Shown: in pieces, positions 1 through 64,000 of the stretch
How the letters are laid out: every line of letters starts with the position of its first letter
Numbering within the stretch: position 1 is the first letter of the stretch
NCBI GenBank assembly: GCA_964545075.1
Contig: CAZJFS010000005.1
Span: forward strand, 2,319 to 66,318
Source: an uncultured bacterium
GTDB taxonomy: Bacteria > Muiribacteriota > UBA9980
Length of the DNA stretch: 64,000 bases
Direction of reading: 5' to 3'
Translations under genes and position numbers: made by a program
The notes under the pieces: generated by a model
Seen by the model: the letters and a program-made list of their open reading frames with translations, nothing else
The model's database searches: none
What the model was told of the DNA's origin: nothing

Positions 1-439
1 CGATGCGGTCATCTGTTTGATGCAGGAACGCATGATGAATGTCATAAAGACCGCCCAGAGCGTCGGCTCCGACCCGCTCGGATGCATCAGACGCGTCTAT
101 CTGGCCGAGGTTCGGATGATAATGCAAAGCCCCGGCGCTCCGTTCATATTTTTTTCCGAGGAATTCATCGCCAATAAAAATCAGATTAAAAACAAGTTCG
201 ACGAGGTCGGCCGGCTCCACTTCGGAGAAATGTTGAAACTTTTCCAGAAAGCCCTCGATCAAAAGCAGATACGCCAGGATTTCGCGGCGCAGACGCTCGC
301 GATCTTTTATATGGGAATGGTCTCTCAGACGATGTTTCTGACCCAGGACCCTGATAAAAACGCCAAAATTAATATAGACGTGTTGAAACACAGCGAAAAC
401 GCATGGAAAGCGTTCGTGGACATGCTCAAAGCAAAGTAA
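1..439 (+). CDS. TetR/AcrR-like transcriptional regulator, C-terminal part only (the 5' end is cut by the window edge).
   Basis: The ORF runs open from the window edge in the frame of 17..439. The C-terminal region is helical and TetR-like. It sits directly upstream of an MFP–RND efflux pair with two palindromic operators in between. Confidence 0.45.
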   Translation, partial: DAVICLMQERMMNVIKTAQSVGSDPLGCIRRVYLAEVRMIMQSPGAPFIFFSEEFIANKNQIKNKFDEVGRLHFGEMLKLFQKALDQKQIRQDFAAQTLAIFYMGMVSQTMFLTQDPDKNAKINIDVLKHSENAWKAFVDMLKAK

Positions 440-455
440 TTTTTTTTGTCACGTG

Positions 456-475
456 AGGTGACTGAATAATCACCT
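456..475. promoter_or_regulatory. Palindromic operator AGGTGA-N8-TCACCT, copy 1. Likely a TetR-type binding site.
   Basis: A perfect 6-bp inverted repeat separated by 8 nt is read directly. A second, near-identical copy lies at 603-622. Confidence 0.5.
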
Positions 476-602
476 TACAGGGTTTCACGGTTTTTAAAAA
501 TAGTTTACAGACCAGAATATTCATATTATTTTTAATTTAAATATTCACAATATCATCATTCATTAGAAATAAAGTTTCATCATCAAAATTTTTTACGCGG
601 TC

Positions 603-622
603 AGGTGACTCATAAATCACCT
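603..622. promoter_or_regulatory. Palindromic operator AGGTGA-N8-TCACCT, copy 2, immediately upstream of the efflux adaptor gene.
   Basis: The same half-sites as copy 1. It lies about 45 nt upstream of the AAGGAGG ribosome-binding site of the MFP gene. Confidence 0.5.
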
Positions 623-669
623 TTTAAATGAATTTTAAAATCTATTTAAAACGATTAAGGAGGAATATC

Positions 670-1722
670 ATGTTTAACCATTTTATCGCTCTCTCGAAAA
701 TATCTTTCGCAAGAAGAGCCTCGGCCTTCGTCATCATTGTCGGATCGGCCTTCGTTTTCGTCCTGTCTTTCGCTCACACTGCTCACGCGCAGGATACGGC
801 CGGCGTCGCGCTTAACTCCAAAAGCCTTGATTCCGAGCAATTTATGGGTGAAATTACCGCTATAAGAAAAGCCGTCCTTTCCACTAACGTTTCCGGGCGT
901 TTGACCAAAACACCTTATTTTATAGGCGATTACGTTAAATCGGCAACTCCAATGGCCAGCCTTGATACGAGAGACTTCGAAATAGTCGTCAAACAGGCGA
1001 AGGCCGCCGTCGATGCCAGCGCCGCCAGGCTCCGGCAGCTGGAAATCGGGTCCCGGCCGGAAGAAAAAAAACAGGCGGCGGAGCAGCTGCGCCAGGCAGA
1101 GGCGACATCTAAGACGGCGATTTCCGATTATGTAAGAATGAAGGAACTCTTCGCTTCGAATATGATTTCCAAACAAACGATGGAAGCTACGGAAGCGAAG
1201 GCGACCGTGTCAGAAGCCCAATACGCTTCGGTGAAGCTGCAAAAGGCGATTATCGACCAGGGCCCGCGGGTGGAAGAAAAGGAAAACATGCGTGCGCTTA
1301 TAAGGCAACAGGAGGCGTCTCTTGAGCTTGCCATGATCCAGCTGGAATACGCTACGCTGAAGGCCCCGTTCGACGGCATCGTCTCAGCGCGCCATTCGAA
1401 CGAGGGAGCCTTTGTAAACCCGTCGTCACCGATATATACTCTGCAACAAATCGACCCGATATACGCCTCGGTGGACTGCCCTGAAAAATACATGTCCCTG
1501 CTTCAAAAAGGGGTCAGGGCGACGATAATCATAGACGCGCTTCCCGGAAAGAAGTTTTCGGGCGTTCTCGAACGGATGCCGGCCGTCATAGATACCGTAA
1601 CCCGCACGGCAAGAGCCGAATTCACTATAGAGAATCCGGATAAGCTCCTCAGGCCGGGCATGTTCGTCCGCGCCTCGATTTCGTTTGAAGCGAAGATCGG
1701 AGGGGCGAATGAACGTTTCTGA
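670..1722 (+). CDS. RND efflux periplasmic adaptor (membrane fusion protein, HlyD/AcrA family).
   Basis: AAGGAGG RBS is 8 nt before the ATG at 670. An N-terminal signal/TM segment and a coiled-coil middle are present. The C-terminal beta-barrel matches the MFP family. The stop overlaps the start of the RND pump gene. Confidence 0.8.
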   Translation: MFNHFIALSKISFARRASAFVIIVGSAFVFVLSFAHTAHAQDTAGVALNSKSLDSEQFMGEITAIRKAVLSTNVSGRLTKTPYFIGDYVKSATPMASLDTRDFEIVVKQAKAAVDASAARLRQLEIGSRPEEKKQAAEQLRQAEATSKTAISDYVRMKELFASNMISKQTMEATEAKATVSEAQYASVKLQKAIIDQGPRVEEKENMRALIRQQEASLELAMIQLEYATLKAPFDGIVSARHSNEGAFVNPSSPIYTLQQIDPIYASVDCPEKYMSLLQKGVRATIIIDALPGKKFSGVLERMPAVIDTVTRTARAEFTIENPDKLLRPGMFVRASISFEAKIGGANERF

Positions 1723-4700
1723 TATTTTCATCAAGCGGCCGATTTTCACGATCATGTTCACGTCGTTCCTGGTCGTGATAGGGCTGTTTTCATACGCCGG
1801 GCTCGGCGTCGAGCAATTTCCGCAGATAGATTTTCCCATGGCGCGAATCTTCGCGACGCTTCCCGGCGCTAGCGCTGAGGAACTCGAAACTCAGGTAGCC
1901 AAGCCCATCGAGGAAGCGATAAATTCCATTTCCGGCATTAGCCAGATATCTACGACATGCACCTTCGAAACCGTCCAAATAATGGTTCAGTTCAATATGG
2001 AAAAAAGCGCCGACATAGCGGCCCAGGAAGTACGGGAGCGCGTTTCGCAGATACAGGGGAAGTTCCCGAAAGGAATGGCCGCGCCGCAGGTCGGAAAGCT
2101 CGATCCGGGCGCGCAGCCCGTCATAACTTATATCATTTCGGCGGATATGCCGTTGCGCGAGCTTACCTACTTCGCGTGAAAAAAGATCAAGGAACAGCTG
2201 GAAACGTTAAACGGCATAGGTAGCGTCAGGATCGTCGGCGGCCTTGAGCGCGAGATAAGCATCGAGCTGGACGCCGCGAAGATGAATGCTTACAAGATTT
2301 CCCCGGCCCAGGTGAAGGCGGCGATAATAGCTCAAAATTCGGAGGTCCCTGGCGGAAACGTAACCAACGGCGACCGGGAATACGTCTTAAGAACACTCGG
2401 CCGGCTCGAGACGATCGATGAATTTTCGAATATCGTCATTGCCTCGCCGAATAACGTTCCGATAAAGATCTCCGACGTAGGAAAGGTCGTCGACGGTGAG
2501 GAAGAGAAACGGACTTTAGCCCGCCTCGACCAGAAAGCCTGCCTTTCAGTGATCGTGCAAAAACAATCCGGCGTGAACGCGGTCGAAGTGACGGATCTTG
2601 TCAAGCAGCGCCTTGACGAGCTCAGGCCCGCATTTCCCGAAGGAATAAAGATCACGCCCATACGCGACAACTCCAGGTTCGTCAAAAATTCGCTGCATGA
2701 ATTGAATCTTCATCTCGTACTTGGGGCCGTTCTGGCCTCGCTGGCGGTGCTTCTGTTCATGGGGAACGCCGTTTCGACCGTCATAGCGGCGATTTCGATT
2801 CCGATCTCGATAATATCGACGTTCTTCCTCATAAGCTACATGGGCTTCACCATGAACAACATGTCGATGCTTGGGCTGACGCTCGCCGTCGGTATTGTCA
2901 TTGACGATGCCATAGTCGTTCTCGAAAACATCTTCAGACACATGGAAGAAAAAGGCGCTGATTCCATGAAAGCGGCCAGCGATGGCACTTCCGAGATATA
3001 TCTGGCGGTAATGGCGACTTCCCTTTCACTCGCCGTCATATTCATTCCTGTGGCCTTCATGCAGGGCATTATCGGGAGATTTATGAAGCAGTTCGGGCTT
3101 ACCGTCGCCTTTGCCATTTTAATCTCGATAGTGGTTTCGCTGACCCTCACTCCGATGATGTGCTCAAGGCTTTTCAAGTATAAATTCGCCCGGGGATTTG
3201 GCCACAGCAAATCGTCGCGTTTTTATTCCTTTATCGACGGAATTTATGGGACCCTCCTGCATTTTTCAATGAAAAACCGTATGGCCATAGTGATCGTCTC
3301 AATTATATGCGTAGCCGCGATCTTTCCGCTCGTGAAACTCGTCAAGATCGACTTTGTTCCGGCGGACGACACCAACGAATACACAATATTTTTCAGGACG
3401 CCGGAAGGAACGTCGCTCGAAGGGACGGCTAAGATTCTGGTAGAGCTGGAAGACAGGGTAAAAAAAATCCGCGGCATCGAGCATATGTTCTCGTCGATAG
3501 CCGAAAACGAGGGCTCCGGAGTTAATGAAGGCTCCATTTTCATTCAGCTGGTGGACATTTCGAAGAGGGATTATTCCATCTTCAACTCGATGGACGAGGC
3601 TCGGAAAGCCCTGGCTGAATACGGCGGCTATAAGCCCGTCGTTCAGATTTCCGGCGGCATGGGCAGCGGAAAAAACTGGGATGTGACGATGGCCGTCAGA
3701 GGGCCTGACCTTGATAAAATAAGGGAATATTCCGAAAAAATCGTCGAGAAGATAAAAAAAGACCCGATGATCTCGGCGGCCGAATCTTCCGCGCTCGATA
3801 CCAAGCCCGAGATACACGTTAAAATCGACCGCCAGAGGGCCTTCCGCTCGGGGATTGACGTCGAGGCCGTAGCCTACGCTCTTCGAACTCTCATTGGCGG
3901 CGTGGACGACATCAACCAGTTCAAGCAAAACGATGAAATGTATGAAATAAAGATGCGCCTGGGGCATGATTACAGGAATGACGCCTCAGCGATAGCCGGC
4001 CTGACATTTCAAAACCGCGAGGGAAAGATGATTCGCCTCGACACCTTTGCGTCGGTGAAAGAGGGCCGCGGCGCAACCCAGATCGACCGCCAGGACAGGC
4101 AGAGAAGTGTCTCGGTCAACGCCAACATGACTCCGCTCGGCGCCGTCAACGAAGTCAACAAACTAATGGAAAGCGCCGCCCGCGAGCTTAAAATGCCGCC
4201 CGAATATGCCTTCGGGTTCTTCGGCAGGTCGCGCGACATGAACCAGACGATAAACGGCTTCATCATGGCGTTTTTAATGAGCGCGATCTTCATGTACCTG
4301 ATTCTCGCGTCTCAATTCGAAAGCCTCCTGCATCCCGTCACCATAATGCTCTCGTTGCCGCTTTCCATACCTTTCGCCCTGCTTTCGCTGTACGTTACCG
4401 GGAATTCTCTCAATATTTTCTCCGCTCTGGGCGTTTTCATGCTCTTCGGAATCGTCAAGAAAAATTCAATTCTGCAGATCGATTATACCAACACGCTGCG
4501 CGAGTCCGGAATGCCCCGCGAGGAGGCCATTATTGCGGCGAATCACGCCAGGCTCAGGCCCATACTCATGACGACCGTCACTCTCATCGCCGGGATGATA
4601 CCGATGGCTATGGGGACCGGCGCCGGCTCCGGAACCCGCGCGTCTCTGGCGATAGTCATAATAGGCGGCCAGACGCTGTGCCTTTTAATCACGCTCCTTC

Positions 4701-4780
4701 TGACGCCGGTGGCCTACAGCCTTTTCGACGACCTTCTTGAATGGATAAAATTGAGAACGCCTAAGCTCGAAGAAGAATAA
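1709..4780 (+). CDS. RND (HAE1/AcrB family) inner-membrane efflux transporter, interrupted by one in-frame TGA at 2177-2179.
   Basis: The N-terminus MNVSDIFIKRPIF is typical of AcrB. ORFs 1685..2179 and 2282..4780 are in the same frame. The intervening 2180-2281 translates to AcrB-like sequence (KKIKEQLETLNGIGSVRIVGG). The length is that of a 12-TM RND protein. Confidence 0.75.
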
Positions 4781-4836
4781 TCTTTTTAAAGCGGCGTTCC
4801 ACAATTTCTCTGTCAAATTTTTCTGTCAAATTTTTC

Positions 4837-4865
4837 TTGCCAAAATTTTTATGAAGGTGTATGAT
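4837..4865 (+). promoter_or_regulatory. Sigma70-type promoter: TTGCCA, 17 nt spacer, TATGAT.
   Basis: The -35 and -10 hexamers with 17-nt spacing lie about 40 nt upstream of the DUF2148 start. Tandem TCTGTCAAATTTT repeats precede it at 4809-4849. Confidence 0.5.
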
Positions 4866-4903
4866 TTAAATATAAAATTTAATTAATGATAGGAAGTGCT
4901 GCA

Positions 4904-5440
4904 ATGGCTATAATTCATGAAGAAGAATTAAGAAGTGAATTTTTAATGTCCGCGTCCAAGCGGATACTTGCGGCGGCAAGAACGGCCCCGAAAGGGTGCG
5001 GCAAGGATAATACCGTTATGGCCGTAGCTACGGCCGACGACATAAAAAAAATATCCGAAAAATTAAGGGAACTGTCTAAAAAATACGAGCATCCCGGTTT
5101 CGCGCGCGACGCCGAAAATATATTATCTGCAGGAGCTCTGCTTCTTTTCGGAACCAGGATAAGTCCTATGGGGCTAAAAAAATGCGGAATGTGCGGATTT
5201 GAAAACTGCGCGGCCAAGAATGAAAAACCTGATATACCATGCGTTTTCAACACCGGCGATCTTGGGATTGCTATCGGCTCGGCGGTGTCGGTGGCGATGG
5301 ATATGCGCATCGATAACCGCATTATGTATACAGTCGGACAGGCTGTCCTGGAAATGGGAATTTTCGATAAAAGCGTGAAGATCGTTTACGCCGTTCCTCT
5401 TTCCGTATCGGCTAAAAATCCATTTTTCGACAGAAAATGA
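4904..5440 (+). CDS. DUF2148-type small Cys-containing protein (ferredoxin-like domain protein).
   Basis: The GCGKDN and CGMCGFENC motifs are present. An AGGA RBS lies before the ATG at 4904. Confidence 0.55.
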   Translation: MAIIHEEELRSEFLMSASKRILAAARTAPKGCGKDNTVMAVATADDIKKISEKLRELSKKYEHPGFARDAENILSAGALLLFGTRISPMGLKKCGMCGFENCAAKNEKPDIPCVFNTGDLGIAIGSAVSVAMDMRIDNRIMYTVGQAVLEMGIFDKSVKIVYAVPLSVSAKNPFFDRK

Positions 5441-5457
5441 AAAACCATTGCGCTTCT

Positions 5458-6708
5458 TTATTTAGCGGTTTTACCGGCCTGCGTTTTTTTAACCGTTATT
5501 GTTCTGTCGAAAGCGGCATTAACAGTTCCTTCTTTTTTTACGTTATCCTTATCTATCATAAATATATCGATCGTATGACCGTTATTTATTTCAAATTTTT
5601 CGCCGATTTTGATCTTCAAAATATAATTTTTGCCGCAATATTTTTTTATTATAAAATCTTCGTCACCGGTAAAATCAGAATTATCACTGTCGAATAACGT
5701 GAAGTTTTTGTATGCAGCGTTCATATCGTAATTGAACCATTTTCCATCTTTTTTGGAATAGCAGCTATAACTAAGCCAGTTCGCACGGCCACCCTTTTCT
5801 TTTAATATTATCTCGTTTTTTTCATCATTATCGATATCCGCCATAAATGCGGTTCCTTTGAGATCGGGGCTGAGATACCGGTATGTTTCGATTGATTCGG
5901 CGTCCCCGCAAATGGGGACGTCAAAGCTTAAATCGCTTATAATTTCTCCTGCATCCTTTATGACGGCATCGATTATTTTAGAAGCTTTATCGGCGCTCGT
6001 CCTTAATTTGTCGTAGTTTATTTCCATGGTATAAAGCGATTTGAATTCGCCGTTTTCACAGCAGTATATTTCGATCTTTCTGACCGGCTCGCCTTCTTTC
6101 TTTAAGGTATAAACTTTGTTTTCACAGCGGACGAATGATAAGGATTCCCCGCCGCCGTCAGGTGCGCAAAGGTCGTTTTTCACTATCAAGTACTTTCCGT
6201 TTTTTTGCTTTTTGAAGAAATAATTATCTTCGACATATAAAGTCCCCTGGACGGAGTGGAACCGTATCTCGTTGACGCCATCGTTATCGATATCGATAAG
6301 AGAAGTGAAATAGCGGTTTCTTGAATTGACGATCGTTTTTTTCAGATCCGTATCGTATTCAAGTTTTACTTTTTCAGGATCGATTCCGGCATTTCTTAAA
6401 TACATCGTCTGATTGAGATACAAACCGCGGTCTTCGCCTTCGAAAGTCACATCTTTTTCAGCATTTAACGGTTCCATTTCGAGAGATTTCTCGTTTTTTT
6501 CATAGAGCAATTTCGCGAGAAGTTTAACTACGGGCTCTTTTATAAACTTATCGGGTCGTGAAAGCGAGATGCTCGTTTTTTCATGGTCGTTGCCGTTTAA
6601 GTAATATAACTGAAAATCATTTTGGGCCGATGAAATTCCCGATCCATGAAATAAGGTGATAAAAGCGCAGGAAATAATAGATAATGAAAATTTAATAATT
6701 TTATTCAT
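5458..6708 (-). CDS. Secreted hypothetical protein with DxDxDG-type, calcium-binding-like loops.
   Basis: The N-terminal signal peptide is MNKIIKFSLSIISCAFITLF. Repeated DIDNDGVNEI / DIDNDEKNEI motifs occur. No family was recognised. Confidence 0.5.
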   Translation of the reverse strand: MNKIIKFSLSIISCAFITLFHGSGISSAQNDFQLYYLNGNDHEKTSISLSRPDKFIKEPVVKLLAKLLYEKNEKSLEMEPLNAEKDVTFEGEDRGLYLNQTMYLRNAGIDPEKVKLEYDTDLKKTIVNSRNRYFTSLIDIDNDGVNEIRFHSVQGTLYVEDNYFFKKQKNGKYLIVKNDLCAPDGGGESLSFVRCENKVYTLKKEGEPVRKIEIYCCENGEFKSLYTMEINYDKLRTSADKASKIIDAVIKDAGEIISDLSFDVPICGDAESIETYRYLSPDLKGTAFMADIDNDEKNEIILKEKGGRANWLSYSCYSKKDGKWFNYDMNAAYKNFTLFDSDNSDFTGDEDFIIKKYCGKNYILKIKIGEKFEINNGHTIDIFMIDKDNVKKEGTVNAAFDRTITVKKTQAGKTAK

Positions 6709-6765
6709 GCGAAATTCCTTTTTCAGCTATATTTGAATAGGCGTTTTGACAATGATTGCGATCGC

Positions 6766-6978
6766 TTAAAGCATTGCGAGTATTTCCGGCTCTTCGGGGA
6801 AGCGCCCGGTTTTCTTTTTGCTGAATATTAGCTTTCCGTCCGCGGTGATCTCAAAAACTCCGCCCCGGGATTTAATAAGCTTAACGGTTAAATTTTTCTT
6901 TTTTTCAATTTCTTCGGCAAGACTTGCCGCATAAGGATAGTAGTTTCACTCGCCGCAGTATTCGATGGAAATATTCAT
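6766..6978 (-). CDS. selW: SelW/Rdx-family selenoprotein with a CxxU motif. TGA at 6946-6948 encodes selenocysteine.
   Basis: Hand translation gives MNISIEYCGE-U-NYYPYAASLAEEIEKKKNLTVKLIKSRGGVFEITADGKLIFSKKKTGRFPEEPEILAML. This carries the IEYC..U redox motif and the GGVFEV..DG.L.FSK..GRFPE signature of SelW-like proteins. A GGAGG RBS sits 6 nt before the ATG. A stem-loop lies about 17 nt 3' of the UGA (plus-strand 6915-6929). Confidence 0.8.
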
Positions 6979-7112
6979 TTGTCGCCTCCATGGTAAAGTG
7001 CTTTTAACAAATTATATCAACGACCGACGATTTTGTCAACAATCAAGCAACCATAATGAAATTAAAATATTGAGCCGAATGATATTAGAAACCTCATTCG
7101 CCAAAGCTTTTG

Positions 7113-8471
7113 TTAAAATTCGAAAAATCCTTTTTTGCTTTGCATTTCGCAATCGGCCATCTCGCAATTTGCGACGCTGAAATTTTTTTCTTCAGTGAAG
7201 CATATTGCGCTTCCGCGCTTTTTTGCTTCGCATTTAACGAAGCGACAGGAGGAGATGGAGTCTTCGCCGGCCGAACGATAGACGCCGCCGCCATAGCCGG
7301 CCGAACATTTGCCGAAGTGGCAGCCCGTCATGATGGTTTCGCAGAAATTTAGATGGATTCCGCCGCCCTGTTCATGAGCTTGGCAGGAATTGAAGACGGA
7401 GTCGAACAGGTTCAACATCGAGCCTGCCTCCGCGCTTATACCTCCGCCGTTTTTCGAGTGGCATTCATAAAAAGACGAATTCTCGATGCTTATGGACGCA
7501 AAGTCAAATCGTGCGCCTCCGCCGCTTTCTATTGCCGCGCACTTGGTGAACGAAGAATTTTCAATCGCGCCGTGCGCCTCCCAGCAGGCGACGCCTCCTC
7601 CGGATTCGTTCGCCGCGCAATCTTCGAAAACGCAGTCCTTGAAAGTGAAAAAGACCTGAGCCGGACGTTCATGAGATTGATCGTTTTCGTCCGCGTCCTC
7701 CGTTTCAATTTCATCGTCGTAAGGATCGATCTCCACTGCGACGCCTCCGCCGGAAAAAATTTCCGCCATGCATTTTTCAAACCGGCATTTCGACAGAATG
7801 ACTTCGCAGTTGCCGCAGAAATAAACGCCTCCTCCGGTTCCAGCCGCGCAGGATATAAATTTGGATAATAGTATTTTTATATCCGATTGCGTCGAGTTGA
7901 TCCCGGCGCCCTTTATGCGGGCCCTGCAGTCCTCGAAAACGCAATCGTGGACTTCGGGCGCGCAGTTATAACAAAATAAGCCGGCGCCATAATCGGCTTC
8001 GCAATTTTTAAAAATGCTGTTTTTTATAACGAAAGTGGGATCTAAAGATCTGGCGAGGTTTATAAGCGTGACCGCGCCCGTTATCTTTTTTTCGCCGTCG
8101 AATAAGTCAGGGAGCTTTCGAGCCGCTTCCGGCGAATATTTTAAGATCAGGCTGCCGTCGGAGCCCTCGCTTCCTTCGAAAACGCAATGTGAAAAGACGC
8201 TATCCGCGCCGTTGGGATCTCCAAGTATAGTTATATTGCTCCAGTTTTCCGAGGAATTAGCGGGAAGAAATTCAGACCCGGACGCTTCTATGGAACCCTC
8301 ACAGAAGATCCCGGCGCCTTTTTCGAAATGAAGCGCGGCTGATTCGACGATGAGCTTGGCCCCGCGCCTGATAATAATAGTGTCTGAAACATGATATTTT
8401 CCAGGCATTATCTTGTGGCGGGCGCCGCCTTCGATGAGCAGATTTTTTATTTCGGAGTTATCAAAGTTCAT
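7113..8471 (-). CDS. Cys-rich right-handed parallel beta-helix repeat protein.
   Basis: About 11 tandem 22–26 aa rungs of the form F..C.A...GGG(V/I), for example FTKCAAIESGGGA and FYECHSKNGGGIS. An acidic insert is present. No signal peptide is seen. Confidence 0.55.
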   Translation of the reverse strand: MNFDNSEIKNLLIEGGARHKIMPGKYHVSDTIIIRRGAKLIVESAALHFEKGAGIFCEGSIEASGSEFLPANSSENWSNITILGDPNGADSVFSHCVFEGSEGSDGSLILKYSPEAARKLPDLFDGEKKITGAVTLINLARSLDPTFVIKNSIFKNCEADYGAGLFCYNCAPEVHDCVFEDCRARIKGAGINSTQSDIKILLSKFISCAAGTGGGVYFCGNCEVILSKCRFEKCMAEIFSGGGVAVEIDPYDDEIETEDADENDQSHERPAQVFFTFKDCVFEDCAANESGGGVACWEAHGAIENSSFTKCAAIESGGGARFDFASISIENSSFYECHSKNGGGISAEAGSMLNLFDSVFNSCQAHEQGGGIHLNFCETIMTGCHFGKCSAGYGGGVYRSAGEDSISSCRFVKCEAKKRGSAICFTEEKNFSVANCEMADCEMQSKKGFFEF

Positions 8472-8585
8472 AAGATCATTTTACTAAAAAAAAGAATTTT
8501 TTGAAACAATAATTTTTAAAAAAACTATTCAGGACGTTAAAGGTTTTATATGGCTTCGATATTAAGTTTTTTATTAACTTAAAAT

Positions 8586-8614
8586 TTGACAATTGTATTA
8601 AATTTATATATAAT
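8586..8614 (+). promoter_or_regulatory. Consensus sigma70 promoter TTGACA, 17 nt, TATAAT upstream of glgA.
   Basis: Perfect hexamers with 17-nt spacing lie about 58 nt before the glgA ATG. Confidence 0.55.
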
Positions 8615-8671
8615 ACCACTTGTTGATTTTTATTGAATTTTTAAAAAATAAATATGTAAGGAATTGTTGTC

Positions 8672-10186
8672 ATGAGTGATAGTTTAAAGATCTTTTTCGC
8701 TTCATCGGAAGTTCATCCCTTCGCCAAAACCGGAGGACTTGCCGACGTTTCGATGGCGCTGCCCAAAGCACTCTCAAAATTAGGCCATGACGTTCGCATC
8801 GCCATGCCATGTTACAAGAGCATCGACCGCCAGAAATATGAGATGCGGTATCTAACTGATTTTCCTCTTAAAATGAACAATTTTACTCATAACTGCATCG
8901 TGCGCGAGGGAAAACTGGAGTTCAAGGCCGAAAAGGATAAGAAACGCTCGCGCGTAAAACAGCATGTTCCGGTTTATTTTATTGATTCATATGAATATTT
9001 CGATCGCGACGGCTTATATTCCACGGAAACCGCCGATTATATCGATAACGCCAGAAGATTCGGATATTTCTGCCGTTCCGCCATGGAACTTTTAAAAAAA
9101 ATCGATTTCAAGCCCGACATAATCCATGTGAATGACTGGCAGGCCGCCTTTATTTCACTGCTTTTGAAACGCCAGTATAATTCCGATCCTTTTTATAAGG
9201 ACATAGCTTCAGTATTCACGATCCATAATATACAATACCAGGGCGTATTCGATATGCAGGCGCTCGTCGATCTCGATCTCACGTGGGATTATTTTTCGCC
9301 CGATCTTCTTGAATTTTTCGGCAAAATCAACCTTATGAAAGCCGGCATAATTTTTTCCGACTCGGTCAACACCGTATCGGAAAGTTATGCGCTGGAGATA
9401 CAGGGAACTTCAGCGGGAATGGGGCTTGAAGGGCTTTTATCTACCAAAAAAAATGATATTTACGCCATTACGAACGGCATTGATTACGACGAATGGAACC
9501 CCGAGACCGATCCTAACCTTGCTTCCAATTATTGCGTCAAAACATATGCAGCTAAAAAGCTTTTATGCAAGCGCGACCTTCAAAAGTCCGCCAAACTTCC
9601 GGAAAGTGACGTGCCGGTTGTCGGAATGGTGACGCGTCTGGCCGATCAGAAAGGCCTGGATATCGTAGCGAAAGCCATGGAAGATCTTATGAAGCTCGAC
9701 ATGCAGTTCGTCCTTCTTGGCACCGGCGATAAACGTTACATCGATATGCTTTATTCTTACCTGAAAAAATATCCTGAAAAATGCGCTTTTTTCCTTAAAT
9801 TTGACGCATTTACCGCCTCGAAGATCTATGCGGGCTCCGATTTCTTCCTGATGCCTTCGCGTTTTGAACCGTGCGGGACGAGCCAGCTTATATCGCTTAA
9901 ATACGGAACGATCCCCATAGTTCGCGCTACAGGCGGGCTTGCCGATACCATAACTGATTTCGATGTGCGCACCAACCGTGGAAACGGTTTTTCCTTCAAG
10001 GAATACAATGAAACGGCGCTCGTCAAGTGCGTCGAACACGCTTTCAGCATATACCAGAACAAGCAAATGTGGAACATTCTTATACAAAATGGCATGGCCT
10101 GCAATTTTTCATGGGAGACGGCCGCCGCTAAATACGTGGATGTTTATAAGAAGTCTATCGAAAAAGTCAAAGGCTATATTTATTAA
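8672..10186 (+). CDS. glgA: Glycogen synthase (ADP-glucose type, GT5).
   Basis: The N-terminal KTGGLADV motif is present. The length and the C-terminal GT-B features fit GlgA. Confidence 0.85.
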   Translation: MSDSLKIFFASSEVHPFAKTGGLADVSMALPKALSKLGHDVRIAMPCYKSIDRQKYEMRYLTDFPLKMNNFTHNCIVREGKLEFKAEKDKKRSRVKQHVPVYFIDSYEYFDRDGLYSTETADYIDNARRFGYFCRSAMELLKKIDFKPDIIHVNDWQAAFISLLLKRQYNSDPFYKDIASVFTIHNIQYQGVFDMQALVDLDLTWDYFSPDLLEFFGKINLMKAGIIFSDSVNTVSESYALEIQGTSAGMGLEGLLSTKKNDIYAITNGIDYDEWNPETDPNLASNYCVKTYAAKKLLCKRDLQKSAKLPESDVPVVGMVTRLADQKGLDIVAKAMEDLMKLDMQFVLLGTGDKRYIDMLYSYLKKYPEKCAFFLKFDAFTASKIYAGSDFFLMPSRFEPCGTSQLISLKYGTIPIVRATGGLADTITDFDVRTNRGNGFSFKEYNETALVKCVEHAFSIYQNKQMWNILIQNGMACNFSWETAAAKYVDVYKKSIEKVKGYIY

Positions 10187-10222
10187 AAAATAACAACCAA
10201 TTTTAAAAAGGAGCGGAGTTTT

Positions 10223-11641
10223 ATGGCAATAAAATTTGGAACCGACGGATGGCGCGCCATTATGGCGGAAGAATTCACTTTTCCGAATGTGCGGATCGTG
10301 GCTTACGCCATCGCTAAATATATAAAAGATCAGAAAAAGGAATCCCGTGGGATCGTAATCGGCTATGACACGCGCTTTTTATCGGATAAATTCGCCGAGA
10401 CGTGCGCGCAGGTGATGATGGCGGCCGACATAAAAGTATATCTCATGGAACGTGATGCGCCCACTCCCGTAACGGCTTTTACCGTCGTTGAAAAAAACGC
10501 CGCCGGAGCGATAATGCTTACCGCTTCTCATAACCCGCCTTATTATAACGGACTGAAATTCATCCCCGAATACGGCGGGCCCGCCAACACGCAGATAACT
10601 GGACAGATAGAAGCTAATATCGCGACCATCATGCCCAACGAAAAGATACTTGAAATGTCCATGGAAAAAGGCTTTGCCGCTAAAAAGATAGAGAAGATCG
10701 ATCCCAGCGAGGCTTACTTTAAAAAAATTCACGAACTCGTCGATTTCGAGACCATAAAAAAATCCAAGATCACGGTCGCTTATGACGCTCTTTACGGTAC
10801 CGGGAGAAATTACGTCGATTCTCTTCTGGCTCAGAATGGCATTAAAACCCGCGTTATTCACAATATGCGCGACCCGCTTTTCGGCGGCGGAATGCCCGAG
10901 CCGTCGGTTGAAAATCTTACGCAGCTTATCTCTATCGTAAAAGACAATAAGCTCACGCTCGGGTTGTCGACCGATGGAGACGCCGACAGATTCGGCATAA
11001 TCGATAGCCTCGGCGTTTATCTTACGCCCAACCAAGTAATATCTATATTGTTCCTGCACCTCATCAAGCGTCGTAAATTTCAGGGTTCGGTGGTCCGGAC
11101 CGTCGCGACGACCCACCTTATCGATAAAATAGCCGCTAAATTCAATATAACGGTCCATGAAGTTCCGGTTGGATTTAAATATATCTGTGAAAAAATGCTG
11201 GCCGAGAACGTCATAATCGGCGGCGAGGAAAGCGGCGGGCTTTCGATACTCGGGCATATCCCTGAAAAAGACGGCATCCTGGCGGACCTGCTTATGTGCG
11301 AGGTTGCGGCCATAGAGAACAAGCCGCTTTCGATCGTATTTAAAAATATCATGGATGAATACGGAGAAGTTTATACCGAACGCATCAACATACATCTTAA
11401 AAACGACGAGCAGAAAAACAACATCATGCTCAAACTCAAAGTCGATCCGCCTTCATTCATACAGAACGTGAAGGTCAATTCGGTCAACGATATCGACGGT
11501 TATAAATACATATTAAAGGATGGCTCATGGATACTCGTGCGCGCTTCCGGAACGGAACCCGTGCTCAGGATGTATATCGAAGGCGCTACCCGCGACATGC
11601 AAAGAAAACTTCAGAAATTCGCTGAAGATCTCCAGAAGTAA
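10223..11641 (+). CDS. Alpha-D-phosphohexomutase (phosphoglucomutase/phosphomannomutase family).
   Basis: The active-site loop TASHNPPYYNGLK and the metal-binding DGDADR motif are present. The gene is adjacent to glgA. Confidence 0.8.
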   Translation: MAIKFGTDGWRAIMAEEFTFPNVRIVAYAIAKYIKDQKKESRGIVIGYDTRFLSDKFAETCAQVMMAADIKVYLMERDAPTPVTAFTVVEKNAAGAIMLTASHNPPYYNGLKFIPEYGGPANTQITGQIEANIATIMPNEKILEMSMEKGFAAKKIEKIDPSEAYFKKIHELVDFETIKKSKITVAYDALYGTGRNYVDSLLAQNGIKTRVIHNMRDPLFGGGMPEPSVENLTQLISIVKDNKLTLGLSTDGDADRFGIIDSLGVYLTPNQVISILFLHLIKRRKFQGSVVRTVATTHLIDKIAAKFNITVHEVPVGFKYICEKMLAENVIIGGEESGGLSILGHIPEKDGILADLLMCEVAAIENKPLSIVFKNIMDEYGEVYTERINIHLKNDEQKNNIMLKLKVDPPSFIQNVKVNSVNDIDGYKYILKDGSWILVRASGTEPVLRMYIEGATRDMQRKLQKFAEDLQK

Positions 11642-11660
11642 AATAAAAATAAAATAAGAG

Positions 11661-12317
11661 GTGTTTGTTTTGGTAAGAAAAAATTATTTTATTAAAAAAG
11701 GTCTCCAGACAAGGTTTATCGGAACGGTTTTTTTAATAATAGCTCTCGTCGTGGTTGTTTTATTCTGCAATCTCTACTTTTTCGGGCTTTTTCTCGCGCA
11801 GGACGATACGGAACAAAAATATGAGAGCGCTATGACGAAACTTCAGGAAGACGTCAGGGATAAGCTTGCTGGAAGGCTTGCTCTGCTCATATTAGTCAAC
11901 ATAACCATAATCGCTCTGATCTCGCTATTCTTCTCGCACCAGATAGCGGGGCCCGTGTATAAACTTGAAATGACGCTTCAAAAAATAATCGACGGCGATG
12001 CCAGCGTCCGGTTCTCCTTCCGGCAGAGCGACAAGTTCGATGAAGTGGCGGACCTTTTGAATGATATGAAGGATGGTTTCGTAGAGCCGTTGAAGCTCGT
12101 GCGCGACGTCAATTTGAAAGCGCTTCCGCTCATAGAAGAGGCCATCGCGAAAAAAGACGCCAGGGTATCCGAAGCGGCTCTTTCGCAGCTTAAAGAAATG
12201 CACTCGCAAATAGCTAATTCCATACTCGAAATGAAATTCGAGGCGCCTCAGAAGGTTGAGGTTGCGTCTAACGATCAGACAGCTTCGCCCGCGCCCGATG
12301 AAAAGAAAGAAAGTTAA
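11661..12317 (+). CDS. HAMP-domain membrane protein.
   Basis: Two TM helices flank a short loop and are followed by a HAMP-like amphipathic segment. The true start is probably TTG at 11670, 8 nt after AAGAGG. Confidence 0.45.
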   Translation: MFVLVRKNYFIKKGLQTRFIGTVFLIIALVVVVLFCNLYFFGLFLAQDDTEQKYESAMTKLQEDVRDKLAGRLALLILVNITIIALISLFFSHQIAGPVYKLEMTLQKIIDGDASVRFSFRQSDKFDEVADLLNDMKDGFVEPLKLVRDVNLKALPLIEEAIAKKDARVSEAALSQLKEMHSQIANSILEMKFEAPQKVEVASNDQTASPAPDEKKES

Positions 12318-12322
12318 GGTTA

Positions 12323-12949
12323 ATGATAAAAATAGGTGTTTCCGGTATCGCCGGATCAGGTAAATCTTTGTTTTGCGGCTTTTTTAAAAATGATAACGGG
12401 TTCGTGCTGGATTTGGACGGCGTGGCTCATGACATGTATTCGGATCGTGAAAGTTCCGTTTATCGCGAGGTGATCGCGACGTTTCAAGCCGGCGTGCCGG
12501 ACCTTGTGGCCGCGGACGGTTCCATTAACCGTAAAGCTCTTGGCAAATATGTGTTTTCGGATGGGCAAGCGTTGAAAAAACTCAACGATATATTTTATAT
12601 TAAATTTATTGAATATGTCGGCGCGCTTGCCGCGCGGTGCTGTGAAAAGGGATACCGCTACTTTGTTCTTGACGCGGCGGTGCTTTTCGATAGCGGTCTT
12701 GACCGGCTTATGGACAAAACGGCGTGGGTATCCTCGCCGCCCGGTTTAACCATCGCAAGGCTTGTTGAAAAACGCGGATGGACGAGCGAATATGCCGACG
12801 GAGTCGTATCGCGGCAGATCGCCCGGTTCGCTGGCAGCGCCGAAAAAGCCGGGTTTATTATAAAAAACGACGGGGATGCTGAAAAGTTATATTTGAAATA
12901 CCAGAATTTCTTGAAGGAGATCAATCTCGATGAAAAAAAATCTCGCTAA
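12323..12949 (+). CDS. coaE: Dephospho-CoA kinase.
   Basis: The P-loop GIAGSGKS lies at the N-terminus. The size is about 200 aa. Confidence 0.75.
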   Translation: MIKIGVSGIAGSGKSLFCGFFKNDNGFVLDLDGVAHDMYSDRESSVYREVIATFQAGVPDLVAADGSINRKALGKYVFSDGQALKKLNDIFYIKFIEYVGALAARCCEKGYRYFVLDAAVLFDSGLDRLMDKTAWVSSPPGLTIARLVEKRGWTSEYADGVVSRQIARFAGSAEKAGFIIKNDGDAEKLYLKYQNFLKEINLDEKKSR

Positions 12950-13598
12950 GTTTATGCTTGTAATAGCGATTACGGCCGCATTTCTAACGTTATTCGAAAA
13001 TGCTTTTGCCGCCGATGCTATGAGCGTGGTCCGCTCCGTCAAATCTTTTTATTTTAAGGCGAATTCAGATTTTATAGTGAGCTTTAAGGTTAATTCAAAG
13101 ATGCGCGACATTGCCTTCGACGGGAATTTCATGTTCCGTCCGCCGATGAATTTCATCATTGACGCCGTAAGCTCCGCTCTTCAGGTTAAGATCGTTTTCA
13201 AGGAAGCCGATGGCTTCATATATCTGCCGGCCGCGAATATGATCACCAATCTTGATAAGATGACGCAACTGAAAACGAAATCGATACAGATACCTAAAAA
13301 TATGGCGCAGCTCGATTCAAAACTCGATCAGCTGGCCGCTGATTTCGAGCTCGATGCTTCCGACGAGCCCGGCGACGTTATAAAGATCAGCGGAAAATCA
13401 AAAAAAGCGAAAGGCGCGTTCAGCGCCCTCGTCGATAAAAAAAGCTTTGAACTTAAATCCATAGCCACGTTTACGGCGAAAGGCGCCGAAGAAATGTTCA
13501 TAGAATTTAAAAATTACAGGAAAGAAAAAGTTTCCGAAGCGCTTTTTGAAAGGCCAACGGGCGCCATCGAGGCAAATCTTCCCGTTCCGGTTTTCTGA
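12930..13598 (+). CDS. Secreted hypothetical protein.
   Basis: A signal peptide MKKNLAKFMLVIAITAAFLTLFENAFA is present. It ends with a TGA stop followed by a terminator. Confidence 0.5.
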   Translation: MKKNLAKFMLVIAITAAFLTLFENAFAADAMSVVRSVKSFYFKANSDFIVSFKVNSKMRDIAFDGNFMFRPPMNFIIDAVSSALQVKIVFKEADGFIYLPAANMITNLDKMTQLKTKSIQIPKNMAQLDSKLDQLAADFELDASDEPGDVIKISGKSKKAKGAFSALVDKKSFELKSIATFTAKGAEEMFIEFKNYRKEKVSEALFERPTGAIEANLPVPVF

Positions 13599-13644
13599 TC
13601 CGATATTTTAAATCCGTGAAAAAGCATCTCAAATAAGATGAATT

Positions 13645-13681
13645 AAAAAAGCTCCGCCTGATTGACAGGCGGAGCTTTTTT
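13645..13681. terminator. Bidirectional Rho-independent terminator.
   Basis: An A-run, then AAGCTCCGCCTG-attgac-CAGGCGGAGCTT, then a T-run, between convergent genes. Confidence 0.7.
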
Positions 13682-13728
13682 AACGGCGATTATTTTATCG
13701 ATATCGTTTCTTTTCGCTGGCGGCGAGC

Positions 13729-14700
13729 TTATTTTATTCTGACTTCGGCCGTTTTATCGTTGCCTTCGCTGATCCTTCCGGTTGGTTTATCCTCGGCTTT
13801 TTTTGCCGTTACTTCAGCCGTTCCGGCTTTAAGCTCTTCGAATTTAACGAGAGGGACTTTAGGCGCCTTCGAAATATTTTCACGGCTTTTCTTTGCGAGC
13901 TCGATGACCGTTGCGTCCACCTGCATTTTAGCTATTTCGTCGTATATTTTAACCGCTTCGGGACCTTGCGCGTCATATTCGTACGCCGCCGCTTTGCCGA
14001 GAAGCGCCTGAGCTTTCTGAGAGGTCGTGATATCCTTGACGTTTAAAAGTTTGTCGAATTTTTCGATGGCCTTTTTCGAGTTGTAGTTTCTGAGGTATTC
14101 GTTGGCTGAAAAGAAGAGCCCGGGAATTATTTCACGGTTGTCGGCGAATCTCGCCTCGAGCGTGTCGAGGGTCTTGCGCATATCGTCGAGTTTTTTCTGA
14201 TCTCTGTATATTTCCGCGAGCCTGTATAATCCGGTTATATTTTCGGTATAAAGTGGATAATCCTCGGATAAACGGTTGAGAATATCCGCTTCCGATTTCG
14301 CATCCTTATTTTCCTTGTGGATGAAGGCGATTTCGACGCAGGCCTTAGGCGCCAGGTAATGTTTCGGAAATTTTTCGATTATTTCCCTGAACGACTTTAT
14401 TGAATTGGCCGCGTCCTTGTCTTTTCGGTATTTTTGGCCGAGACAATAAGAAGCCAGAGGCGATTTCTGGTCGGCTGATCCGATTTCCGCCAGCTGTTTT
14501 AATTTTTCGGCGTCCATGGCCGTTATTTCCTGGTCCGTAAAGGTTTTGGGAACTGAAATTTCAGGCGTGACATCGCTTTTTTCATCCGCCCCGGCGGCCA
14601 TGCATGAACTTTCACGGTCCGAGGGCGAAAGGGTGGTAATTACCAGAAACAGGCTTAAAGCAGACATTTTAATGAAATTTTTCATTTTCAAACACCCCAT
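13729..14700 (-). CDS. Secreted tetratricopeptide-repeat protein.
   Basis: A signal peptide and TPR-like helical repeats are present. The start may instead be the internal ATG at 14685. Confidence 0.5.
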   Translation of the reverse strand: MGCLKMKNFIKMSALSLFLVITTLSPSDRESSCMAAGADEKSDVTPEISVPKTFTDQEITAMDAEKLKQLAEIGSADQKSPLASYCLGQKYRKDKDAANSIKSFREIIEKFPKHYLAPKACVEIAFIHKENKDAKSEADILNRLSEDYPLYTENITGLYRLAEIYRDQKKLDDMRKTLDTLEARFADNREIIPGLFFSANEYLRNYNSKKAIEKFDKLLNVKDITTSQKAQALLGKAAAYEYDAQGPEAVKIYDEIAKMQVDATVIELAKKSRENISKAPKVPLVKFEELKAGTAEVTAKKAEDKPTGRISEGNDKTAEVRIK

Positions 14701-14733
14701 ATTTTTATCTTATGCTTAATATATCATTATTTT

Positions 14734-15366
14734 TCATATAAGGCAATAGCCATGTTCGGCAAATAATTTGGAAAGTCTCATTATCGGAAGCCCCACGACG
14801 TTGAAATAACATCCGTCTATTTTTTCAACGAACAGTGATGCGAACCCCTGTATTCCGTAGGCGCCCGCCTTATCCATAGGCTCTTTCGTCATTATGTAGC
14901 GATCTATTTCGTAAGCGGAAAGTTTTTTGAAGAAGACCCGCGTACATTCGTGACCGCTATGCATGCTTTTTTTACCGCCGGATATTTTCAAAACCGAAAC
15001 GCCCGTTACAACTTCATTGTCGGCTCCGGAGAGCTTCGAGAGCATTTTTTTTGCGTCGGCTTCGTCTTCAGGTTGGCCCATTACGTGACCGTCCATTACC
15101 ACGATCGTATCGGCGCCGATTATCAATGCGTCATTTCCGTCCGCGTCCTCCACTTTTGACGCTACGGCGGCGACCTTGGCGGCGGCAAGTTTTGAAGCGA
15201 ATTCGCTTGGCTTTATTCCGGCGCCGGATATAAGTTTTTCATCGAAATCCGAAGTTATTACTTCGAATTTAACGTTTAAATTTTTTAATAATTCTTGTCT
15301 CCGCGGCGATTTTGAAGCTAGTATAACGCGCGCGCCGCTTTCATTGACGTATTTTAATTCTTTCAT
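14734..15366 (-). CDS. maf: Maf-like nucleoside triphosphate pyrophosphatase.
   Basis: The ILASKSPRRQELL N-terminal motif is present. The length is about 200 aa. Confidence 0.8.
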   Translation of the reverse strand: MKELKYVNESGARVILASKSPRRQELLKNLNVKFEVITSDFDEKLISGAGIKPSEFASKLAAAKVAAVASKVEDADGNDALIIGADTIVVMDGHVMGQPEDEADAKKMLSKLSGADNEVVTGVSVLKISGGKKSMHSGHECTRVFFKKLSAYEIDRYIMTKEPMDKAGAYGIQGFASLFVEKIDGCYFNVVGLPIMRLSKLFAEHGYCLI

Positions 15367-16820
15367 TTTGTCGATCCTATCTGTTTTTGTTTGTCGCTAT
15401 CGTGTCCGGAACTTTTCCCATCGGACTTTAAAGCCATATTTGTTTCCGAAGTGGTTTGAACTTTCAAAATATTAATTTCAGCTGAATTTTTGGACGCGAG
15501 GTTTACTTCCGCCGTAGATTTTTGTTCCTGCTCATCGATGCCGTATATTTCATCCAGCAGGACGAACTTATAGCCGGCTTTTTTAAGTATAGGTATGAGT
15601 TCTTCAATGACCTGGAGGGTCGTGGCGTGTATGTCATGAAAAAGCATCACGTCGCCGCCTCTGACATGCTTTAAAACCTTGTCGAGAGTATAATCGGCCG
15701 AATGTCCCTGATAATCCTTGGAGTCTAATGACCACATTACGATATAAAAGCCTTCCTCTTCGGCTTTTGAGATGAAATATTTGGGAAGGGAACCGTAAGG
15801 CGGCCTGTAATATCTGATTTTTTTAACGCCCGTAGTCTTCTTTATGATATCGTTAGTTTTTGAAACTTCCTTGTCGATCTTTTCGTGGCTGATCTTTTTA
15901 TAGAAAGGATGGGAGTAGCTGTGATTTCCTATCAAATGCCCTTCCTTATGGATCTGGGCGGCGATTTTCTGATATTCCGCGATCCTTGAGCCGAGTACGA
16001 AAAATGTAGCTTTTACATCGTTGTCTTTAAGTATTTTCAATAGTTTAGGCGTGTATGAAGGATGCGGGCCGTCGTCAAATGTCAGCGCGACCATCTTGCC
16101 GTGGCGTTTGCCTTTTCTGAGTATTACCTGGCCTTTATCAAAGGCATAGGTTTCGGGAAGGTCGTCTACGAAAAATTCCTTTATTGTATCGGCCGCTTCT
16201 CCCACATTTGCCGTTTCAGAGGAAGCCGTTTCCTTTTCCATGGCTTTTTCCTCGATAGCGTCCTCGGCTTTGACCTTGTTTTTTAAGGTTTCGAGCAGTT
16301 CGTTTTTTTGCGAGTCTTCGACTTTCGCGGCCTGCTGGGAATTATGCTTTTCGGTTATATCAAAATATTGCCCTTCAGATAAATTCATCGTGTATTCGGG
16401 AAAAAGGAAAAAGCCGTAATTTCTTCTGAAAAACTGTATTCGTTTAACTCCGGTTTTAGCGTTGTCTTCGGGAGCCTTGAATTCGTTGTTTTTATGAGGG
16501 GAAGCGCTTCGTTCATCCGAGACGGGAATGGGTTTTAGCGGAAACTTTCCGCTTTTTCCAGCGGTTTCCAGATGTGATTTCACTTTGGTTATCATGGCGC
16601 GCACTTCTTCGTTTGAATTAAGTCTGTTCGCCTTGAAGAAGCATAAGAGCGCGTTTCCGTATTCGCCGCTGTCGTAATGCATCTGGCCGTTCTGCATCCA
16701 GCTTTCATATTCTTTCTCAAAACGGGCCTTTAGCGGACCCGCGGTTAAAGCGCTTGAAAAAAAAGGAATTAAAAGGACGACAAAAAATAAGGAAAGCCAG
16801 ATAGGTCTAAAAGATTTCAT
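15363..16820 (-). CDS. Secreted polysaccharide deacetylase (NodB homology domain) with an N-terminal TPR-like region.
   Basis: The LTFDDGPHP motif and NodB histidines are present. A signal peptide is present. Confidence 0.7.
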   Translation of the reverse strand: MKSFRPIWLSLFFVVLLIPFFSSALTAGPLKARFEKEYESWMQNGQMHYDSGEYGNALLCFFKANRLNSNEEVRAMITKVKSHLETAGKSGKFPLKPIPVSDERSASPHKNNEFKAPEDNAKTGVKRIQFFRRNYGFFLFPEYTMNLSEGQYFDITEKHNSQQAAKVEDSQKNELLETLKNKVKAEDAIEEKAMEKETASSETANVGEAADTIKEFFVDDLPETYAFDKGQVILRKGKRHGKMVALTFDDGPHPSYTPKLLKILKDNDVKATFFVLGSRIAEYQKIAAQIHKEGHLIGNHSYSHPFYKKISHEKIDKEVSKTNDIIKKTTGVKKIRYYRPPYGSLPKYFISKAEEEGFYIVMWSLDSKDYQGHSADYTLDKVLKHVRGGDVMLFHDIHATTLQVIEELIPILKKAGYKFVLLDEIYGIDEQEQKSTAEVNLASKNSAEINILKVQTTSETNMALKSDGKSSGHDSDKQKQIGSTK

Positions 16821-16957
16821 ATGAAAATTCGCTCCAAAGTTTTAAAGCCCGCATGCGCATAAAATGATCAGGGCGCATGCCGGGGGTGTCTAAATTAAAA
16901 TGGTTAATATATAATTCGTCAAAATAATCGCTTAATTTAAACTTTTTATGTCCGATT

Positions 16958-17356
16958 TTATCCGGCGATGACTTTTACATAAAATTCGCGTGTTCTCGGG
17001 CCATCGAATTCGCAAAAATATATTCCCTGCCATGTTCCTAAAAGCATTTCTTTCTCGTCGACGATAATCGTCAATGACGGTGAAAAAAGTGACGATTTGA
17101 TGTGCGCGGCTGAATTTCCCTCGCCATGAGAGTAATTTGCGTTAAATGGAATGGCGCTATTAATGAACCCGGTTATGTCGTTCATGACGTCGGGGTCGGC
17201 GTTCTCGTTTATTGTTATTGCGGCCGTCGTATGCGGAACGAAGACTGTCAATATGCCATTTGCGATGCCGCTTTCAGAGAGCGCTCGTTCGATATGGCTT
17301 GTGACGTTTATAAATTCAACGCGCCGTGATGTCCTTATTGAAAACGTTTTAAGCAT
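16958..17356 (-). CDS. yjbQ: YjbQ/UPF0047 family protein (secondary thiamine-phosphate synthase-like).
   Basis: The VTSHI..., GILTVFVPHTTAAITINE and GHSAAHIKSSL motifs are present. Confidence 0.7.
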   Translation of the reverse strand: MLKTFSIRTSRRVEFINVTSHIERALSESGIANGILTVFVPHTTAAITINENADPDVMNDITGFINSAIPFNANYSHGEGNSAAHIKSSLFSPSLTIIVDEKEMLLGTWQGIYFCEFDGPRTREFYVKVIAG

Positions 17357-17563
17357 TTTAACCTCGGTGATCTGTAGTTGATGGAGTTTAGAGTGGAAAA
17401 AAGCCGGTATAAATCAATAAGTGGAGAGTCGAGAACGGAGAACTTCGGTAGCGCCGCGTTGCGCCTTTTTAGAGCCGGCAAAGCCGGCTTTAATTAACTC
17501 TCAACTCTCCGTTTTATACTCTCCACTGTTTTTAGCGTTATATTATCAACTCTTAACTAATTA

Positions 17564-18904
17564 TTAGAATCTTTCCCACAATTTTTTTGAAAGCTTCAAA
17601 GTTTCGGCGGCGACCTTTTCTTCGTCGATGTCGAGTTTGAGCTTTTTATTTTGCATGAGGACTTTTCCCGACGCTATTGTCGTATCTACGGTCGAATTAC
17701 CTATGCCGAAGCAGAGATGGCCGAAGAAATTCGTTTCATCGAAAGGCGTCCATGGGAAATAGTCGACGAGTATTACGTCGGCGGCGAATCCTTCTTTTAA
17801 GATGCCCACGCCCGAATCGCCGAAATGGCGGTTGGCTATTTTCGCGTTGTTTATCGCGAGCGTGGATAATACTTCCATGAAGCCCGAGCCGGGGTTTTTA
17901 TCGGCCAGGTGGCGTATCCACATTGCGGCGCGAAGCTCCTCGAGCATATTTACCGTCATAGCGTCGGTACCAAGTCCGACCGTAATGCCTTTTTTAGCCA
18001 TAGCGGGAAGATTGGCCACGCCGACGGCGTTATTCATATTTGATTGAGGATTATGAACGACCGCGGTGTTGGTCTCGGCCAGAAGGTCCATTTCTTTGGG
18101 GTTGATATGGACGCAGTGAGCGCATATCGTTTTGGGGCCGAGTATGCCGAACGAGTTCAGTCTGTTCACGACTCTTTTTTTGAAGTTTTTAACGTTATAA
18201 GCCTGGTCCGATTCGGCTTCCGCCGTGTGGACGTGGAATCCGGTCTTTAAGCCTGATGCTGCCTCTACGGCTTTTTCCATCGTTTTATCTTTTATCGTAA
18301 ACGATGCGTGAAGGCCAAAAAGCGCCTTTATCTGTGGATCTTTTTCCTTGTTGCATTTTTTTATGAAGTTCGCGTTCTCGGCGATGCCTTCATCGGATAT
18401 CTTCTGGCCGTCGCGGTCTGAAAGTTCGTAGCAAAGCGACGCGCGGAGTCCGACTTTTTTAACGGCTTTGGCTATCGTTTCAAGCGAGCCTGTTATCGCG
18501 AAAGGGCTTGCGTGGTGGTCGATGAACGTCGTCGTGCCTTTTTTTACGGCCGTGATCAGCGGCATAAGCGTGCTATAATATGTGTCTTCGAGGGTGAGCT
18601 TCTTATCGAGCCTCCACCATAAATTTTTCAATACCTGATTGAAATCTTTTGAGGGAGCGGCTTTTCCAAGTCCGCAAACCTGCGTCGAATAGAAATGCAT
18701 ATGGGCGTTTATGAATCCGGGCATTACGACCTTGCCGTGAGCGTCGATGACCTGATCGTATTTTCCCTTAAAGGTTTTATCCGGGGCGATCTTTTTTATT
18801 TTATCGCCTTCGATTAAAAGCGAGTGGCCGGTGAGGACCTTGTTTTTTTCGCCCATCGTTACTATGGTTCCATTTTTTATCAATATTGTAGATACTTTTG
18901 ACAT
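17564..18904 (-). CDS. Amidohydrolase of the chlorohydrolase/SsnA-like subfamily.
   Basis: The metal-binding PGFINAHMHF motif and HxH/HxD residues are present. The size is 446 aa. It is next to a DPD/YgfK-like flavoprotein, as in the E. coli ygfK-ssnA pair. Confidence 0.65.
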   Translation of the reverse strand: MSKVSTILIKNGTIVTMGEKNKVLTGHSLLIEGDKIKKIAPDKTFKGKYDQVIDAHGKVVMPGFINAHMHFYSTQVCGLGKAAPSKDFNQVLKNLWWRLDKKLTLEDTYYSTLMPLITAVKKGTTTFIDHHASPFAITGSLETIAKAVKKVGLRASLCYELSDRDGQKISDEGIAENANFIKKCNKEKDPQIKALFGLHASFTIKDKTMEKAVEAASGLKTGFHVHTAEAESDQAYNVKNFKKRVVNRLNSFGILGPKTICAHCVHINPKEMDLLAETNTAVVHNPQSNMNNAVGVANLPAMAKKGITVGLGTDAMTVNMLEELRAAMWIRHLADKNPGSGFMEVLSTLAINNAKIANRHFGDSGVGILKEGFAADVILVDYFPWTPFDETNFFGHLCFGIGNSTVDTTIASGKVLMQNKKLKLDIDEEKVAAETLKLSKKLWERF

Positions 18905-19034
18905 TTGATTATATTCCTCCAGTTTGATATTTTTGCCGAGTAAAAAAATTGTCTTGCTGATATATTTTACCGGAAGAATAACGGATGTCGAACATTCGAT
19001 TTTACTATTATTCTTCCGGATGGTTCATGAATTA

Positions 19035-21542
19035 TTAGTCTTCCTTGAGCATTGCAAGTTCTTTTTTCGTGCGATCTCTCATCGTTATCGCGCCGCTGAA
19101 GCATTTTTGAGAGCATATGCTGCATCCTATGCACTTTTCCGGATCCGTGACCGGATAGCCGTCTTTATCTTGCGTGATGGCCATATACGGGCAGCGGGTG
19201 CAGTTTCCGCATTTGAGGCACGTATCGTGATCGCTGCATGATATTTTCTTGGTGGGCGTCAATGACATGAAATCGGTTACGGGGTTTGGAAGAGCGGCGC
19301 CTACGAGATCTTTTACGGATTTGATTCCGCGTTCGAGCATGAGGTGCGAAAGGCCCGACGCGAGTTCTTTATAAACGCCCACGCCGTGTTTCATGGCTAT
19401 CGTGCAGAACTGTACCGTCTTCGCGCCCAGAGCGAGGAAATGGGCCGCCGCTTTATAGTTCATCGGTCCGCCGTTTCCGGAGACCGTGATGCCGAGTTTC
19501 GAGACGTTCGCGAGCGAAAGGTTCGATATAGGAGTCACTCCTTCGCCGCTCATGCCGACGACTATGGCTTCTTCCCAGTTCTTTTTGTTTCCTTTCCTGA
19601 ACATGAGGGTCGGGAACGTGTTGGCGAGCGTTACGCCCGCGGCTTTTTTCGGATATTTATCGAGGACTTTTTTGATCGCCATCATTATCGGATGAAGAGA
19701 CGTTACGGCTGCCGTGAGTTTAAAGAGTTTCGGTATCTTCGGGTTTGAAATTTCCATTATCCAGTCGATTATTTTAGCCGTGAGCGCAGCGTTCTGAGAT
19801 ACTATGTCGCCTTCGGTTCCGTCGCCGCCCTGCGGGCAGGAAAGGCTGTATTCGATGCCCATTACGCCGGCATCTTCGAGCTTTTTAGTGTTCGACTGCC
19901 AGCCGGCTTTGTCGCTCTTGTCGTTTCCCGTGACCGGTCCGCCCGTCGAAGCCATGGTGAGCTTGGTCGGGTATTCTTTGACGAGGCGTTTGATTTCCTT
20001 GCATACCCTTGAAAGCGAGTGGCCCGATACGTTGTCGCAGTTGGCGTACGTGTTCGGGGTTACCGCGAACATGTATTGCGAAGGAATGTGTATCTGCACG
20101 CCGTCGAAGGAGGTTTTCATTATGCCGCCGGCCCAGCCAGCTTCATAAGCTTTTACCATCTGATCGTATCCGTCCGAGGGCGGAGCCGCCGAGAGGATGA
20201 ACGGCGATTCGATTTTTCTGCCGAAAAAGTCGTATTCGAGAGAGACGGGAAGCGGGTTCCAGCCGGGAAGCCCGACGCGGCTCTTAACCATTTTTTCGAT
20301 CTTCGTTATTTTTTTGCCGCTTAAATATTCGTCCATCTGAATGGCGGTGTTTTTGCCGGCGGCTACCGCTTCGACGACGGTCGTCGGGCCGTTAACGCAG
20401 TCGCCCGCGTAGAATATTTTCGGATTTTCAATTTTATTAAGACCCGATCGGTTTCCGATGGCCATGATGACCTGATCGAAATACATTCTGTCCTGGTCGG
20501 TGCCTTTTATTTCTTCGATGTCCTTCAGGCTGAATTTTTTGCCGTTCAATTTAACTTTAGCGGTTATAATGCCCGTGACTTTTTTTCCTTTTACGGTGAT
20601 CTCTTTAATTTTTATTCTGCCGTTAACGTCAACTCCGCTGTGAGCGAGCTCAAGAAGCTCTTTCTGCGTGAGAGGCATTTCGCTTAACGTTTCAAGCGCG
20701 TACATTTCGACCATTTTCGCGCCGTTATTTTTCGCGGTTACCGCGCAATCCCAGGCTACGGCTCCGCCGCCTATTATGGCTACGTTGCCCTTGCACGCGA
20801 ATTTTTTCGGGTCCATGAGGTATTCGAGAGAGTAAACGGCCGCTTCCTCGCCTTTTACTCCGAGTTTGATGGGATTCCAGAGGCCGGTCGCCACGCATAC
20901 GGCGTCGAATTTTTTAAGAAGGTCATCGGGTTTTTCGATGTATTTATTTTTAACGACTTCGATATCGCCGCATTTTAACAAAAATTCGATATCGCTTTTC
21001 AATATTTTCTTGTCGAGACGGTATTCGGGAATCGTGTTGCAGGCTCCGCCGGTTAAATTTTCCGCTTCGAATACGGTGACTTTATATCCTTTCTGAGCCA
21101 GCATAGCGGCCGTTCCGAGTCCAGCCGGGCCGGCGCCTACGACGGCGACTTTTTTGCCGTTCGATTTTGCTTTTTTGAATGTGGGCATAACTTTAAGCTT
21201 TTTTGCCCTTTCGATCACGGTTGCCTGAAGCGACGGGATCTCTATGGCTTTATCGAATCCGAGGTGTACGCATTTAGCCATGCAGTGCTTATCCGGACAT
21301 ACCGCGCCGCAAATTCCGCCGAGCGGGTTGAAGCTCATTATTTCGCCGGCTGCGCGCATAAAATCCTTGTCGGATTTAAGCCTTGCGGCCATTATGAAAT
21401 CGGCGGGCGAACAATCTGCGGGGCAACCTTGTTTGCAGGGCTTATCCTCGCAGTATTCGCAGCGTAAAAATTCGGCCTCAAGCTGTGCGTCGGTAAGATG
21501 GGGATTGTTTGTGTACATAGAACAAATACTCCTTAACTTCAT
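19035..21542 (-). CDS. Dihydropyrimidine-dehydrogenase-like Fe-S flavoprotein (fused PreT/PreA or YgfK-like architecture).
   Basis: N-terminal Fe-S Cys clusters are followed by FAD (VAVVGAGPAGL) and NADPH (VAIIGGGAVA) folds. A DHOD-like FMN barrel follows. The C-terminus has 2x 4Fe-4S motifs (CLKCGNCTRCP and CIGCSICSQKC). Confidence 0.75.
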   Translation of the reverse strand: MKLRSICSMYTNNPHLTDAQLEAEFLRCEYCEDKPCKQGCPADCSPADFIMAARLKSDKDFMRAAGEIMSFNPLGGICGAVCPDKHCMAKCVHLGFDKAIEIPSLQATVIERAKKLKVMPTFKKAKSNGKKVAVVGAGPAGLGTAAMLAQKGYKVTVFEAENLTGGACNTIPEYRLDKKILKSDIEFLLKCGDIEVVKNKYIEKPDDLLKKFDAVCVATGLWNPIKLGVKGEEAAVYSLEYLMDPKKFACKGNVAIIGGGAVAWDCAVTAKNNGAKMVEMYALETLSEMPLTQKELLELAHSGVDVNGRIKIKEITVKGKKVTGIITAKVKLNGKKFSLKDIEEIKGTDQDRMYFDQVIMAIGNRSGLNKIENPKIFYAGDCVNGPTTVVEAVAAGKNTAIQMDEYLSGKKITKIEKMVKSRVGLPGWNPLPVSLEYDFFGRKIESPFILSAAPPSDGYDQMVKAYEAGWAGGIMKTSFDGVQIHIPSQYMFAVTPNTYANCDNVSGHSLSRVCKEIKRLVKEYPTKLTMASTGGPVTGNDKSDKAGWQSNTKKLEDAGVMGIEYSLSCPQGGDGTEGDIVSQNAALTAKIIDWIMEISNPKIPKLFKLTAAVTSLHPIMMAIKKVLDKYPKKAAGVTLANTFPTLMFRKGNKKNWEEAIVVGMSGEGVTPISNLSLANVSKLGITVSGNGGPMNYKAAAHFLALGAKTVQFCTIAMKHGVGVYKELASGLSHLMLERGIKSVKDLVGAALPNPVTDFMSLTPTKKISCSDHDTCLKCGNCTRCPYMAITQDKDGYPVTDPEKCIGCSICSQKCFSGAITMRDRTKKELAMLKED

Positions 21543-21607
21543 AGTTTTTTGTTTTTTGATTTTTTAAAAAAATAATAGTGGACCAATTTAATACAAGTAG
21601 TTTATGT

Positions 21608-21637
21608 ATTATACCACTACCATGTACCGCAAGTCAA
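21608..21637 (-). promoter_or_regulatory. Sigma70-type promoter (TTGACT, 18 nt, TATAAT on the minus strand) for the DPD-like gene.
   Basis: The reverse complement reads TTGACT tgcggtacatggtagtgg TATAAT. Confidence 0.45.
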
Positions 21638-21724
21638 AAAAATATTTAACTTTTTTTTAAGAAAAAAAGAATCGTGAAAGATGAGACGATGACGACGTAA
21701 AACCAGGATATAAGTGGAAATTGA

Positions 21725-22474
21725 TCATTTTGAATTCATGAGATCTATATTCGAAAAATAATTTTTTAATTTTTCGATGTTTTCAAACAGGTCGTTGAGT
21801 TCTTTATAAATTTCTCCGACCTCGCCTCCCTGCGCCGAAAAATTTTTGGACATGGCTAGGTTGGCGATCTTGAGCTTCACTATGTCGAAATAATTGCTTG
21901 CGCGGCCGACCTCCATATCTATCATTTTTATGACTTTATAGCCATGCTGATAGGTTTGCAGGGCCTCTTCGAGCATCATTAGATTTTTCTGATATTCGTT
22001 TTTAAGCTCGGAATCCTTTTCGGACGTGATCTTGAATTTATATTCGTCGGCCTGCCGTTTTAATTTATCATAATCGACGGAAAGGATCTGTTGTTCTATT
22101 TGCGAGCCTTTCCGGCAGAGGTTAAGAAGTTCGTCGTATAATCGCTGAAATTTTTTATCCAGTTCGTCGACGACCTGTTTGATGGCGCCGTCATGAGAGA
22201 AAGCTTCTTTTATTGCCTCGATTTTTTTAAGCGTTTCAACCATTATGCGAGAATACCTGAGCGAGAGGCCGTCGATCCTGAGGTCGGCTTCTTCGCCGTT
22301 CGACGCCGGACGTGAAACGAATATTTTCAGTTTGTTTCTCAGAAAGAAAAAATAAAACAGGGAAGCGGCGCCGAAAAGGATTAGCGCCGGGACTATGAGC
22401 GCTATCATAAAACGCACGAGTATGAGAATGATCGCGAATGTAAGGATCGTAAAAAGAATTATGTTAATGTCCAT
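21725..22474 (-). CDS. Hypothetical membrane protein with a C-terminal coiled coil.
   Basis: Two N-terminal TM helices are followed by a long charged helical region. No family was recognised. Confidence 0.45.
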   Translation of the reverse strand: MDINIILFTILTFAIILILVRFMIALIVPALILFGAASLFYFFFLRNKLKIFVSRPASNGEEADLRIDGLSLRYSRIMVETLKKIEAIKEAFSHDGAIKQVVDELDKKFQRLYDELLNLCRKGSQIEQQILSVDYDKLKRQADEYKFKITSEKDSELKNEYQKNLMMLEEALQTYQHGYKVIKMIDMEVGRASNYFDIVKLKIANLAMSKNFSAQGGEVGEIYKELNDLFENIEKLKNYFSNIDLMNSK

Positions 22475-22532
22475 CGGCTACCTCACTTTTTTTATTTTAA
22501 AATATTATATCAAATTTCAGCGCGATATTCAA

Positions 22533-22559
22533 TTCATATAAAACGGATATTTATATGAA
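22533..22559. promoter_or_regulatory. Perfect 10-bp inverted repeat TTCATATAAA-N7-TTTATATGAA in a divergent promoter region.
   Basis: Read directly. It is followed by TTGACA, 17 nt, TAGAAT. Confidence 0.4.
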
Positions 22560-22619
22560 TTAATGGATCGTTAAAATATTATTTGTTGACATTTAATTGA
22601 TAATTTTAGTAGAATTAAT

Positions 22620-23471
22620 ATGAATGTGCTTTGTAATTATTCCCAATGGCGCAGGCATACGAGGAGGCAATACTTGGTTTCAATTAAGAACAAGTCATTG
22701 AAAATAGCCGCTTTCGGCGTGATATGTTTTTTATTCCTTAACTTTTTAGTTTTAAACGCTTTCGCTTCGGAAACATCCACGGTTGAGATCGAAAAAAAGG
22801 CGGCGGATAACATGAAATCCATAAAAATAAAATGGTTCGGGCATGCCATGTTTTTACTCGAACTAAATGACGCGAAAATATTGATAGACCCTTTTTCCGA
22901 TATCGGCTATCCGATGCCTAAAGATCCGGTCCGATGCGACGCATGCGTCGTTTCGCACGGCCATGCCGACCACAACAATACAAATCTCGCCGCCGGCGCG
23001 TATGCGTTGAAAAATTCGGAAGGCGCTTCAAATATTCACGGGATCAACATCCGTCAGATAAAAACCTTTCACGACAAAAAAAACGGAAAGGACCGCGGAC
23101 CGAACCTTATAAGCATATTCGAATACGATAATTTTCGTTTGGCTCATATGGGCGATATCGGAACTCTTTTAAGCGATGAAGAAATCAAAAAGATCGGCAG
23201 GATCGACGCGATAATGATACCGGTCGGCGGCTACTATACGGTTGACGCGTTTGACGCGTGGGAGATAATCAGGCGCCTTTCGCCCAGAATAATAATTCCG
23301 ATGCATTATAAGACGCCGCGGCTCGACCCTAAAAATCCAATAGACACCGTTGATAAGTTCATAGCCGGGCGTTCGAATCTGACGAAGCTTTCAGGCTCGA
23401 CTTATGAGATCGATATTTCAAGCATTCCGAAAGAAGAAACGATAGTTTTATTTTCGCCGCCATCCGAATAA
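22620..23471 (+). CDS. MBL-fold metallo-hydrolase, probably secreted.
   Basis: The HGHADH motif is present. A likelier start is TTG at 22675 after GAGGAGG. That start yields a signal peptide. Confidence 0.65.
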   Translation: MNVLCNYSQWRRHTRRQYLVSIKNKSLKIAAFGVICFLFLNFLVLNAFASETSTVEIEKKAADNMKSIKIKWFGHAMFLLELNDAKILIDPFSDIGYPMPKDPVRCDACVVSHGHADHNNTNLAAGAYALKNSEGASNIHGINIRQIKTFHDKKNGKDRGPNLISIFEYDNFRLAHMGDIGTLLSDEEIKKIGRIDAIMIPVGGYYTVDAFDAWEIIRRLSPRIIIPMHYKTPRLDPKNPIDTVDKFIAGRSNLTKLSGSTYEIDISSIPKEETIVLFSPPSE

Positions 23472-23499
23472 AAATAATGGAAGCCATAAGGAAGTAATA

Positions 23500-24012
23500 A
23501 TGAAGAAGAACTTTGAATTTAAAATAAAAAAAGGTTTTATCGAGGTCATGGTTGTTTTGATACTTGCCGTATCCCTGGCCGTAGGATCGATATATTTTAA
23601 ATATTCGACACAGGCTTTTGACAACACCATAATCCAGGCCCACAGAATAAAGGCGAGAAATCTCGCTTCCGCGGCTTACCAGAAGGCGCTTCTTACAATT
23701 AAACGCCAGTACGCGCTTGGAAACTCGAGCTGGTATTATCCGGAACAGAAGGTGCTTCCGGTCGATCAGTTCGAAAAATCACTTGGAGATGGAAATTACA
23801 AGCTTTTAAGGGTCGAGATAGTTAAAACGCTTAAAACGCCGTATGAAACGATCAACAGGGCCTATCATGGTTCGAAATATATCGTCGGCAACGCCGATTA
23901 CGGAACTTATGACGTATACAGGATAGTTACGGCCGGTGAAGTGCCGTCTTCGGGTACGCGCGTTAAAATGACCTCGATGGTAAAGGTCATTCGCGAAAAA
24001 GTCAGATACTAA
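23500..24012 (+). CDS. Prepilin-like (minor pilin / pseudopilin-like) protein.
   Basis: The N-terminus KKGFIEVMVVLILAVSLAV resembles the class-III signal G/F...E followed by a hydrophobic helix. Confidence 0.45.
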   Translation: MKKNFEFKIKKGFIEVMVVLILAVSLAVGSIYFKYSTQAFDNTIIQAHRIKARNLASAAYQKALLTIKRQYALGNSSWYYPEQKVLPVDQFEKSLGDGNYKLLRVEIVKTLKTPYETINRAYHGSKYIVGNADYGTYDVYRIVTAGEVPSSGTRVKMTSMVKVIREKVRY

Positions 24013-25356
24013 ATGTTTTATCGTCGGGAGGACGCCATGAAAATACTGAATTCGGTTGAAATGATAATAACGGGCTTTTTTATCGCCGCCTCCGTCATGG
24101 CGATGCCGCATAACGCTTATGGCGATGCCGCCGAATACCAGAAAGGGTTTCCTGTTTCGGTTTCGGGCGACGTTCAGAGCCAGATAAAAGTGGCGGATAT
24201 CGATGGCGACGGGAAAAAGGATCTCATAGTCGGCTCCAGCGACGGCATGGTGCATATCATGGGCAATGACGGCCGCGAGAAAAGGTTCGGCCTCTGGCCC
24301 AAACAGACCGGCGGCCCTATAATTTCGCCGGTGGCGATAGGCGACACGAAAAATGACGGTAAATTGAGAATCGTTACAGGAAGCATGGATGGAAAAGTTT
24401 ACTGCATAGACAGGTACGGAAAGACCGAGTGGTCCTATGATACCAAAGGCAGCATAAAACAATCGGCGCCGCAGTTATATGACGCCGCCGGCGACAACAA
24501 ACTCAAGACTTTCATTGGCTCGACCTCGGGGCGCGTCGTCCGCCTGGATGAGGATGGTAACGTCGAATGGCAGACCAATATGGGCGCCGGCGTCATATCG
24601 ACCGTGCGCGTCATGGACATGGATAATAAAAATAAAACGGACGTCGTGGTGCGCGATAAAAACGGCCAGGTTTCAGTGTTTTCCGATGGTCAGATGAAGC
24701 CGGGCTGGCCTCAGACCATAGGCCCGAAAAGCGGCGACTGGGCCTTTGAGTTAAACGCCATGGATATAAACAAGGACGGGCATTCCGAAGTGGTGGGCCA
24801 GACGCCTCTTCCATACACTTTGAAAGTTTACGATTCATCCGGCAACGTCAAGAGCGCGATGCCGCTGCCCGGGAAATCATACGCGCAGGTCCGTATGGCC
24901 GATATCGACAAGGACGGCGAGCTTGACATGGTAATAACATACAATAAGCCCGAAGAGAATGAGGCTTATATCGATATAAGAAATCAGAAGGGCGAATCGC
25001 TTTCGGGCTGGCCTAAAAAAGTCGGAACGTATATGGCCGACGCTCCGCAGGTGGCTGATGTTAACGGAGACGGCGATCCGGAAATAATTTTTACGGCCTG
25101 GACGGATGACGCCCGTGAAAAAGCCGGATACGTTAATGTTTTGAATACGCGAGGCGAACCTATACCGGGGTTTCCGAAATATGTCGGGAAAAGTTACGCG
25201 CCGGTCACCCTTTCTGATATAGACGATGACGGCCACGTTGAACTGATCGTGGCCGGCGGCGTCGCGCTCACGTCTCCCGGAATACATGTTTTCAAAGTTC
25301 CGGCTGCCCCGCCCGTAAAGATAATCTTGCTTGGAAGCCAGTATGAAAACTTTTAA
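24013..25356 (+). CDS. Secreted FG-GAP/VCBS-type beta-propeller repeat protein.
   Basis: Repeated DIDGDGKKDLIVG, DINKDGHSEVVG, DIDKDGELDMVIT, DVNGDGDPEIIFT and DIDDDGHVELIVAG loops are present. A signal peptide follows if the start is the internal M at 24037. Confidence 0.6.
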   Translation: MFYRREDAMKILNSVEMIITGFFIAASVMAMPHNAYGDAAEYQKGFPVSVSGDVQSQIKVADIDGDGKKDLIVGSSDGMVHIMGNDGREKRFGLWPKQTGGPIISPVAIGDTKNDGKLRIVTGSMDGKVYCIDRYGKTEWSYDTKGSIKQSAPQLYDAAGDNKLKTFIGSTSGRVVRLDEDGNVEWQTNMGAGVISTVRVMDMDNKNKTDVVVRDKNGQVSVFSDGQMKPGWPQTIGPKSGDWAFELNAMDINKDGHSEVVGQTPLPYTLKVYDSSGNVKSAMPLPGKSYAQVRMADIDKDGELDMVITYNKPEENEAYIDIRNQKGESLSGWPKKVGTYMADAPQVADVNGDGDPEIIFTAWTDDAREKAGYVNVLNTRGEPIPGFPKYVGKSYAPVTLSDIDDDGHVELIVAGGVALTSPGIHVFKVPAAPPVKIILLGSQYENF

Positions 25357-25385
25357 TTGACAAATAGTTCTATTTTTACTATAAT
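25357..25385 (+). promoter_or_regulatory. Consensus sigma70 promoter TTGACA, 17 nt, TATAAT.
   Basis: Perfect hexamers lie about 60 nt upstream of the hybrid kinase gene. Confidence 0.5.
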
Positions 25386-25447
25386 TGTTTAACTTTAAGA
25401 AGACCTTATTTTACATAAAATTTCACGGACCTGAGGTGGGATAATCA

Positions 25448-26980
25448 ATGACTGAAGTTAAAAACAGGCTCTTATTCGTAGAAGACGTATACATACTAAC
25501 GGAATTTTTGAGAGCCGGCTTTTCCAAAAACAATGAAATTTATGAGATGGTTTCAGTTAAAACGGTATCTGAAGCGGTAATTAAAATGGCGTCTGAAAAT
25601 TTCACCGCGATCATTTTAAGCTCATGCGATAATTCGCTTGACCCTGTTTCAGCATGCGCCGAGATACTTTTAAAAAAAACCGATATGCCCATGATCGTCG
25701 TTTGCGACCCGTCCGGTGAAAAAGCGGCTTCAGATTCGCTGGATGCCGGCGTTGCGTTCTATATCGTCAAGACCGCGAATTATGAAAAACTTTTATTGAA
25801 AGTTCTTAAGCACGTATCCAACGTAAAAAATTACAGTGATTCTCAAAAGAATAACAGTTCCGAGATCGAGCTCATAAAAAAAGAGATAAAAAAAGTCGAT
25901 CACATAAAAAATGAGCTGACTGAAAACCTCTGCCATGAGCTTCGTACGCCGCTATCTTCGATTCGCGGCTATACGGAACTGATACTTAAAGATAAAATGG
26001 GTGAGATAAGCCCGAAACAAAGGAACGCGCTGAACGTGGTCCTTAAAAATGCCGACAAATTACTTGTTTTGATTGATGAACTCTCCGAATTTTCGAAGAT
26101 CCAGCATTACAAGAACAGTTCAAATATAAGAAAGATCGATCTGATCAACGTCATTCAGGAATCCGTCGCCGCGCTCGCTTCGAAATCCATCGAAAAAAAG
26201 GTTTCGGTCGATTTCATGCAACCGGGCAGGGCTTTTTATATCACCGGCGATTATTCGCAGATGTCATATGTGTTTTCAACCCTTATAAGCAGCGCCATAA
26301 AATTCAATGACGAGAACTCAAAAATCGATGTTGGCGTTGAACATACCGATACTGAAATTTCCATAATGATACCTAAGACCGCTATTGTCGCCGAGACTTC
26401 AGATATAAAGACCGTTCTTGAACATTTTTTCGCCAACGAGGTCCCCAGCCAGAGGCAGCTTGCAGGGTTAAGCATGGAATTTGCCATGGCCGCCGAAATA
26501 ATAAGGCTTCACGGCGGAAAGGTGGCCGTGGTCGGGACAGCGTTAAAAGTAACCATTCCTCTTTATCTCGAAGTCGATATCTCTCATCTAAACCAGCCGG
26601 CGAAAACCAGCGGCAGCGGCAAGAAAAAAATACTTATAACGGATGACGACGCCGATTGCGTGAATCTTTTGTCCGATATACTTGAGAACGATTACAATCT
26701 GGTTGTGACAAATTCCGCTTCTTCAATGTTCAAGGCGCTCGACGAGCACAAGGATTTCGCCATGATATTGCTTGATATAAACATGACCGATCTCGACGGT
26801 ATATCGATATGCCGGACTTTAAAAGAAAAACCCGAATATTCGGCTATTCCTATATTGATGGTATCTGCGTCCATGCAGGAATCCAAGAAACGTATGTCGC
26901 TCGAAGCCGGAGCGATGGGCTTTCTGGAAAAGCCTTTCGAGGCAGAAGTGATATCCGAATTCATAAAAAGCGTCATATAA
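25448..26980 (+). CDS. Hybrid sensor histidine kinase / response regulator (REC-like, HisKA, HATPase, REC).
   Basis: The H-box is CHELRTPLSSIRGYTEL. The C-terminal receiver has ILITDDD, LLDINMTDLDG and the MVSA...K motif. Confidence 0.7.
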   Translation: MTEVKNRLLFVEDVYILTEFLRAGFSKNNEIYEMVSVKTVSEAVIKMASENFTAIILSSCDNSLDPVSACAEILLKKTDMPMIVVCDPSGEKAASDSLDAGVAFYIVKTANYEKLLLKVLKHVSNVKNYSDSQKNNSSEIELIKKEIKKVDHIKNELTENLCHELRTPLSSIRGYTELILKDKMGEISPKQRNALNVVLKNADKLLVLIDELSEFSKIQHYKNSSNIRKIDLINVIQESVAALASKSIEKKVSVDFMQPGRAFYITGDYSQMSYVFSTLISSAIKFNDENSKIDVGVEHTDTEISIMIPKTAIVAETSDIKTVLEHFFANEVPSQRQLAGLSMEFAMAAEIIRLHGGKVAVVGTALKVTIPLYLEVDISHLNQPAKTSGSGKKKILITDDDADCVNLLSDILENDYNLVVTNSASSMFKALDEHKDFAMILLDINMTDLDGISICRTLKEKPEYSAIPILMVSASMQESKKRMSLEAGAMGFLEKPFEAEVISEFIKSVI

Positions 26981-27019
26981 AAAGACTCCGGAAAAATCAG
27001 ATAAAAAATGAATCAATAA

Positions 27020-27049
27020 AAAAAAGCGCCGTTAAAAGCGCTTTTTTTA
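27020..27049. terminator. Bidirectional Rho-independent terminator.
   Basis: An A-run, AGCGC-cgttaaaa-GCGCT, then a T-run, between convergent genes. Confidence 0.6.
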
Positions 27050-27071
27050 TTATCCTGAAATCGTCCGTCGA

Positions 27072-28481
27072 TTAAAAGCTTTGATAAAGAATTTCACATA
27101 ATTTCGAAATATTGTTGATGTCGTCGAAACTTTTTTCAAGTGATTTTTCGGCCGGCGTTTTTGACGAAGAGTCGTTGAACTTATCAAGCGTCGCCATGAT
27201 ATATTTCGTTCTTGGGATATTTCTGAGCTCGTAATATTTTTGAAGATTGCGCAGGCAGTTTTTGACGACCTGTTTGGCGGAAATGGGGAAACCGTCTATG
27301 TTTATTATGGTATTTTCATTTTTGTTGAGGGCGAGCGCCAGCCCCATGTCGATGATCTTTAAAAATATCGACTGCCTTTCGCGCAGGCCAAGCTTCGAGG
27401 CGAGCGTCGGCATGGAAAGCATATCGATATATGACATGAATCCCAGTTTTATGGTTTCGTTGAATTTGAGTATGAATGAATTGGCTACGACCGCGCCGGT
27501 GGCGAGATCTTTTTTTCTTAAGAGACCTATGTTTTCCTTCATTTTTAAAACGCAAGAGGGATTCGAGTTCAGAAAGCCTTCGATTTTGAAGTTTCCCTCT
27601 TTCATTTGCTTGAGTATCCGTGAAGCCGGGTATCTAAGATAGTTAAGAATTCCCATCAGCGCGACGGATTTTTTTTCGTACAGGCGGGCCAGGTTTATCT
27701 TGGTGTAAAGGTCCATCGTCGAGGAATTTTTAAGAGTTTCAATGTCGACGTCGGCTTCGTGTTCCACTTTTTTCATGTATTCGATTATTATGGAAAGAAG
27801 GGAAAGGTTATATAGGGAAGAATAGTCGTCGCCAAGATTTTGAGCCAGCGTTTTTATGTCGACGCCCGCTCCAAGCGCGGCTTTCATATCTTCGATCATC
27901 TGCGGAGTTATCGTGGCGTCGAAGTTGATTTCGGATTGTTCGAAAGGCGCTGGATATCCTGAATACGAGGCTGAGAGGGAATATTCTTTTTTCGCCGAGC
28001 CGTCCGGCCACATTACGGTGACTTTGACGGATGCGATGAGATCGGAAAATGACGCGTAATCCGTAATAGGCGAAACCGATATTTTATATTCGTAGCCTTC
28101 GAGTTTTCGCAGATCGAAGCCGCCTTTAAAATCGAAAAATTCCTCGTTTAGCTTGCCGTCGAGGTTGAAATCCTCGAGGGATGTGAAAAACGGAGAGTCG
28201 CGGTCGATCACTTTATAGGTCTTGTCGTAGAATTTAAGTTCAGGAAGATAGAAAGGGTTTTCTCTGATATTGTTGTCGATATCCTCGAGCACCTTGCCGG
28301 CTATGAACATAGCGACGTAGTGGCGCATGGACTTTTGAGCTTCATTGGTCCTGGAATTAAAAATCGTGAGAATGAATGAAGCCGAAAAAACGAGTATCGT
28401 TATGGCTATCAAAAGTTCAACATAAGAAAACGCATTTTTTGTAATATTCTTTTTTTTAAGCTTTATAAATAGTTGTGACAT
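27072..28481 (-). CDS. Large prepilin-type N-terminal domain protein (pseudopilin-like).
   Basis: The N-terminus KNAFSYVELLIAITILVF matches the type IV pilin class-III signal with Glu at +5. Confidence 0.55.
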   Translation of the reverse strand: MSQLFIKLKKKNITKNAFSYVELLIAITILVFSASFILTIFNSRTNEAQKSMRHYVAMFIAGKVLEDIDNNIRENPFYLPELKFYDKTYKVIDRDSPFFTSLEDFNLDGKLNEEFFDFKGGFDLRKLEGYEYKISVSPITDYASFSDLIASVKVTVMWPDGSAKKEYSLSASYSGYPAPFEQSEINFDATITPQMIEDMKAALGAGVDIKTLAQNLGDDYSSLYNLSLLSIIIEYMKKVEHEADVDIETLKNSSTMDLYTKINLARLYEKKSVALMGILNYLRYPASRILKQMKEGNFKIEGFLNSNPSCVLKMKENIGLLRKKDLATGAVVANSFILKFNETIKLGFMSYIDMLSMPTLASKLGLRERQSIFLKIIDMGLALALNKNENTIINIDGFPISAKQVVKNCLRNLQKYYELRNIPRTKYIMATLDKFNDSSSKTPAEKSLEKSFDDINNISKLCEILYQSF

Positions 28482-28514
28482 AATCGTTATGGTTGTTCCG
28501 GTCCCTGAAAATTT

Positions 28515-29804
28515 TTATTTCGTTTTTTCCGTTGATTTTTGGTAATTATTGTTGATTTTCGAATTATATCCGGTCAGAATCGATGACGTAATGCTTCCGG
28601 GAGTGGAGATGTCTACATAATTTTTAAGGGCGTCATTCGCTTTTTTCTGATCGTCGGCGGTGGCTGTTCCAGTAAATCTTTTTATCCCGAAGCCTAAATT
28701 TGAAAGAAACGCGTTGGCTGCCGCCGTAAACCTTTGAATGTAGGAACCGCGGGATTTGGGAGGCAGCGCGGCCGTCGTTGTTGCGGCGGGGGTGCTGGTA
28801 TCTTGCGGTTTTGCGGTGTCGGCTTGAGGTTTAGCGGCGGGATTATCCTTGGGAGATGTGACGTCAGGTTGCTGCGTAGCCGTGGAATCCTTGGGCTTGT
28901 CGCCGCCGGATTGTTGAGAGTTATCCTTGGGCGTTGCTATGCTGTCGGGTTGAGCAGCGGAATCCTTGGGCGGCGTGCCGCCAAGTTGCCCGTCGGCAGT
29001 CTGGGCGCCGGTATGCGCGTTGTTTTTTTGCGCGATATTTGTTACCATGGCCAGTTGCATCGCGTTATCGGTCTTTTTAAGCGAATTTATGGAAAGCAGA
29101 TCGTTAAGCTGGTTAGCGCCGAGGCCGGATGCCGCAAGATGCGCATCCTGACCGCCGTTGGTTTGAGGAACCCGGTTCAATATTTCAGGGCCGCCCGGCG
29201 CGTTTATTTTTTGAAGTATTTCGTTGATGTCGTTGGTGGTTTCAAGCGATTTAACTATGGCTAACTTGTTTTTCATGTTGGCTCGCTGTTTTTTCAGAAC
29301 ATCGAGTATTTTCTGGGGGGTTTTCGGAGAAATTTTCGAAGTTGGAAAATCATCCACTGAATAAAACGAGGCGAAGGTTGTGATGACTGAATTATACTTG
29401 TTTATAAGGGTTTCTACATATTTAAGGCGATAAAAAACGGCCCGGGTAGCGTTTGAAGATTTTACCATTATCCAGAGATCGAGGGCTTCGGGTTCGTCTT
29501 CGGCATCGTAGCATAAAAGCTCGCAGGTAAAGCCGTCGATCAGCGAAGCCTCATTAAATGCCTTGTCTTTGCAGGGCCTTTGGTCGAATCCCACGCTTTT
29601 AAGGTTCCACGCGAATTTATGAAAAGCCGAGCGCGTAATAAGTTCGGCCTTTAAAAGCGCCTCGCTTTTGGCCAGCTGATTTATTTCACCGATGTTTAGT
29701 ATGGATATGTTTGAAAGCGAAAGAGCGATGAAAGCCACAAGGACGATAACTATATAAACCGCCATGCCTTTTTTATTAAATGCATATGAATTTTGTTTTT
29801 TCAT
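28515..29804 (-). CDS. Membrane-anchored protein with a Pro/Thr/Gln-rich (PKD...) low-complexity region, in the pilin-like operon.
   Basis: An N-terminal TM anchor is present. The central region repeats TPPKDSAAQPDSIATPKDNSQ. No family was recognised. Confidence 0.45.
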   Translation of the reverse strand: MKKQNSYAFNKKGMAVYIVIVLVAFIALSLSNISILNIGEINQLAKSEALLKAELITRSAFHKFAWNLKSVGFDQRPCKDKAFNEASLIDGFTCELLCYDAEDEPEALDLWIMVKSSNATRAVFYRLKYVETLINKYNSVITTFASFYSVDDFPTSKISPKTPQKILDVLKKQRANMKNKLAIVKSLETTNDINEILQKINAPGGPEILNRVPQTNGGQDAHLAASGLGANQLNDLLSINSLKKTDNAMQLAMVTNIAQKNNAHTGAQTADGQLGGTPPKDSAAQPDSIATPKDNSQQSGGDKPKDSTATQQPDVTSPKDNPAAKPQADTAKPQDTSTPAATTTAALPPKSRGSYIQRFTAAANAFLSNLGFGIKRFTGTATADDQKKANDALKNYVDISTPGSITSSILTGYNSKINNNYQKSTEKTK

Positions 29805-29824
29805 AATCGATCCCCGCCTTTTTT

Positions 29825-30406
29825 TCAGTTAATGAATTCGCCGGCGTAGTAATTTTTAAGCGTAACCTGCGTTAATACGCTTATTTCTTCGTTCTTGTTG
29901 AACGTCGTCAGGTTGATGCCGATGGACCCCTCCGAAGCTGAAGTGAATACAAGTCTTTTTATGTTTGAAGCTACTTCGCGTTCAGATTCGACTTTTCCGG
30001 TAGTTGGATTTTTCGTGACGGAGTATAGTTTGAAGCCTTTTATAACGCTGCCGTCTTCCTGCTTGAAATCTTCGCTTTTCTGATAATAAACGGCGATCTT
30101 GCCGTCTTTATCGATGACTACGAGAAAGGGCGATGATGAACCGATCCCGGGTTTTACGACCTCCGAAGCGCAGGAAAGTTCATCTATAAATTTTATCTGA
30201 GTTCGCCTTGCGTCCTTTTGGACCTCGATCTTGTTTTTAAGCGACGACTTATTAGTTCCGGCTGTAAGCTGTAAAATTCCGTAAAAACCGGATATTACAA
30301 ATGAAAATATCATGAGCGAAACTATGAGTTCTACCGCGGTGAAGCCATTTTTACGCAAAATATTTCTCCTGCTTATAATTTTACAAAATAATCGAGTCCG
30401 AGTCAA
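29825..30406 (-). CDS. Type IV pilin-like protein (prepilin-type N-terminal cleavage/methylation domain).
   Basis: The motif RKNG|FTAVELIVSLMIF is the canonical G/FTxxE prepilin signal. Confidence 0.65.
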   Translation of the reverse strand: MTRTRLFCKIISRRNILRKNGFTAVELIVSLMIFSFVISGFYGILQLTAGTNKSSLKNKIEVQKDARRTQIKFIDELSCASEVVKPGIGSSSPFLVVIDKDGKIAVYYQKSEDFKQEDGSVIKGFKLYSVTKNPTTGKVESEREVASNIKRLVFTSASEGSIGINLTTFNKNEEISVLTQVTLKNYYAGEFIN

Positions 30407-30685
30407 ATTTAAAATCTTTCAGTCAGCGCTTTTTATCGAATTTATGCCTGTTGAAATGAAATCCCAGAGCGAAGAATATAGCTGCGAAAATATATGAGTC
30501 GGCGTTCATCCAGTTTAGAAATCTCATTAAATATTTCAACATTTTTAATTTAAGCCTTAAAGCCAAACGGATAGTCCAAAAGGCTAGTTTAAAGACTGGC
30601 GTTAGTGTATAAAAAATAATTTTTACAATCAATCTTATCACGCTATTTATTATATCAGAATGCTCCTATTAAATCAATAAATAAA

Positions 30686-32719
30686 TTATTTCCGGAAATC
30701 GATCCAGGGAGATATTGAAATTAAAAAGAGCCTGAAAAGCCAGCCTACGAAAAAGGCGTATGGAGTTATGAGCAAAAGTATCAATGTGGCGATCTTATAG
30801 CCGCGTTCCTTGACCATCATAAAAAAGGTCGCTATGCATGGGACGAAAAGCGTTATAACAACAAGTGCGACCATGATCTGCGCCGGATTTAAAAGACCTT
30901 TTTCCGAAAGCGTGTAAAGGCCGGCCGCGCCGTAATCGCGTCTTAAAAATCCCATTATAAAAGCGAAAGTCGCTTCCTTTGGAAGCCCGAGCATTCCGGT
31001 TATAACCGGCGAGAAAAATATTTCCAGGGCCTTTAAAAATCCGGTTTCCGCCAGAACAAAGAGTATGAAAGTGCCAGTGAGAAAAAGAGGAACAACCTCT
31101 TCAAGAAACCACAGGACGCGGTTATACGTTTTTTTTATTATGTTCCAGAGCTGTGGGAAGCGTATCGGCGGCAGTTCCATTATAAAAGGCGATGCGTCGC
31201 CCGGAATATAATAAGCCGAAAGCTTGCTCACTATTATCACCTGTAAAAGCACGACGAGAAATATCAAAACAGTAGCGTACCAGGCGATCTTAGCGGTCAA
31301 TCCCATCATTACGCCGAGCTGGGCGGAGCAGGGAATTCCCAGCGCCAGAATTATCGTCGCTATAAGCCGTTCTTTTTTCGAGTCGAGTATGCGCGTCGTA
31401 AGTATAGCCATGGTTCCGCATCCGAGGCCGAGAACTATTGGCAATATGGCTTTTCCGTTTAATCCGATATGCTTGAATATGAGATCGGATAAGACGGTGA
31501 GACGCGGGAGATATCCAGAATCCTCGAGGAAGCTGAACGAGAAAAAGAACGTGAACATGATAGGAAGCACTATCGCGATGGCGTAGGTCATGCCCATCGT
31601 TAGAAGTCCGTATTCGCCGACGAACATACGTGTCACGATATTTTTATGGCCGAAAACCGCGTCGAAGAAATTTATGAAGAACGGATTAATGTAGCCGCCC
31701 TGCGCGACGCCGTCTCTTACGCGGCCGAAAATGGTGGTTTGAAGATAATCGACGCATGTCCCGGCGCCGAAAATTCCGACGAACAGGTAGAGGATGTATA
31801 AGACCGCTATGAATATTAAAGACCCGGTTTTAATATCGGTGAGCCACAGTCCGAGGTTGTGGCGGAAAGTTCTTTTTTTATCGGGCTCCGCTATGGTGTA
31901 AACGGAACTAATGATATTTTCAATCGATTTTTCGCGGGACTCGAAGATAGACGAGGACAGCGCCGAAAGTTCCCCGGGCGGAAACGCCGTTAAAACATTT
32001 TCAAGTTCCGCCGCGTTTGATTCGTCAAAATGTTTAAGCACCGATCGGTCGCCGGATATAAGCATTAGAGCGGCCGGCCTTTTGAATCTGAATTCTTTTG
32101 GCATCAGGTCGCATAATTTACGGCAGATATTTTCGACTTTTTCACTGTAGTCGATCGTCAGGCCGCTTCGCGAGAATTCGCTCATGCTTTTTTTCAGTTC
32201 GCCCAGTCCTTTTTTCAGTATCGCCGTTGTGCAGACCACCGCGATATCGCCAAGCATGGATGATAGCTTGGCTTTATTTATGAATATTCCGCGTTCTTCG
32301 GCCTCGTCTTCCATGTTCAGGTTTAATATAAGCGGAATCTTCATTTCGATGAGTTCGAACGTGATGAGAAGGGAACGCCGGAGATTTTTATAATCGGCGA
32401 CCTGTAACGCGAAATTAATGTCTTCGCGCCATAACACGTCGCGCGTTACTTCTTCGTCCTCGCTTTTAGGTATGAGGGAGTTCGTGCCCGGAGTGTCGAT
32501 TATTTCAACGCTCATGTTTGAATTCATGGGCATTTTACCTGAACTTATATCGACGGTCGTGCCGGGATAATTTGACACGACGACGTACTGGCCGGTCAAA
32601 AGATTGAACGTCACTGATTTTCCAACGTTAGGATTCCCGACGAGAGCTATTTTTGAGTTGGCGTCAGCGGTAAAGCACTGTATGTGATTGTTTTCCGGAT
32701 TTGTATTCAGCTCATTCAT
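30686..32719 (-). CDS. feoB: Ferrous iron transporter FeoB.
   Basis: The N-terminal G-domain IALVGNPNVGKSVTFNLLTG...YPGTTVD is followed by a polytopic membrane domain. Confidence 0.9.
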   Translation of the reverse strand: MNELNTNPENNHIQCFTADANSKIALVGNPNVGKSVTFNLLTGQYVVVSNYPGTTVDISSGKMPMNSNMSVEIIDTPGTNSLIPKSEDEEVTRDVLWREDINFALQVADYKNLRRSLLITFELIEMKIPLILNLNMEDEAEERGIFINKAKLSSMLGDIAVVCTTAILKKGLGELKKSMSEFSRSGLTIDYSEKVENICRKLCDLMPKEFRFKRPAALMLISGDRSVLKHFDESNAAELENVLTAFPPGELSALSSSIFESREKSIENIISSVYTIAEPDKKRTFRHNLGLWLTDIKTGSLIFIAVLYILYLFVGIFGAGTCVDYLQTTIFGRVRDGVAQGGYINPFFINFFDAVFGHKNIVTRMFVGEYGLLTMGMTYAIAIVLPIMFTFFFSFSFLEDSGYLPRLTVLSDLIFKHIGLNGKAILPIVLGLGCGTMAILTTRILDSKKERLIATIILALGIPCSAQLGVMMGLTAKIAWYATVLIFLVVLLQVIIVSKLSAYYIPGDASPFIMELPPIRFPQLWNIIKKTYNRVLWFLEEVVPLFLTGTFILFVLAETGFLKALEIFFSPVITGMLGLPKEATFAFIMGFLRRDYGAAGLYTLSEKGLLNPAQIMVALVVITLFVPCIATFFMMVKERGYKIATLILLLITPYAFFVGWLFRLFLISISPWIDFRK

Positions 32720-32734
32720 TTTTAAACCGTCTTT

Positions 32735-33178
32735 CTATTTGTTTTTCGTGCGGCATGTTCGGCAGACGCCGTAGAGCTCCATCCGATGTCTTGATATTTC
32801 AAATCCATTTTCCGAAGCGACTTTTTCCTGGAGTTTTTCGAGTTTTTCGGAGTAGAATTCGACTATCTTTCCGCATTTTTCGCAGAGGAGATGATCGTGG
32901 TGGCCTTCGGCGGTTCCAGCCTTTTGTAGTTGATAATAGGACTTGTTATCCTGCAGCTTCATTTTGCTTATCAGGCGAGTCTTCTCCAGAAAGACTATGT
33001 TCCGGAAGACGGTGGCGCCTGAAACCGCCGGATTATTGGCGCGCGCCTCGGCGAGGATCTGTTCGAGGTTGATGTGCTCGCGTGAATGCCTCAAAAGAAC
33101 GTCGATGATGACGCTTCGCTGAGCGGTCATTTTAAGGCCCGATGTTTTGAAATGGAGAGTTATATAGCTTTTATTCAT
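32735..33178 (-). CDS. fur: Fur-family metalloregulator.
   Basis: The HHDHLLC and CGKIVEF...C metal-binding motifs are present. It is 147 aa and sits immediately upstream of feoB. Confidence 0.8.
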   Translation of the reverse strand: MNKSYITLHFKTSGLKMTAQRSVIIDVLLRHSREHINLEQILAEARANNPAVSGATVFRNIVFLEKTRLISKMKLQDNKSYYQLQKAGTAEGHHDHLLCEKCGKIVEFYSEKLEKLQEKVASENGFEISRHRMELYGVCRTCRTKNK

Positions 33179-33187
33179 GTCGCCCGC

Positions 33188-33220
33188 CTTTGTAAATGAA
33201 AGTCATTTTCATTTACAAAG
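33188..33220. promoter_or_regulatory. Fur-box-like perfect palindrome CTTTGTAAATGAAA-gtcat-TTTCATTTACAAAG.
   Basis: A 14-bp perfect inverted repeat lies immediately upstream of fur. The core AATGAAAgtcaTTTCATT resembles the Fur box AATGATAATCATTATC. Confidence 0.6.
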
Positions 33221-33313
33221 TTATTTTAACATGGAGCGGTTGGAATGTCAACATGAATTTTCAGACACGTGATTTTTCGGAAACATTTTAATCGGGCTGC
33301 GGTTTTATAAGTT

Positions 33314-34651
33314 TTAATTTATAATGCCTATAAAAAAGTCGTTGACGTTATGTCCGGTATGGCCGGTTCGTATGAGGCCGCCGTATTTTTTAAAAAAATC
33401 ATGGCTCGCGAAACTTGCGGCATAGTTGCTTATAATTTCCGGTCCGATTTTTAACGCGGTTCCGGCTTCAAGCACGGCTCCGGCGGAATCGGTGAAGCCG
33501 TCGGCGCCGTCGCTCGCGAATGCCGCTACCGATATTTTTCGCCAGTTTTCGATTCCCGATTCGCCGATCGCCTTCGCGCAGAGAAGAACGAAATGCTGGC
33601 ATCGCCCGCCTTCCTTATTTCCGGTAACTTTGACGGGCGCCTCGCCTCCCGCGATGAAGCAGGTTTTATTCCTGGCAGTTGCGGCTAACTTTAAAAGGCT
33701 TTTCATGAAAGCTCCGGCCTCGGTTTCGACCGGACCTGTTAATCGCCGCTTTGAAATGATCATGTTATAACCGAGGCTGGAAAGCTCGAGGGAAAACGCT
33801 TTCAGCATTTTCGAATTGTCGCCGATCACGAAATATTTCGGACTTGCGGCCGTATTGACCTCGGCTGTTTTTTCGGATTCGAATCCGGCTTTTTGTCTTA
33901 AATGCCGGACGACGTTTTTGGGGCACGGCGCCAATATATTATATTTTTTTAATATATCCAGCGCTTCAGAGGCGCTGTTGATATGCGGCCATGTCGGGCC
34001 GGAGGCGATATCGCCGGGCCCGCCGCCGATAACGTCGGATATCGCGAGCGTTATTATTGGCGCTTTCGTCAGCTTCAGAAGTTTTCCGCCCTTGACCTTC
34101 GATAGCGCCTTGCGCACAACGTTTACTTCGGCGACGCTCGCTCCTGAAGATAGAAGCAGACCGTTGGTTTTTATCAGTTCGGAAAGTTCGACCGCGCCGT
34201 CAGGTATTTCAAAAAAAGACGACCCGCCTCCCGAAACAAGGCATAGCACGGTATCGGATTCGCTCATTGAAAGATGGAAATCGACGAGTTTTTGCGAGGC
34301 GATAATGGTCCGGCAGTTCGGCAGCGGATGCGACGAAGCGAGGATACTGATGCCGTGCGGTAATTTTTTATCATCGTAGCTTAGAAGCAAACCTTTTTCG
34401 ATCGCGTCGCCGAAGATTTCCGACACGCCCTTCGCCATCGCTTCGGCGCATTTTCCAAACCCGGAAATGAAAAGTTTCCCTTCGCCGAGACTGAATTTTC
34501 TTGCGCCGATCGCAATAGAGCGGCTCTTATCTCTGAATGAAACCGACCGTTTGATCCATTCGGCCGCGGATTCTGCATTAACGGCGCGATTTATCGCGGA
34601 AATCAATTCCGCGTGTATAATTTCATTATCCATGGTCTGAAATGATAACAT
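33314..34651 (-). CDS. Glycerate 2-kinase (MOFRL / DUF4147 family).
   Basis: The architecture and motifs match hydroxypyruvate reductase/glycerate kinase-like MOFRL proteins. The size is 445 aa. Confidence 0.6.
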   Translation of the reverse strand: MLSFQTMDNEIIHAELISAINRAVNAESAAEWIKRSVSFRDKSRSIAIGARKFSLGEGKLFISGFGKCAEAMAKGVSEIFGDAIEKGLLLSYDDKKLPHGISILASSHPLPNCRTIIASQKLVDFHLSMSESDTVLCLVSGGGSSFFEIPDGAVELSELIKTNGLLLSSGASVAEVNVVRKALSKVKGGKLLKLTKAPIITLAISDVIGGGPGDIASGPTWPHINSASEALDILKKYNILAPCPKNVVRHLRQKAGFESEKTAEVNTAASPKYFVIGDNSKMLKAFSLELSSLGYNMIISKRRLTGPVETEAGAFMKSLLKLAATARNKTCFIAGGEAPVKVTGNKEGGRCQHFVLLCAKAIGESGIENWRKISVAAFASDGADGFTDSAGAVLEAGTALKIGPEIISNYAASFASHDFFKKYGGLIRTGHTGHNVNDFFIGIIN

Positions 34652-34775
34652 ATGGCTCGGTTATTTTCAATGCCGGCCTTAAAAATAGTTGAATAAGTAT
34701 GTTGAAATATGAAAAAACTTATGATATAATAAGCGCAATAGTTTTTGTACCATCAAAAAATTAAGGGGGATACAC

Positions 34776-36866
34776 ATGAAGGTATTTCAAACTGACAAAG
34801 TAAGGAATTTATGCACACTGGGCCATTCAGGCTCGGGCAAAACCTGCCTCACGGAAGCTATGCTTTTTACGACCAGTACGATAACAAGGCTCGGCCAGTC
34901 TGATAATGGAACGCTTACATGCGATTTTGATGACAGCGAAATAAAAAGAAAATCGTCTATTTCAATGGCAATGGCTCCTTTCGAATACAAAGACCACAAA
35001 ATAAATATGCTCGATACTCCGGGCTATGACGAATATATCGGTGAGGTTTTAAAGACGATGCGCGCCGCTGACGCCGCCGTTATTACCCTTGCCGCGGATT
35101 CAGGCGTCGAAGTCGGCACCGAAAAAGCTTTCGATTATGTCGAGAACGCCAAGCTCCCAAGAATATTTTTTATAAATAAAATGGACAAGGAAAATGCTGA
35201 TTACGACAAAGTTTTCAACGATATAAAGGCGAAACTTACCCTTAAGATACTCGCCGTTACTATCCCGATCGGAAAAGCCGCCGGATTTAAAGGCGTAGTT
35301 GATATTATAAAAATGAAGGCATTCATGTTCTCGGGCGACGGAAAAACAATGAAGGAAGAAGCGATCCCGGCCGATATGGACGGCGCGGCTAAAAAATACC
35401 GTGAGATCATGCTTGAAGCGGCCGCCGAAGCGGATGACGAACTCGGCATGAAATATCTCGAGGGCGCGGAAATATCCGATGCCGAAGTTCAGAAAGCTCT
35501 CTCTACGGGTATCCGCGAAGGTAAAGTATTTCCGGTTCTCGCCGGATGCGCCACGACCAACTTTGGCATCCAGCCTCTTCTTGATTTCATCATAGGCTAT
35601 ATGCCCAATCCAGCGCAGCGCCCCACGCTCGAATGCAAAAATATAAAAACGGATGCCGTTGAAACGCGTTCATTTAAAGATTCCGAACATCTTTCGATCT
35701 TCGTATTCAAAGTGTTCAGCGAACCCGGCCTCGGCGAATTATATTACACCAAAGTTATGTCCGGCGTTCTTAAATCCGGCATAGACCTTATAAATACCCA
35801 TTCCGAACAATCCGAACGCATAGGCACGCTCTATACTCTTCGCGGCAAGAATCGTGAAGACGTGGCCGAACTTCATTCAGGCGATATCGGCGTCATAGTT
35901 AAGCTTAAGGCCACCAAGACTTCCGATACACTGGCTGATTCCGCTTCCAGGGTAGCTTTTGAAAGAATATCATTTCCCGAACCTCTGTACAGCCTCGCGA
36001 TAGTTCCTAAAACCAAGGATGATTCGCAGAAGATGTCGACGTCGCTTTCAAAGATCGCGGATGAAGATCCTACGTTCAAAGTTCCGCCTCCGAACGAATT
36101 CGGCCAGACCATCATTTCAGGCATGGGCGAAATACACGTTGAAATGGTGCTCGATAAAATACGCAGAAAATTTAATGTCGGTTGCGATATTCAGCCCATC
36201 AGAATAGCTTATCGCGAAACGATAAGAAAGACCTCCAAAGCCCAGGGCAAGTTCAAAAGACAGTCGGGCGGCCGCGGCCAGTTCGGCGATTGCCATCTTG
36301 AGCTTAAACCGAACGTCGGAAAAGGCTTCGAATTCCTTGATAAAATCGTCGGCGGTTCCGTGCCAAAACAGTTTATCGGGCCCGTTGAAAAAGGCGTCGT
36401 CGGTAAAATGGTCGAAGGCGTTATCGCCGGTTATCCCGTTATCGACGTATCGGTAACCATTTATGACGGATCGTATCACGATGTCGATTCATCGGCTCAG
36501 GCATTTGAAATTGCAGGCTCAATGGGTTTCAAGAACGCTTTCGTTGAAGCCGCCCCATATATTCTCGAACCGATATATATGATCGAAGTCGTCGTTCCCG
36601 ACGAATACATGGGCGCCATCATGGGCGATCTCAACTCACGCCGTGGAAAGATCATGGGTATGGAAGCCAGCGGCAAGAAACAGGAGATCAAAGCTCAGGT
36701 GCCGTACTCGGAGCTTATAACATACGTTACGAACCTGCGTTCGCTCACTCAGGGCCGCGGTATGTTCAAAATGACATTCGATCATTATGAACAGGCTCCT
36801 GAAAACGTATCGCAGAATCTTATCACCGAATACGAAAAAGCTAGAGAAGCCGGCGCTTCCAAATAA
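34776..36866 (+). CDS. Elongation factor G-family GTPase (EF-G paralog with a divergent G1 motif).
   Basis: The G-domain motifs are GHSGSGKT and DTPGYDEY. Domain IV SGGRGQFGDCHLE matches EF-G SGGRGQYGHV. The size is 696 aa. Confidence 0.75.
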   Translation: MKVFQTDKVRNLCTLGHSGSGKTCLTEAMLFTTSTITRLGQSDNGTLTCDFDDSEIKRKSSISMAMAPFEYKDHKINMLDTPGYDEYIGEVLKTMRAADAAVITLAADSGVEVGTEKAFDYVENAKLPRIFFINKMDKENADYDKVFNDIKAKLTLKILAVTIPIGKAAGFKGVVDIIKMKAFMFSGDGKTMKEEAIPADMDGAAKKYREIMLEAAAEADDELGMKYLEGAEISDAEVQKALSTGIREGKVFPVLAGCATTNFGIQPLLDFIIGYMPNPAQRPTLECKNIKTDAVETRSFKDSEHLSIFVFKVFSEPGLGELYYTKVMSGVLKSGIDLINTHSEQSERIGTLYTLRGKNREDVAELHSGDIGVIVKLKATKTSDTLADSASRVAFERISFPEPLYSLAIVPKTKDDSQKMSTSLSKIADEDPTFKVPPPNEFGQTIISGMGEIHVEMVLDKIRRKFNVGCDIQPIRIAYRETIRKTSKAQGKFKRQSGGRGQFGDCHLELKPNVGKGFEFLDKIVGGSVPKQFIGPVEKGVVGKMVEGVIAGYPVIDVSVTIYDGSYHDVDSSAQAFEIAGSMGFKNAFVEAAPYILEPIYMIEVVVPDEYMGAIMGDLNSRRGKIMGMEASGKKQEIKAQVPYSELITYVTNLRSLTQGRGMFKMTFDHYEQAPENVSQNLITEYEKAREAGASK

Positions 36867-36899
36867 TTAAGCCATCGTAAGCAACTGAATAAATAAAAA

Positions 36900-36931
36900 G
36901 GCGTTACCGTTAAAAGTAGCGCCTTTTTTTT
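36900..36931 (+). terminator. Rho-independent terminator after the EF-G-like gene.
   Basis: GGCGTTAC-cgttaaaa-GTAGCGCC followed by TTTTTTTT. Confidence 0.65.
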
Positions 36932-37169
36932 ATTTATTCGTTTTTATGCGAAAAGTATTTTTTATGAATAAAAAGCCCGCCCTGAAATCAGAAAAATCCA
37001 TAAAACCGCATTAAAAATCTTTGACGCCCCGTTTAAAGGATATCTCGTAATATGGCGGTCATGACGGTGAATATAGAATAGCCGGAGTTTCCGATGGGCG
37101 CGTTCACGCGAACGCCATTATCGCGAAACCAGGTTATCGAATTTTCGGCGCGGTAAGAAGGAGGACCGT

Positions 37170-38561
37170 TTATTTTTCCTTGGGAAATATTCTTTCCAGC
37201 TCTTTTTTATGATATTGCTTCATTTCATCATAACTCGACATTCCATCGAGGAAATTGCGTTTCATCGGAAAATAGCGTGGATTGAAATGCGTCATATAAA
37301 TATGAAAGACCATCGTGCCGATAAAAGCGAGGATGGCTTCGAATCCATGGATGGCTCTGGCGATATCGATCGCGATAATCGGCGTGAAAGGCAATATCGC
37401 CTCATGATACCACATGATGGAACCGGTCGCTATCATAAGAGTGCATCCCCAGCAAGCGGCAAAATAGTCGAATTTTTCAAGGTATGTGTATCTGTCGAAG
37501 TTAAAATTCCCTGGCCGGCCCCGAAATAGCGATATCCAGTCTTCGATGCCGTCGTAAAGATCGTCCGGATTTGGTATAAAGTGTTTTATTTCAAAGCGGC
37601 CGTTGCGCGTGAAAACGATAAAAAGAATATGCCATGCGCAGAATATTATCAGGCCGGATGCGGCGATTTTATGAATTATGACGTTCGCCGGAAAGCTTAT
37701 AAGATTTTTAAAGTAGAATTCTGAAATGAAAAAATTGCTGAACATCTGCGCCAGGCCGGTTATGGAAAGAGTTATGGAGGAAGTCAGCAGCAGAATATGC
37801 TGGCATCTAAAATTTTTGCTCCATCGGAGGAATTTGACTTTATGCCGTAAATGCTTTGGAATGGTTTTGTCGTATTCGGGGAATTTTTCCGGCCGCATCG
37901 TATCGACGATCATTTCCTGATCCGGGCCCGCCTCCTCTCGTTCTGACGTTTCCGGCGTTATCGTTTCGGTTTTTTTATTTTTTCTTTCGAATCTTTTGGC
38001 ATTATACCATCTGTTGACGTCCAGAACTATATAAAACATGAACATTATGGACGTCAATATGATAGCGGCTATGAAGAAGCGCGCTACCCACATTGTTATC
38101 CAACGCCCGCGTTTTTTTTCGAGGTTTTTATGATGAAAGACTGTTTTCCATTCCGTGAACCCGGCGTTATGATGTTTTTCGCCGGGTTTATGATCGTCAT
38201 ATACGTGACATGGCAGGCAATCTATTTTTTTTATTTCTTCCGGTTTGTGAGGAAAACCGGTAATGGCCTTATGACACTCAACGCATTTAAGCTTGCCGCC
38301 ATGGACGGGATTGGCCAGAGTGCTTTTATCTATACAAACGCCCTTCGGTTCGGCTGATCCGCCGCCTGCCTTGAGGTTGGTATTGCCATGGCACGAAACG
38401 CATTGCGGCGCCTCTTGATTTTGATCCGCCGCGGTGGCATAACTTGGAAGCGTGACCGCCGATATGTAAACGCAGGTAGCTAATATCGCTAATATTGAAT
38501 ATTTTCCACTCTTGAAAATGTATCCCGGATCGTAAGTAAAAGTCTGTTTCATTTCATCCAA
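37170..38561 (-). CDS. Membrane cytochrome: an N-terminal tri-haem c-type domain fused to a cytochrome b-type transmembrane domain.
   Basis: Three CxxCH motifs are present (CVSCH, CVECH, CLPCH). These are followed by multiple TM helices with conserved His residues. Confidence 0.6.
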   Translation of the reverse strand: MDEMKQTFTYDPGYIFKSGKYSILAILATCVYISAVTLPSYATAADQNQEAPQCVSCHGNTNLKAGGGSAEPKGVCIDKSTLANPVHGGKLKCVECHKAITGFPHKPEEIKKIDCLPCHVYDDHKPGEKHHNAGFTEWKTVFHHKNLEKKRGRWITMWVARFFIAAIILTSIMFMFYIVLDVNRWYNAKRFERKNKKTETITPETSEREEAGPDQEMIVDTMRPEKFPEYDKTIPKHLRHKVKFLRWSKNFRCQHILLLTSSITLSITGLAQMFSNFFISEFYFKNLISFPANVIIHKIAASGLIIFCAWHILFIVFTRNGRFEIKHFIPNPDDLYDGIEDWISLFRGRPGNFNFDRYTYLEKFDYFAACWGCTLMIATGSIMWYHEAILPFTPIIAIDIARAIHGFEAILAFIGTMVFHIYMTHFNPRYFPMKRNFLDGMSSYDEMKQYHKKELERIFPKEK

Positions 38562-39793
38562 TCGTATTCATACAACTGATTATCGGCTTTCAATTTTTTT
38601 AACGTATCTGAAGTCATTCCGATCTCGGCGTCGGACAGGTAGCAGGCCGGGTCCGGGGCCCAGGTATCGTTAAAGATCGCTTCCGCTCTGACCCTGAAAT
38701 TACCGTTACAAATATTCAAATATTTGCATATTTTACAGCGGCCCTTGAGGTGCGGCTTTCTATTTTTAAGCCTTCCCATTAGTTCGTCGGATAAGTCGGG
38801 CCATATTTTAGAAAACGGCCTTTTTCGGATATTGCCGAATGAATAATGGCGCCAGAACTGGTCGGCATGAACTTCGCCGTGCTGGTCGACGCAGGAGATG
38901 GCTATGCCGGAGTTATTTCCGCCGTTATATTGCAGAAGCGTGAGTATTTCGGCCGCTCTTTCCGGATTTCTTTCAAGCATTTTCAGATAAAGCAAGACGC
39001 CGTCAACATGGTTATCGACTGTCAGCACTTCGATCGCATGGCCTTCATCATAAAGTTTTTGAGTCCGTTCAAATATGTATTCTACGGTTTTCCTGGATTG
39101 TGGCAGAGGCACTTCCTCGCTTAAAAGATCGGTTCCGCGTCCGGCGTAAACCAGATGATAAAAGCATACTCTTGGAATGCTTCGGTCTTTAAGCGTATCG
39201 AAAATAAAGGGAATTTCTTTATAGTTGCTTTTATTTATCGTGAAGCGCAGGCCGACTTTGATGCCTTTATCCATGCAATTTTCAATTCCCGCCATAGCCA
39301 TATCGAAAGCCCCTGGAACGCCGCGGAAGCGATCGTTGGTTTCAGCTATTCCGTCGAGCGAAATTCCGACGTAAGAAAAGCCGGCATCTTTTATTTTTTG
39401 GGCAGCATCTTCGTTTATAAGAGTTCCGTTGGTTGAGATCACCGCGCGTATATTCTTCGAGCGGGCGTAATCGCCGAGTTCGAAAAGGTCTTTTCTCATG
39501 AGCGGCTCGCCGCCGGAAAAAAGAAGCGTAGGAACGCCGAATCCGGCCAGATCGTCTATCATGGCCCTTGCTTCCGCTGTTGAAAGCTCGTCTTTGGCCG
39601 GTTCACATTTGGCGTTAGCGTAGCAATGAACGCAGAAAAGGTTGCATTCCGACGTTGAGTTCCATACCACGATGGGTTTTTTGTCCTTTGAAAATTGCAG
39701 CATATTCGACGGCAGCTTTGCTGAATGCCTTCCGTATCTCTGGACGTCGTGCGGAGAAACGAGACCGCATAGTAATTTGGATACGCCTATCAT
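38549..39793 (-). CDS. Radical SAM / SPASM-domain protein of the NirJ/AhbC/AhbD family.
   Basis: The CNLFCVHCY radical SAM cluster motif is present. A C-terminal Cys-rich SPASM region (CKICKYLNIC) is present. Confidence 0.7.
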   Translation of the reverse strand: MIGVSKLLCGLVSPHDVQRYGRHSAKLPSNMLQFSKDKKPIVVWNSTSECNLFCVHCYANAKCEPAKDELSTAEARAMIDDLAGFGVPTLLFSGGEPLMRKDLFELGDYARSKNIRAVISTNGTLINEDAAQKIKDAGFSYVGISLDGIAETNDRFRGVPGAFDMAMAGIENCMDKGIKVGLRFTINKSNYKEIPFIFDTLKDRSIPRVCFYHLVYAGRGTDLLSEEVPLPQSRKTVEYIFERTQKLYDEGHAIEVLTVDNHVDGVLLYLKMLERNPERAAEILTLLQYNGGNNSGIAISCVDQHGEVHADQFWRHYSFGNIRKRPFSKIWPDLSDELMGRLKNRKPHLKGRCKICKYLNICNGNFRVRAEAIFNDTWAPDPACYLSDAEIGMTSDTLKKLKADNQLYEYDWMK

Positions 39794-39889
39794 TTAAAAT
39801 TCTGCCTTCCATGTTAAAGTGTGGAAATTATAACAAAAATTCGATAATCTGTAAATATAAATATAAGCATGGCGTTGGATAAAAATGAA

Positions 39890-39918
39890 TTGACTTTAAA
39901 TCATGTTCTTGATATTAT
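39890..39918 (+). promoter_or_regulatory. Sigma70-type promoter TTGACT, 17 nt, TATTAT upstream of ahbA.
   Basis: The hexamers are read directly, about 75 nt before the ahbA ATG. Confidence 0.45.
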
Positions 39919-39992
39919 TATAAAACAAAAGAAACTTAAGCGATTTTGTCGGGTTTTGAAAGTCGCGTTAAACCCTTTAAAATGAGTGTCGT

Positions 39993-40457
39993 ATGGAAAA
40001 AGAACTGAACGAGTTGGAAAAAAAAATATTAAATCTTATTCAAAAAGATTTTCCCGTCAGCGCAAGGCCATTCGTTAAAATTGCCGAAAAATTAGGCGGC
40101 TTGAGCGAGGAATGCGTCATGGAGTCTCTTCGATCTCTCAATGAAAATGGTTATTTAAGACGCCTTGGACCGATATTTAATTCCGACCGTCTCGGCTACG
40201 TAAGTACGTTAGCCGCTATAGCGGTGAGCGGGGATGAAATTGAAAAAGCCGGTGAAATAATTAATTCTTATATGGAAGTTACTCATAATTACCTGCGCTC
40301 CGATGAAAAATTTAATATGTGGTTTACTTTAACGGCTCATTCCGGAGACCGCCTTTTAAAAATAATCGATGAAATAAAAGAAAGGACGGGCGTGAGTGAA
40401 GTGCTCAATCTTCCGGTCGTAAAAAAATTTAAAATAAAAGTCGAATTTAACGTATGA
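39993..40457 (+). CDS. ahbA: Sirohaem decarboxylase subunit (AsnC/Lrp-like NirD/NirL family, AhbA/B).
   Basis: An HTH_AsnC-like N-terminus with the NirD/L/G/H fold is present. It is paired with a paralog downstream. Confidence 0.65.
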   Translation: MEKELNELEKKILNLIQKDFPVSARPFVKIAEKLGGLSEECVMESLRSLNENGYLRRLGPIFNSDRLGYVSTLAAIAVSGDEIEKAGEIINSYMEVTHNYLRSDEKFNMWFTLTAHSGDRLLKIIDEIKERTGVSEVLNLPVVKKFKIKVEFNV

Positions 40458-40945
40458 TTACATCTGAAAAATTGAAGAAATTAATAAATATGCTTTCGCG
40501 CGGGATTGAAGTAACCCGGAGCCCTTTTTTGAAGATGGCCGAAACACTCGGCGTTTCAGAAGAAGAGGTAGTGGAAGCGGTCCGCGTGATGATGGAAGAA
40601 AAAAAGATCCGCCGTTTCGCGGCAGTTCTGAAACAGTCAAAGATAGGATATTCGGCGAATGCGATGTGCGTTTTCAACATTTCGACCGAAAAAATCGAAT
40701 TCGCAGGCGAATTCGCGTCTTCTTTAAAGGCGGTTAGTCATTGTTACGAAAGGGCGGGAACGCCTTCGTGGAATTATAATCTTTACGCTATGGTGCACGC
40801 TAAATCGAAGCCGGAATGTGAAAAAATCGCCGAAACTATAGCGGCCAAAACTTGCGCCCTCTCTTATAAGGTGCTCTTCAGCGTCCGGGAATTGAAAAAA
40901 CAGAACGCGGTTTATTTCGGCGATAAAGAATTTAATGGAGTTTAA
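40454..40945 (+). CDS. ahbB: Sirohaem decarboxylase subunit (AhbA/B paralog).
   Basis: It is a paralog of the preceding gene with 4-nt overlap. Confidence 0.65.
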   Translation: MITSEKLKKLINMLSRGIEVTRSPFLKMAETLGVSEEEVVEAVRVMMEEKKIRRFAAVLKQSKIGYSANAMCVFNISTEKIEFAGEFASSLKAVSHCYERAGTPSWNYNLYAMVHAKSKPECEKIAETIAAKTCALSYKVLFSVRELKKQNAVYFGDKEFNGV

Positions 40946-42055
40946 ATGAACATTGGTGCATGTCAAAACGATAACGCGCCGTCTCATGGCGGTTTAAATA
41001 CCGGCAAATGCCCGCGCCTTATAGCATGGGAACTCACTTCGGCGTGTAATTTAAAATGCGTTCATTGCAGGGCTTGCGCGCCGTCGGAGCGGCCCGCCGG
41101 CGAACTTTCACTTGACCAATGCCGCGTGTTTTTAAACGACGTGGCCGCTATGGAAGGCAAGCCGATATTGATTCTCACGGGCGGCGAGCCATTGATACAT
41201 CCAGATTTTTTTAAGATACTCGAACACGCTTATTCGTTGAAGATGCATACCGTGCTTGCTACGAACGGGACCCTCATAAACGATGATAACGCAGCGCGCA
41301 TGTATTCGCTTGGCGTTTCCCGCGCGAGCGTGAGTATAGACGGGCATGACGCTTCCGGGCATGACGATTTCAGAAAGGTTTCCGGCGCTTTCGAGAGCGC
41401 GCTCAAAGGCGTAAAGACCATGCAAAAAGCCGGGATACAGATCCAGATGAATACGACCATAACAAGGCGCAATATATCCGACATAGAAAAAATATTCGAA
41501 CTTGGCGTTTCACTGCGCGCGGTCGCTATACACATATTTCTTCTCGTTCCGACGGGAAGGGCCGCGAACATGATTGGCGACGAGATATCGCCCGGAGAAT
41601 ACGAAAGCGTTTTGAACTGGTTCTATGACAAGAAAAAAGATACGGCTGGCCGCATCAATTTAAAGGCGACATGCGCTCCTCATTATTACAGGATAATGCG
41701 CCAGCGCGCGAAAGCCGACGGCGTCGCGGTCGATTTTCAAACTTTCGGGCCCGACGCGGTAAGCCGTGGCTGTCTCGCCGGATGCGGGTTCGCGTTCGTA
41801 TCGTCGACCGGCATAGTCCAGGGCTGCGGCTATATGCCGGTTCCGGCCGGAAATATCCGCGAAACGCCTTTTTCAACGATATACAAAGACTCGGAATTTT
41901 TCAACCGCCTGCGCGATCTTTCGAACCTTAAAGGAAAATGCGGCAAATGCGAATACCGGGCCGTTTGCGGAGGCTGTCGCGCCCGCGCCCTGGCGGCTTC
42001 AGGCGATTGTTTTGAAGAGGAGCCCTACTGCAACCATGTTCCCGCTAAAAAATAA
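40946..42055 (+). CDS. Radical SAM / SPASM protein (AhbC/AhbD-type; Fe-coproporphyrin or haem synthase).
   Basis: The CNLKCVHCR motif is present. C-terminal SPASM cysteines (CGKCEYRAVCGGC) are present. It is in an operon with ahbAB. Confidence 0.7.
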   Translation: MNIGACQNDNAPSHGGLNTGKCPRLIAWELTSACNLKCVHCRACAPSERPAGELSLDQCRVFLNDVAAMEGKPILILTGGEPLIHPDFFKILEHAYSLKMHTVLATNGTLINDDNAARMYSLGVSRASVSIDGHDASGHDDFRKVSGAFESALKGVKTMQKAGIQIQMNTTITRRNISDIEKIFELGVSLRAVAIHIFLLVPTGRAANMIGDEISPGEYESVLNWFYDKKKDTAGRINLKATCAPHYYRIMRQRAKADGVAVDFQTFGPDAVSRGCLAGCGFAFVSSTGIVQGCGYMPVPAGNIRETPFSTIYKDSEFFNRLRDLSNLKGKCGKCEYRAVCGGCRARALAASGDCFEEEPYCNHVPAKK

Positions 42056-43556
42056 TGCTTTTATAAAGTTTTTTAGTTCCATAACCACGGCGATAACATT
42101 ACTTTTTATAATCGCGCTTTCGTCGGTTGCCGGCACGCTTATTCAGCAGAACCAGGAATTCATTTTCTACAAAAAGAATTTTCCGCAATATTATGGCTGG
42201 ATATATTTTTTTTCACTCGATGATCTTTATCATTCGGCATGGTTCGTCGCCCTGATCGTCCTGTTATGCGTAAACATAATCGTTTGCACGTTAAGACGTT
42301 TCAACTCCAGGCTTCAGGCGGCCCAAACCGTCGATTTTGACATAACCGCGGATTTTATAGCAACTTGCCGCTTCAAAAAAAGCATCGAAAAAGTTTCGAA
42401 TGAATCGGCCGCCGCGGTCATATCCGCTAAAATAAAAGAATTCGGGTACGCGCTTTACGTTAAGGAAACGGACGGCCGCGCCTGTTTTTTTGGAAATTGC
42501 GGCGCTTACTCTTTTCTGGGTGAATTCACGGTTCACGCAAGCCTGCTTATGATAATCGCCGGCGCGCTCATCGGGAATATTTACGGATATAAAACGCAGA
42601 TGGCGGGGGTTCCCGGAGACGTCCGGCCGGTTCCGACGAAGGCTTATTTAGACCTTCAGAACAGGATCGGCGAGACATTTGAAAAGGCGCGGGCTCAAGG
42701 GCGCGACAGCCACGATGAGATAGGAAAACTTATGGCGCGGCAGATGGCGCTTCCTGAAAAGTCTTTTTTTGACGTGCGCATAGATGATTTCAAAACAGTG
42801 TATGCCGAAGGTGGATTGACTGCGGAAGCGCGCGTGAAGAACTGGTACACGACTTTATCAGTCCTGTCCGGAACGACGCCTGTTTATACGAAGACGCTTT
42901 CGGTTAACGATCCAATGAGCTATGACGGGGTCAACATTTATCAGTCTTCATTCGGAGCCGTCACGTGCGGTTATAAAAATTTCAGAATACGGTATCTGGA
43001 AAAAGGCGCCGGCGCTTCTGAAACCTCATTCGTCATAAATGACGCTGAAAATTCGAGTGAGGTGCGCTTTAAAGGTTATAAGATAAGGGCATTGAAATTT
43101 TTGCCTGATTTTAAGATCGATATCGATACAAAACAGGCCTATTCCGCGTCCGATGAGCCGGGAAATCCGGCTTTAAAACTTGAAATAAGCCGGGATGGAA
43201 CCGGAGAGGTTAAGACGCAATGGCTTTTTAAAAATATTCCTGATTTTTCGCATGAAGGCGCGAGTGATGGAGAATTCTCCGGCCGGTTCATTTTCGATGG
43301 TTTTGAAGCGGTTGAAAAACAATATACCGGTCTTCAGATCGCCTATGATCCTGGCGTCTATCTGGTGTGGGCTGGTTTCGCGTTTATGACGGCTGGCTTT
43401 TTCTGGGCTTTTTATATTTTCCATAAAAGGGTCTGGTGCGTCTTCGATAAAAGCGGATGCCGGATTCATCTGGGCGGTTCGGCCGATAAGAACCATGTCC
43501 TTTTCGAAGAGGAATTCAATGAATTTTGTTCTGAAATCGAATCAGAGGTGAAGTGA
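42012..43556 (+). CDS. resB: Cytochrome c biogenesis protein ResB/Ccs1 (System II).
   Basis: An N-terminal TM helix, a large soluble domain and C-terminal TM helices are present. It lies directly upstream of ccsA. Confidence 0.65.
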   Translation: MKRSPTATMFPLKNNAFIKFFSSITTAITLLFIIALSSVAGTLIQQNQEFIFYKKNFPQYYGWIYFFSLDDLYHSAWFVALIVLLCVNIIVCTLRRFNSRLQAAQTVDFDITADFIATCRFKKSIEKVSNESAAAVISAKIKEFGYALYVKETDGRACFFGNCGAYSFLGEFTVHASLLMIIAGALIGNIYGYKTQMAGVPGDVRPVPTKAYLDLQNRIGETFEKARAQGRDSHDEIGKLMARQMALPEKSFFDVRIDDFKTVYAEGGLTAEARVKNWYTTLSVLSGTTPVYTKTLSVNDPMSYDGVNIYQSSFGAVTCGYKNFRIRYLEKGAGASETSFVINDAENSSEVRFKGYKIRALKFLPDFKIDIDTKQAYSASDEPGNPALKLEISRDGTGEVKTQWLFKNIPDFSHEGASDGEFSGRFIFDGFEAVEKQYTGLQIAYDPGVYLVWAGFAFMTAGFFWAFYIFHKRVWCVFDKSGCRIHLGGSADKNHVLFEEEFNEFCSEIESEVK

Positions 43557-43559
43557 TAA

Positions 43560-44561
43560 ATGATGGATGATATTGGCTTTACTATAGCTTTTTTTTCTTA
43601 CATGGCCGGCGCTCTGGCTTATACATATTTTCTTTTTTGGAAACGGTCCCAGCCCGGCCATGCCGCGACTGGCGTATTATGGTTAGGCGCCATTGCTCAT
43701 GCTTTTGCGATTGGCGATCGTATGCTGGCGGCGGGGTACATGCCGATGTCGAACATGTTCGAGTCGCTTTCGGTTTTTTCGTGGCTTATAGCGCTGTCTT
43801 ATTTCGCAGTTGAATATAAATATAAGACGAAATCTCTCGGGCCTTTCGTCATGAGCATATCGTTTACAATGATAGCCATAGCCTCCGTCCTTCCGCGCGA
43901 CATTAAACCGCTTGTTCCGGCTCTTCAAAGTTACTGGCTTGGCCTTCATGTCGCCGTAACGTTTATCGGCGAGGCCGCGTTCGCGGTTTCATACGTTGCC
44001 GCGCTGTTATATATCATGAAGCCGGCGCGCGACGGCGAAAAGTCCTCGGCGTTTTCCAATGTTTTCTCCGCATCCAACGCCGGGGCGTTTCTCGGCGTAA
44101 TATCGTTTTTTATTATAGCGCTTCTGAAAAAAAGATCGGTCATATTTCCGGAGAACTATCCGGCTTTTTATATTCCGCTTGCAGTCGCGACCGTATGTTC
44201 GATCGTTTTTTACCGGATGAGAAATATTATAGTTTCGGTTCTTCCTTCAGGCGAGATATTAGACGATATCAGCTATCGCTCGGTCAGTATAGGGCTGCCC
44301 GTTTTTACGCTTGGCGGGCTGGTTTTCGGGGCTATATGGGCTCACAGGGCGTGGGGGACATACTGGTCGTGGGACCCGAAGGAAACCTGGGCGCTTATTA
44401 CGTGGTTCATATATGCGATATATCTTCATATGCGCCATCATTCCAACTGGCGGGGAATGAAAGCGGCGTATATCACTTCGCTGGGTTTCATCTCGACGCT
44501 GTTCACTTATTTTGGCGTTAATTATCTTCTTTCCGGGTTACATTCATATGGAAGGTTTTGA
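43560..44561 (+). CDS. ccsA: Cytochrome c-type biogenesis protein CcsA/ResC.
   Basis: The WGTYWSWDPKETWALITW tryptophan-rich haem-handling motif is present. Confidence 0.85.
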   Translation: MMDDIGFTIAFFSYMAGALAYTYFLFWKRSQPGHAATGVLWLGAIAHAFAIGDRMLAAGYMPMSNMFESLSVFSWLIALSYFAVEYKYKTKSLGPFVMSISFTMIAIASVLPRDIKPLVPALQSYWLGLHVAVTFIGEAAFAVSYVAALLYIMKPARDGEKSSAFSNVFSASNAGAFLGVISFFIIALLKKRSVIFPENYPAFYIPLAVATVCSIVFYRMRNIIVSVLPSGEILDDISYRSVSIGLPVFTLGGLVFGAIWAHRAWGTYWSWDPKETWALITWFIYAIYLHMRHHSNWRGMKAAYITSLGFISTLFTYFGVNYLLSGLHSYGRF

Positions 44562-44564
44562 TTT

Positions 44565-45905
44565 ATGCTAGTATCCATTGGTTTAAACTATAAAAAGGCT
44601 TCCGTTGGCGTTCGCGAAAAAATGGCTATCGGCGCCGCGAGGCATGCGGAAGTGCTTGCGAGGTTTTATGCTCTTGAAGGCGTTCGCGAATGCGTCCTTC
44701 TTTCGACCTGCAATCGCTTTGAATTATATCTCAGGCTTGGTTCGTTAGACGCTATGGATCTTGTAAGAAACGCCGTAAAGCATGATTTCAATATTTCCGG
44801 ACGCGACATGGCCGAATATTTTTATGCTTACGAGTGCGAGAAGGCGGCCCGTCATCTTTTCGAGGTCGTATCGAGCCTGGATTCGATGATCATAGGAGAA
44901 TCCCAGATACTCGGCCAGATCAAGGACGCCTACGCGCTCGCCGTCGCGAATAAAACGACCGCCGTCGTATTGAACAAGCTTTTTCATCACGCCATAAGGG
45001 TAGGTAAACTTGTCAGGACCGATACTTCGATCGGGAGGAACGCGGTTTCGGTAAGTTCGGTCGCTGTCGATCTGGCAAAAAAAGCGCTTGGCGATCTTGA
45101 ACGCATGTCGGTGCTTCTAATAGGCGCCGGCGAGATGGCGGAGCTTGCGGTTACGTGCCTTATGGCGAATGGCGTTAAAAATGTTGCCGTCGTGTCGAGA
45201 ACGCTTTCCCGGGCTATCGCTCTCGCCGGAAAGTACGGCGCGGATCCTGCCGAGATGCGTGATATGTATGAAAAAATGGCCTTGGCGGATATCGTTATAT
45301 CCTCGACGAGCGCGCCTCATTATGTGGTCGAGCCGCGGCGCGTAGCCGAAGCGATGCTGAAGCGTCCTGAAAAACCTCTTGTCCTCATTGATATAGCCGT
45401 TCCGAGGGATATTGATCCCGGAGTTTCCTCTGTCGAAAACGTTCATCTCTATAACATAGACGATCTAAGGCAGGTTATAGACGGAAACATGCTCTTGAGA
45501 AGTTCGGAAGTGAAAAAGACGCGCAAAATAATAAGCGGCGAGCTGGATCTTTTTATTCAGTGGCTTTCGAAACAATCGGTTATGCCGTTCGTTTCAAGGT
45601 TTCGAAAACACGTCGAAGAGATAATCAAAAGCGAGATAGATAAATTTTCGAAGCGGATGCCCGCTAACGACATCATGCAAAAAAGTATAAAAGCTTTCAC
45701 TGAAGCGGTTATCAACCGGATAACCAGCACGCCCATAATCAAGATACAAAAATGCGGCAGCAAATGCCATGTCGAATCCTGCATAAGAAACGTGGGCTGC
45801 CTTTTCAACCTTGACGGCGATTTTGACGAAGAAACGGCGGAGCCGGTTCGTACGCACAGGGAAGAAACGGCGGAGCCGGTTCGCAAAGCGGAACCGCCGT
45901 CTTAA
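44565..45905 (+). CDS. hemA: Glutamyl-tRNA reductase.
   Basis: The LSTCNRFELY active-site region and an NADPH-binding GAGEMA motif are present. Confidence 0.85.
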   Translation: MLVSIGLNYKKASVGVREKMAIGAARHAEVLARFYALEGVRECVLLSTCNRFELYLRLGSLDAMDLVRNAVKHDFNISGRDMAEYFYAYECEKAARHLFEVVSSLDSMIIGESQILGQIKDAYALAVANKTTAVVLNKLFHHAIRVGKLVRTDTSIGRNAVSVSSVAVDLAKKALGDLERMSVLLIGAGEMAELAVTCLMANGVKNVAVVSRTLSRAIALAGKYGADPAEMRDMYEKMALADIVISSTSAPHYVVEPRRVAEAMLKRPEKPLVLIDIAVPRDIDPGVSSVENVHLYNIDDLRQVIDGNMLLRSSEVKKTRKIISGELDLFIQWLSKQSVMPFVSRFRKHVEEIIKSEIDKFSKRMPANDIMQKSIKAFTEAVINRITSTPIIKIQKCGSKCHVESCIRNVGCLFNLDGDFDEETAEPVRTHREETAEPVRKAEPPS

Positions 45906-47998
45906 AATTTCAATTTTTCAATTTCGGCCCTGTAGCCGCTGTATTCAATATTAATCTTTTCTAATATTTCTTCGACGCCATCGGTTTTGTTGGCTTTTCC
46001 AATGACTTCTATGCTCGCGAAGAGCAAATTGAGGCGTTCCGCGGCGACGTTGAGCGACGATCCTTTAAGCCTGTGCGCGGCTTTTCTCATGATCTCGGAA
46101 TTTCCCGCGGCGGCGGCGGTTTTGATCTCTTTTGAAAACGTCTCGAAATCGTTGAAAAATATCCGGATTATTTCCTTTGCCAATTCCTGTTTTCCGAGTA
46201 CGGTTTTCATGAATTTTTCGCGGTTGAAAGTCGCCGGTTGGCCGTTTTCATCAGCCTGAGATTTGAATTCCAGAGGCCTTTTTTCACAGGCCGCTGGATC
46301 CGGCTGCGCTTCATTTTTTTTCAGACAGCGAGCTATGATCTCTTCGAGTTTGTTGGTGTTTATAGGTTTGGATATATAGTCGTTCATTCCGCATTTCATG
46401 CACTGCTCGTAATCTTCCCTGTTGGCGAAAGCCGTCATCGCTATCACCGGTATCTTATCGTTTGCGGCCCTTATTCTGGAAGTCGCTTCAAGCCCGTCCA
46501 TTATCGGCATCTGAAGGTCCATGAAGATAAGATCGATCTTTTCCTTTTTAAAGATATCAAAAGCGCTTTTTCCGTTTTCAGCCGGAATGACTTCATGACC
46601 CAGCATTTTTAAAAGTTCCATCATGAGCTTTAAATTTATTAAATTATCCTCGGCGATCAATATTTTAAGCCTGGGTTTTTCTCCGGTTTCGGCCGCGCCC
46701 TTTTTTTCAGGCATGCCGCCGATGAGCTCGCCTTTTTCAAGTTCGATGCGGAAATGAAAAACGCTTCCGGCGTCCGGAGCGCTTTCGACAAATATGCCTT
46801 CCGCGCCCATCAGCTTGACGAGGGATTGAGCTAGAGTGAGGCCGAAACCGGCTCCGCCATATTTTCTGATGCCGGCCCCGTCAGCCTGGGTGAACGGCGT
46901 GAAAATTTTCTTGATGTCTGAAGCTTCGATCCCGACGCCCGAATCGGATACGCTTATATTAAGCCCGGAATTTTTTTCTGTTTCGGTTTCGAGCTTGATC
47001 TTAAGGGCAACGTTGCCGTGTTCGGTGAATTTGACCGCGTTATTGACCAGATGCGAAATTACCTGAAGAAGCCTTTTTTCATCGCCTATAAAACGGCATC
47101 TGATTCCGGGATCGATAGACGTGGATATGTTGACGCCCTTTTGCGCGGCGATGACGCTTGCGTACTTGACCGCGTGAGCGGCTATATTAGATATGTCGAA
47201 GGCCTTTTTTTCGATTTCGAGGTTTCCGGCTTCGATCCTGGAAAAGTCAAAGACGTCGTTTATAAGGCCTAAAAGGTTCTTTCCGCTGATCTTTATGAAT
47301 TGCGTCATTTCCCGCTGGTCTTTATTAAGTCCCGTGCGTGTGAGAAGGTCCGCGAATCCTATAACGTTATTAAGAGGCGTCCTTATTTCATGGCTTATAT
47401 TTGCTAAAAACTGGCTTTTGGCGATGTTCGCGGCTTCGGCGTATATCTTAAGCGACCTCATTTCTTCGTTCTGGCGAATAGCCATGAGGCGTCCCATTCC
47501 AAGTTCGGTTAGAAGCTCGCCGAGGTTTTGAAGAAGCTCGAGATTTTTTTTCACGGTGTCGATAGTCAGCACGGGCGTTTCAATAATGGAGCGCATGTAG
47601 CCGTCTTTTTCAAACCCGTTCTCTTCGGCATACTTCGCGAAAAAATCAAGATCCGGTTTATCGAGGAAGAATTGGCCGTGAAATATGTTGGCGTGATGAA
47701 CGCCTTCGATTATCAGGGGTATAACGCAGTGAAAAGGGCCGTTTTCGCATCGATGGATAACGAACTTTTCGCCGGTTTTTATTTTATCGGAGATTTCAAA
47801 TCTGCATTTTTCACATTTTGCAAGCGTTTTTTCGAACTGGCGGTTAAATTTGGTGCAGATATTAAGCCAGCCGGCCGTGGCGTATATTTCGCCGTTTACA
47901 TCCATTACGCCGGTGGCGATCGAAGACGCTTCGTATAATTTTTCAAGCATTTTCTGGAGTTTTGGTATGTTGATTATGTCCGAAAACAATATTTTCAT
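45902..47998 (-). CDS. Hybrid sensor histidine kinase (PAS, HisKA, HATPase, REC, Hpt).
   Basis: The H-box is ISHEIRTPLNNVIGF. The HATPase G-boxes are present. The receiver has ILIAEDN and FMDLQMPIMDG. The C-terminal Hpt has HRLKGSS. Confidence 0.8.
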   Translation of the reverse strand: MKILFSDIINIPKLQKMLEKLYEASSIATGVMDVNGEIYATAGWLNICTKFNRQFEKTLAKCEKCRFEISDKIKTGEKFVIHRCENGPFHCVIPLIIEGVHHANIFHGQFFLDKPDLDFFAKYAEENGFEKDGYMRSIIETPVLTIDTVKKNLELLQNLGELLTELGMGRLMAIRQNEEMRSLKIYAEAANIAKSQFLANISHEIRTPLNNVIGFADLLTRTGLNKDQREMTQFIKISGKNLLGLINDVFDFSRIEAGNLEIEKKAFDISNIAAHAVKYASVIAAQKGVNISTSIDPGIRCRFIGDEKRLLQVISHLVNNAVKFTEHGNVALKIKLETETEKNSGLNISVSDSGVGIEASDIKKIFTPFTQADGAGIRKYGGAGFGLTLAQSLVKLMGAEGIFVESAPDAGSVFHFRIELEKGELIGGMPEKKGAAETGEKPRLKILIAEDNLINLKLMMELLKMLGHEVIPAENGKSAFDIFKKEKIDLIFMDLQMPIMDGLEATSRIRAANDKIPVIAMTAFANREDYEQCMKCGMNDYISKPINTNKLEEIIARCLKKNEAQPDPAACEKRPLEFKSQADENGQPATFNREKFMKTVLGKQELAKEIIRIFFNDFETFSKEIKTAAAAGNSEIMRKAAHRLKGSSLNVAAERLNLLFASIEVIGKANKTDGVEEILEKINIEYSGYRAEIEKLKF

Positions 47999-48173
47999 AA
48001 TGAGTTAAATTTTAATTTATTTTAAGAAAAGTTGCAAGAAGAATTTTTAATTTATTTAAAATGTCGGTAACGTGGCGCTTTAAATGTATTTTTTCACGGT
48101 GTTTTTTATTGACATATTATCGCAAATTTTGTAAGATTAATCGCGTATCTTTTATTTAACGAGGAGATGCCGC

Positions 48174-50840
48174 ATGCTTTATAAAAAAATTAAAATGAAT
48201 TTTTTCCCTGCCGCCCTGGCGTTACTTTTTCTTTTGTCTTTTGTCGCGCCATCTTTTTCATTTGACTTCCCGGTAAAACCGTTTGAGGAATATAAGCTCA
48301 TCGCTTATAAGCTCAATACCTACAAGCAGGCGTTTAAACCGGATAATAAATCCATCTCGCCGGGTCTGGACTATTTGAAAAAACAATACGAGTTGACCTT
48401 GGAAGAACTCGGAATCAAAAAAGGCGAGCTGGTAAATATTTTTAACGTGGCGGTTTCAAAGGATGAACGTGAGGCCGTCAAAACCATTACGGATTATATC
48501 TGTAACGTCGCGAATTCCGATCCGTCATATCCGGCGTTTAACTCCCTCCGTGAAATGTTCATACAAAAGATAAATTTTGAAATGATTTCATCCGGTGACA
48601 ACGCTGAGCGTAAAGGCTTTCTTGTGAAAATAAAAACGGAGCTTGGAAACAAGATCCTTGTCGGTTCGACTCCGATAATAACTTCCGCTTTCGATAAAAA
48701 AAACGTTAAAGCTAAAGTTCCGATATACATATCCTTTCACTGGCATATGCACCAGCCGATATACTGGCCTTATGAAGATATGGTTGCGACCAATAACAGG
48801 GGCGTTTATTCATACAGCCTTTTAGATGTTATGTCCAGTCGCGCCGGAGCTTATACCACGTGGCCGTATGATGCTGTAAAAGCGGCAGCCGATGCCGGAC
48901 TTCCAAACGCCGGAGCGCAGGTCAGCTTTTCCGGCTCTCTAATAGAGGATTTAAATTCAATAAAAAAAGCCGGGCTTGGTTTCAATAACTGGGAGTCCGG
49001 TTACAGCGCCGGAAGAAATTTAAAGACGGCTCTTGGAAATCCGCGCCTGGATATGGTCTCGTTCGGATTCCATCATCCTCTGATGGCGCTCATCGATTAC
49101 GAGGACATAAGAAAACAGATACAGGCCCATAGAAAGATAACGCTCGATACTTTCGGTAACTCGGTAAGTTATTCGAAAGGGATATTCCCGCCGGAGAACG
49201 CCTTCGCCGAGTGGATGATACCCGCTCTCGTCGATGAAGGGTTACAGTGGGTATTCGTGGATAATATTCACTTTTCCCGCGCATGTAAAAACTATCCGTG
49301 GGTGAAGGGTGAAAATCTTTTTCCGCCGAACACCGCCGATCAACAAAACCCCGATCCGAAGAACTGGGTCCAGCTTTCCGGCCTCTGGGCGCCGTCGAAG
49401 ATCACTCCGTGGTCGAACCGGCCTTACTACGTGGCATATAAAGATCCGGCAAGCGGAAAGCCACAGATGACGCCGGACGGGAAGCTCGCGAAAATGATAG
49501 CGGTGCCGACCGATCGCTATATGGGAAATGAGGACGGCCGCGGCGGTTTTGGCGCGCTCAATTACGAACAGGTCATGAGCCAGCTTGAAGAATATAATAC
49601 CGACCCGAAGCACCCGATCCTTATCGTACTTCATCATGACGGCGATAATTATGGCGGCGGCTCGTCGGGCTACTACCATGATAATTTTAATGGTTTCGTG
49701 AATTGGGCTAAATCAAATTCCGAAAGGTTCGTATGCACGACGGTGCAGGATTATCTCGATAAATTTCCGCCTGATGCCGAAAATATTATACATGTTGAAA
49801 GCGGTTCCTGGGCGGGAGCTGACAACGGCGATCCTGAATTTTTAAAATGGAACGGCGATCCGGATCCTAAAACCGGTTATTCGCCTGACAGAAATTCATG
49901 GGGCGTTATTACCGCCGCTAAAAACTATGTTATGACGGCGAACCAGGTCGCGCCGGATTCGGACGAGACGAAAAACGCGTGGAGATATATGCTCGTGAGC
50001 GAAACGTCATGTTATGAATATTGGGATGGGACTGAAATGTGGGACAGTCATCCGACGCGGGCCGCGAACATCGCTGTCGCGTTCGCTAAAAAAACATTGG
50101 ATATGAATAGCGGATTCGAGGATAAAACGCCGCCGACGATTTATAAACCCCAGCGGGAGCCCTATAACCCGGGAGGAATGGAATGGGGCGCGTTTCCTAT
50201 GCCTGCGGATTTCACCGTATGGACCTACGCTTATGATATGAGCGGGCTTAAGTCCGTGAGCCTTCAATACGTTACGGTGGAAAACGTTGGTGACAGCCTG
50301 ATTACGGCGGCCGCGTGGACGAACGTTCCAATGGCCGGGAAGCCGATAGCGTCTCAGACCAATCCGAAACCCACGGTTAAAGCGCTTGAATATTCGTATA
50401 AAATTTCAGGAAAGAAGAACGTTACTTACGCATACAGGATCGCCGCCGAGGACGAGCATGGAAATATAGGATATTCTCCCGTTAATTACGTTCACGTAGG
50501 CGATACGCCGGCCTGTCCGGAGCCAGAAAAATCCTGCTGGACGCCTGAAAATCCGGGTCCTGATGATGCCATAATCATAACGTCGTCGAAACCCGGAAAA
50601 CTTCACTGGGGGATCAACGGCTGGAAGATACCCGCCGAATCGCTGTGGCCTTCGGGAACGGTAAAATGGAGCGATGGAAAAGCCGTCGAGACGCTTCTGG
50701 TTCAATCCGAAGACGGTAAATCTTACCGCGCGAAATTAGGGCCGTTCGGAAAGAGCGGCGCGCCGGTTGAAGCGGTGAATTTCGTTTTTCATAATGCCGA
50801 CGGGACATGGGGAAGCGATAAAATCATAAGCATAAAATAG
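48174..50840 (+). CDS. Large secreted glycoside hydrolase-like protein (GH57-like HxHQP motif).
   Basis: A signal peptide is present. SFHWHMHQPIYWP resembles the GH57 region-I motif. The size is 888 aa. The family assignment is tentative. Confidence 0.45.
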   Translation: MLYKKIKMNFFPAALALLFLLSFVAPSFSFDFPVKPFEEYKLIAYKLNTYKQAFKPDNKSISPGLDYLKKQYELTLEELGIKKGELVNIFNVAVSKDEREAVKTITDYICNVANSDPSYPAFNSLREMFIQKINFEMISSGDNAERKGFLVKIKTELGNKILVGSTPIITSAFDKKNVKAKVPIYISFHWHMHQPIYWPYEDMVATNNRGVYSYSLLDVMSSRAGAYTTWPYDAVKAAADAGLPNAGAQVSFSGSLIEDLNSIKKAGLGFNNWESGYSAGRNLKTALGNPRLDMVSFGFHHPLMALIDYEDIRKQIQAHRKITLDTFGNSVSYSKGIFPPENAFAEWMIPALVDEGLQWVFVDNIHFSRACKNYPWVKGENLFPPNTADQQNPDPKNWVQLSGLWAPSKITPWSNRPYYVAYKDPASGKPQMTPDGKLAKMIAVPTDRYMGNEDGRGGFGALNYEQVMSQLEEYNTDPKHPILIVLHHDGDNYGGGSSGYYHDNFNGFVNWAKSNSERFVCTTVQDYLDKFPPDAENIIHVESGSWAGADNGDPEFLKWNGDPDPKTGYSPDRNSWGVITAAKNYVMTANQVAPDSDETKNAWRYMLVSETSCYEYWDGTEMWDSHPTRAANIAVAFAKKTLDMNSGFEDKTPPTIYKPQREPYNPGGMEWGAFPMPADFTVWTYAYDMSGLKSVSLQYVTVENVGDSLITAAAWTNVPMAGKPIASQTNPKPTVKALEYSYKISGKKNVTYAYRIAAEDEHGNIGYSPVNYVHVGDTPACPEPEKSCWTPENPGPDDAIIITSSKPGKLHWGINGWKIPAESLWPSGTVKWSDGKAVETLLVQSEDGKSYRAKLGPFGKSGAPVEAVNFVFHNADGTWGSDKIISIK

Positions 50841-50844
50841 GGTT

Positions 50845-52011
50845 TTATTTATAAAACTCGTAGAAATATCGCACGGCCGATTCCGGTTCGCTGAAGCTCT
50901 GATACCGGTATTTTATCTTTTCCACGATATTTTTCAGGCAGTCGTATTTATAAGTTATTTTATATATTATTCCGTCTCTTGAATTATATTTAATTTCCTC
51001 TATTAAATTTTCTGAATCGTCATACCGGTATCTTATTCTATATTCTATTGACTCATCTTCATTTAGGTTCGTCTCTTCGGTTAATTTATTGCTTTTATTA
51101 TATGCGTACATAAAACGCCGGGAAAGCTTGGAGCCGATGTATTCGGCGGTTTCCGTCAGATTTCTTAAGGCGTCGTATTTGTAAGTCGTCTTAATATCCA
51201 TATTGGATTGAAGGTTGTGGCGCATTTCCAGCGTTTTATTTTTATTCGCGTCGTATTTATAATTTTCGATTGATATCGTTTCATCATCGGGGCCATAGGA
51301 TATCGTTTCGATCAATTGGCCCGCTTCATTGTATTTGAGAGCTTGTTTATATGAAAGAACGTTTTTTTCATAGTATGATTCAAAGGTCTTGTTTCCGCGC
51401 GCGTCATATTTATAAACATATCTGAAGTCTACCGTGCCGTCGAAGATGCTGCAGATGAAGTCCGTTTCGAATCCGCGCGCGTCGTATTTATGAATGATTT
51501 TTTTGTCGAGGGAGTTGCCGTAAAACCACGACTCTTCCGTTAGTTTAGAGTTGGCGTCGTATTTATAAGACGCCGAGCTTTCGATGCTTTTGTCCGCCTT
51601 GAAATCTATCTGCCTTTTTTTCAGGGATTTTTCGTCGAATATATTCAGGCTTCTGAAGGAAATATTTCCGGCTTCGTCATAAGAAATATTTTCGGACAAG
51701 TTTCCGGCGCGGTCATATTTAAGTGTCGTTTTTTTTATGCCGGCGTTTTCTTTAAGGCCCTTGTTGTAAGAATATTCAAATTCGGTTATTGACTTTACGC
51801 GTTCCCTTATTATTTTTTCACGGTATTTATCGGGCGGTAAATTATTATCGTAATTCCCAGCCATTAAGGGCGGGCGTGATAGGGTGAAAAATAAAATCAT
51901 TAAAATTATCGTGAAAATCGATTTATAATTATTCAAAAAATCAACCTCGTTTAAAATTAAAAAATATTGTTTATTCAATATTGTAGCAGGTTTTTGATTT
52001 TTTTTCCACAA
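50845..52011 (-). CDS. YD/RHS-repeat protein (small, membrane-anchored or secreted).
   Basis: An N-terminal TM helix is present. At least 7 repeats of Y(K/R)YDxxxxLTEE occur, for example YKYDANSKLTEE and YKYDARGNKTFE. Confidence 0.6.
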   Translation of the reverse strand: MWKKNQKPATILNKQYFLILNEVDFLNNYKSIFTIILMILFFTLSRPPLMAGNYDNNLPPDKYREKIIRERVKSITEFEYSYNKGLKENAGIKKTTLKYDRAGNLSENISYDEAGNISFRSLNIFDEKSLKKRQIDFKADKSIESSASYKYDANSKLTEESWFYGNSLDKKIIHKYDARGFETDFICSIFDGTVDFRYVYKYDARGNKTFESYYEKNVLSYKQALKYNEAGQLIETISYGPDDETISIENYKYDANKNKTLEMRHNLQSNMDIKTTYKYDALRNLTETAEYIGSKLSRRFMYAYNKSNKLTEETNLNEDESIEYRIRYRYDDSENLIEEIKYNSRDGIIYKITYKYDCLKNIVEKIKYRYQSFSEPESAVRYFYEFYK

Positions 52012-52131
52012 AAAAAACGCGTGGAAATAAAAATCATTAAATCATAATATAATTTCGCCGAAAAATTATGGATAATGTATCAAAGATATGTTATAATTAA
52101 TAAAAAATAAATTAAAGGGGTGTTCTATATA

Positions 52132-53310
52132 ATGGGTTTAATGAAGTTAATATCTCAACTCGACGCTTTAGATCATAAAATGCACGGCACGGATTTTTTG
52201 CATACATGGAAAAAATCCGATGACCAGATAAGCGCGACGCTTCTTACGGCGCAGATATTAAAAAAATTATATGAAGAAGGCAAAAGTTGTAAAGTATTTA
52301 AATCAGGCCTCGCCATTTCCAACTTCCGCGATAATTCAACGAGGACCAGATTCTCTTTTGCTTCCGCTTCCAACCTTTTAGGGCTCACGGTACAGGATCT
52401 CAATGAAAGCACTTCCCAGATCGCCCATGGCGAAACGGTCCGCGAAACGGCCAACATGATTTCGTTTCTTACCGAAGTTATCGGTATCCGCGATGATATG
52501 TATCTCGGCGAAGGGCATAAATATATGTGCGAAGTCGGAGAGGCTCTCGATGACGGTTACAAGAACGGCGTTTTGCACCAGCGGCCTTCGATAGTCAATC
52601 TGCAGTGCGATATCGATCATCCGACCCAGTCGATGGCCGATCTTTCACATCTCATAAATTACTATGGCGGAGTAGAGAAGCTCCAGGGTAAAAAAATAGC
52701 CATGACGTGGGCTTATTCGCCCAGCTACGGGAAGCCTCTTTCCGTGCCGCAGGCCATCATAGGCCTTATGTCGCGTTTCGGTATGGATGTCGTTCTCGCT
52801 CATCCCGAAGGCTACAACCTCATTCCCGAAACGCTCAAGATTTCCGAAAAGAATGCGAAAAAGTCCGGCGGCAGCTTTAAAGTCGTTAAATCGATGGAAG
52901 AAGCATTCAAAGGCGCCGATATAGTTTATCCGAAATCATGGGCTCCTTATAGCGTAATGCAGACCCGTACGCCCCTGCTTCTGAAAAAAGATCTGGAAGG
53001 CTTGAAGAATCTTGAAAAACAGTGCCTTGCGAATAATGCCAAGCACAAAGACTGGGAATGCACTGAAAAAATGATGAAACTTACAAAGGGTGGAAAAGCC
53101 CTTTATATGCATTGCCTGCCCGCCGATATTTCAGACGTGTCATGCAAGGAAGGCGAAGTTTCAGCTAAAGTGTTCGATAAATACAGAATTGAAACTTATA
53201 AGGAAGCCGGTTATAAGCCTTTCGTTATCGCCGCCATGATGCTTCTTTCGAAATTCAAGGATCCGGCCAGGACCCTTGCGTCGCTCAATAAAAGAAGATT
53301 CGCCGAATAG
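52132..53310 (+). CDS. ygeW: YgeW-type knotted carbamoyltransferase (putative oxamate carbamoyltransferase).
   Basis: The STRTR carbamoyl-phosphate motif is present. There are long stretches of near-identity to E. coli YgeW as recalled: SGLAISNFRDNSTRTRFSFASA, SQIAHGETVRETANMISF, HPTQSMADL, KKIAMTWAYSPSYGKPLSVPQ and ALYMHCLPADIS. An AAAGGGG RBS lies before the ATG at 52132. Confidence 0.85.
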   Translation: MGLMKLISQLDALDHKMHGTDFLHTWKKSDDQISATLLTAQILKKLYEEGKSCKVFKSGLAISNFRDNSTRTRFSFASASNLLGLTVQDLNESTSQIAHGETVRETANMISFLTEVIGIRDDMYLGEGHKYMCEVGEALDDGYKNGVLHQRPSIVNLQCDIDHPTQSMADLSHLINYYGGVEKLQGKKIAMTWAYSPSYGKPLSVPQAIIGLMSRFGMDVVLAHPEGYNLIPETLKISEKNAKKSGGSFKVVKSMEEAFKGADIVYPKSWAPYSVMQTRTPLLLKKDLEGLKNLEKQCLANNAKHKDWECTEKMMKLTKGGKALYMHCLPADISDVSCKEGEVSAKVFDKYRIETYKEAGYKPFVIAAMMLLSKFKDPARTLASLNKRRFAE

Positions 53311-53387
53311 TTCGATTCCAAAAAATTGAAGAATGGGGCGCGGCGGAAGTCCGCCCCCGGTAAATTTAAACAGAGGGATGATTGCTG

Positions 53388-55049
53388 ATGAGTAAAGAGT
53401 TGATTTTGAAGGAAGCTAAAAATTATGAGAACGATATGATCCGGTTCATGCGCGATCTTATAGCTATTCCCGGTGAATCCTGCAAGGAAGAAAACGTTAT
53501 TAGACGCATAAAAACCGAAATGGAAAAAGTCGGGTTTGACGAAATCATGATCGATAAAATGGGGAATATTATCGGCAGGATCGGCGACGGCCAAACTAAA
53601 ATAATGATGGACGCTCATATCGATACGGTCGGTATCGGCGACCGTACCGCCTGGAAGATCGATCCATACAATGGCGAATTCAAGGACGGGATAATATACG
53701 GGCGCGGAGCCTCCGATCAGCGCGCGGCCATGGTCGCCATGGTTTACGCCGGCGCTATAATAAAAAATCTTAAGCTTAAGGACGATTATACGCTTTATGT
53801 TACCGGAACCTGCCAGGAAGAGGACTGTGACGGCCTTCCTCTTTTGCATATGATCCGCGACGAAAAGAAGATCGTTCCCGATTACGTCGTTATAACGGAA
53901 CCGACCAATCTCAACGTTTATCGCGGCCATCGCGGCAGAATGGAGATCAAGGTCGTTACGAAAGGATTGTCATGTCACGGTTCGGCTCCCGAACGCGGCG
54001 TCAACGCGGTTTATAAAATGATGCCCATAGTTGAAGGGATAGAAAAATTGAACGACAGTCTCGCTCCAAATAAATTCCTTGGAAAAGGAACTATAACCGT
54101 TTCAAAGATAGAATGCAAGACTCCATCGTTATGCGCCGTACCCGACGAATGCACTATTTATATCGATCGCCGCCTTACCGCCGGCGAAGATATGAAACTC
54201 GCCGTATCACAGATACAGAAGATCGTCTCGGCTACGGCTCACTCAAAGGACGCGCGCGTCGAGGTTCTTCAATATGAAGAAAAATCATGGACCGGCCTCA
54301 CCGTCGGCCAGGAAAAATATTATCCGACATGGGTATTGCCGGAAGATCACGTTCTTACTCAGGCTATGGCGAAATCGGCTGAAATAGCTACCGGCCATAA
54401 AACCAAAATCGACAAATGGACATTTTCGACAAACGGCGTCGCTTCCATGGGACGGCTTGGAATTCCTACGATAGGTTTCGGCCCTGCTCATGAAGTTTAC
54501 GCTCATTCCATAAACGACCAGGTACCCGTTGAGCATATCGTAAAGGCCGCCGCCGTTTATGCCATGTTTCCCGAGATTTTCACGAAGATGCTCGCCGAAG
54601 AGATAAAAGCCGGAAAAGACCCTAAAAAGGTCGTAATGGAAGTCGAAGCTGAAGCGCCCGCGGAAAAAACCGTCAAGGCTAAACGCGGCCCCGGCAGACC
54701 GCCAGCCAAAGCCGTCGCCAAGAAAAAAGCAGGCAGACCGGCCAAGAAAGCGGGAAGGCCCGCAAAAAAAGCCGCCGCGAAAGTTGAAAAAGCCCCGAAA
54801 AAACGCGGCAGAAAACCGGCCGCTGAAAAAGCCGTTAAAGTTTCGAAAAAAATCGAAAAACAGCCGAAAACGTCAAGGACGCTTGACGACGTACTCAAGC
54901 TTCTAAATATCGGCGTAACTTCTGAAAAAACGGCGAAAAAAGCCGGCAGGAAACCCGGCCCGAAACCCGCGAAGAAAGCGGGAAGACCGGCGAAAAAGAC
55001 CGTCGCCAAAATAGCCGGCAGAAGACCCGGCAGGCCGGCGAAAAAATAA
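53388..55049 (+). CDS. ygeY: YgeY-type M20 family peptidase/deacylase with a C-terminal Lys/Ala-rich AT-hook-like extension.
   Basis: The M20 core (about 400 aa) matches E. coli YgeY as recalled: IPGESC, MDAHIDTVGIG, VTGTCQEEDCDGL, YRGHRGRMEI, HGSAPERG and IGFGP. An extra tail of about 150 aa carries GRPAKK and KRGRKP repeats. Confidence 0.8.
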   Translation: MSKELILKEAKNYENDMIRFMRDLIAIPGESCKEENVIRRIKTEMEKVGFDEIMIDKMGNIIGRIGDGQTKIMMDAHIDTVGIGDRTAWKIDPYNGEFKDGIIYGRGASDQRAAMVAMVYAGAIIKNLKLKDDYTLYVTGTCQEEDCDGLPLLHMIRDEKKIVPDYVVITEPTNLNVYRGHRGRMEIKVVTKGLSCHGSAPERGVNAVYKMMPIVEGIEKLNDSLAPNKFLGKGTITVSKIECKTPSLCAVPDECTIYIDRRLTAGEDMKLAVSQIQKIVSATAHSKDARVEVLQYEEKSWTGLTVGQEKYYPTWVLPEDHVLTQAMAKSAEIATGHKTKIDKWTFSTNGVASMGRLGIPTIGFGPAHEVYAHSINDQVPVEHIVKAAAVYAMFPEIFTKMLAEEIKAGKDPKKVVMEVEAEAPAEKTVKAKRGPGRPPAKAVAKKKAGRPAKKAGRPAKKAAAKVEKAPKKRGRKPAAEKAVKVSKKIEKQPKTSRTLDDVLKLLNIGVTSEKTAKKAGRKPGPKPAKKAGRPAKKTVAKIAGRRPGRPAKK

Positions 55050-55096
55050 ATCAGTAAATTCTAATATAACAATATATTTGGAAGGCAGGTCAGCAA

Positions 55097-56035
55097 ATGA
55101 AAAAAGCGGTTATCGCCGTTGGCGGCAACTCACTTATAAAAGACAAAAACCATCAGACTGTTCAAGATCAATATCTGGCCGTTTGCGAAACCGTTCATCA
55201 TGTAACCACGATGATCGGCAAAGGTTATAACGTTATTATGACCCACGGAAACGGCCCTCAGGTCGGCTTCATATTAAGGCGGTCGGAGATCTCCGCGACC
55301 GAACTTCATGAAGTTCCTCTTGATTCATGCGGCGCCGACACGCAGGGCGCTATCGGCTATCAGATCCAACAGGCTTTTTATAACGAATTTAAAAAGCAGA
55401 ACATAAAAAAAGACTGCGCGACCGTGGTTACCCAGGTGCTCGTCGATAAAAACGACCCGGCGTTTAAAAATCCTACGAAGCCTATCGGTTCGTTCATGCC
55501 TAAAGACGAGGCTGACAAGCGCGTTAAAAGCGATGGCTGGAACGTCAAGGAAGACGCCGGCCGTGGTTATCGCCGCGTCGTGGCTTCACCTATGCCTAAA
55601 CGCATCGTTGAAATAGAAGCTATCAAAAAACTCGTAGATTCAGACTTTCTTGTCGTCGCCGTTGGCGGCGGCGGAATTCCGGTCCTGGAAGACGATAAAG
55701 GAAATCTTAAAGGCACGGCTGCCGTTATTGATAAGGATTTCGCGTCGGCGCTTCTGGCCGCCGAAGTAAAAGCGGATGTCTTTATTATAACTACGGGCGT
55801 TGAAAAAGTCTGCATAAATTACAATAAGCCCGATCAGAGGACTATCGATAAAATGACGATGGCCGAAGCCGAAAAATACATGGCGGAAGGCCAGTTTCCC
55901 GCCGGCTCCATGGGTCCGAAGATCCAGGCGGCTATAATGTTTCTTAAGAACGGCGGCGAAAAGGTTATAATCACCTCACCCGAGTTTATCGGAAAAGCCG
56001 TTAACGGCGAGACCGGAACGCACATAACGAAATAA
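55097..56035 (+). CDS. arcC: Carbamate kinase.
   Basis: The AVIAVGGNSL N-terminus, the amino-acid kinase fold and the size (312 aa) fit. It is co-oriented with ygeW and ygeY. Confidence 0.8.
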   Translation: MKKAVIAVGGNSLIKDKNHQTVQDQYLAVCETVHHVTTMIGKGYNVIMTHGNGPQVGFILRRSEISATELHEVPLDSCGADTQGAIGYQIQQAFYNEFKKQNIKKDCATVVTQVLVDKNDPAFKNPTKPIGSFMPKDEADKRVKSDGWNVKEDAGRGYRRVVASPMPKRIVEIEAIKKLVDSDFLVVAVGGGGIPVLEDDKGNLKGTAAVIDKDFASALLAAEVKADVFIITTGVEKVCINYNKPDQRTIDKMTMAEAEKYMAEGQFPAGSMGPKIQAAIMFLKNGGEKVIITSPEFIGKAVNGETGTHITK

Positions 56036-56065
56036 CGCGTTCCGCTTCAAAGTTAAGCGCAAACC

Positions 56066-56108
56066 ATAAATAATAAAGGGGCCGTCAAAAAAGATGATTT
56101 TTGAAACG
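56066..56108 (+). terminator. Rho-independent terminator after the carbamate kinase gene.
   Basis: GGGCCGT-loop-ACGGCCC followed by TTTTTT. Confidence 0.65.
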
Positions 56109-56233
56109 GCCCTTTTTTAAATTACTATTAATAATAAACGGATATTATTTGTTTGTTAAAATATCCAGATACTATTTTCGGGTGTGAAAATTTTTTATGA
56201 TGTAATTGCTTTAGATATAATAACAAAAAGGCC

Positions 56234-58159
56234 GTGTTTATTATGAATATTGAAAACAAGATAAACTTTACCCGTGAAAGAATATATTCTGCGCGGCTTA
56301 TATTCAAGCCGTTATTGATCGTTTTTGCGCTGATTATTATTTTATTGTTCAGCGTTGCTCCGGTTTCGGCGCTCGATCTTTCTAAAAAATATGCTCAGAA
56401 GGCCGGCGCGGATTTTTTCGCTTCGCTTCAGATGCGGCCGTCGGAGCCGCGCGCGATATTTATCGATGCCGAAGAAGAAAAAGATCCCGTGATTTTATAC
56501 GCCATGTTCTCCGAAACAGGCAGAAAACTATATTTTTTCGGAAAACTTTTGCCGGATGTCGAAAAAAACATTTCCTCGGACTTTGTAAAGCGTTCGCTCC
56601 TCGACAGGTTCAGGACCAAAAGGCGCGACGGGTCTCTTTTTTATGAGCGCGGGAATTGTCTTTCGGCTTTCCTTGAATTGAGCTCGCGTTTGAAATTCGC
56701 GGCGGTTTATGTTCCATATTCGGACGGCGTTAAAATATCCGCGTCAGCTGAAAGAAAAGAGCCTGCGGCCTTCATATCGGACCGCGGATATATCGAAATA
56801 TCATGCTCTTATGACGCTTTTGTCGAAGGCGGAAAGTCGGGTGAAAGATTTCCGGAGCTTTTGAATTTAATTTTTAAATCAGCAAAGCTGAAATTAAGCC
56901 TGACCGTTGAATATAACAGATATTATTTCGACCGTCCGGACATGTTCGGTTTCGTTAATCCGATCTTATCGATGCGGGAGGATAAAATCGGCGCTCCTCT
57001 TTTTCTTTCGCACAAGATGACGCAGAACAGAAGAATAAGCGATAATTCTGAAAAGGCTCTGCGCGACGCGCGTGACGCGGTTCGTTATATTTCAGCCGAT
57101 TACCCTTTGATTTCGCAGGATATGCGCGTTAAGATCGGGGCGGTCGAAGCCGGAGTGAATCTCGATCTGAATGAGCCCGGCCAGACCGATATAGGCTCGG
57201 GTCAGAACACATTCGTCTATCTGTCGTACGGACCCGGGATCAATTATTACGACGCGCCATACGGTTCGCTCGGCCATGCTGAAATGTCTCCGCGATTCAT
57301 CTTTTCCGGAGATTTGTTAAACTTAAGGGACGCGCAGTTCTATCCCAAGAATAGTTGGGAAACGCGCGGAACCGGTATCGCCCGATATGACGAAATAAAT
57401 GCTTTTCAGTCGGACATTCTGACGTCCGGCGAATTTCCGGAAACCTTTGTCCGTTTCGTAGCGCCGGTTTACATGGCGCTTAACGCGCGTGATATATATC
57501 TTGAAAAAATGACGTCCGCGCTGCTTCGATATGGTCTGGCGAATGATACCCGGGAACTTTTGATGGATTTTGATTTCGCCGGCGTGGCGCACCGCGGAAA
57601 TCCGGTCAATAACGAAGTAAGAGTTTCCGGCGCGGTATATCCGGCTTATTCGTCTCGCGCGATGATAGTTCCGGCCGGAAGAAAAAAAATATATCTGGAA
57701 CTTTTTGAGGAAGAACTAAGAAAAGCCAAGGTGAGCCGCTTTCCTGGCGGCACGTATTATCGCGATTATTTCATCGAGGCGGCTTGCGCCGGCGAAGCCG
57801 GAATGAGAGCGGCTTATATCGAATATCTGCTTTTTTCGACGGATCCATGTCTTTTCGGCGCCGTAAAAGCGGCCAGGGAAGAAGGACGCTATGGCGCATA
57901 TCTTTTAACCGCGCGAGCCGCCGCCGGGATCATTGAAAAAGAAGGCCTGGCTTTTTTTGAAAGCGGCCGCGTAAAAGCCCGCAGATCGGAACTTTCCAAA
58001 TGCGCCGAAGCGTATTATGATTATCTGGAGGCGTTGAGGGAGGGGCGTTCCAAATCGCGAATAACTCAGCTTTTCGATCGTTTCGTTCAAACATATAACG
58101 TTTCGAATAGCGGGAACTCTAAAATAGAGTTAAAAGCTCGTCCCGATGATAAGCGATAG
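56234..58159 (+). CDS. Hypothetical membrane-anchored or secreted protein (641 aa).
   Basis: An N-terminal TM/signal segment is present. No family was recognised. Confidence 0.45.
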   Translation: MFIMNIENKINFTRERIYSARLIFKPLLIVFALIIILLFSVAPVSALDLSKKYAQKAGADFFASLQMRPSEPRAIFIDAEEEKDPVILYAMFSETGRKLYFFGKLLPDVEKNISSDFVKRSLLDRFRTKRRDGSLFYERGNCLSAFLELSSRLKFAAVYVPYSDGVKISASAERKEPAAFISDRGYIEISCSYDAFVEGGKSGERFPELLNLIFKSAKLKLSLTVEYNRYYFDRPDMFGFVNPILSMREDKIGAPLFLSHKMTQNRRISDNSEKALRDARDAVRYISADYPLISQDMRVKIGAVEAGVNLDLNEPGQTDIGSGQNTFVYLSYGPGINYYDAPYGSLGHAEMSPRFIFSGDLLNLRDAQFYPKNSWETRGTGIARYDEINAFQSDILTSGEFPETFVRFVAPVYMALNARDIYLEKMTSALLRYGLANDTRELLMDFDFAGVAHRGNPVNNEVRVSGAVYPAYSSRAMIVPAGRKKIYLELFEEELRKAKVSRFPGGTYYRDYFIEAACAGEAGMRAAYIEYLLFSTDPCLFGAVKAAREEGRYGAYLLTARAAAGIIEKEGLAFFESGRVKARRSELSKCAEAYYDYLEALREGRSKSRITQLFDRFVQTYNVSNSGNSKIELKARPDDKR

Positions 58160-58205
58160 CAAAACTCAAACAATCGTGAAAATTGAACGAGCGCGAACGC
58201 CAGCT

Positions 58206-58718
58206 CTATTTATTGCTGACCTCGACAAAAAGCTCGGTGCCTTTTGCGATTTCAACGTCCTTTCCTTTTACGAAGAGTCCGCCTACGATTCCGATGGGAC
58301 CCAGCAGTAAAAATCCGCCGGCTGAAGCGCCGATGGCGTATCCTTCCTGCTTATTTATCTTCGCCGATTCTTCGCCGAGCTTGATGGGAACCCGATTGCC
58401 TTTTTTATCGTTGACGAAAAGAAAGTTCAGTTTTATTCTCGCGTTTTTTCCGAATTTGCCGGGTCCGCGGACCTCGGTGATCTGGGCCTGCGCCAGGGCG
58501 CCTTTTTCAATAACCGTTTTCGCTCCGATCTTTACGGACTTTGCCACGGTGAATTTAACCATTTCGCCTTTTTTACTGGTCTTGGACGACAGCGGCATTT
58601 CAAGAATCAGCTTGACCAGAGTTCCAGCGGGCACGTTAAGCTCGGCCGCTTCCAGAAAACCGAAAGAGGAAAATAAAAGACTTAAGACCATTAAGCTTAT
58701 AAAAAATCTGTTTTTCAT
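58206..58718 (-). CDS. Small secreted hypothetical protein.
   Basis: A GGAGG RBS lies 6 nt before the ATG at 58718. A signal peptide MKNRFFISLMVLSLLFSSFGFLEA is present. The ORF-track start at 58757 would translate the RBS. Confidence 0.5.
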   Translation of the reverse strand: MKNRFFISLMVLSLLFSSFGFLEAAELNVPAGTLVKLILEMPLSSKTSKKGEMVKFTVAKSVKIGAKTVIEKGALAQAQITEVRGPGKFGKNARIKLNFLFVNDKKGNRVPIKLGEESAKINKQEGYAIGASAGGFLLLGPIGIVGGLFVKGKDVEIAKGTELFVEVSNK

Positions 58719-58809
58719 AAAATGCCTCCATGAATAAAAATTACCTGATAATAACATATAGATGAAGTATTGTCAATTCATAATAAGCGCGCGCGTAAGC
58801 CGCTATCTT

Positions 58810-60396
58810 TTATTTCAACTCGACTCCTGTCGCGCCGATGCCGCCTATAATAAGATCCAGCGCCTTCATTTGAGCTCTTACGTAATCGTCGTTTTCGCGA
58901 TCCCATTCATCGAGCGTGTTTTGGGTTCCAGGGATATCCGAGACGATGAAGAGCGAATTGACCGTTCCGTTGAATCTTTCGCTGTCGCGCATAACGTGGG
59001 CCGATTCGACGTCTATCGATTCCGCGCCGCGTTTTTTTAAAGATTCGATCTCCGGAACGCTTTCGCAGAGCGGAGAAAAAACCGACGCGTGAAGGCCTGA
59101 TATTGTAACCGCTTTTTCATTTTCAAGCTTTTTCGCGAACGGGTTTTTAACGATGCCGCCTTCCGTTAAGAACGCTTCCGGCACGATTATCGCATAACGT
59201 TTGGCGCGGTCTGAAATCGCGCCGCAGCTGCCGTAGAAGAATATTTTTTTCGCTCCCGCGTCATTCATAGACCTGGCCATCGCCTCCGCCGCCGATCCGT
59301 AAGGGTGTTCGCACGCCGCCGCGACTATTTTTTCGCCGTTTCGGGTTTTAAAGGTTATGCGCCTTATATCGAATGCTAAATTGAAATATTCGCCCGCTTT
59401 TCCTTCAAGGGGTTTGAATTTTATTCCTTTTTCATCGGCAATATCTAAAAGCCGTGAATTCGCCGCGCCATTTTTTTTCAGTTCGCATTTGATGTTTTTT
59501 AACGCCCGCTCGGCGTTGTCCAGTGCGTAATACTCGTCTGACGAGGTGAAGAACCTTTCGGCCGCCGCTCCGGCCTTTGCCTTGGCTTCGAATCTGAAAA
59601 TAAAAACCGAAAAAATATCGATGTCTTTTTTTAACGCGCCTAACTTCTTGAAACCGGCATTTTCGCGAACGTTTCGGTTTAATTCTTCTATAAGATCGCG
59701 GGCATTATGTTTGGAAAGCATATCGGTTATCGTTTCAGCTTTTTTGACGGCCGTTATGCGCCAGTATATATGGCGGATAATGGACCGCCTGTAGCCGATT
59801 ATGCCTATGTCTATGCGTCCGATCGTCTTTAAGAACGAGTCGTAGTCGGCGCGGCACAATTCGAACCAGCGGTTTCTTAACACGCCCGATATCTTTTCAC
59901 GCGAAACGCCAGCGAAAGCGTGGCATATCATTAAATGGCGGAGCATATCCACGCCGAACGCATGAAATTCGACGGCTATGGTCTCGCCGCCGAACGCTGC
60001 TTCGAAATAATCCCACTTTTCATCTTTCGAGTTTTTGCCGTCGAGCTTTTTTATATTTTGGGCTCCGGAAGTTCCAAGCCACTTTTCAGCCGTTCCGCGC
60101 CCGCCTTCGATAACTACAATGCGCTTGTAGTGTCCGTTTTTGACGCCTTCGACTATTTCCTTAAGCGTTTTTGACGCCGCGTATTTTTCGGGGGATTCCA
60201 TGGAATGATCGGCTCCGATATATTTTTCAATGAAATCGGAATCGATGACGGTATATTCCGCGTGCTTTTTATATAATGGGACGCCGGCGAAGGCCGGGAA
60301 ATTTGAAACCAGCGTAAAAATAAATAAAACTGAATATGCCGCGATCGCGGATGTTTTAATGATATTTGAAATTTTTAACGATATTTTAATTCTCAT
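58810..60396 (-). CDS. Secreted protein with a C-terminal nucleoside phosphorylase/nucleosidase-like (PNP_UDP_1-like) domain.
   Basis: A signal peptide is present. The C-terminus has FFYGSCGAI and DVESAHVM, resembling the GSAG and (D/E)MESAA motifs of the MTA-nucleosidase/PNP family. Confidence 0.4.
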   Translation of the reverse strand: MRIKISLKISNIIKTSAIAAYSVLFIFTLVSNFPAFAGVPLYKKHAEYTVIDSDFIEKYIGADHSMESPEKYAASKTLKEIVEGVKNGHYKRIVVIEGGRGTAEKWLGTSGAQNIKKLDGKNSKDEKWDYFEAAFGGETIAVEFHAFGVDMLRHLMICHAFAGVSREKISGVLRNRWFELCRADYDSFLKTIGRIDIGIIGYRRSIIRHIYWRITAVKKAETITDMLSKHNARDLIEELNRNVRENAGFKKLGALKKDIDIFSVFIFRFEAKAKAGAAAERFFTSSDEYYALDNAERALKNIKCELKKNGAANSRLLDIADEKGIKFKPLEGKAGEYFNLAFDIRRITFKTRNGEKIVAAACEHPYGSAAEAMARSMNDAGAKKIFFYGSCGAISDRAKRYAIIVPEAFLTEGGIVKNPFAKKLENEKAVTISGLHASVFSPLCESVPEIESLKKRGAESIDVESAHVMRDSERFNGTVNSLFIVSDIPGTQNTLDEWDRENDDYVRAQMKALDLIIGGIGATGVELK

Positions 60397-60594
60397 TTTA
60401 ATAGCATTATATCAGATATCTCGGGAAATTAAAATACCTGACGCGATATTTATCGGATTGATTTCATCTCGTATCGGCCGCGGCCGATTCCAGAGATGTT
60501 TGATATGTAATTTCAGTGAAAATAAAAATGGCGTTCGATAATTTTCGACCGCCATTTTTAACTTCTGGAATATTAAGTTTTATTTATATTTCGA

Positions 60595-62592
60595 TTACAG
60601 AGCGAGTGTCGAATCGACAACGGGAACGAGGTTCTGACCGGTAACGGTAATCGATCCTGTAGCGTTCTTTTCGTCAAGCGAGTTGAACGAGAGCGTCGCA
60701 TTGCCGTCTTCGCCGGTTATGCCCGTAACGGTCTGGCCGTTTGCGCCCATCGATACAGCCACGCGCGCGTATTTAACAGCGCGTTCGCCGTTGGTAACGT
60801 TTACGACGACTTTGTCGCCATCGCGTTTAGCGGTGAATTTCGCCTGTTTCGGAACGTCGTTTCTAACCTGCATGGAGCAGTCGCCGAATATGTTGTACTG
60901 TTCGAAAAGCATTACGCCTGATGAGTTAGCCGCGGTACCCCATATCTGCATGCCCTTTAAGATGCCCGTGAGAGCGAGAGCGCCTACCGACGACTGTTTT
61001 TCCTGGGCGGCCTGAACGAGGTTGATCTCTGATTGCATATCGCAGGGCGGAACCCATTCGGCGTTCGTCGATGAACCGAATATCGCTGCGGCGCCGGCTG
61101 GTTTTTCGGGTGTTCCGGCTTTCATCCAAGCTTCGCAGAAGCAGTCGGACCCGCCGTTGAATGCGCCGTTGACGCAGGCTACCGACCATATAACGGGGAG
61201 CATGCGATCGTTTTTAAGGGCAAGAGCTTCGGCGTTTCCAAAGGATGTGGTGACCCATGAGGTTTTCGAGCCGTGACCGATGTAGTTGATGAGCGATCTG
61301 CCTTCGTTTATGGAGGCGGAAAGTTTGACTTTCGAAGCCGTCGGATCGTAGTTCTGATCGACTACGTCGAAGTTGAATTTCATAAGTCCGTCGCGGAGCT
61401 GGTTTGCGCGTTCAAAATCAGTGGGCGTTCCCTGATTGCTTGCGATGCCTACGGCTTTTCTGTACCATTTAGCCGCGTCGCCGGTGTAAGGGAACTGTTC
61501 GTAGTGAATTATTCTTGCTACCTGATTTTTAACTTCGGCCGCGTTCTTGGCTGAAATTCTGGAGATCATGGCGTCCGGAACGTGATCGTCGCCGGCGAGT
61601 TTCGTGTAGCAGGGGTCGGATGCGGCTTTTTCTTTCACGCCCAGGAGCGTGGGAACGAATTCCGAGTCGCCGACGAGTATGATGTAAGCCATTTTCGTAG
61701 CGGCATATTCGGCTTTTATGAATTTGTAAACGTCATCCGCCGTGGCTCCGATTTCGCTCATTTTAGCGACTTTTACGCCGAATCCCTGTTTTTTCTTCCA
61801 TTCGACGAGGGGCATGATTTCCTCTAACATGCTGTCGTGGGATATTACAAGTATGTTTCCGAGCTCGAGTCTTTCGATAACGTCGGTCGGCACGAAGTTC
61901 ATGAATGTGTTTTTATAAATCTCGGCGAATTCGTAAGGAACGGTTTTTTTTGCTTCAGCGCCGCGGACGGCGTTTTTATATCTTAATTCGATCCGCATTC
62001 TTTTAGCCACTTTCATGGCTTTTTTCGCGTTGTCGTACTGGAACGGGTTGACGGAAACTTCAACGCCGCGAACGTCGCGCATAACGAAAGGAGCGCTGGT
62101 TACGACTTTCTTGTCCATTCCCGGGAAAGTGTTTGGCGTGTTATAAAAATCGTTGTATTCGAAATTTACTTCTTCGGGGTTGACATTTCTTGTGATCTGG
62201 CCCTTTGATGGAGCGGCGGCGTTCTTCATTGCGATTTCGGCCCAGTCTTCCGATATTACGCTGGCTTCGACTTCGGCGCCTTCGGGGAGCGCCACGAAAG
62301 TTTTCATTGCGGGTATTTCAGGAAGGCCTTTTTCCATGTGTTTCGATGATATTCCAACGGTCGTGAATTCGGCGTTTTGATTTCCCGCGGGTTTTGTTTC
62401 GCGATAGAAGCCGGGAACCGTAACTTCAATTACTTCGACATTTTTGCTTCTGGTCGTTATGAGTTTCATTTCAGGAACGGCGCCGGATTTAGCGCTTCTG
62501 GTAAGTTGAACCCATTCGGACGCCGCGAATGCGGTTCCGATCGATGATACCGCGAAAGCGATAACGAGAAGGAGAAGGGATAATTTTTTCAT
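60595..62592 (-). CDS. Secreted gingipain-like cysteine peptidase (family C25).
   Basis: A signal peptide is present. The catalytic His context is YIGHGSKTSW. The catalytic Cys context is WSVACVNGAFNG (compare gingipain VACVNGDF). Confidence 0.7.
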   Translation of the reverse strand: MKKLSLLLLVIAFAVSSIGTAFAASEWVQLTRSAKSGAVPEMKLITTRSKNVEVIEVTVPGFYRETKPAGNQNAEFTTVGISSKHMEKGLPEIPAMKTFVALPEGAEVEASVISEDWAEIAMKNAAAPSKGQITRNVNPEEVNFEYNDFYNTPNTFPGMDKKVVTSAPFVMRDVRGVEVSVNPFQYDNAKKAMKVAKRMRIELRYKNAVRGAEAKKTVPYEFAEIYKNTFMNFVPTDVIERLELGNILVISHDSMLEEIMPLVEWKKKQGFGVKVAKMSEIGATADDVYKFIKAEYAATKMAYIILVGDSEFVPTLLGVKEKAASDPCYTKLAGDDHVPDAMISRISAKNAAEVKNQVARIIHYEQFPYTGDAAKWYRKAVGIASNQGTPTDFERANQLRDGLMKFNFDVVDQNYDPTASKVKLSASINEGRSLINYIGHGSKTSWVTTSFGNAEALALKNDRMLPVIWSVACVNGAFNGGSDCFCEAWMKAGTPEKPAGAAAIFGSSTNAEWVPPCDMQSEINLVQAAQEKQSSVGALALTGILKGMQIWGTAANSSGVMLFEQYNIFGDCSMQVRNDVPKQAKFTAKRDGDKVVVNVTNGERAVKYARVAVSMGANGQTVTGITGEDGNATLSFNSLDEKNATGSITVTGQNLVPVVDSTLAL

Positions 62593-62997
62593 CGAAATAC
62601 CTCCATAAAATTTTAATGATATGATTATATATCTGAAATTGCCTTATGTCAATGAGAAATAACGAAAAATAATAAAAAATTAAAGTTTGGCTTAAAAAAC
62701 ATTCGCGATTAAATCAAGGATTTTTAATTTCTCTTCAATTTCTTTTTTTCGGCTATAAAATACTCCGGATGTTTCGGATAAATGTCCGAGAGGTTCTTTT
62801 TCGAAAACGGATTTTTGTCCGACGCGTGCGGCTATCCAATAAAAAAACTTGTATTTAGAAAGTTTTGGCGTTGGTATATTTATTGCTGTTTAATAAAACG
62901 ATCACGCTAACGGGTTGGCCAGAGGTTGAAAAATATAGTTGACAATAAATTTCTGATGGATGTTAAGTTTATTATAGATTAACGGAGGCTTTTTATA

Positions 62998-64000
62998 TGC
63001 GCAAAAAGTTGTTTTCGGTATTATTAATTTCAATTTTATTCGTTTCGTCGGTTGCGTTCGCCGGCGGTCATTCTCAAACTATCGATCTTAAAACAGGATT
63101 TAATTTTATCAGTCTGGTTTTGAATCCTGACGCCACTTCCGCGATTGAGATAAAAAAACAATTTTCAAATGTAGATGATATTTATTCTTACAGTTCGTCA
63201 GCCGGAAGTTTTGCGAGTGTGAACGAAGGCACGCTGATCGGCTTGAACGCCGGGCTTGGGTATATAATAAAAGCGTCGTCTCCGAAACCGATTTCGATAA
63301 CCGGAACCGCCGTTTCCACCGTTGGCGACATTAAATTAAAGCCGGGTTTCAATCTCGCGGGTTTTTCTAAAGTGACCGAAATCATTAAATTCAGCGAACT
63401 CATGACAAAATTTTCTGTTATAAAGGGAATGTATAAATGGAACGCGTCCTCCGGGTCGTTCATACAGGTTACGAAAACGAATAATTCATCCGAACTTCTA
63501 GATGGCGTAGATCCGGCCGTTACTGGCGGCCAATCATATTTTGTGGATCTGGCGTCGGATGCCGTACTCAATTATGACGCCGGCAGTATTTCAATCGCAA
63601 GTTCAGGCGGCACGCCCCCTCCCGGAGGAACTACTCCCCCCCCAGGCGGCACTACGCCTCCCGGCGGCGACAGCACCACCGAAGTATCATCAGCAACCGC
63701 GGTTTATACGCTGAGCGCTATCAAGGAAACGAAGGACAGCGTAGAGATATCGGCGTCAGCGACCGACCAGTCAGCCGTGAAAGTTACCGACGGCGGTAAT
63801 CTCACGCTTAAAAATTCAAGCATCTCTTCTTCTGGAAATACTTCTTCCATGGATAACAGCAGTTTCTACGGCTTGAACGCAGCGGTACTCGCGGTAAAAA
63901 GCGGCGTCATCATTTTGTCCGATACCGTCGTAAATACGACCGGCTCCGGCGCCAACGGCGTTTTCGCCTATGGCGAAGGCTCCCGGATCGATATGACCAA
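62998..64000 (+). CDS. Secreted protein with a GGTTPPPGG linker and beta-helix-like Ser/Thr/Gly-rich repeats. The 3' end is truncated by the window.
   Basis: The open frame runs from the ATG at 62998 to the window edge. No stop is present, which is why the ORF track missed it. A signal peptide MRKKLFSVLLISILFVSSVAFA is present. Confidence 0.55.

Follow-up and report, generated by a model that had tools for sequence, protein, structure and literature searches.

The minus strand at positions 6766 to 6978 of the 64-kb stretch of DNA analysed here (the window) carries, with a probability that we put at about 0.93, a genuine gene for a SelW-like selenoprotein, equipped with a functional SECIS hairpin. 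The gene is a previously unannotated member of a bacterial selenoprotein family that was described about twenty years ago.

Results and discussion

The coding sequence runs on the minus strand from an ATG at 6978–6976 to a TAA at 6768–6766 and comprises 70 codons; codon 11 is an in-frame UGA (6946–6948, minus strand), which we read as selenocysteine. Translation of 6978–6766 gives MNISIEYCGE*NYYPYAASLAEEIEKKKNLTVKLIKSRGGVFEITADGKLIFSKKKTGRFPEEPEILAML*, and translated through the TGA the product is a protein of 70 residues, MNISIEYCGEU followed by the residues after the first asterisk. A sequence-only reading of this DNA had proposed a 70-residue translation across the TGA at 6946–6948 and this was reproduced exactly, with correct coordinates. 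It had also stated that the gene is missing from the list of open reading frames, and no minus-strand ORF of at least 40 residues is indeed listed in the interval; the SelW-like signatures it pointed out were both found, as IEYCxxU and GGVFEI..DGKLIFSKK..GRFPE. The redox motif, C8-G-E-U11, lies near the N-terminus. Its resolving cysteine, Cys-8 (TGC, 6955–6957, minus strand), is kept in all 80 homologs examined and aligns with the first Cys of the CxxC motif in 2fa8 and 3dex. Residues 39 to 44, GGVFEI (6847–6864, minus strand), correspond to the Rdx consensus signature tGxFEI(V) (PMC10650576), and GGVFE is invariant in our homolog alignment A1. The gene is uncalled in the public assemblies that carry the locus, and in the closest metagenome relative it was called merely as a 41-residue C-terminal fragment. 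The nearest genome record shows 87% protein identity and about 82% DNA identity; the nearest relatives are labelled Calditrichaceae, KSB1, Zixiibacteriota, Deltaproteobacteria and others.

For the profile searches, C was put in place of U. The protein matches the Pfam family Rdx (PF10262) with E = 5.6e-20 and 71.8 bits against a cutoff of 22.6, over residues 2 to 68 and spanning the TGA. It also matches TIGR02174 (CXXU_selWTH) with 62 bits against a cutoff of 34.2. The NCBIfam equivalog NF041051, "SelT/SelW/SelH family (seleno)protein", is matched with 93.5 bits against a cutoff of 88, a small margin, and both this match and that to TIGR02174 extend over the full length of the protein. The short name of NF041051, SelTWH_Campy, points to Campylobacter-type members, whereas the nearest relatives of this gene are labelled otherwise (Calditrichaceae, KSB1 etc.). 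The Rdx/SelW identity claimed from the letters is borne out by all three profiles, each of them above its cutoff.

A sequence search of the PDB returned 2fa8, 3dex, 2obk, 2oka, 2p0g and 2ojl, together with MIEN1 and mouse SelW (2npb), and the CxxC of the PDB matches aligns on the CxxU of the window protein. The fold was modelled with AF2 on a stored homolog, P0001, which is 68% identical to the window protein. The resulting model (pLDDT 95.9) has the order strand, CxxU loop, helix, three strands, helix, with the redox motif between the strand of residues 5–10 and the helix of residues 16–30. A structural search with this model gave 2fa8 as the top PDB match (TM 0.90), then SelW, MIEN1 and thioredoxins. 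A thioredoxin-like fold for the window protein itself would follow from sequence homology, the model being that of its 68%-identical homolog. The cysteine-containing Rdx structures (2fa8, which is Atu0228, 2obk, 2oka, 2p0g, 2ojl and 3dex) superimpose on the P0001 model with TM 0.83–0.91, and the position of the redox motif, GGxFE and the subsequent strands all align; they differ in having CxxC, in being about 25–35 residues longer and in sharing 21–29% identity. Mammalian SelW (2npb) and MIEN1 (2ljk) likewise belong to the Rdx family and share the CxxU motif and thioredoxin-like fold (PMC10650576), but the similarity is weaker (E = 0.0043, TM 0.68), and mammalian SelW uses a 3′-UTR SECIS of other architecture in place of the coding-region hairpin seen here. 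The exact function of the Rdx family is still described as unknown (PMC10650576).

The possibility, raised with the original proposal, of a read error in a gene whose orthologs carry Cys was examined against other assemblies and against homologs. Two separate metagenome assemblies, L083 (ENA ERZ27257449) and L084 (JGI 3300010352), contain the identical TGA and hairpin with no gene called, and in both the product of the neighbouring 452-residue gene is identical. A homolog scan restricted to one genome per species found 221 relatives, of which 80, from many phyla, were kept. The codon at the Sec position is TGA in 78 of these and TGC in the other two (L032 and L079); the scan used one search pattern with Cys back-translated and tblastn penalises stops, so that the sampling is biased, if at all, against TGA forms. 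The DNA of the relatives L001 and L002 also has TGA at this codon. Four database homologs (P0001, P0002, P0004 and P0005) have W at the Sec position in their stored sequences (CxxW), the gene caller having translated TGA as Trp; in the DNA of L001 the codon is TGA. We note that in such Trp-for-Sec entries the contigs were short and the caller had changed over to a code with TGA=Trp. We also note an extra base in L083, at about 1920–1935 (window about 6898–6912), in an A-rich run just after the hairpin (ATTAAAAAAAAAG versus ATTGAAAAAAAG). The extra base would frameshift the selenoprotein gene, and probably reflects either strain variation or an assembly error in the homopolymer.

A hairpin that we assign as a bacterial SECIS lies within the coding sequence at 6915–6929 (minus strand, codons A17–E22). 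It has a six-base-pair stem, CGGCAA/UUGCCG, closed by a three-nucleotide apical loop, GUC, at 6923–6921. The location of the stem-loop had been given correctly in the sequence-only reading (6929–6915, beginning at the 17th nucleotide past the UGA), but not its geometry: a seven-nucleotide arm with a two-nucleotide loop had been drawn, whereas the G placed in that stem is the conserved unpaired G of the loop. The published bSECIS model calls for an apical loop of 3–9 nt on an upper stem of 4–16 bp, a G at loop position 1 or 2, usually with G or U after it, a UGA-to-loop distance of 16–37 nt and a minimum free energy no higher than −7.5 kcal/mol (PMC13188914). The window hairpin, with a loop of 3 nt, a stem of 6 bp, the loop G in place and 22 nt between UGA and loop, falls within every one of these limits, and the claim of bacterial SECIS spacing is upheld. 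Its energy taken alone is borderline, at −7.5 kcal/mol exactly on the threshold; the hairpins of the homologs average −9.2 kcal/mol and 78% of them reach the threshold. The loops in the 78 TGA homologs are GUU (36), GUC (28), GGU (8), GGC (4) and GAC (2), so the loop G is invariant and the next base is U or G in 76 of the 78.

When the window sequence was folded by itself the hairpin was no better than in shuffled sequence (z −0.38), and the case for it therefore rests on comparative evidence. No alternative structure was predicted in the 60 nt after the UGA. Rfam gave no family at gathering thresholds in the whole window and, near the gene, just a chance match at E ≤ 10. The reference for such elements is the SECIS of Escherichia coli fdhF, a coding-region hairpin immediately 3′ of the UGA that exposes a loop G-U at a fixed distance. 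The hairpin described here resembles it in its position 3′ of the UGA within the coding region and in the G-U of the apical loop. It differs in its shorter stem (6 bp), its 3-nt loop and the lack of an evident bulged U, and its loop GU lies at positions 26–27 (counting the U of the UGA as 1) against 23–24 in fdhF, that is 3 nt or one codon further away.

The comparative evidence comes from a gapless alignment, A2, of 78 distinct sequences that runs from the UGA to position +39; the spacing from UGA to loop shows no indels in these 78 aligned sequences. Base pairing is possible in 87.5% of the paired cells of A2, against 76.9% in shuffles (a value of 87.5% was reached in 0 of 500, although the shuffles ignore phylogeny and such counts are not true probabilities) and against 21–50% when the pairing partners are slid. 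The covariation score is 0.347, compared with 0.141 for shuffles and 0.034–0.111 for slid partners. Double changes occur in four of the seven hairpin pairs. RNAalifold applied to A2 independently predicts the five inner pairs, 21–33 to 25–29. The outermost and most telling of these, 21–33, joins the third positions of the Ala-17 and Ala-21 codons, both of which are synonymous sites; it forms in 76 of the 78 sequences, where 46.8 would be expected, and is found as CG (41), UA (16), GC (9), UG (7), AU (2), GU (1) and unpaired (2). In the two Cys-form homologs the hairpins have decayed, to −4.0 and −2.9 kcal/mol, and one has no GU loop. The slid-partner control and the Cys forms point the same way as the shuffles.

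Three other explanations have to be weighed against a selenocysteine codon with its own SECIS. The TGA might be an error of sequencing or assembly in a CxxC Rdx gene, or might have arisen there by a recent nonsense mutation, leaving an ordinary gene or a pseudogene. Such a reading could appeal to the existence of Cys forms (L032 and L079 with TGC, and CxxC in all solved bacterial structures), to the 1-nt indel that L083 carries in an A-run of this very gene, and to a further unexplained in-frame TGA in the window, in an RND permease. It is effectively refuted, and we hold it to be extremely improbable: the TGA is identical in the window, L083 and L084 and recurs in 78 of 80 homologs and in L001 and L002, and a covarying hairpin accompanies the TGA forms and is missing in the Cys forms. 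A code in which the organism reads TGA as Trp or Gly (tables 4 or 25), the assumption made by the gene caller for P0001, P0002, P0004 and P0005, is barely credible. The four database homologs with W and the two in-frame TGAs of the window could be quoted for it, yet TGA terminates 11 of the 44 long ORFs in the window, from which the standard code follows, and long ORFs are intact under table 11. The position concerned is, moreover, that of the catalytic Cys/Sec of the family motif, a SECIS would be superfluous under such a code and is nevertheless conserved, and a scan for further read-through ORFs found none.

It might also be argued that the gene is a selenoprotein gene but that the hairpin is a by-product of the conserved peptide A-A-S-L-A, with the real recoding signal elsewhere or of a different kind. 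GCN GCN AGU YUG GCN is a self-complementary sequence, homologs keep the peptide in forms such as AASLAE and AASLAA, the short hairpin does no better than shuffles in a single-sequence fold, and a recent review notes that some bacterial selenoprotein genes deviate from the consensus SECIS model (PMC13188914). We nonetheless consider this explanation very unlikely. Third positions that the peptide leaves free covary: where both codons are Ala, pair 21–33 is formed in 60 of 62 sequences against 33.7 expected, a figure reached in 0 of 20000 shuffles (once more a count and not a true probability). In A-S-S-L-K variants the helix is retained through a G-C to U-A double change that alters amino acids. 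The loop G is invariant, with U or G after it in 76 of 78; in both Cys homologs either the stem or the GU loop is gone although a similar peptide is kept, and the 60 nt past the UGA offer no alternative predicted structure.

Bacterial SelW-like selenoproteins, the subject of work by Zhang and Gladyshev, have been known since the mid-2000s. With 48 genes and a CXXU motif they ranked first in abundance among the selenoprotein families of the Sargasso Sea data, and they occur in Geobacter, Desulfotalea, Alkaliphilus, Symbiobacterium and others, with few Cys homologs (PMC1088965, PMC1794560). Like the gene described here, those described encode stand-alone proteins of about 70–80 residues with an N-terminal CXXU, mostly in the Sec form, and they have a hairpin with a small, G-containing loop directly after an in-frame UGA (PMC1088965, PMC1794560). 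They too are routinely missed or truncated by gene callers. There is no difference of kind between them and the present gene, which is a copy from an uncultured lineage.

Upstream of the gene a putative sigma-70 promoter can be read on the minus strand (7011–7039), with TTGACA at 7039–7034, a 17-nt spacer and a TG-extended TATAAT at 7016–7011. The prediction, by consensus match alone, has 12 of 12 consensus positions and the TG before the −10 hexamer; the TTGACA-17-TATAAT arrangement is also readable in L002. The GGAGG ribosome-binding site that had been claimed 6 nt upstream of the ATG was read at 6989–6985 (minus strand), and is likewise present in L002.

L002 and L003, the nearest relatives, have about 81–82% DNA identity to the window. 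They are collinear with it from 16864 to the end of the selenoprotein gene and resume at a convergent DUF2148 gene (5441–4827). Between the selenoprotein gene and DUF2148 the window has a 416-residue ORF (5458–6708, minus strand), whose N-terminus resembles a signal peptide and for which neither Pfam nor NCBIfam gave a match. This ORF is absent from L002 and L003, in which the convergent DUF2148 gene comes straight after the Rdx gene; the collinearity skips 5458–6708, and the 416-residue gene is therefore confined to the window in that comparison. On these alignments it is a lineage-specific insertion or deletion.

Across 82 related loci there is no broadly conserved neighbour: no family occurs in more than 14 of the 82, and the largest neighbour cluster is an artefact produced by an antisense ORF. 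A TrxR-like flavoprotein, DUF58, peptidase M29, an ABC ATPase and dehydrogenases were considered as clues to function and set aside as lineage-level neighbours. In 12 of the 82 loci, mostly from Calditrichaceae, a 352-residue Pyr_redox_2 protein is encoded convergently just downstream of the SelW-like gene. One example, in L008 (11400–12455, minus strand), is a pyridine nucleotide-disulphide oxidoreductase of thioredoxin-reductase size. The adjacency is a weak hint at best of a possible reductase partner, and may be synteny within one lineage only. We think it unlikely that bacterial SelW-like proteins are the dedicated substrate of a TrxR-like flavoprotein, in a relay from NAD(P)H through the flavoprotein to CxxU. 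Were there such a relay, the partner of the window protein would be encoded elsewhere, and it would be the first defined biochemical partner of the SelW-like family in bacteria.

The following mechanism is proposed for the gene. Transcription would probably start from the consensus sigma-70 promoter and translation from the ATG behind GGAGG. The ribosome would reach the UGA at codon 11, with the hairpin 16 nt beyond it (6-bp stem, GUC loop) acting as a bacterial SECIS. By the established bacterial pathway, SelB with GTP and Sec-tRNA(Sec) would bind the hairpin loop, and Sec would be inserted in place of termination; the sel genes would lie elsewhere in the genome. The product would adopt a thioredoxin-like fold in which Cys8-x-x-Sec11 sits between the first strand and the first helix, and may be a small redox protein that cycles between Cys8-SH/Sec11-SeH and the selenenylsulfide.

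The window also contains the selenium-associated catabolic genes that had been claimed for it, since SsnA (17564–18904, minus strand; 517.9 against an NCBIfam cutoff of 455.5), YgeW (52120–53310, plus strand; 659 against 500) and YgeY (53382–55049, plus strand; 565.7 against 321.5) all exceed their cutoffs. A carbamate-kinase-like gene (55097–56035, plus strand) follows YgeY. These selenium-linked catabolic genes form two sets, at 17564–21542 (minus strand) and 52120–56035 (plus strand). The ssnA, ygeW and ygeY genes lie 10–46 kb from the selenoprotein gene and therefore provide circumstantial support only. SsnA, YgeW and YgeY are tied to selenium through the labile selenium cofactor pathway and not through Sec, and they suggest that selD is present in the genome. 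We note that the YgeY ORF has 555 residues, of which the model spans residues 5–402, some 150 C-terminal residues being without a family. An 835-residue neighbour of SsnA was tried as YgfK and rejected (148.8 against a cutoff of 835.3); it looks like a fusion of a GltD-like NAD(P)-binding domain and a PreA-like dihydropyrimidine-dehydrogenase domain.

We infer that the organism decodes UGA as Sec, and put it no more firmly than that because selA, selB, selD and tRNA-Sec are all absent from the 64 kb of the window, which holds no tRNA of any kind. No tRNA-Sec was found in the flanks of the 60 relatives scanned. A search of the window for a second selenoprotein, using TGA-joined ORF pairs and intergenic read-through ORFs, gave nothing credible.

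The RND efflux permease gene already mentioned (1685–4780, plus strand) has a single in-frame TGA at 2177–2179 (TTC GCG TGA AAA). Its two halves share a frame and match positions 1–154 and 191–1008 of an NCBIfam model. No SECIS-like hairpin follows this TGA (z −0.08), and the one independent contig found begins downstream of it; a nonsense mutation, a pseudogene or an error of assembly is the probable explanation. Elsewhere, the stretch 38549–45905 holds a cluster for the siroheme-dependent alternative heme pathway and cytochrome c maturation, comprising an AhbC-like radical SAM protein on the minus strand and AhbA, AhbB, AhbD, ResB, CcsB and HemA on the plus strand. Clusters of this kind are typical of anaerobes. 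Two gaps, 16821–17563 (about 740 nt) and 32720–33313 (about 590 nt), contain no ORF of at least 150 residues, no convincing read-through ORF and no Rfam match at gathering thresholds.

Conclusions

The gene leaves the understanding of selenoprotein function unchanged. Its chief value is better annotation, in that the gene is uncalled, truncated to 41 residues or stored with Trp for Sec. The Trp-for-Sec entries are a systematic artefact that hides selenoproteins, and one that can be searched for deliberately. The 78-sequence alignment is a clean case of synonymous codon positions carrying an RNA signal. It describes a family-specific SECIS across many phyla, defined by a stem of 6 bp, a G-U/G-Y triloop and a constant spacing of 22 nt, and could seed a covariance model for automatic gene finding. 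The lineage itself is probably a selenocysteine user, which fits the ssnA, ygeW and ygeY genes nearby.

Follow-up and report, generated by a model that had tools for sequence, protein, structure and literature searches.

The reductive pathway of uric-acid breakdown, which runs through 2,8-dioxopurine ('yanthine'), and the order of its enzymes were established in vitro in 2025 with enzymes from E. coli and C. difficile (PMC12507026; bioRxiv 10.1101/2025.04.24.650524). In those studies the reductase had to be coupled with SsnA, YgeW phosphorolysed a ureido group of 2,3-diureidopropionate, and YgeW together with YqeA yielded ATP (PMC12507026; bioRxiv 10.1101/2025.04.24.650524). The E. coli genes lie in one region, where ygfK, the gene for the NADPH:2,8-dioxopurine oxidoreductase DOPOR, is followed by ssnA. 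In C. difficile, the reductase is UacX, a PydA-like protein described as lacking an FAD/NAD(P)H module and as probably ferredoxin-dependent, and a hydrolase, UacY, replaces both YgeW and carbamate kinase (PMC12507026). Three bona fide degraders encode carbamate kinase apart from the cluster (Liu et al., bioRxiv 10.1101/2025.04.24.650524).

Two loci and the carbamoyltransferase–kinase pair

We compared these systems with a 64-kb window (the whole stretch of DNA that was analysed) from an uncultured Candidatus Wallbacteria; the source organism is an uncultured digester bacterium. Locus 1 (17564–21518/21542, minus strand) places SsnA beside an 827-aa Fe-S flavoprotein, and locus 2 (52132–56035, plus strand) encodes YgeW, an M20 hydrolase of the YgeY family and a carbamate kinase. 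All five gene identities in the original prediction hold, as do their coordinates, and four of the proteins score above the curated cut-offs of their equivalog or subfamily models. The reductive urate set in the window thus comprises a reductase (assigned by neighbourhood), SsnA, YgeW, YgeY and carbamate kinase. The window shares with E. coli orthologous SsnA, YgeW, YgeY and carbamate kinase, a reductase gene followed by ssnA, and the ATP-yielding pairing of carbamoyltransferase and kinase; in contrast to C. difficile, the organism retains both YgeW and carbamate kinase.

Unlike the single E. coli region, the two loci are separated by 33 kb whose genes are functionally unrelated (FeoB, Fur, EF-G, the Ahb haem pathway, cytochrome c biogenesis and histidine kinases). 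The earlier description of the arrangement as rearranged is supported, and related Wallbacteria genomes keep the same split. Tblastn searches with E. coli K-12 proteins found no XdhA/B/C/D, YgfM, HyuA, YgeX, YqeB, YqeC or YgeV in the 64-kb window, confirming the absences originally claimed and marking a second difference from E. coli. A third is that no sigma-54 promoter was found for the window genes. A candidate promoter-like site lies upstream of each locus separately, and no regulatory element common to both was found.

We think it probable that locus 1 encodes the upstream half of the reductive uric-acid pathway and locus 2 the downstream half, the two being separately transcribed. At locus 1, electrons from a nicotinamide cofactor would travel via FAD and four [4Fe-4S] clusters to the FMN of the flavoprotein, where the aromatic dioxopurine would be reduced with Cys561 as proton donor; SsnA would then hydrolyse the unstable dihydro product, opening a ring. 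At locus 2, YgeW would use phosphate to split one ureido group off 2,3-diureidopropionate as carbamoyl phosphate, from which carbamate kinase would make ATP from ADP, and YgeY would hydrolyse the second ureido group to leave 2,3-diaminopropionate. The hydroxylase (XdhD/DOPDH-type), hydantoinase (HyuA-type) and lyase (YgeX-type) for the connecting step and the two ends of the pathway are presumed to be encoded elsewhere in the genome. We infer the substrates of all five enzymes from orthology to the assayed E. coli enzymes or, for the reductase, from gene neighbourhood, and we likewise infer that the pathway is complete in Wallbacteria. The link first drawn to anaerobic purine or urate catabolism, with ATP gained through carbamate kinase, agrees with the 2025 biochemistry.

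The first gene of locus 2, ygeW (52132–53310, plus strand), encodes a knotted carbamoyltransferase of 392 aa, predicted to phosphorolyse 2,3-diureidopropionate. The protein scored 685 bits against the NF005538 equivalog (cutoff 453) and 659 bits against TIGR03316 (cutoff 500), aligned gap-free with the E. coli YgeW structure 3Q98 over residues 5–387 (583 bits), and shares 68% identity with E. coli YgeW (tblastn), whereas OTCase and AOTCase models reached at most 119 bits. By these scores the window carbamoyltransferase belongs firmly in YgeW, outside the OTCase/ATCase families, and the original family assignments were right. The original prediction also cited a proposed role of YgeW as oxamate carbamoyltransferase, which would place it in a branch of purine fermentation through oxalurate and oxamate. 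This was a long-standing proposal before 2025, and carbamate kinase does adjoin the carbamoyltransferase here, but two independent reconstitutions in 2025 show YgeW acting on 2,3-diureidopropionate with ATP formed via YqeA (PMC12507026; bioRxiv 10.1101/2025.04.24.650524), and the assayed enzyme is the one to which the window protein is 68% identical. The oxamate assignment has been superseded, and we regard it as extremely unlikely for this locus.

The last gene (55097–56035, plus strand) encodes an arcC/yqeA-type carbamate kinase of 312 aa, predicted to make ATP from carbamoyl phosphate (NF009007, 428 bits, cutoff 266; TIGR00746, 393 bits, cutoff 358) and 48% identical to E. coli YqeA. No terminator-like site was found on the plus strand between ygeW, ygeY and arcC. 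Upstream of ygeW, a consensus scan gave a sigma-70-like promoter candidate, as a pattern match only (TGGATA-17-TATAAT with an extended −10 TG; 52069–52097, plus strand), and the sequence around it is near-identical in the relative L009.

The Fe-S flavoprotein and its genomic partners

The flavoprotein gene of locus 1 (19035–21518, minus strand) encodes, in order, an N-terminal 2x[4Fe-4S] domain, an FAD/NAD(P)H module, an FMN TIM barrel with the active-site Cys in SCPQGGDG, and a C-terminal 2x[4Fe-4S] domain. The N-terminus is GltD/PreT-like (Fer4_20 and Pyr_redox_2) and the C-terminus PreA-like (DHO_dh and a 4Fe-4S dicluster), with Fer4_20, Pyr_redox_2 and NAD_binding_8 preceding DHO_dh. The five-domain order, the four [4Fe-4S] sites and the SCP Cys loop are those of pig dihydropyrimidine dehydrogenase (DPD; 1GT8/1H7W) and of PreT/PreA; the match to 1GT8 is collinear and distant (164 bits), and the window enzyme is about 200 residues shorter than pig DPD. 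N668, a pyrimidine-binding Asn of pig DPD, is replaced by Ser throughout the window enzyme's family.

The earlier label 'DPD/YgfK-like' is too broad, as the flavoprotein is not YgfK: TIGR03315 gave 149 bits against a cutoff of 835, matching only residues 31–403, and the domain order is permuted, window residues 19–404 corresponding to YgfK 443–853 and residues 599–730 to YgfK 288–420. A UacX-type identity was also rejected, since UacX, by its published description, has no FAD-binding domain, and the window enzyme carries a complete N-terminal Fe-S, FAD and NAD(P)H module; the two resemble each other in being DHO_dh/FMN-type, DPD-related reductases that stand beside SsnA in place of YgfK (PMC12507026). 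Because the flavoprotein is an ortholog of neither assayed reductase, its predicted role as the 2,8-dioxopurine reductase that replaces YgfK/UacX is read from its gene neighbourhood.

Relatives of this protein, at 58% identity or more, occur in at least 561 species genomes from at least 12 phyla. All 16 Cys ligands and the active-site motif SLSCPQGGDGT are invariant, and the DPD-architecture reductase forms a separate, tightly conserved family linked to SsnA. Also invariant is a Leu-Glu at the site of two basic residues in the NADPH-dependent pig DPD and E. coli YgfK; the cofactor is thus probably NADH rather than NADPH. An SsnA-like gene lies directly downstream of the reductase in 53 of the 71 loci with room for one, and the other 18 (e.g. 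L008) have no adjacent SsnA. In the window, ssnA (17564–18904, minus strand) follows the reductase gene by 131 bp on the same strand and encodes an amidohydrolase of 446 aa, predicted to open a ring in the reduced dioxopurine. It scored 555 bits against NF005540 (cutoff 444) and is 35% identical to E. coli SsnA and 58–68% identical to the SsnA of complete clusters in other phyla.

The flanks of locus 1 are particular to the Wallbacteria lineage. Downstream of ssnA lies a yjbQ-family gene (16958–17356, minus strand; TIGR00149, 165 bits), which keeps its position in L012 and L013 and is missing at the remaining 78 loci. On the other side, upstream of the reductase, are a TG-extended, sigma-70-like promoter candidate, again a pattern match only (TTGACT-18-TATAAT; 21608–21637, minus strand), and a gene (21725–22474, minus strand) for a membrane-anchored coiled-coil protein of 249 aa that matched no family and is syntenic in L012 (82%) and L013 (40%).

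Could the flavoprotein be an ordinary dihydropyrimidine dehydrogenase, working with the amidohydrolase on pyrimidines, while YgeW, YgeY and carbamate kinase act on some other carbamoylated compound? Such a role would fit its DPD domain order, its catalytic Cys and its match to pig DPD at three of four pyrimidine-binding residues (N609 and N736/T737), the two loci lie far apart with no common motif, and some family members stand alone. We nevertheless consider functionally unrelated loci very unlikely. The protein falls short of the PreA equivalog NF006183 (196 bits, cutoff 335), and its match to pig DPD is distant. In L077, which also has an SsnA-linked copy, a distinct paralog with 30% identity adjoins a HyuA-like gene. 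Members of the SsnA-linked family are found near YgeY, YgeW and XDH genes in several phyla, and the partners of the window enzyme are SsnA and purine genes, not the dihydropyrimidinase and beta-ureidopropionase expected for DPD. Finally, two ureido-cleaving enzymes suit a purine-derived diureido acid rather than a pyrimidine product.

The same neighbourhoods bear on the presumed completeness of the pathway. An XDH-type Mo subunit lies within 10 kb of the reductase in 23 of 80 loci and is absent from that range in 57. In L026 (Ignavibacteria), the genes run in the order reductase, SsnA, YgeY, a PLP enzyme, a hydantoinase, the Mo and then the Fe-S subunit of XDH, and YgeW, with SsnA, YgeY and YgeW passing their equivalog cut-offs; L029, L045, L039, L086 and L087 carry clusters that resemble it. 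In L007 (Elusimicrobiota), where no XDH was found, reductase, SsnA and YgeY occur with a carbamoyltransferase other than YgeW, a xanthine/uracil permease and an adenine deaminase. A genome lacking XdhD/DOPDH, and perhaps HyuA and YgeX, would not itself degrade urate and might instead turn these enzymes on intermediates from its neighbours in the digester (2,8-dioxopurine or ureido acids) or on a related N-heterocycle that needs no dehydroxylation. Such a partial pathway is compatible with L007, with the 57 loci and with the absence of an XDH-type hydroxylase, a HyuA hydantoinase and a YgeX lyase from the window and from the 10-kb flanks of both loci in three related genomes (L009, L010, L012 and L013). 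An absence from a 20-kb neighbourhood, however, says little about a genome; the three bona fide degraders noted above encode carbamate kinase off-cluster, and complete clusters exist around this same reductase family. We judge the partial pathway unlikely and retain the two-locus, complete pathway as the probable reading.

The C-terminal tail of YgeY

The middle gene of locus 2, ygeY, runs from 53388 to 55049 on the plus strand. Its catalytic part (53388–54587, residues 1–400; Peptidase_M20 and M20_dimer) is an M20 metallohydrolase predicted to produce 2,3-diaminopropionate. It scored 569 bits against NF009555 (cutoff 321), the match covering residues 5–402 of about 555, and YgeY is 53% identical to the E. 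coli protein. The window protein is about 553 aa long, compared with 381–418 aa in 118 of the 120 best homologs, and so departs from the typical length of about 400 aa. This excess of about 150 residues over the family norm had not been mentioned in the original prediction. Because the extra 153 residues form an appended tail (54588–55049, plus strand), the catalytic part is still a member of the family.

Eukaryotic AT-hooks, histone H1 tails and the C-terminal tails of actinobacterial HU/Hlp are Lys/Ala/Pro-rich and bind DNA. The YgeY tail, at 25% Lys, 18% Ala and 10% Pro with a net charge of +38, appears to resemble them in composition, in strong positive charge and in its repeated GRP cores with Lys/Arg flanks; it contains at least six AT-hook-like GRP/GRKP cores and one non-repetitive island (SRTLDDVLKLLN). 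It differs from them in sitting on a metabolic M20 hydrolase, and no family model matched it. It is unusual for a metabolic hydrolase to carry a conserved, polycationic, AT-hook-like tail. Purifying selection acts on this one (dN/dS = 0.09 against L009), and the identical tailed protein occurs in at least four independent assemblies. Among the 120 best homologs only P0121 and P0122 share it, and the tail appears confined to the source lineage.

One could imagine that Wallbacteria, with many XDH-less genomes that have the fused reductase and SsnA, run a hydroxylase-independent route in which the NADH-type DPD-architecture enzyme and SsnA act on another N-heterocycle or on imported 2,8-dioxopurine, ATP being taken from the resulting ureido acids via YgeW, YgeY and carbamate kinase. 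The +38 tail would then anchor YgeY on nucleic acid or some other polyanion, for instance to localise the degradation or salvage of purines to RNA or the nucleoid. We offer this as speculation and think it quite unlikely.

A variant of a known pathway

As the pathway was already known, the gene set in this window is not a discovery in itself. Apart from the uncharacterised form of the reductase and the DNA-hook-like tail of YgeY, the find is mostly ordinary; it is a variant of the known pathway and does not overturn current understanding. What it adds is a ring-reduction step predicted to be filled, here and in at least 561 species genomes of many environmental phyla, by an uncharacterised, full-length enzyme of DPD architecture that is neither YgfK nor the short UacX. 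If this enzyme does use NADH, it would represent a third solution to the choice of electron donor, after the NAD(P)H-dependent YgfK and the probably ferredoxin-dependent UacX. BLAST surveys that start from YgfK and require at least 41% identity and 80% coverage would miss a reductase of this kind, so that anaerobic urate degradation may be more widespread in the environment than estimated.

Gene content of the two loci

ORF listing together with NCBIfam/Pfam scans recovered every gene named in the original prediction. The forward strand carries YgeW (52132-53310; 685 bits vs a cutoff of 453), YgeY (53388-55049; 569 vs 321 bits) and carbamate kinase (arcC, 55097-56035; 393 vs 358 bits), and the reverse strand carries SsnA (17564-18904; 555 vs 444 bits) and an 827-aa flavoprotein (19035-21518) with a GltD/PreT-like N-terminal half and a PreA-like C-terminal half, which would become 835 aa from an upstream ATG at 21542. 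The carbamoyltransferase scores 583 bits against the crystal structure of E. coli YgeW (3Q98) and is 68% identical to the E. coli protein. These matches set it apart from ordinary OTCases and ATCases, the placement that would have refuted the original prediction.

The pathway was solved by two studies in 2025. XdhD/DOPDH dehydroxylates urate to 2,8-dioxopurine, which is reduced by YgfK in E. coli and by the PydA-like UacX in C. difficile; the rings are opened first by SsnA and next by HyuA to give 2,3-diureidopropionate; YgeW cleaves one ureido group in a phosphate-dependent step, with the carbamate kinase YqeA making ATP from the carbamoyl phosphate; the other ureido group is cleaved by YgeY, and YgeX breaks 2,3-diaminopropionate down to pyruvate and ammonia (PMC12507026; bioRxiv 10.1101/2025.04.24.650524). 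The proposed link to purine catabolism and ATP was correct. The role of YgeW as oxamate carbamoyltransferase, put forward at the same time, is superseded because these studies solved the pathway, and that reading is now very improbable (PMC12507026; bioRxiv 10.1101/2025.04.24.650524).

We fetched the E. coli K-12 region, whose gene order is as originally described, and used its proteins as tblastn queries against the window. Only YgeW, YgeY, YqeA, SsnA and the GltD-like part of YgfK/YgfT have partners there; XdhA/B/C/D, YgfM, HyuA, YgeX, YqeB/C and YgeV have none in the window, in agreement with the predicted lack of ygeX, hyuA and xdhD/ygfM. A partial or cross-feeding version of the pathway is possible, if doubtful.

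The 33 kb separating the loci encode FeoB, Fur, a glycerate-kinase-like protein, EF-G, a siroheme-dependent (Ahb) haem pathway, CcsB/ResB, HemA, histidine kinases and pilin-like proteins. Positions 38549-45905 hold AhbC-like and AhbD-like radical SAM enzymes (slightly under equivalog cut-offs), AhbA, AhbB, CcsB and HemA; the ORF upstream of CcsB (42012-43556) may be ResB-like, by analogy with the related locus L009, and a 463-aa protein (37170-38561) has a weakly cytochrome-b-like C-terminus. The haem and cytochrome c genes suggest that this candidate phylum respires by way of cytochromes. Elsewhere, an AcrB-type transporter ORF (2282-4780, +) matches its Pfam profile from position 193 on only, and its N-terminus may be encoded by the 164-aa ORF immediately before it (1685-2179, +), which would make this a frameshift or split gene. 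Neighbouring the ygeW operon are a gingipain-type C25 peptidase with its propeptide and an RHS/YD-repeat protein (60595-62592 and 50845-52011, both -).

Operon structure and the two-locus layout

Gaps of 77 nt (ygeW/ygeY) and 47 nt (ygeY/arcC) separate the genes of the forward-strand operon, which is preceded by a promoter-like site (pattern match) and has no terminator-like site on the + strand among its three genes. At the other locus, a strong promoter-like site (TTGACT-18-TATAAT) precedes the flavoprotein gene, and ssnA follows after 131 nt. No riboswitch or other RNA family turned up when the whole window was scanned against Rfam. Sigma-54 promoters might be expected from E. coli ygeV and the Clostridial regulons; the pattern gave two matches, fewer than expected by chance and both distant from either locus. 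Searches for a k-mer or operator common to both upstream regions, also against the upstream regions of relatives, returned A/T-rich matches only. No sequence element ties the two loci together, and that they have unrelated functions is a reading we consider unlikely.

The source of the window is an uncultured bacterium. The flavoprotein has a 100%-identical NCBI counterpart under the label ‘MAG TPA: Candidatus Wallbacteria bacterium’, and JGI (3300010352, 3300009694) and ENA metagenome assemblies contain short contigs with identical genes. Proteins at the window edges matched metagenome contigs of 3-6 kb only; GC content of the window is 46%.

The block of 249-aa protein, reductase (the flavoprotein), SsnA and YjbQ is kept in the related loci L012 (GCA_964551445.1, 91%), L013 (ADurb.Bin243, 77%) and L006 (GCA_964421195.1, at a contig end), with no further pathway genes within 10 kb of the block (up to the contig end in L006). 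Likewise, ygeW-ygeY-arcC occurs in L009 and L010 without other pathway genes within 10 kb and in different surroundings. The predicted split is thus borne out and kept in related Wallbacteria, and is a lineage trait rather than an assembly accident. Nor is the layout unusual, since in other phyla, too, reductase-SsnA pairs mostly stand without further pathway genes nearby, and carbamate kinase is encoded apart from the cluster in three degraders (Liu et al., bioRxiv 10.1101/2025.04.24.650524). Loci from other lineages show YgeY in different company: genes for a YgeW-like protein, carbamate kinase and a PLP enzyme in L092, and a complete C. difficile-like cluster in L093.

In this lineage, carbamate kinase sits with ygeW and ygeY, not beside the reductase. 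In L010 (GCA_964421195.1), ygeW is called as two ORFs of 295 and 79 aa (8789-9964), perhaps because the gene is frameshifted or a pseudogene, or through a sequencing error. Each module is bordered by a protein that is conserved in the lineage and matches no family: a 641-aa protein downstream of arcC (56234-58159, +), also present in L009, and, upstream of the reductase gene, the 249-aa protein (21725-22474, -), a membrane-anchored coiled coil also present in L012 and L013.

A lysine-rich tail on YgeY

The window YgeY is 553 aa long and its family match stops at about residue 402, with 153 residues remaining (54588-55049, +). This tail is 25% Lys, 18% Ala and 10% Pro, has a net charge of +38, and contains at least six AT-hook-like GRP/GRKP cores (AGRPAKK, KRGRKP, RRPGRPAKK) and one non-repetitive island. 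Among the best 120 homologs, only an identical protein and one 87%-identical ortholog (L009) carry it; relatives at 80% identity or less are about 400 aa long. In L010, which lacks the tail, ygeY ends 18 nt before arcC, so that the tail must have been inserted or added recently.

We rejected the idea that the tail arose from misassembly or a frameshift error, as at least four independent assemblies contain the identical 553-aa protein, the 87%-identical ortholog has the same length, and the tail can be aligned between the window and L009 with a dN/dS of 0.09 (0.06 for the catalytic part). Searched against Pfam and NCBIfam at permissive thresholds, the tail had no family match; searched alone for homologs, it had none at E ≤ 1e-3, probably owing to compositional filtering. 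A six-frame scan of the window found no similar tail in any other protein, the other ORF flagged (54637-54903, +) overlapping the tail region in another frame. We take the composition to be like that of polycationic AT-hook, histone H1 and HU-tail segments, and our guess is that the tail binds nucleic acid or another polyanion.

A DPD-architecture reductase family

The original description of the flavoprotein as ‘DPD/YgfK-like’ holds for the DPD domain order and fails for YgfK. It scores 149 bits against the YgfK equivalog (cutoff 835), and by BLASTP its residues 19-404 correspond to E. coli YgfK 443-853, while its FMN barrel (599-730) weakly matches YgfK 288-420. These alignments show a permuted domain order, and we rejected orthology with YgfK. 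In contrast, the protein is collinear with pig DPD (1GT8; 164 bits), retaining the SCP cysteine loop of the active site and the counterparts of N609 and N736/T737, although N668 is replaced by Ser. Its Fe-S/FAD/NAD(P)H module is complete, which distinguishes it from C. difficile UacX as reported (PMC12507026).

Homologs in Elusimicrobiota, Eremiobacterota, Armatimonadota, Chloroflexota and other phyla are remarkably conserved (60-77% identical), and an alignment of 21 family sequences has no variation in any of the 16 cluster cysteines or in the motif SLSCPQGGDGT. Leu275-Glu276 is likewise invariant, in place of Arg-Lys in pig DPD and Arg-Arg in E. coli YgfK. Because both of those enzymes are NADPH-dependent (for YgfK, bioRxiv 10.1101/2025.04.24.650524), the lack of a basic pair at this position suggests that the family prefers NADH.

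Scanning GTDB species genomes with this 21-sequence alignment found relatives in at least 561 genomes. We annotated the best 80 loci, with flanks of up to 10 kb per side, by tblastn with window and E. coli proteins. Of the 71 loci that extend far enough to show it, 53 have an SsnA-like gene as the next gene downstream, in the same orientation. Within the fetched flanks, an XDH-type Mo subunit is found in 23/80 of these best loci, HyuA-like genes in 11, YgeY in 10, YgeX in 3 and a carbamoyltransferase in 11, of which 5 are YgeW at ≥55% identity. Carbamate kinase was found within 10 kb of none of the 80 (L012-L091, tblastn); it lies inside the cluster in 33 of 39 gut strains (Liu et al., bioRxiv 10.1101/2025.04.24.650524). 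Solitary family members also exist, e.g. L008 (Eremiobacterota).

The Ignavibacteria locus L026 is compact, encoding the reductase, SsnA, YgeY, a ThrC-like PLP enzyme, a hydantoinase, XDH Mo and Fe-S subunits and YgeW, with SsnA, YgeY and YgeW above equivalog cut-offs. SsnA proteins of such complete clusters are 58-68% identical to the window SsnA. Besides its SsnA-linked copy, L077 carries a second, 30%-identical DPD-architecture paralog beside a HyuA-like gene (3370-5799 and 594-1958), probably of the canonical pyrimidine pathway, which supports the SsnA-linked family as distinct from canonical DPD. This strong guilt-by-association predicts that the family fills the dioxopurine-reductase step.

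Two further observations concern the later steps. The threonine-synthase-like PLP enzyme of L026 (6434-7603, +) occupies the slot expected for a YgeX-type diaminopropionate ammonia-lyase, and may be a non-orthologous stand-in for the last pathway step. In several clusters (L007 4146-5159, +; L032, L061, L076, L089, L093), YgeY is paired with a shorter (~330-aa) carbamoyltransferase, which may be a second type for ureido cleavage; the L007 protein fails the YgeW equivalog (254 bits vs 453) and OTCase models score equally.

The original observation stands. Its interpretation stands in part, and published work now accounts for most of it. The reading we find likeliest, with moderate confidence, is a 2,8-dioxopurine pathway that is functional although its genes are scattered, in which a DPD-architecture, probably NADH-dependent reductase would replace YgfK/UacX. 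Novelty is confined to this reductase variant and the YgeY tail. The variant is widespread and uncharacterised, and surveys based on YgfK would overlook such genes.

Follow-up and report, generated by a model that had tools for sequence, protein, structure and literature searches.

A YgeY-family hydrolase of uncultured Wallbacteria carries a lysine-rich C-terminal tail with AT-hook-like G-R-P cores

Histone H1-like, PAKKA and AT-hook tails arise repeatedly in bacteria, almost always on proteins that handle DNA or are associated with granules. In Pseudomonas, K/A/P-rich tails for DNA or other polyanions set position for PhaF, which binds PHA granules, and for AlgP of polyphosphate granules (PMC9239181). 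CarD of Myxococcus xanthus carries four AT-hooks behind an acidic region (PMC2919716). Mycobacterial Hlp/HupB and Ku, Deinococcus HU and actinobacterial TopA, the latter through its lysine repeats, have Lys/Ala/Pro tails that modulate DNA binding (PMC3553676, PMC5714199), and the K/A/P-rich tails of mycobacterial Ku, Hlp and HU are known both to bind DNA and to bring its segments together (PMC3553676).

Here we analyse a tail of this kind attached to a member of the YgeY family of M20 metallohydrolases. In reductive urate degradation, the step assigned to this family is 3-ureido cleavage of albizziin, and hydrolysis of the albizziin 3-ureido group has been demonstrated for E. coli YgeY together with YgeX (PMC12507026). 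The gene is located in a 64,000-nt stretch of DNA from an uncultured bacterium, the whole of which is referred to below as the window. A preliminary description of this locus had noted a single ORF that continues past a complete M20/YgeY domain (ending ...AVYAMFPEIF). This proved correct: no stop codon intervenes, and the match to the family profile NF009555 covers only aa 5–402. The parts of the gene and its neighbours are listed in Table 1. An alternative start, TTG 53382, present in the program-made ORF list, would give a product of 555 aa; judging by the sequence, ATG 53388, with AGAGGGA 9 nt upstream, is the more likely start. The 553-aa protein P0001 of the public gene calls is identical to the window product.

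Table 1. Positions of the tailed ygeY gene, its parts and its operon partners in the window
Feature	Coordinates	Strand	Evidence or remark
ygeW (knotted carbamoyltransferase), upstream operon partner	52120..53310	+	NF005538, 685 bits
ygeY-tail gene	53388..55049	+	553 aa from ATG 53388; stop 55047-55049; ORF listing and public gene calls
YgeY-family M20 metallohydrolase core	53388..54581	+	aa 1-398, end ...AVYAMFPEIF; NCBIfam/Pfam profiles
Core motif DAHID	53610-53630	+	metal/catalytic motif, intact
Core motif GASDQ	53706-53720	+	metal/catalytic motif, intact
Core motif CQEED	53811-53834	+	metal/catalytic motif, intact
Core motif ITEPT	53892-53906	+	metal/catalytic motif, intact
Core motif YAHS	54498-54509	+	metal/catalytic motif, intact
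TKMLAEEIKAGKDPKK, extends last core helix	54582..54629	+	AlphaFold2 helix 381-407; C-termini of tail-less orthologues
Acidic patch VVMEVEAEAPAEK, 13 residues (5 acidic, 1 basic)	54630..54668	+	alignment; charge profile
Basic block 1: three G-R-P cores, RGRKP, PAKKA units	54669..54869	+	motif positions; charge profile
Block 1 G-R-P cores	54693-54701, 54732-54740, 54753-54761	+	kept in all variants
Block 1 RGRKP	54807-54818	+	
Non-repetitive segment with amphipathic helix SRTLDDVLKLLN	54870..54929	+	helix at 54873-54908
Basic block 2, partly diverged copy of block 1	54930..55046	+	motif positions; DNA self-comparison
Block 2 GRKP	54945-54956	+	
Block 2 G-R-P cores	54981-54989, 55029-55037	+	
Block 2 GRRP	55017-55028	+	
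Carbamate kinase, downstream operon partner	55097..56035	+	NF009007, 428 bits

The core scores 569 bits against the NCBIfam YgeY equivalog NF009555 (cutoff 321), spanning profile positions 3–397 of 399, and 566 bits against TIGR03526 (cutoff 321.5); Pfam Peptidase_M20 and M20_dimer (PF07687, 66.6 bits) match it as well. Residues H77/D79, D110, E144/E145, E171 and H373 are all present and are invariant or nearly so in 46 homologues. The core has a pI of 6.1 and is modelled by AlphaFold2 with pLDDT > 90; a sequence search of solved structures revealed no close YgeY structure, the nearest being DapE (3tx8). Judged from profile score and motifs, the core is predicted to be a catalytically intact YgeY hydrolase. 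The order ygeW, ygeY, carbamate kinase is the same in all related loci. The carbamate kinase gene begins 47 nt past the stop codon of the tail, with no plus-strand terminator-like site between the two genes; a scan of 20 ORFs at 28.5–62.6 kb of the window showed none of the other urate-pathway genes xdhD, ssnA, hyuA and ygeX. An ordinary YgeY of the E. coli P65807 type shares with the tailed protein an equivalog-level core, the M20 motifs and the neighbours ygeW and carbamate kinase, and differs from it in ending at about 395–410 aa, without a tail.

The tail consists of 155 aa, with 40 K, 28 A, 16 P, 12 G and 12 R (26% K, 18% A, 10% P), a net charge of +39 and a pI of 11.06. As read from the sequence, it begins with an acidic patch, followed by a hook block in which (A/P)GRPAKK and RGRKP units occur; an amphipathic helix of 12 residues lies between this block and a second one with hooks. 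Net charge per 15 residues reaches +5 to +6 in block 1. The peptides quoted in the preliminary description were all recovered (KRGPGRPPAK, three exact copies of AGRPAKK, KRGRKPAAEK and RRPGRPAKK), and the pentapeptide PAKKA occurs three times. Five G-R-P cores were observed against 0.097 expected from composition, a number reached in none of 20,000 composition shuffles of the tail; three GR[KR]P variants are present in addition. Every core has 1–3 K/R within 5 residues on both sides, and the tail therefore fits AT-hooks as operationally defined in the literature, where basic residues typically lie 1–5 positions from a G-R-P core (PMC4615771). The motifs are AT-hook-like, the term used in the preliminary description for the cores, and not canonical: the Gly is preceded by A in three cores and by P in two, instead of the R of R-G-R-P, and in the only R-G-R of the tail (RGRKP) the Pro is displaced by one residue. 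Pfam searches of the tail gave no match to AT_hook (PF02178), linker histone or Hc1 at E ≤ 10, although models as short as these easily drop out in the HMMER filters, and the only match returned, DUF6115, is at chance level. BLASTP of the tail against an HMGA1a sequence was not significant (E = 8.5). The histone-H1-like character that had been proposed is one of composition, without homology to Hc1, AlgP or H1.

At the DNA level, the tail had been described as a run of degenerate repeats. Related units, 70–85% identical, do exist, and a 21-nt consensus finds three matches at ≤3 mismatches against 0.01 expected. They do not form a run, being dispersed over the two blocks; Tandem Repeats Finder reports just 2.4 tandem copies of a 21-nt unit (54723–54772). 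A 46-nt stretch of block 2 (54965–55010) is 80% identical to 54737–54782 of block 1.

The same 553-aa protein and gene order were found in ENA assemblies ERZ795026 and ERZ27257449 and in JGI 3300009694 and 3300025867, while GCA_964551445.1 (87% identity overall) and JGI 3300021177 contain two diverged variants with 91–92% core identity and the same tail. Altogether, at least seven independent assemblies contain the fusion; they represent three sequence variants, each with one continuous frame and a stop 47–48 nt before the carbamate kinase gene. An assembly artefact, which would have undone the preliminary reading, is thus contradicted by the data. Pairwise dN/dS of the tail is 0.09, 0.09 and 0.06 in the three comparisons, at a dS of about 0.95–1.23, and the gene's own frame has the lowest value of all six. 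The antisense frame, the only other one free of stops, gives 0.16–0.25, and the remaining frames contain stops and exceed 1. Indels between variants measure 3, 21 and 18 nt, all multiples of three; they alter the length of block 2. Identical KAGRPAKK peptides are spelled by different synonymous codons. The three variants agree in 21 of 23 hook-core columns, compared with 84 of 107 other columns, and the acidic patch VVMEVEAEAPAEK shows no change in the alignment. Since dN/dS is low in frame, indels come in multiples of three and the KAGRPAKK codons differ synonymously, we conclude from the sequence comparison that the tail is translated and under purifying selection, with a signature as strong as in many folded domains.

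These data bear on the possibility that the fusion is an artefact, be it an assembly chimera, a frameshift joining a separate basic-protein gene, or the shadow of a real antisense gene at 54557..55009 on the minus strand. A 150-aa ORF antisense to the tail is indeed open, also in the other variants, and one variant contig (L014) looks chimeric, though downstream of the gene. Against this stand the independent assemblies, in which the same continuous frame and the same stop position recur in all three variants. The antisense ORF is rejected on dN/dS, as it shares wobble positions with the plus frame and yet has a 2.5-fold higher value; its FFAGLPAFF-type repeats are the expected complement of AAR/GCN/CCN codons. 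Expression of a small basic protein from internal Met-419 of the 553-aa product was also considered and rejected: no stop separates the M20 domain from such a protein, the SD-like AAGG that precedes Met-419 in the window is missing in variant L001, and the tail has no plus-strand promoter-like site. We regard an artefact of any of these kinds as extremely improbable.

The distribution of the tail is narrow. Of the 120 best homologues of the protein, 118 are 381–418 aa long, and the family profile is tail-less, in line with the statement in the preliminary description that E. coli YgeY lacks such an extension. Orthologues at 77–82% core identity end eight residues past the fold, and their C-termini (...LVAELKK, then stop) fall inside the TKMLAEEIKAGKDPKK stretch. 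Since these orthologues are tail-less, sequence comparison indicates that a narrow subclade of uncultured Wallbacteria acquired the tail in a single event. No donor gene was found in protein, profile or metagenome contig searches. A phmmer search of the tail against 5.8 billion proteins returned only one further partial YgeY-tail; the same search did not list P0001 or P0002, probably because low-complexity proteins flooded its word-based candidate step. A tail profile built from three sequences had 0 matches at E ≤ 0.001 among 1.84 billion representatives, and a metagenome contig scan recovered only the same contig again among the matches listed. The ygeY–carbamate kinase spacers of tail-less relatives are 18–136 nt long and unrelated to the tail DNA, so that simple stop-codon loss with read-through into the old spacer cannot supply the about 420 nt and was rejected as the origin. 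No other real gene with at least two GR(K/R)P motifs was found in the 64-kb window or related loci, a weak sample of some 50 genes.

AlphaFold2 assigns pLDDT < 50 to most of residues 418–553, and the tail is predicted to be intrinsically disordered save for one short helix. This helix, residues 499–505, lies within SRTLDDVLKLLN, a peptide that is identical in the three variants despite 4–7 synonymous nucleotide differences, has the highest mean hydrophobicity of the tail and shows a helical hydrophobic moment of 0.79.

The closest parallels are PhaF and AlgP, where a folded N-terminal module unrelated to DNA is likewise followed by a disordered tail, rich in K/A/P and about 150 aa long. Length and composition are very similar, and the tail fits the Lys/Ala/Pro-rich disordered composition of H1-like/PAKKA-KPAA tails. 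However, in the PhaF and AlgP tails a KPAA-type tetrapeptide is repeated in long tandem arrays that lack G-R-P cores. The YgeY tail contains no long tandem array of a 4–5-residue PAKKA/KPAA-type unit; its units are (A/P)GRPAKK heptads scattered over two blocks, and it has an acidic patch and an amphipathic helix besides. There is no sequence homology, and the host is a soluble catabolic enzyme instead of a granule protein. With CarD and eukaryotic HMGA the tail shares several G-R-P hooks in a basic region beside an acidic stretch and, with CarD, the location of this region C-terminal to an unrelated bacterial domain (PMC2919716). The acidic part of such an HMGA-like layout would be represented here by a short but invariant patch of 13 residues, in contrast to the long, highly acidic region and canonical R-G-R-P of CarD/HMGA, and the host domain of CarD is an RNA polymerase-interacting transcription factor, unlike YgeY. 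The tails of Hlp/HupB, Ku, HU and TopA are lineage-specific and fast-evolving, and PAKKA recurs in the YgeY tail; their hosts, in contrast, already bind DNA, while YgeY has no known nucleic-acid function.

By analogy with these systems, the tail probably ties YgeY to DNA or another polyanion; both the binding and its purpose are what we infer. The best explanation of the whole, to which we give about an even chance, is an intact YgeY with a once-gained disordered polycation that tethers the enzyme to DNA or the nucleoid. The most likely mechanism would be electrostatic binding of DNA, of the minor-groove type, by the G-R-P and Lys-rich units, and the DNA-bound tail would keep the enzyme at the nucleoid. 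The M20 enzymes of this family possess a dimerisation domain, so that a YgeY dimer would carry one tail per subunit and could link segments of DNA. The model for such tethering is provided by the H1-like/PAKKA tails of PhaF (nucleoid) and AlgP (DNA, polyphosphate). Against a DNA tether, it is not evident why a hydrolase of ureido amino acids should be located on DNA, and DNA binding does not account for the conserved amphipathic helix. Moreover, RNA, polyphosphate or acidic lipids would be about as good ligands for such a polycation as DNA, so that DNA is favoured here on the basis of the G-R-P cores and of analogy. A more elaborate reading, which we consider unlikely, makes the tailed YgeY a two-job protein. 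It could be a trigger enzyme or nucleoid-associated protein, the dimer bridging AT-rich DNA and coupling urate-derived ureido flux to the state of the chromosome or to how its own operon is expressed. Alternatively, it could scaffold a nucleic-acid or polyphosphate condensate that would concentrate the steps of YgeW (carbamoyl-phosphate-producing) and carbamate kinase (carbamoyl-phosphate-consuming), with the conserved helix as a partner docking site.

The charge density and disorder of the tail would also fit binding to another polyanion in place of the chromosome, for instance to polyphosphate granules, RNA or ribosomes, in which case the enzyme would reside in a granule or condensate and not on the nucleoid. 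AlgP, with a 154-aa KPAA tail of H1-like composition, is found on polyphosphate granules in a polyP-kinase-dependent manner (PMC9239181), and extended AT-hooks with G-R-P cores have an about ten-fold binding preference for RNA over DNA (PMC4615771). However, nothing in the window points to polyphosphate metabolism, and the basic residues adjoin G-R-P as in canonical DNA hooks, not 12–15 residues away as in extended AT-hooks; we consider this alternative doubtful. The helix, which has polybasic stretches on either side, could instead direct the protein to a membrane or a partner, binding anionic phospholipid or protein with the basic repeats as accessories. No other piece of the tail is conserved as strongly, and the helix has the high moment given above and is the only one modelled there. 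Yet it is just about 7–11 residues long and internal, not terminal, and the G-R-P cores are conserved too, which a spacer role would not need. With pI values of 6.7–9.1, YgeW and carbamate kinase range from neutral to basic and show no charge shift in the tailed lineages, and targeting of this kind appears improbable. An electrostatic complex with these two enzymes was considered as well and is unsupported, as the partners are not acidic and their charge is alike in tailed and tail-less lineages.

Finally, the tail may have no ligand at all and serve as a solubility aid or entropic bristle, tune expression or stability, or be a low-complexity extension that is close to neutral and simply tolerated. 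Lys-rich tails of low complexity arise repeatedly and evolve fast (PMC3553676), hook-unit number varies among the variants through in-frame indels, and phmmer and profile searches found no homologue of the tail elsewhere. For a neutral or purely compositional extension, however, dN/dS of 0.06–0.09 (at saturating dS), conserved G-R-P cores and an invariant acidic patch and helix would be unexpected, making this explanation quite improbable.

What is new here is the occurrence of a known device on a plain catabolic hydrolase and its recent gain, orthologues of about 80% identity being tail-less. If the tail is a generic polyanion tag, the finding would extend the list of known disordered tails in bacteria to a modest degree. 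Being short, self-contained and easily synthesised, the tail is directly testable even though the organism is uncultured. Candidate benefits include localisation, partitioning at division, condensate formation and regulation, and the locus offers a natural experiment in the birth of a disordered, putative nucleic-acid-binding module and in its use to a metabolic enzyme.

The ygeY-tail gene is a single + strand open reading frame that starts at 53382 (TTG) or 53388 (ATG) and stops at 55047-55049. Public gene calls begin at the ATG (P0001, 553 aa), which lies 9 nt downstream of a Shine-Dalgarno-like AGAGGGA. Residues 5-402 match two 399-position YgeY equivalog models with 569 and 566 bits (cutoffs ~321 bits), and Pfam recognizes Peptidase_M20 together with the associated dimerisation domain. 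DAHID, GASDQ, CQEED, ITEPT and YAHS, the metal and catalytic motifs of M20 enzymes, are all present and occupy positions that are invariant or nearly so across a 46-sequence alignment. Judged by these matches, the core belongs to the YgeY family. As the preliminary description proposed, the same frame runs past the M20 core into a basic stretch of about 150 residues: 155 residues (54582-55046) follow ...AVYAMFPEIF in frame, with no stop.

The gene lies between ygeW, whose product is a knotted carbamoyltransferase (685 bits), and a gene for carbamate kinase (428 bits), before which no terminator was found. Recent work on the reductive urate pathway assigns cleavage of the 3-ureido group of albizziin to YgeY; YgeW acts on the 2-ureido group by phosphorolysis, and the carbamoyl phosphate is harvested by carbamate kinase (PMC12507026). 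Since no xdhD, ssnA, hyuA or ygeX homologues were present among the 20 ORFs scanned (28.5-62.6 kb of the window), the substrate in the host may not derive from urate. The trio is isolated within this span; other genes are listed in the table, including a haem and cytochrome cluster at 37170-45905. The position of the 641-aa gene is conserved in L001, a related locus (631 aa). In a tail-less relative, GCA_964421195.1 (L002), ygeW was called as two ORFs (4789-5964; 295 and 79 aa), likely a frameshift, pseudogene or assembly error.

Comparison of assemblies indicates that the fusion is not an artefact. Four more metagenomes (ENA ERZ795026, ENA ERZ27257449, JGI 3300009694 and JGI 3300025867) contain an identical protein between the same neighbouring genes. 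A tailed variant occurs in MAG GCA_964551445.1 (87% identity overall, 92% in the core), and a third variant lies on a short JGI contig (L014, sample 3300021177). An assembly join or a separating stop had been named as what could undo the reading; independent assemblies and all three variants keep one continuous frame, which in the three variants ends 47-48 nt upstream of the carbamate kinase gene. Downstream of the ygeY-tail gene the L014 contig is probably chimeric, because at ~1215-1417 carbamate kinase similarity ends after ~225 nt and unrelated GC-rich sequence with an opposite-strand ORF follows.

The tail is organised and non-uniform (table). Its composition (K40, A28, P16, G12, R12) gives a net charge of +39 and a pI of 11.06, versus 6.1 for the core. 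There are five G-R-P tripeptides against 0.097 expected from composition (0/20,000 shuffles reach five), and either flank of every core has 1-3 K/R no more than five residues away. Three GR(K/R)P variants occur in addition. All peptides quoted in the preliminary description are present. Its 'run of degenerate repeats' holds in so far as its 21-nt consensus has 3 matches at ≤3 mismatches versus 0.01 expected, but the units (70-85% identical) are dispersed, with only 2.4 tandem copies. A 46-nt copy at 80% identity shows that block 2 partly duplicates block 1.

Features of the tail and of other genes in the window
Feature	Coordinates	Strand	Remarks
Tail part 1, TKMLAEEIKAGKDPKK			extends last core helix
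Tail part 2, acidic patch VVMEVEAEAPAEK			
Tail part 3, basic block 1			three G-R-P cores and RGRKP
Tail part 4, non-repetitive segment with SRTLDDVLKLLN (coordinates are those of SRTLDDVLKLLN)	54873-54908		
Tail part 5, basic block 2			GRKP, G-R-P, GRRP, G-R-P in that order
Antisense ORF	54557-55009	-	150 aa, FFAGLPAFFAG... repeats; shadows tail; open in all three variants
Two NirDL/AhbAB-like siroheme decarboxylase subunits	in 37170-45905		
Two radical-SAM/SPASM enzymes	in 37170-45905		alternative haem pathway type
ResB and CcsA-type cytochrome c assembly proteins	in 37170-45905		
Glutamyl-tRNA reductase	in 37170-45905		
Cytochrome b561/c7-like protein	in 37170-45905		
RHS/YD-repeat protein	50845-52011	-	hydrophobic N-terminus; adjoins ygeW
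641-aa protein	56234-58159	+	directly downstream of operon; no Pfam family
184-aa protein	58183-58737	+	just downstream of operon; no Pfam family
C25 (gingipain-type) peptidase with propeptide	60595-62592	-	farther downstream

Substitution patterns among the three variants indicate that the tail is translated and under selection. Most differences are at the third position of codons (17, 17 and 66 at positions 1, 2 and 3), indels are of 3, 21 and 18 nt, and tail dN/dS is 0.09, 0.09 and 0.06 at dS ~0.95-1.23 (core 0.06). Hook-core columns are identical in 21 of 23 cases. Three identical KAGRPAKK peptides are encoded by different synonymous codons; the repeats are therefore old as DNA and kept constant as protein. 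Among all six frames, dN/dS is lowest in the gene's own; only the antisense shadow is likewise free of stops, and the remaining four have dN/dS >1 and contain stops. The antisense ORF is apparently a side effect of the AAR/GCN/CCN codon composition rather than a real gene, because its dN/dS (0.16-0.25) is 2.5-fold higher despite wobble positions in common with the coding frame. A separately translated small basic protein is unlikely, since the Shine-Dalgarno-like AAGG upstream of an internal Met is not conserved among variants; no + strand promoter-like site was found inside the tail.

Orthologues in at least seven Wallbacteria-type genomes (77-82% core identity) lack the tail, end ...FPKKLVAELKK, eight residues beyond the last aligned position, and have the carbamate kinase gene 18-136 nt downstream. 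Of the best 120 YgeY homologues, 118 are 381-418 aa long. Because tailed cores are 91-99% identical to each other and at most 82% to any tail-less one, the data fit a single, recent gain. Tail-less relatives (L004-L011 spacers) carry a strong Shine-Dalgarno, ACGGAGGA, before the carbamate kinase gene, whereas the spacer of tailed variants (55050-55096 in the window) is a different one, AT-rich and 47-48 nt long, and contains GGAAGGCAGG; by this comparison the entire junction was replaced upon tail gain. The old spacers are unrelated to tail DNA and too short to be its source. No tail homologue outside tailed YgeY was revealed by phmmer and profile searches or a metagenome scan: phmmer against 5.8 billion proteins returned the third variant only (word-indexed search being erratic on a low-complexity query), a tail profile gave 0 matches at E ≤ 0.001 among 1.84 billion representatives, and the metagenome scan yielded nothing new among the matches listed. 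No other tailed proteins were found in the ~64 kb of this genome and the short related loci that the check covered.

An AlphaFold2 model (46 sequences) predicts the core confidently (pLDDT >90), with its terminal helix (381-407) extending into the first tail residues. Residues 418-553 mostly have pLDDT <50, with one short helix, 499-505 (LDDVLKLL), whose helical hydrophobic moment is 0.79 and whose mean hydrophobicity is the tail maximum. This helix lies in SRTLDDVLKLLN, a 12-residue amphipathic helix that is invariant in the three variants despite 4-7 synonymous differences. Partner docking, membrane binding and self-association are candidate roles.

The AT-hook-like cores of the preliminary description stand in part: five units fit the operational definition, a G-R-P core with flanking basic residues typically 1-5 residues off (PMC4615771), but Ala or Pro stands where canonical R-G-R-P has its first Arg, and no match to the very short Pfam AT_hook model was reported at E ≤ 10. 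Likewise, the tail resembles bacterial H1-like tails in composition and length, yet no linker-histone or Hc1 match was reported, nor was there similarity to an HMGA1a sequence. Hlp and Ku of mycobacteria carry PAKKA tails that contact DNA and draw DNA segments together (PMC3553676), the 154-aa KPAA domain of AlgP is a DNA binder found at polyphosphate granules (PMC9239181), and in CarD an acidic region is followed by four AT-hooks (PMC2919716). With the AT-hook/HMGA and H1-like/PAKKA classes the YgeY tail shares G-R-P cores and the composition that defines them, but it lacks the canonical R-G-R-P and a long tandem array, and no homology search linked it to either class; we infer that it may work like them without membership.

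By this analogy, polyanion binding is the best-supported proposal for the mechanism, with DNA as the likeliest ligand. Such binding would tether an otherwise soluble enzyme, and since an M20 dimerisation domain is part of the core, a dimer would bear two tails. The weightiest rival is polyphosphate or RNA as ligand. Docking of the conserved amphipathic helix to a membrane or partner carries less weight, and a ligand-free tail serving solubility or stability the least. An electrostatic complex with operon partners is not supported: the pI values of YgeW and carbamate kinase are 6.7-9.1, their charge being alike in tailed and tail-less lineages.

The novelty lies in the host, which is a catabolic hydrolase and not a DNA-handling or granule protein, and in the architecture of acidic patch, hooks, conserved helix and hooks. 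The tail, apparently recent and strongly selected, deserves attention as directly testable in vitro.
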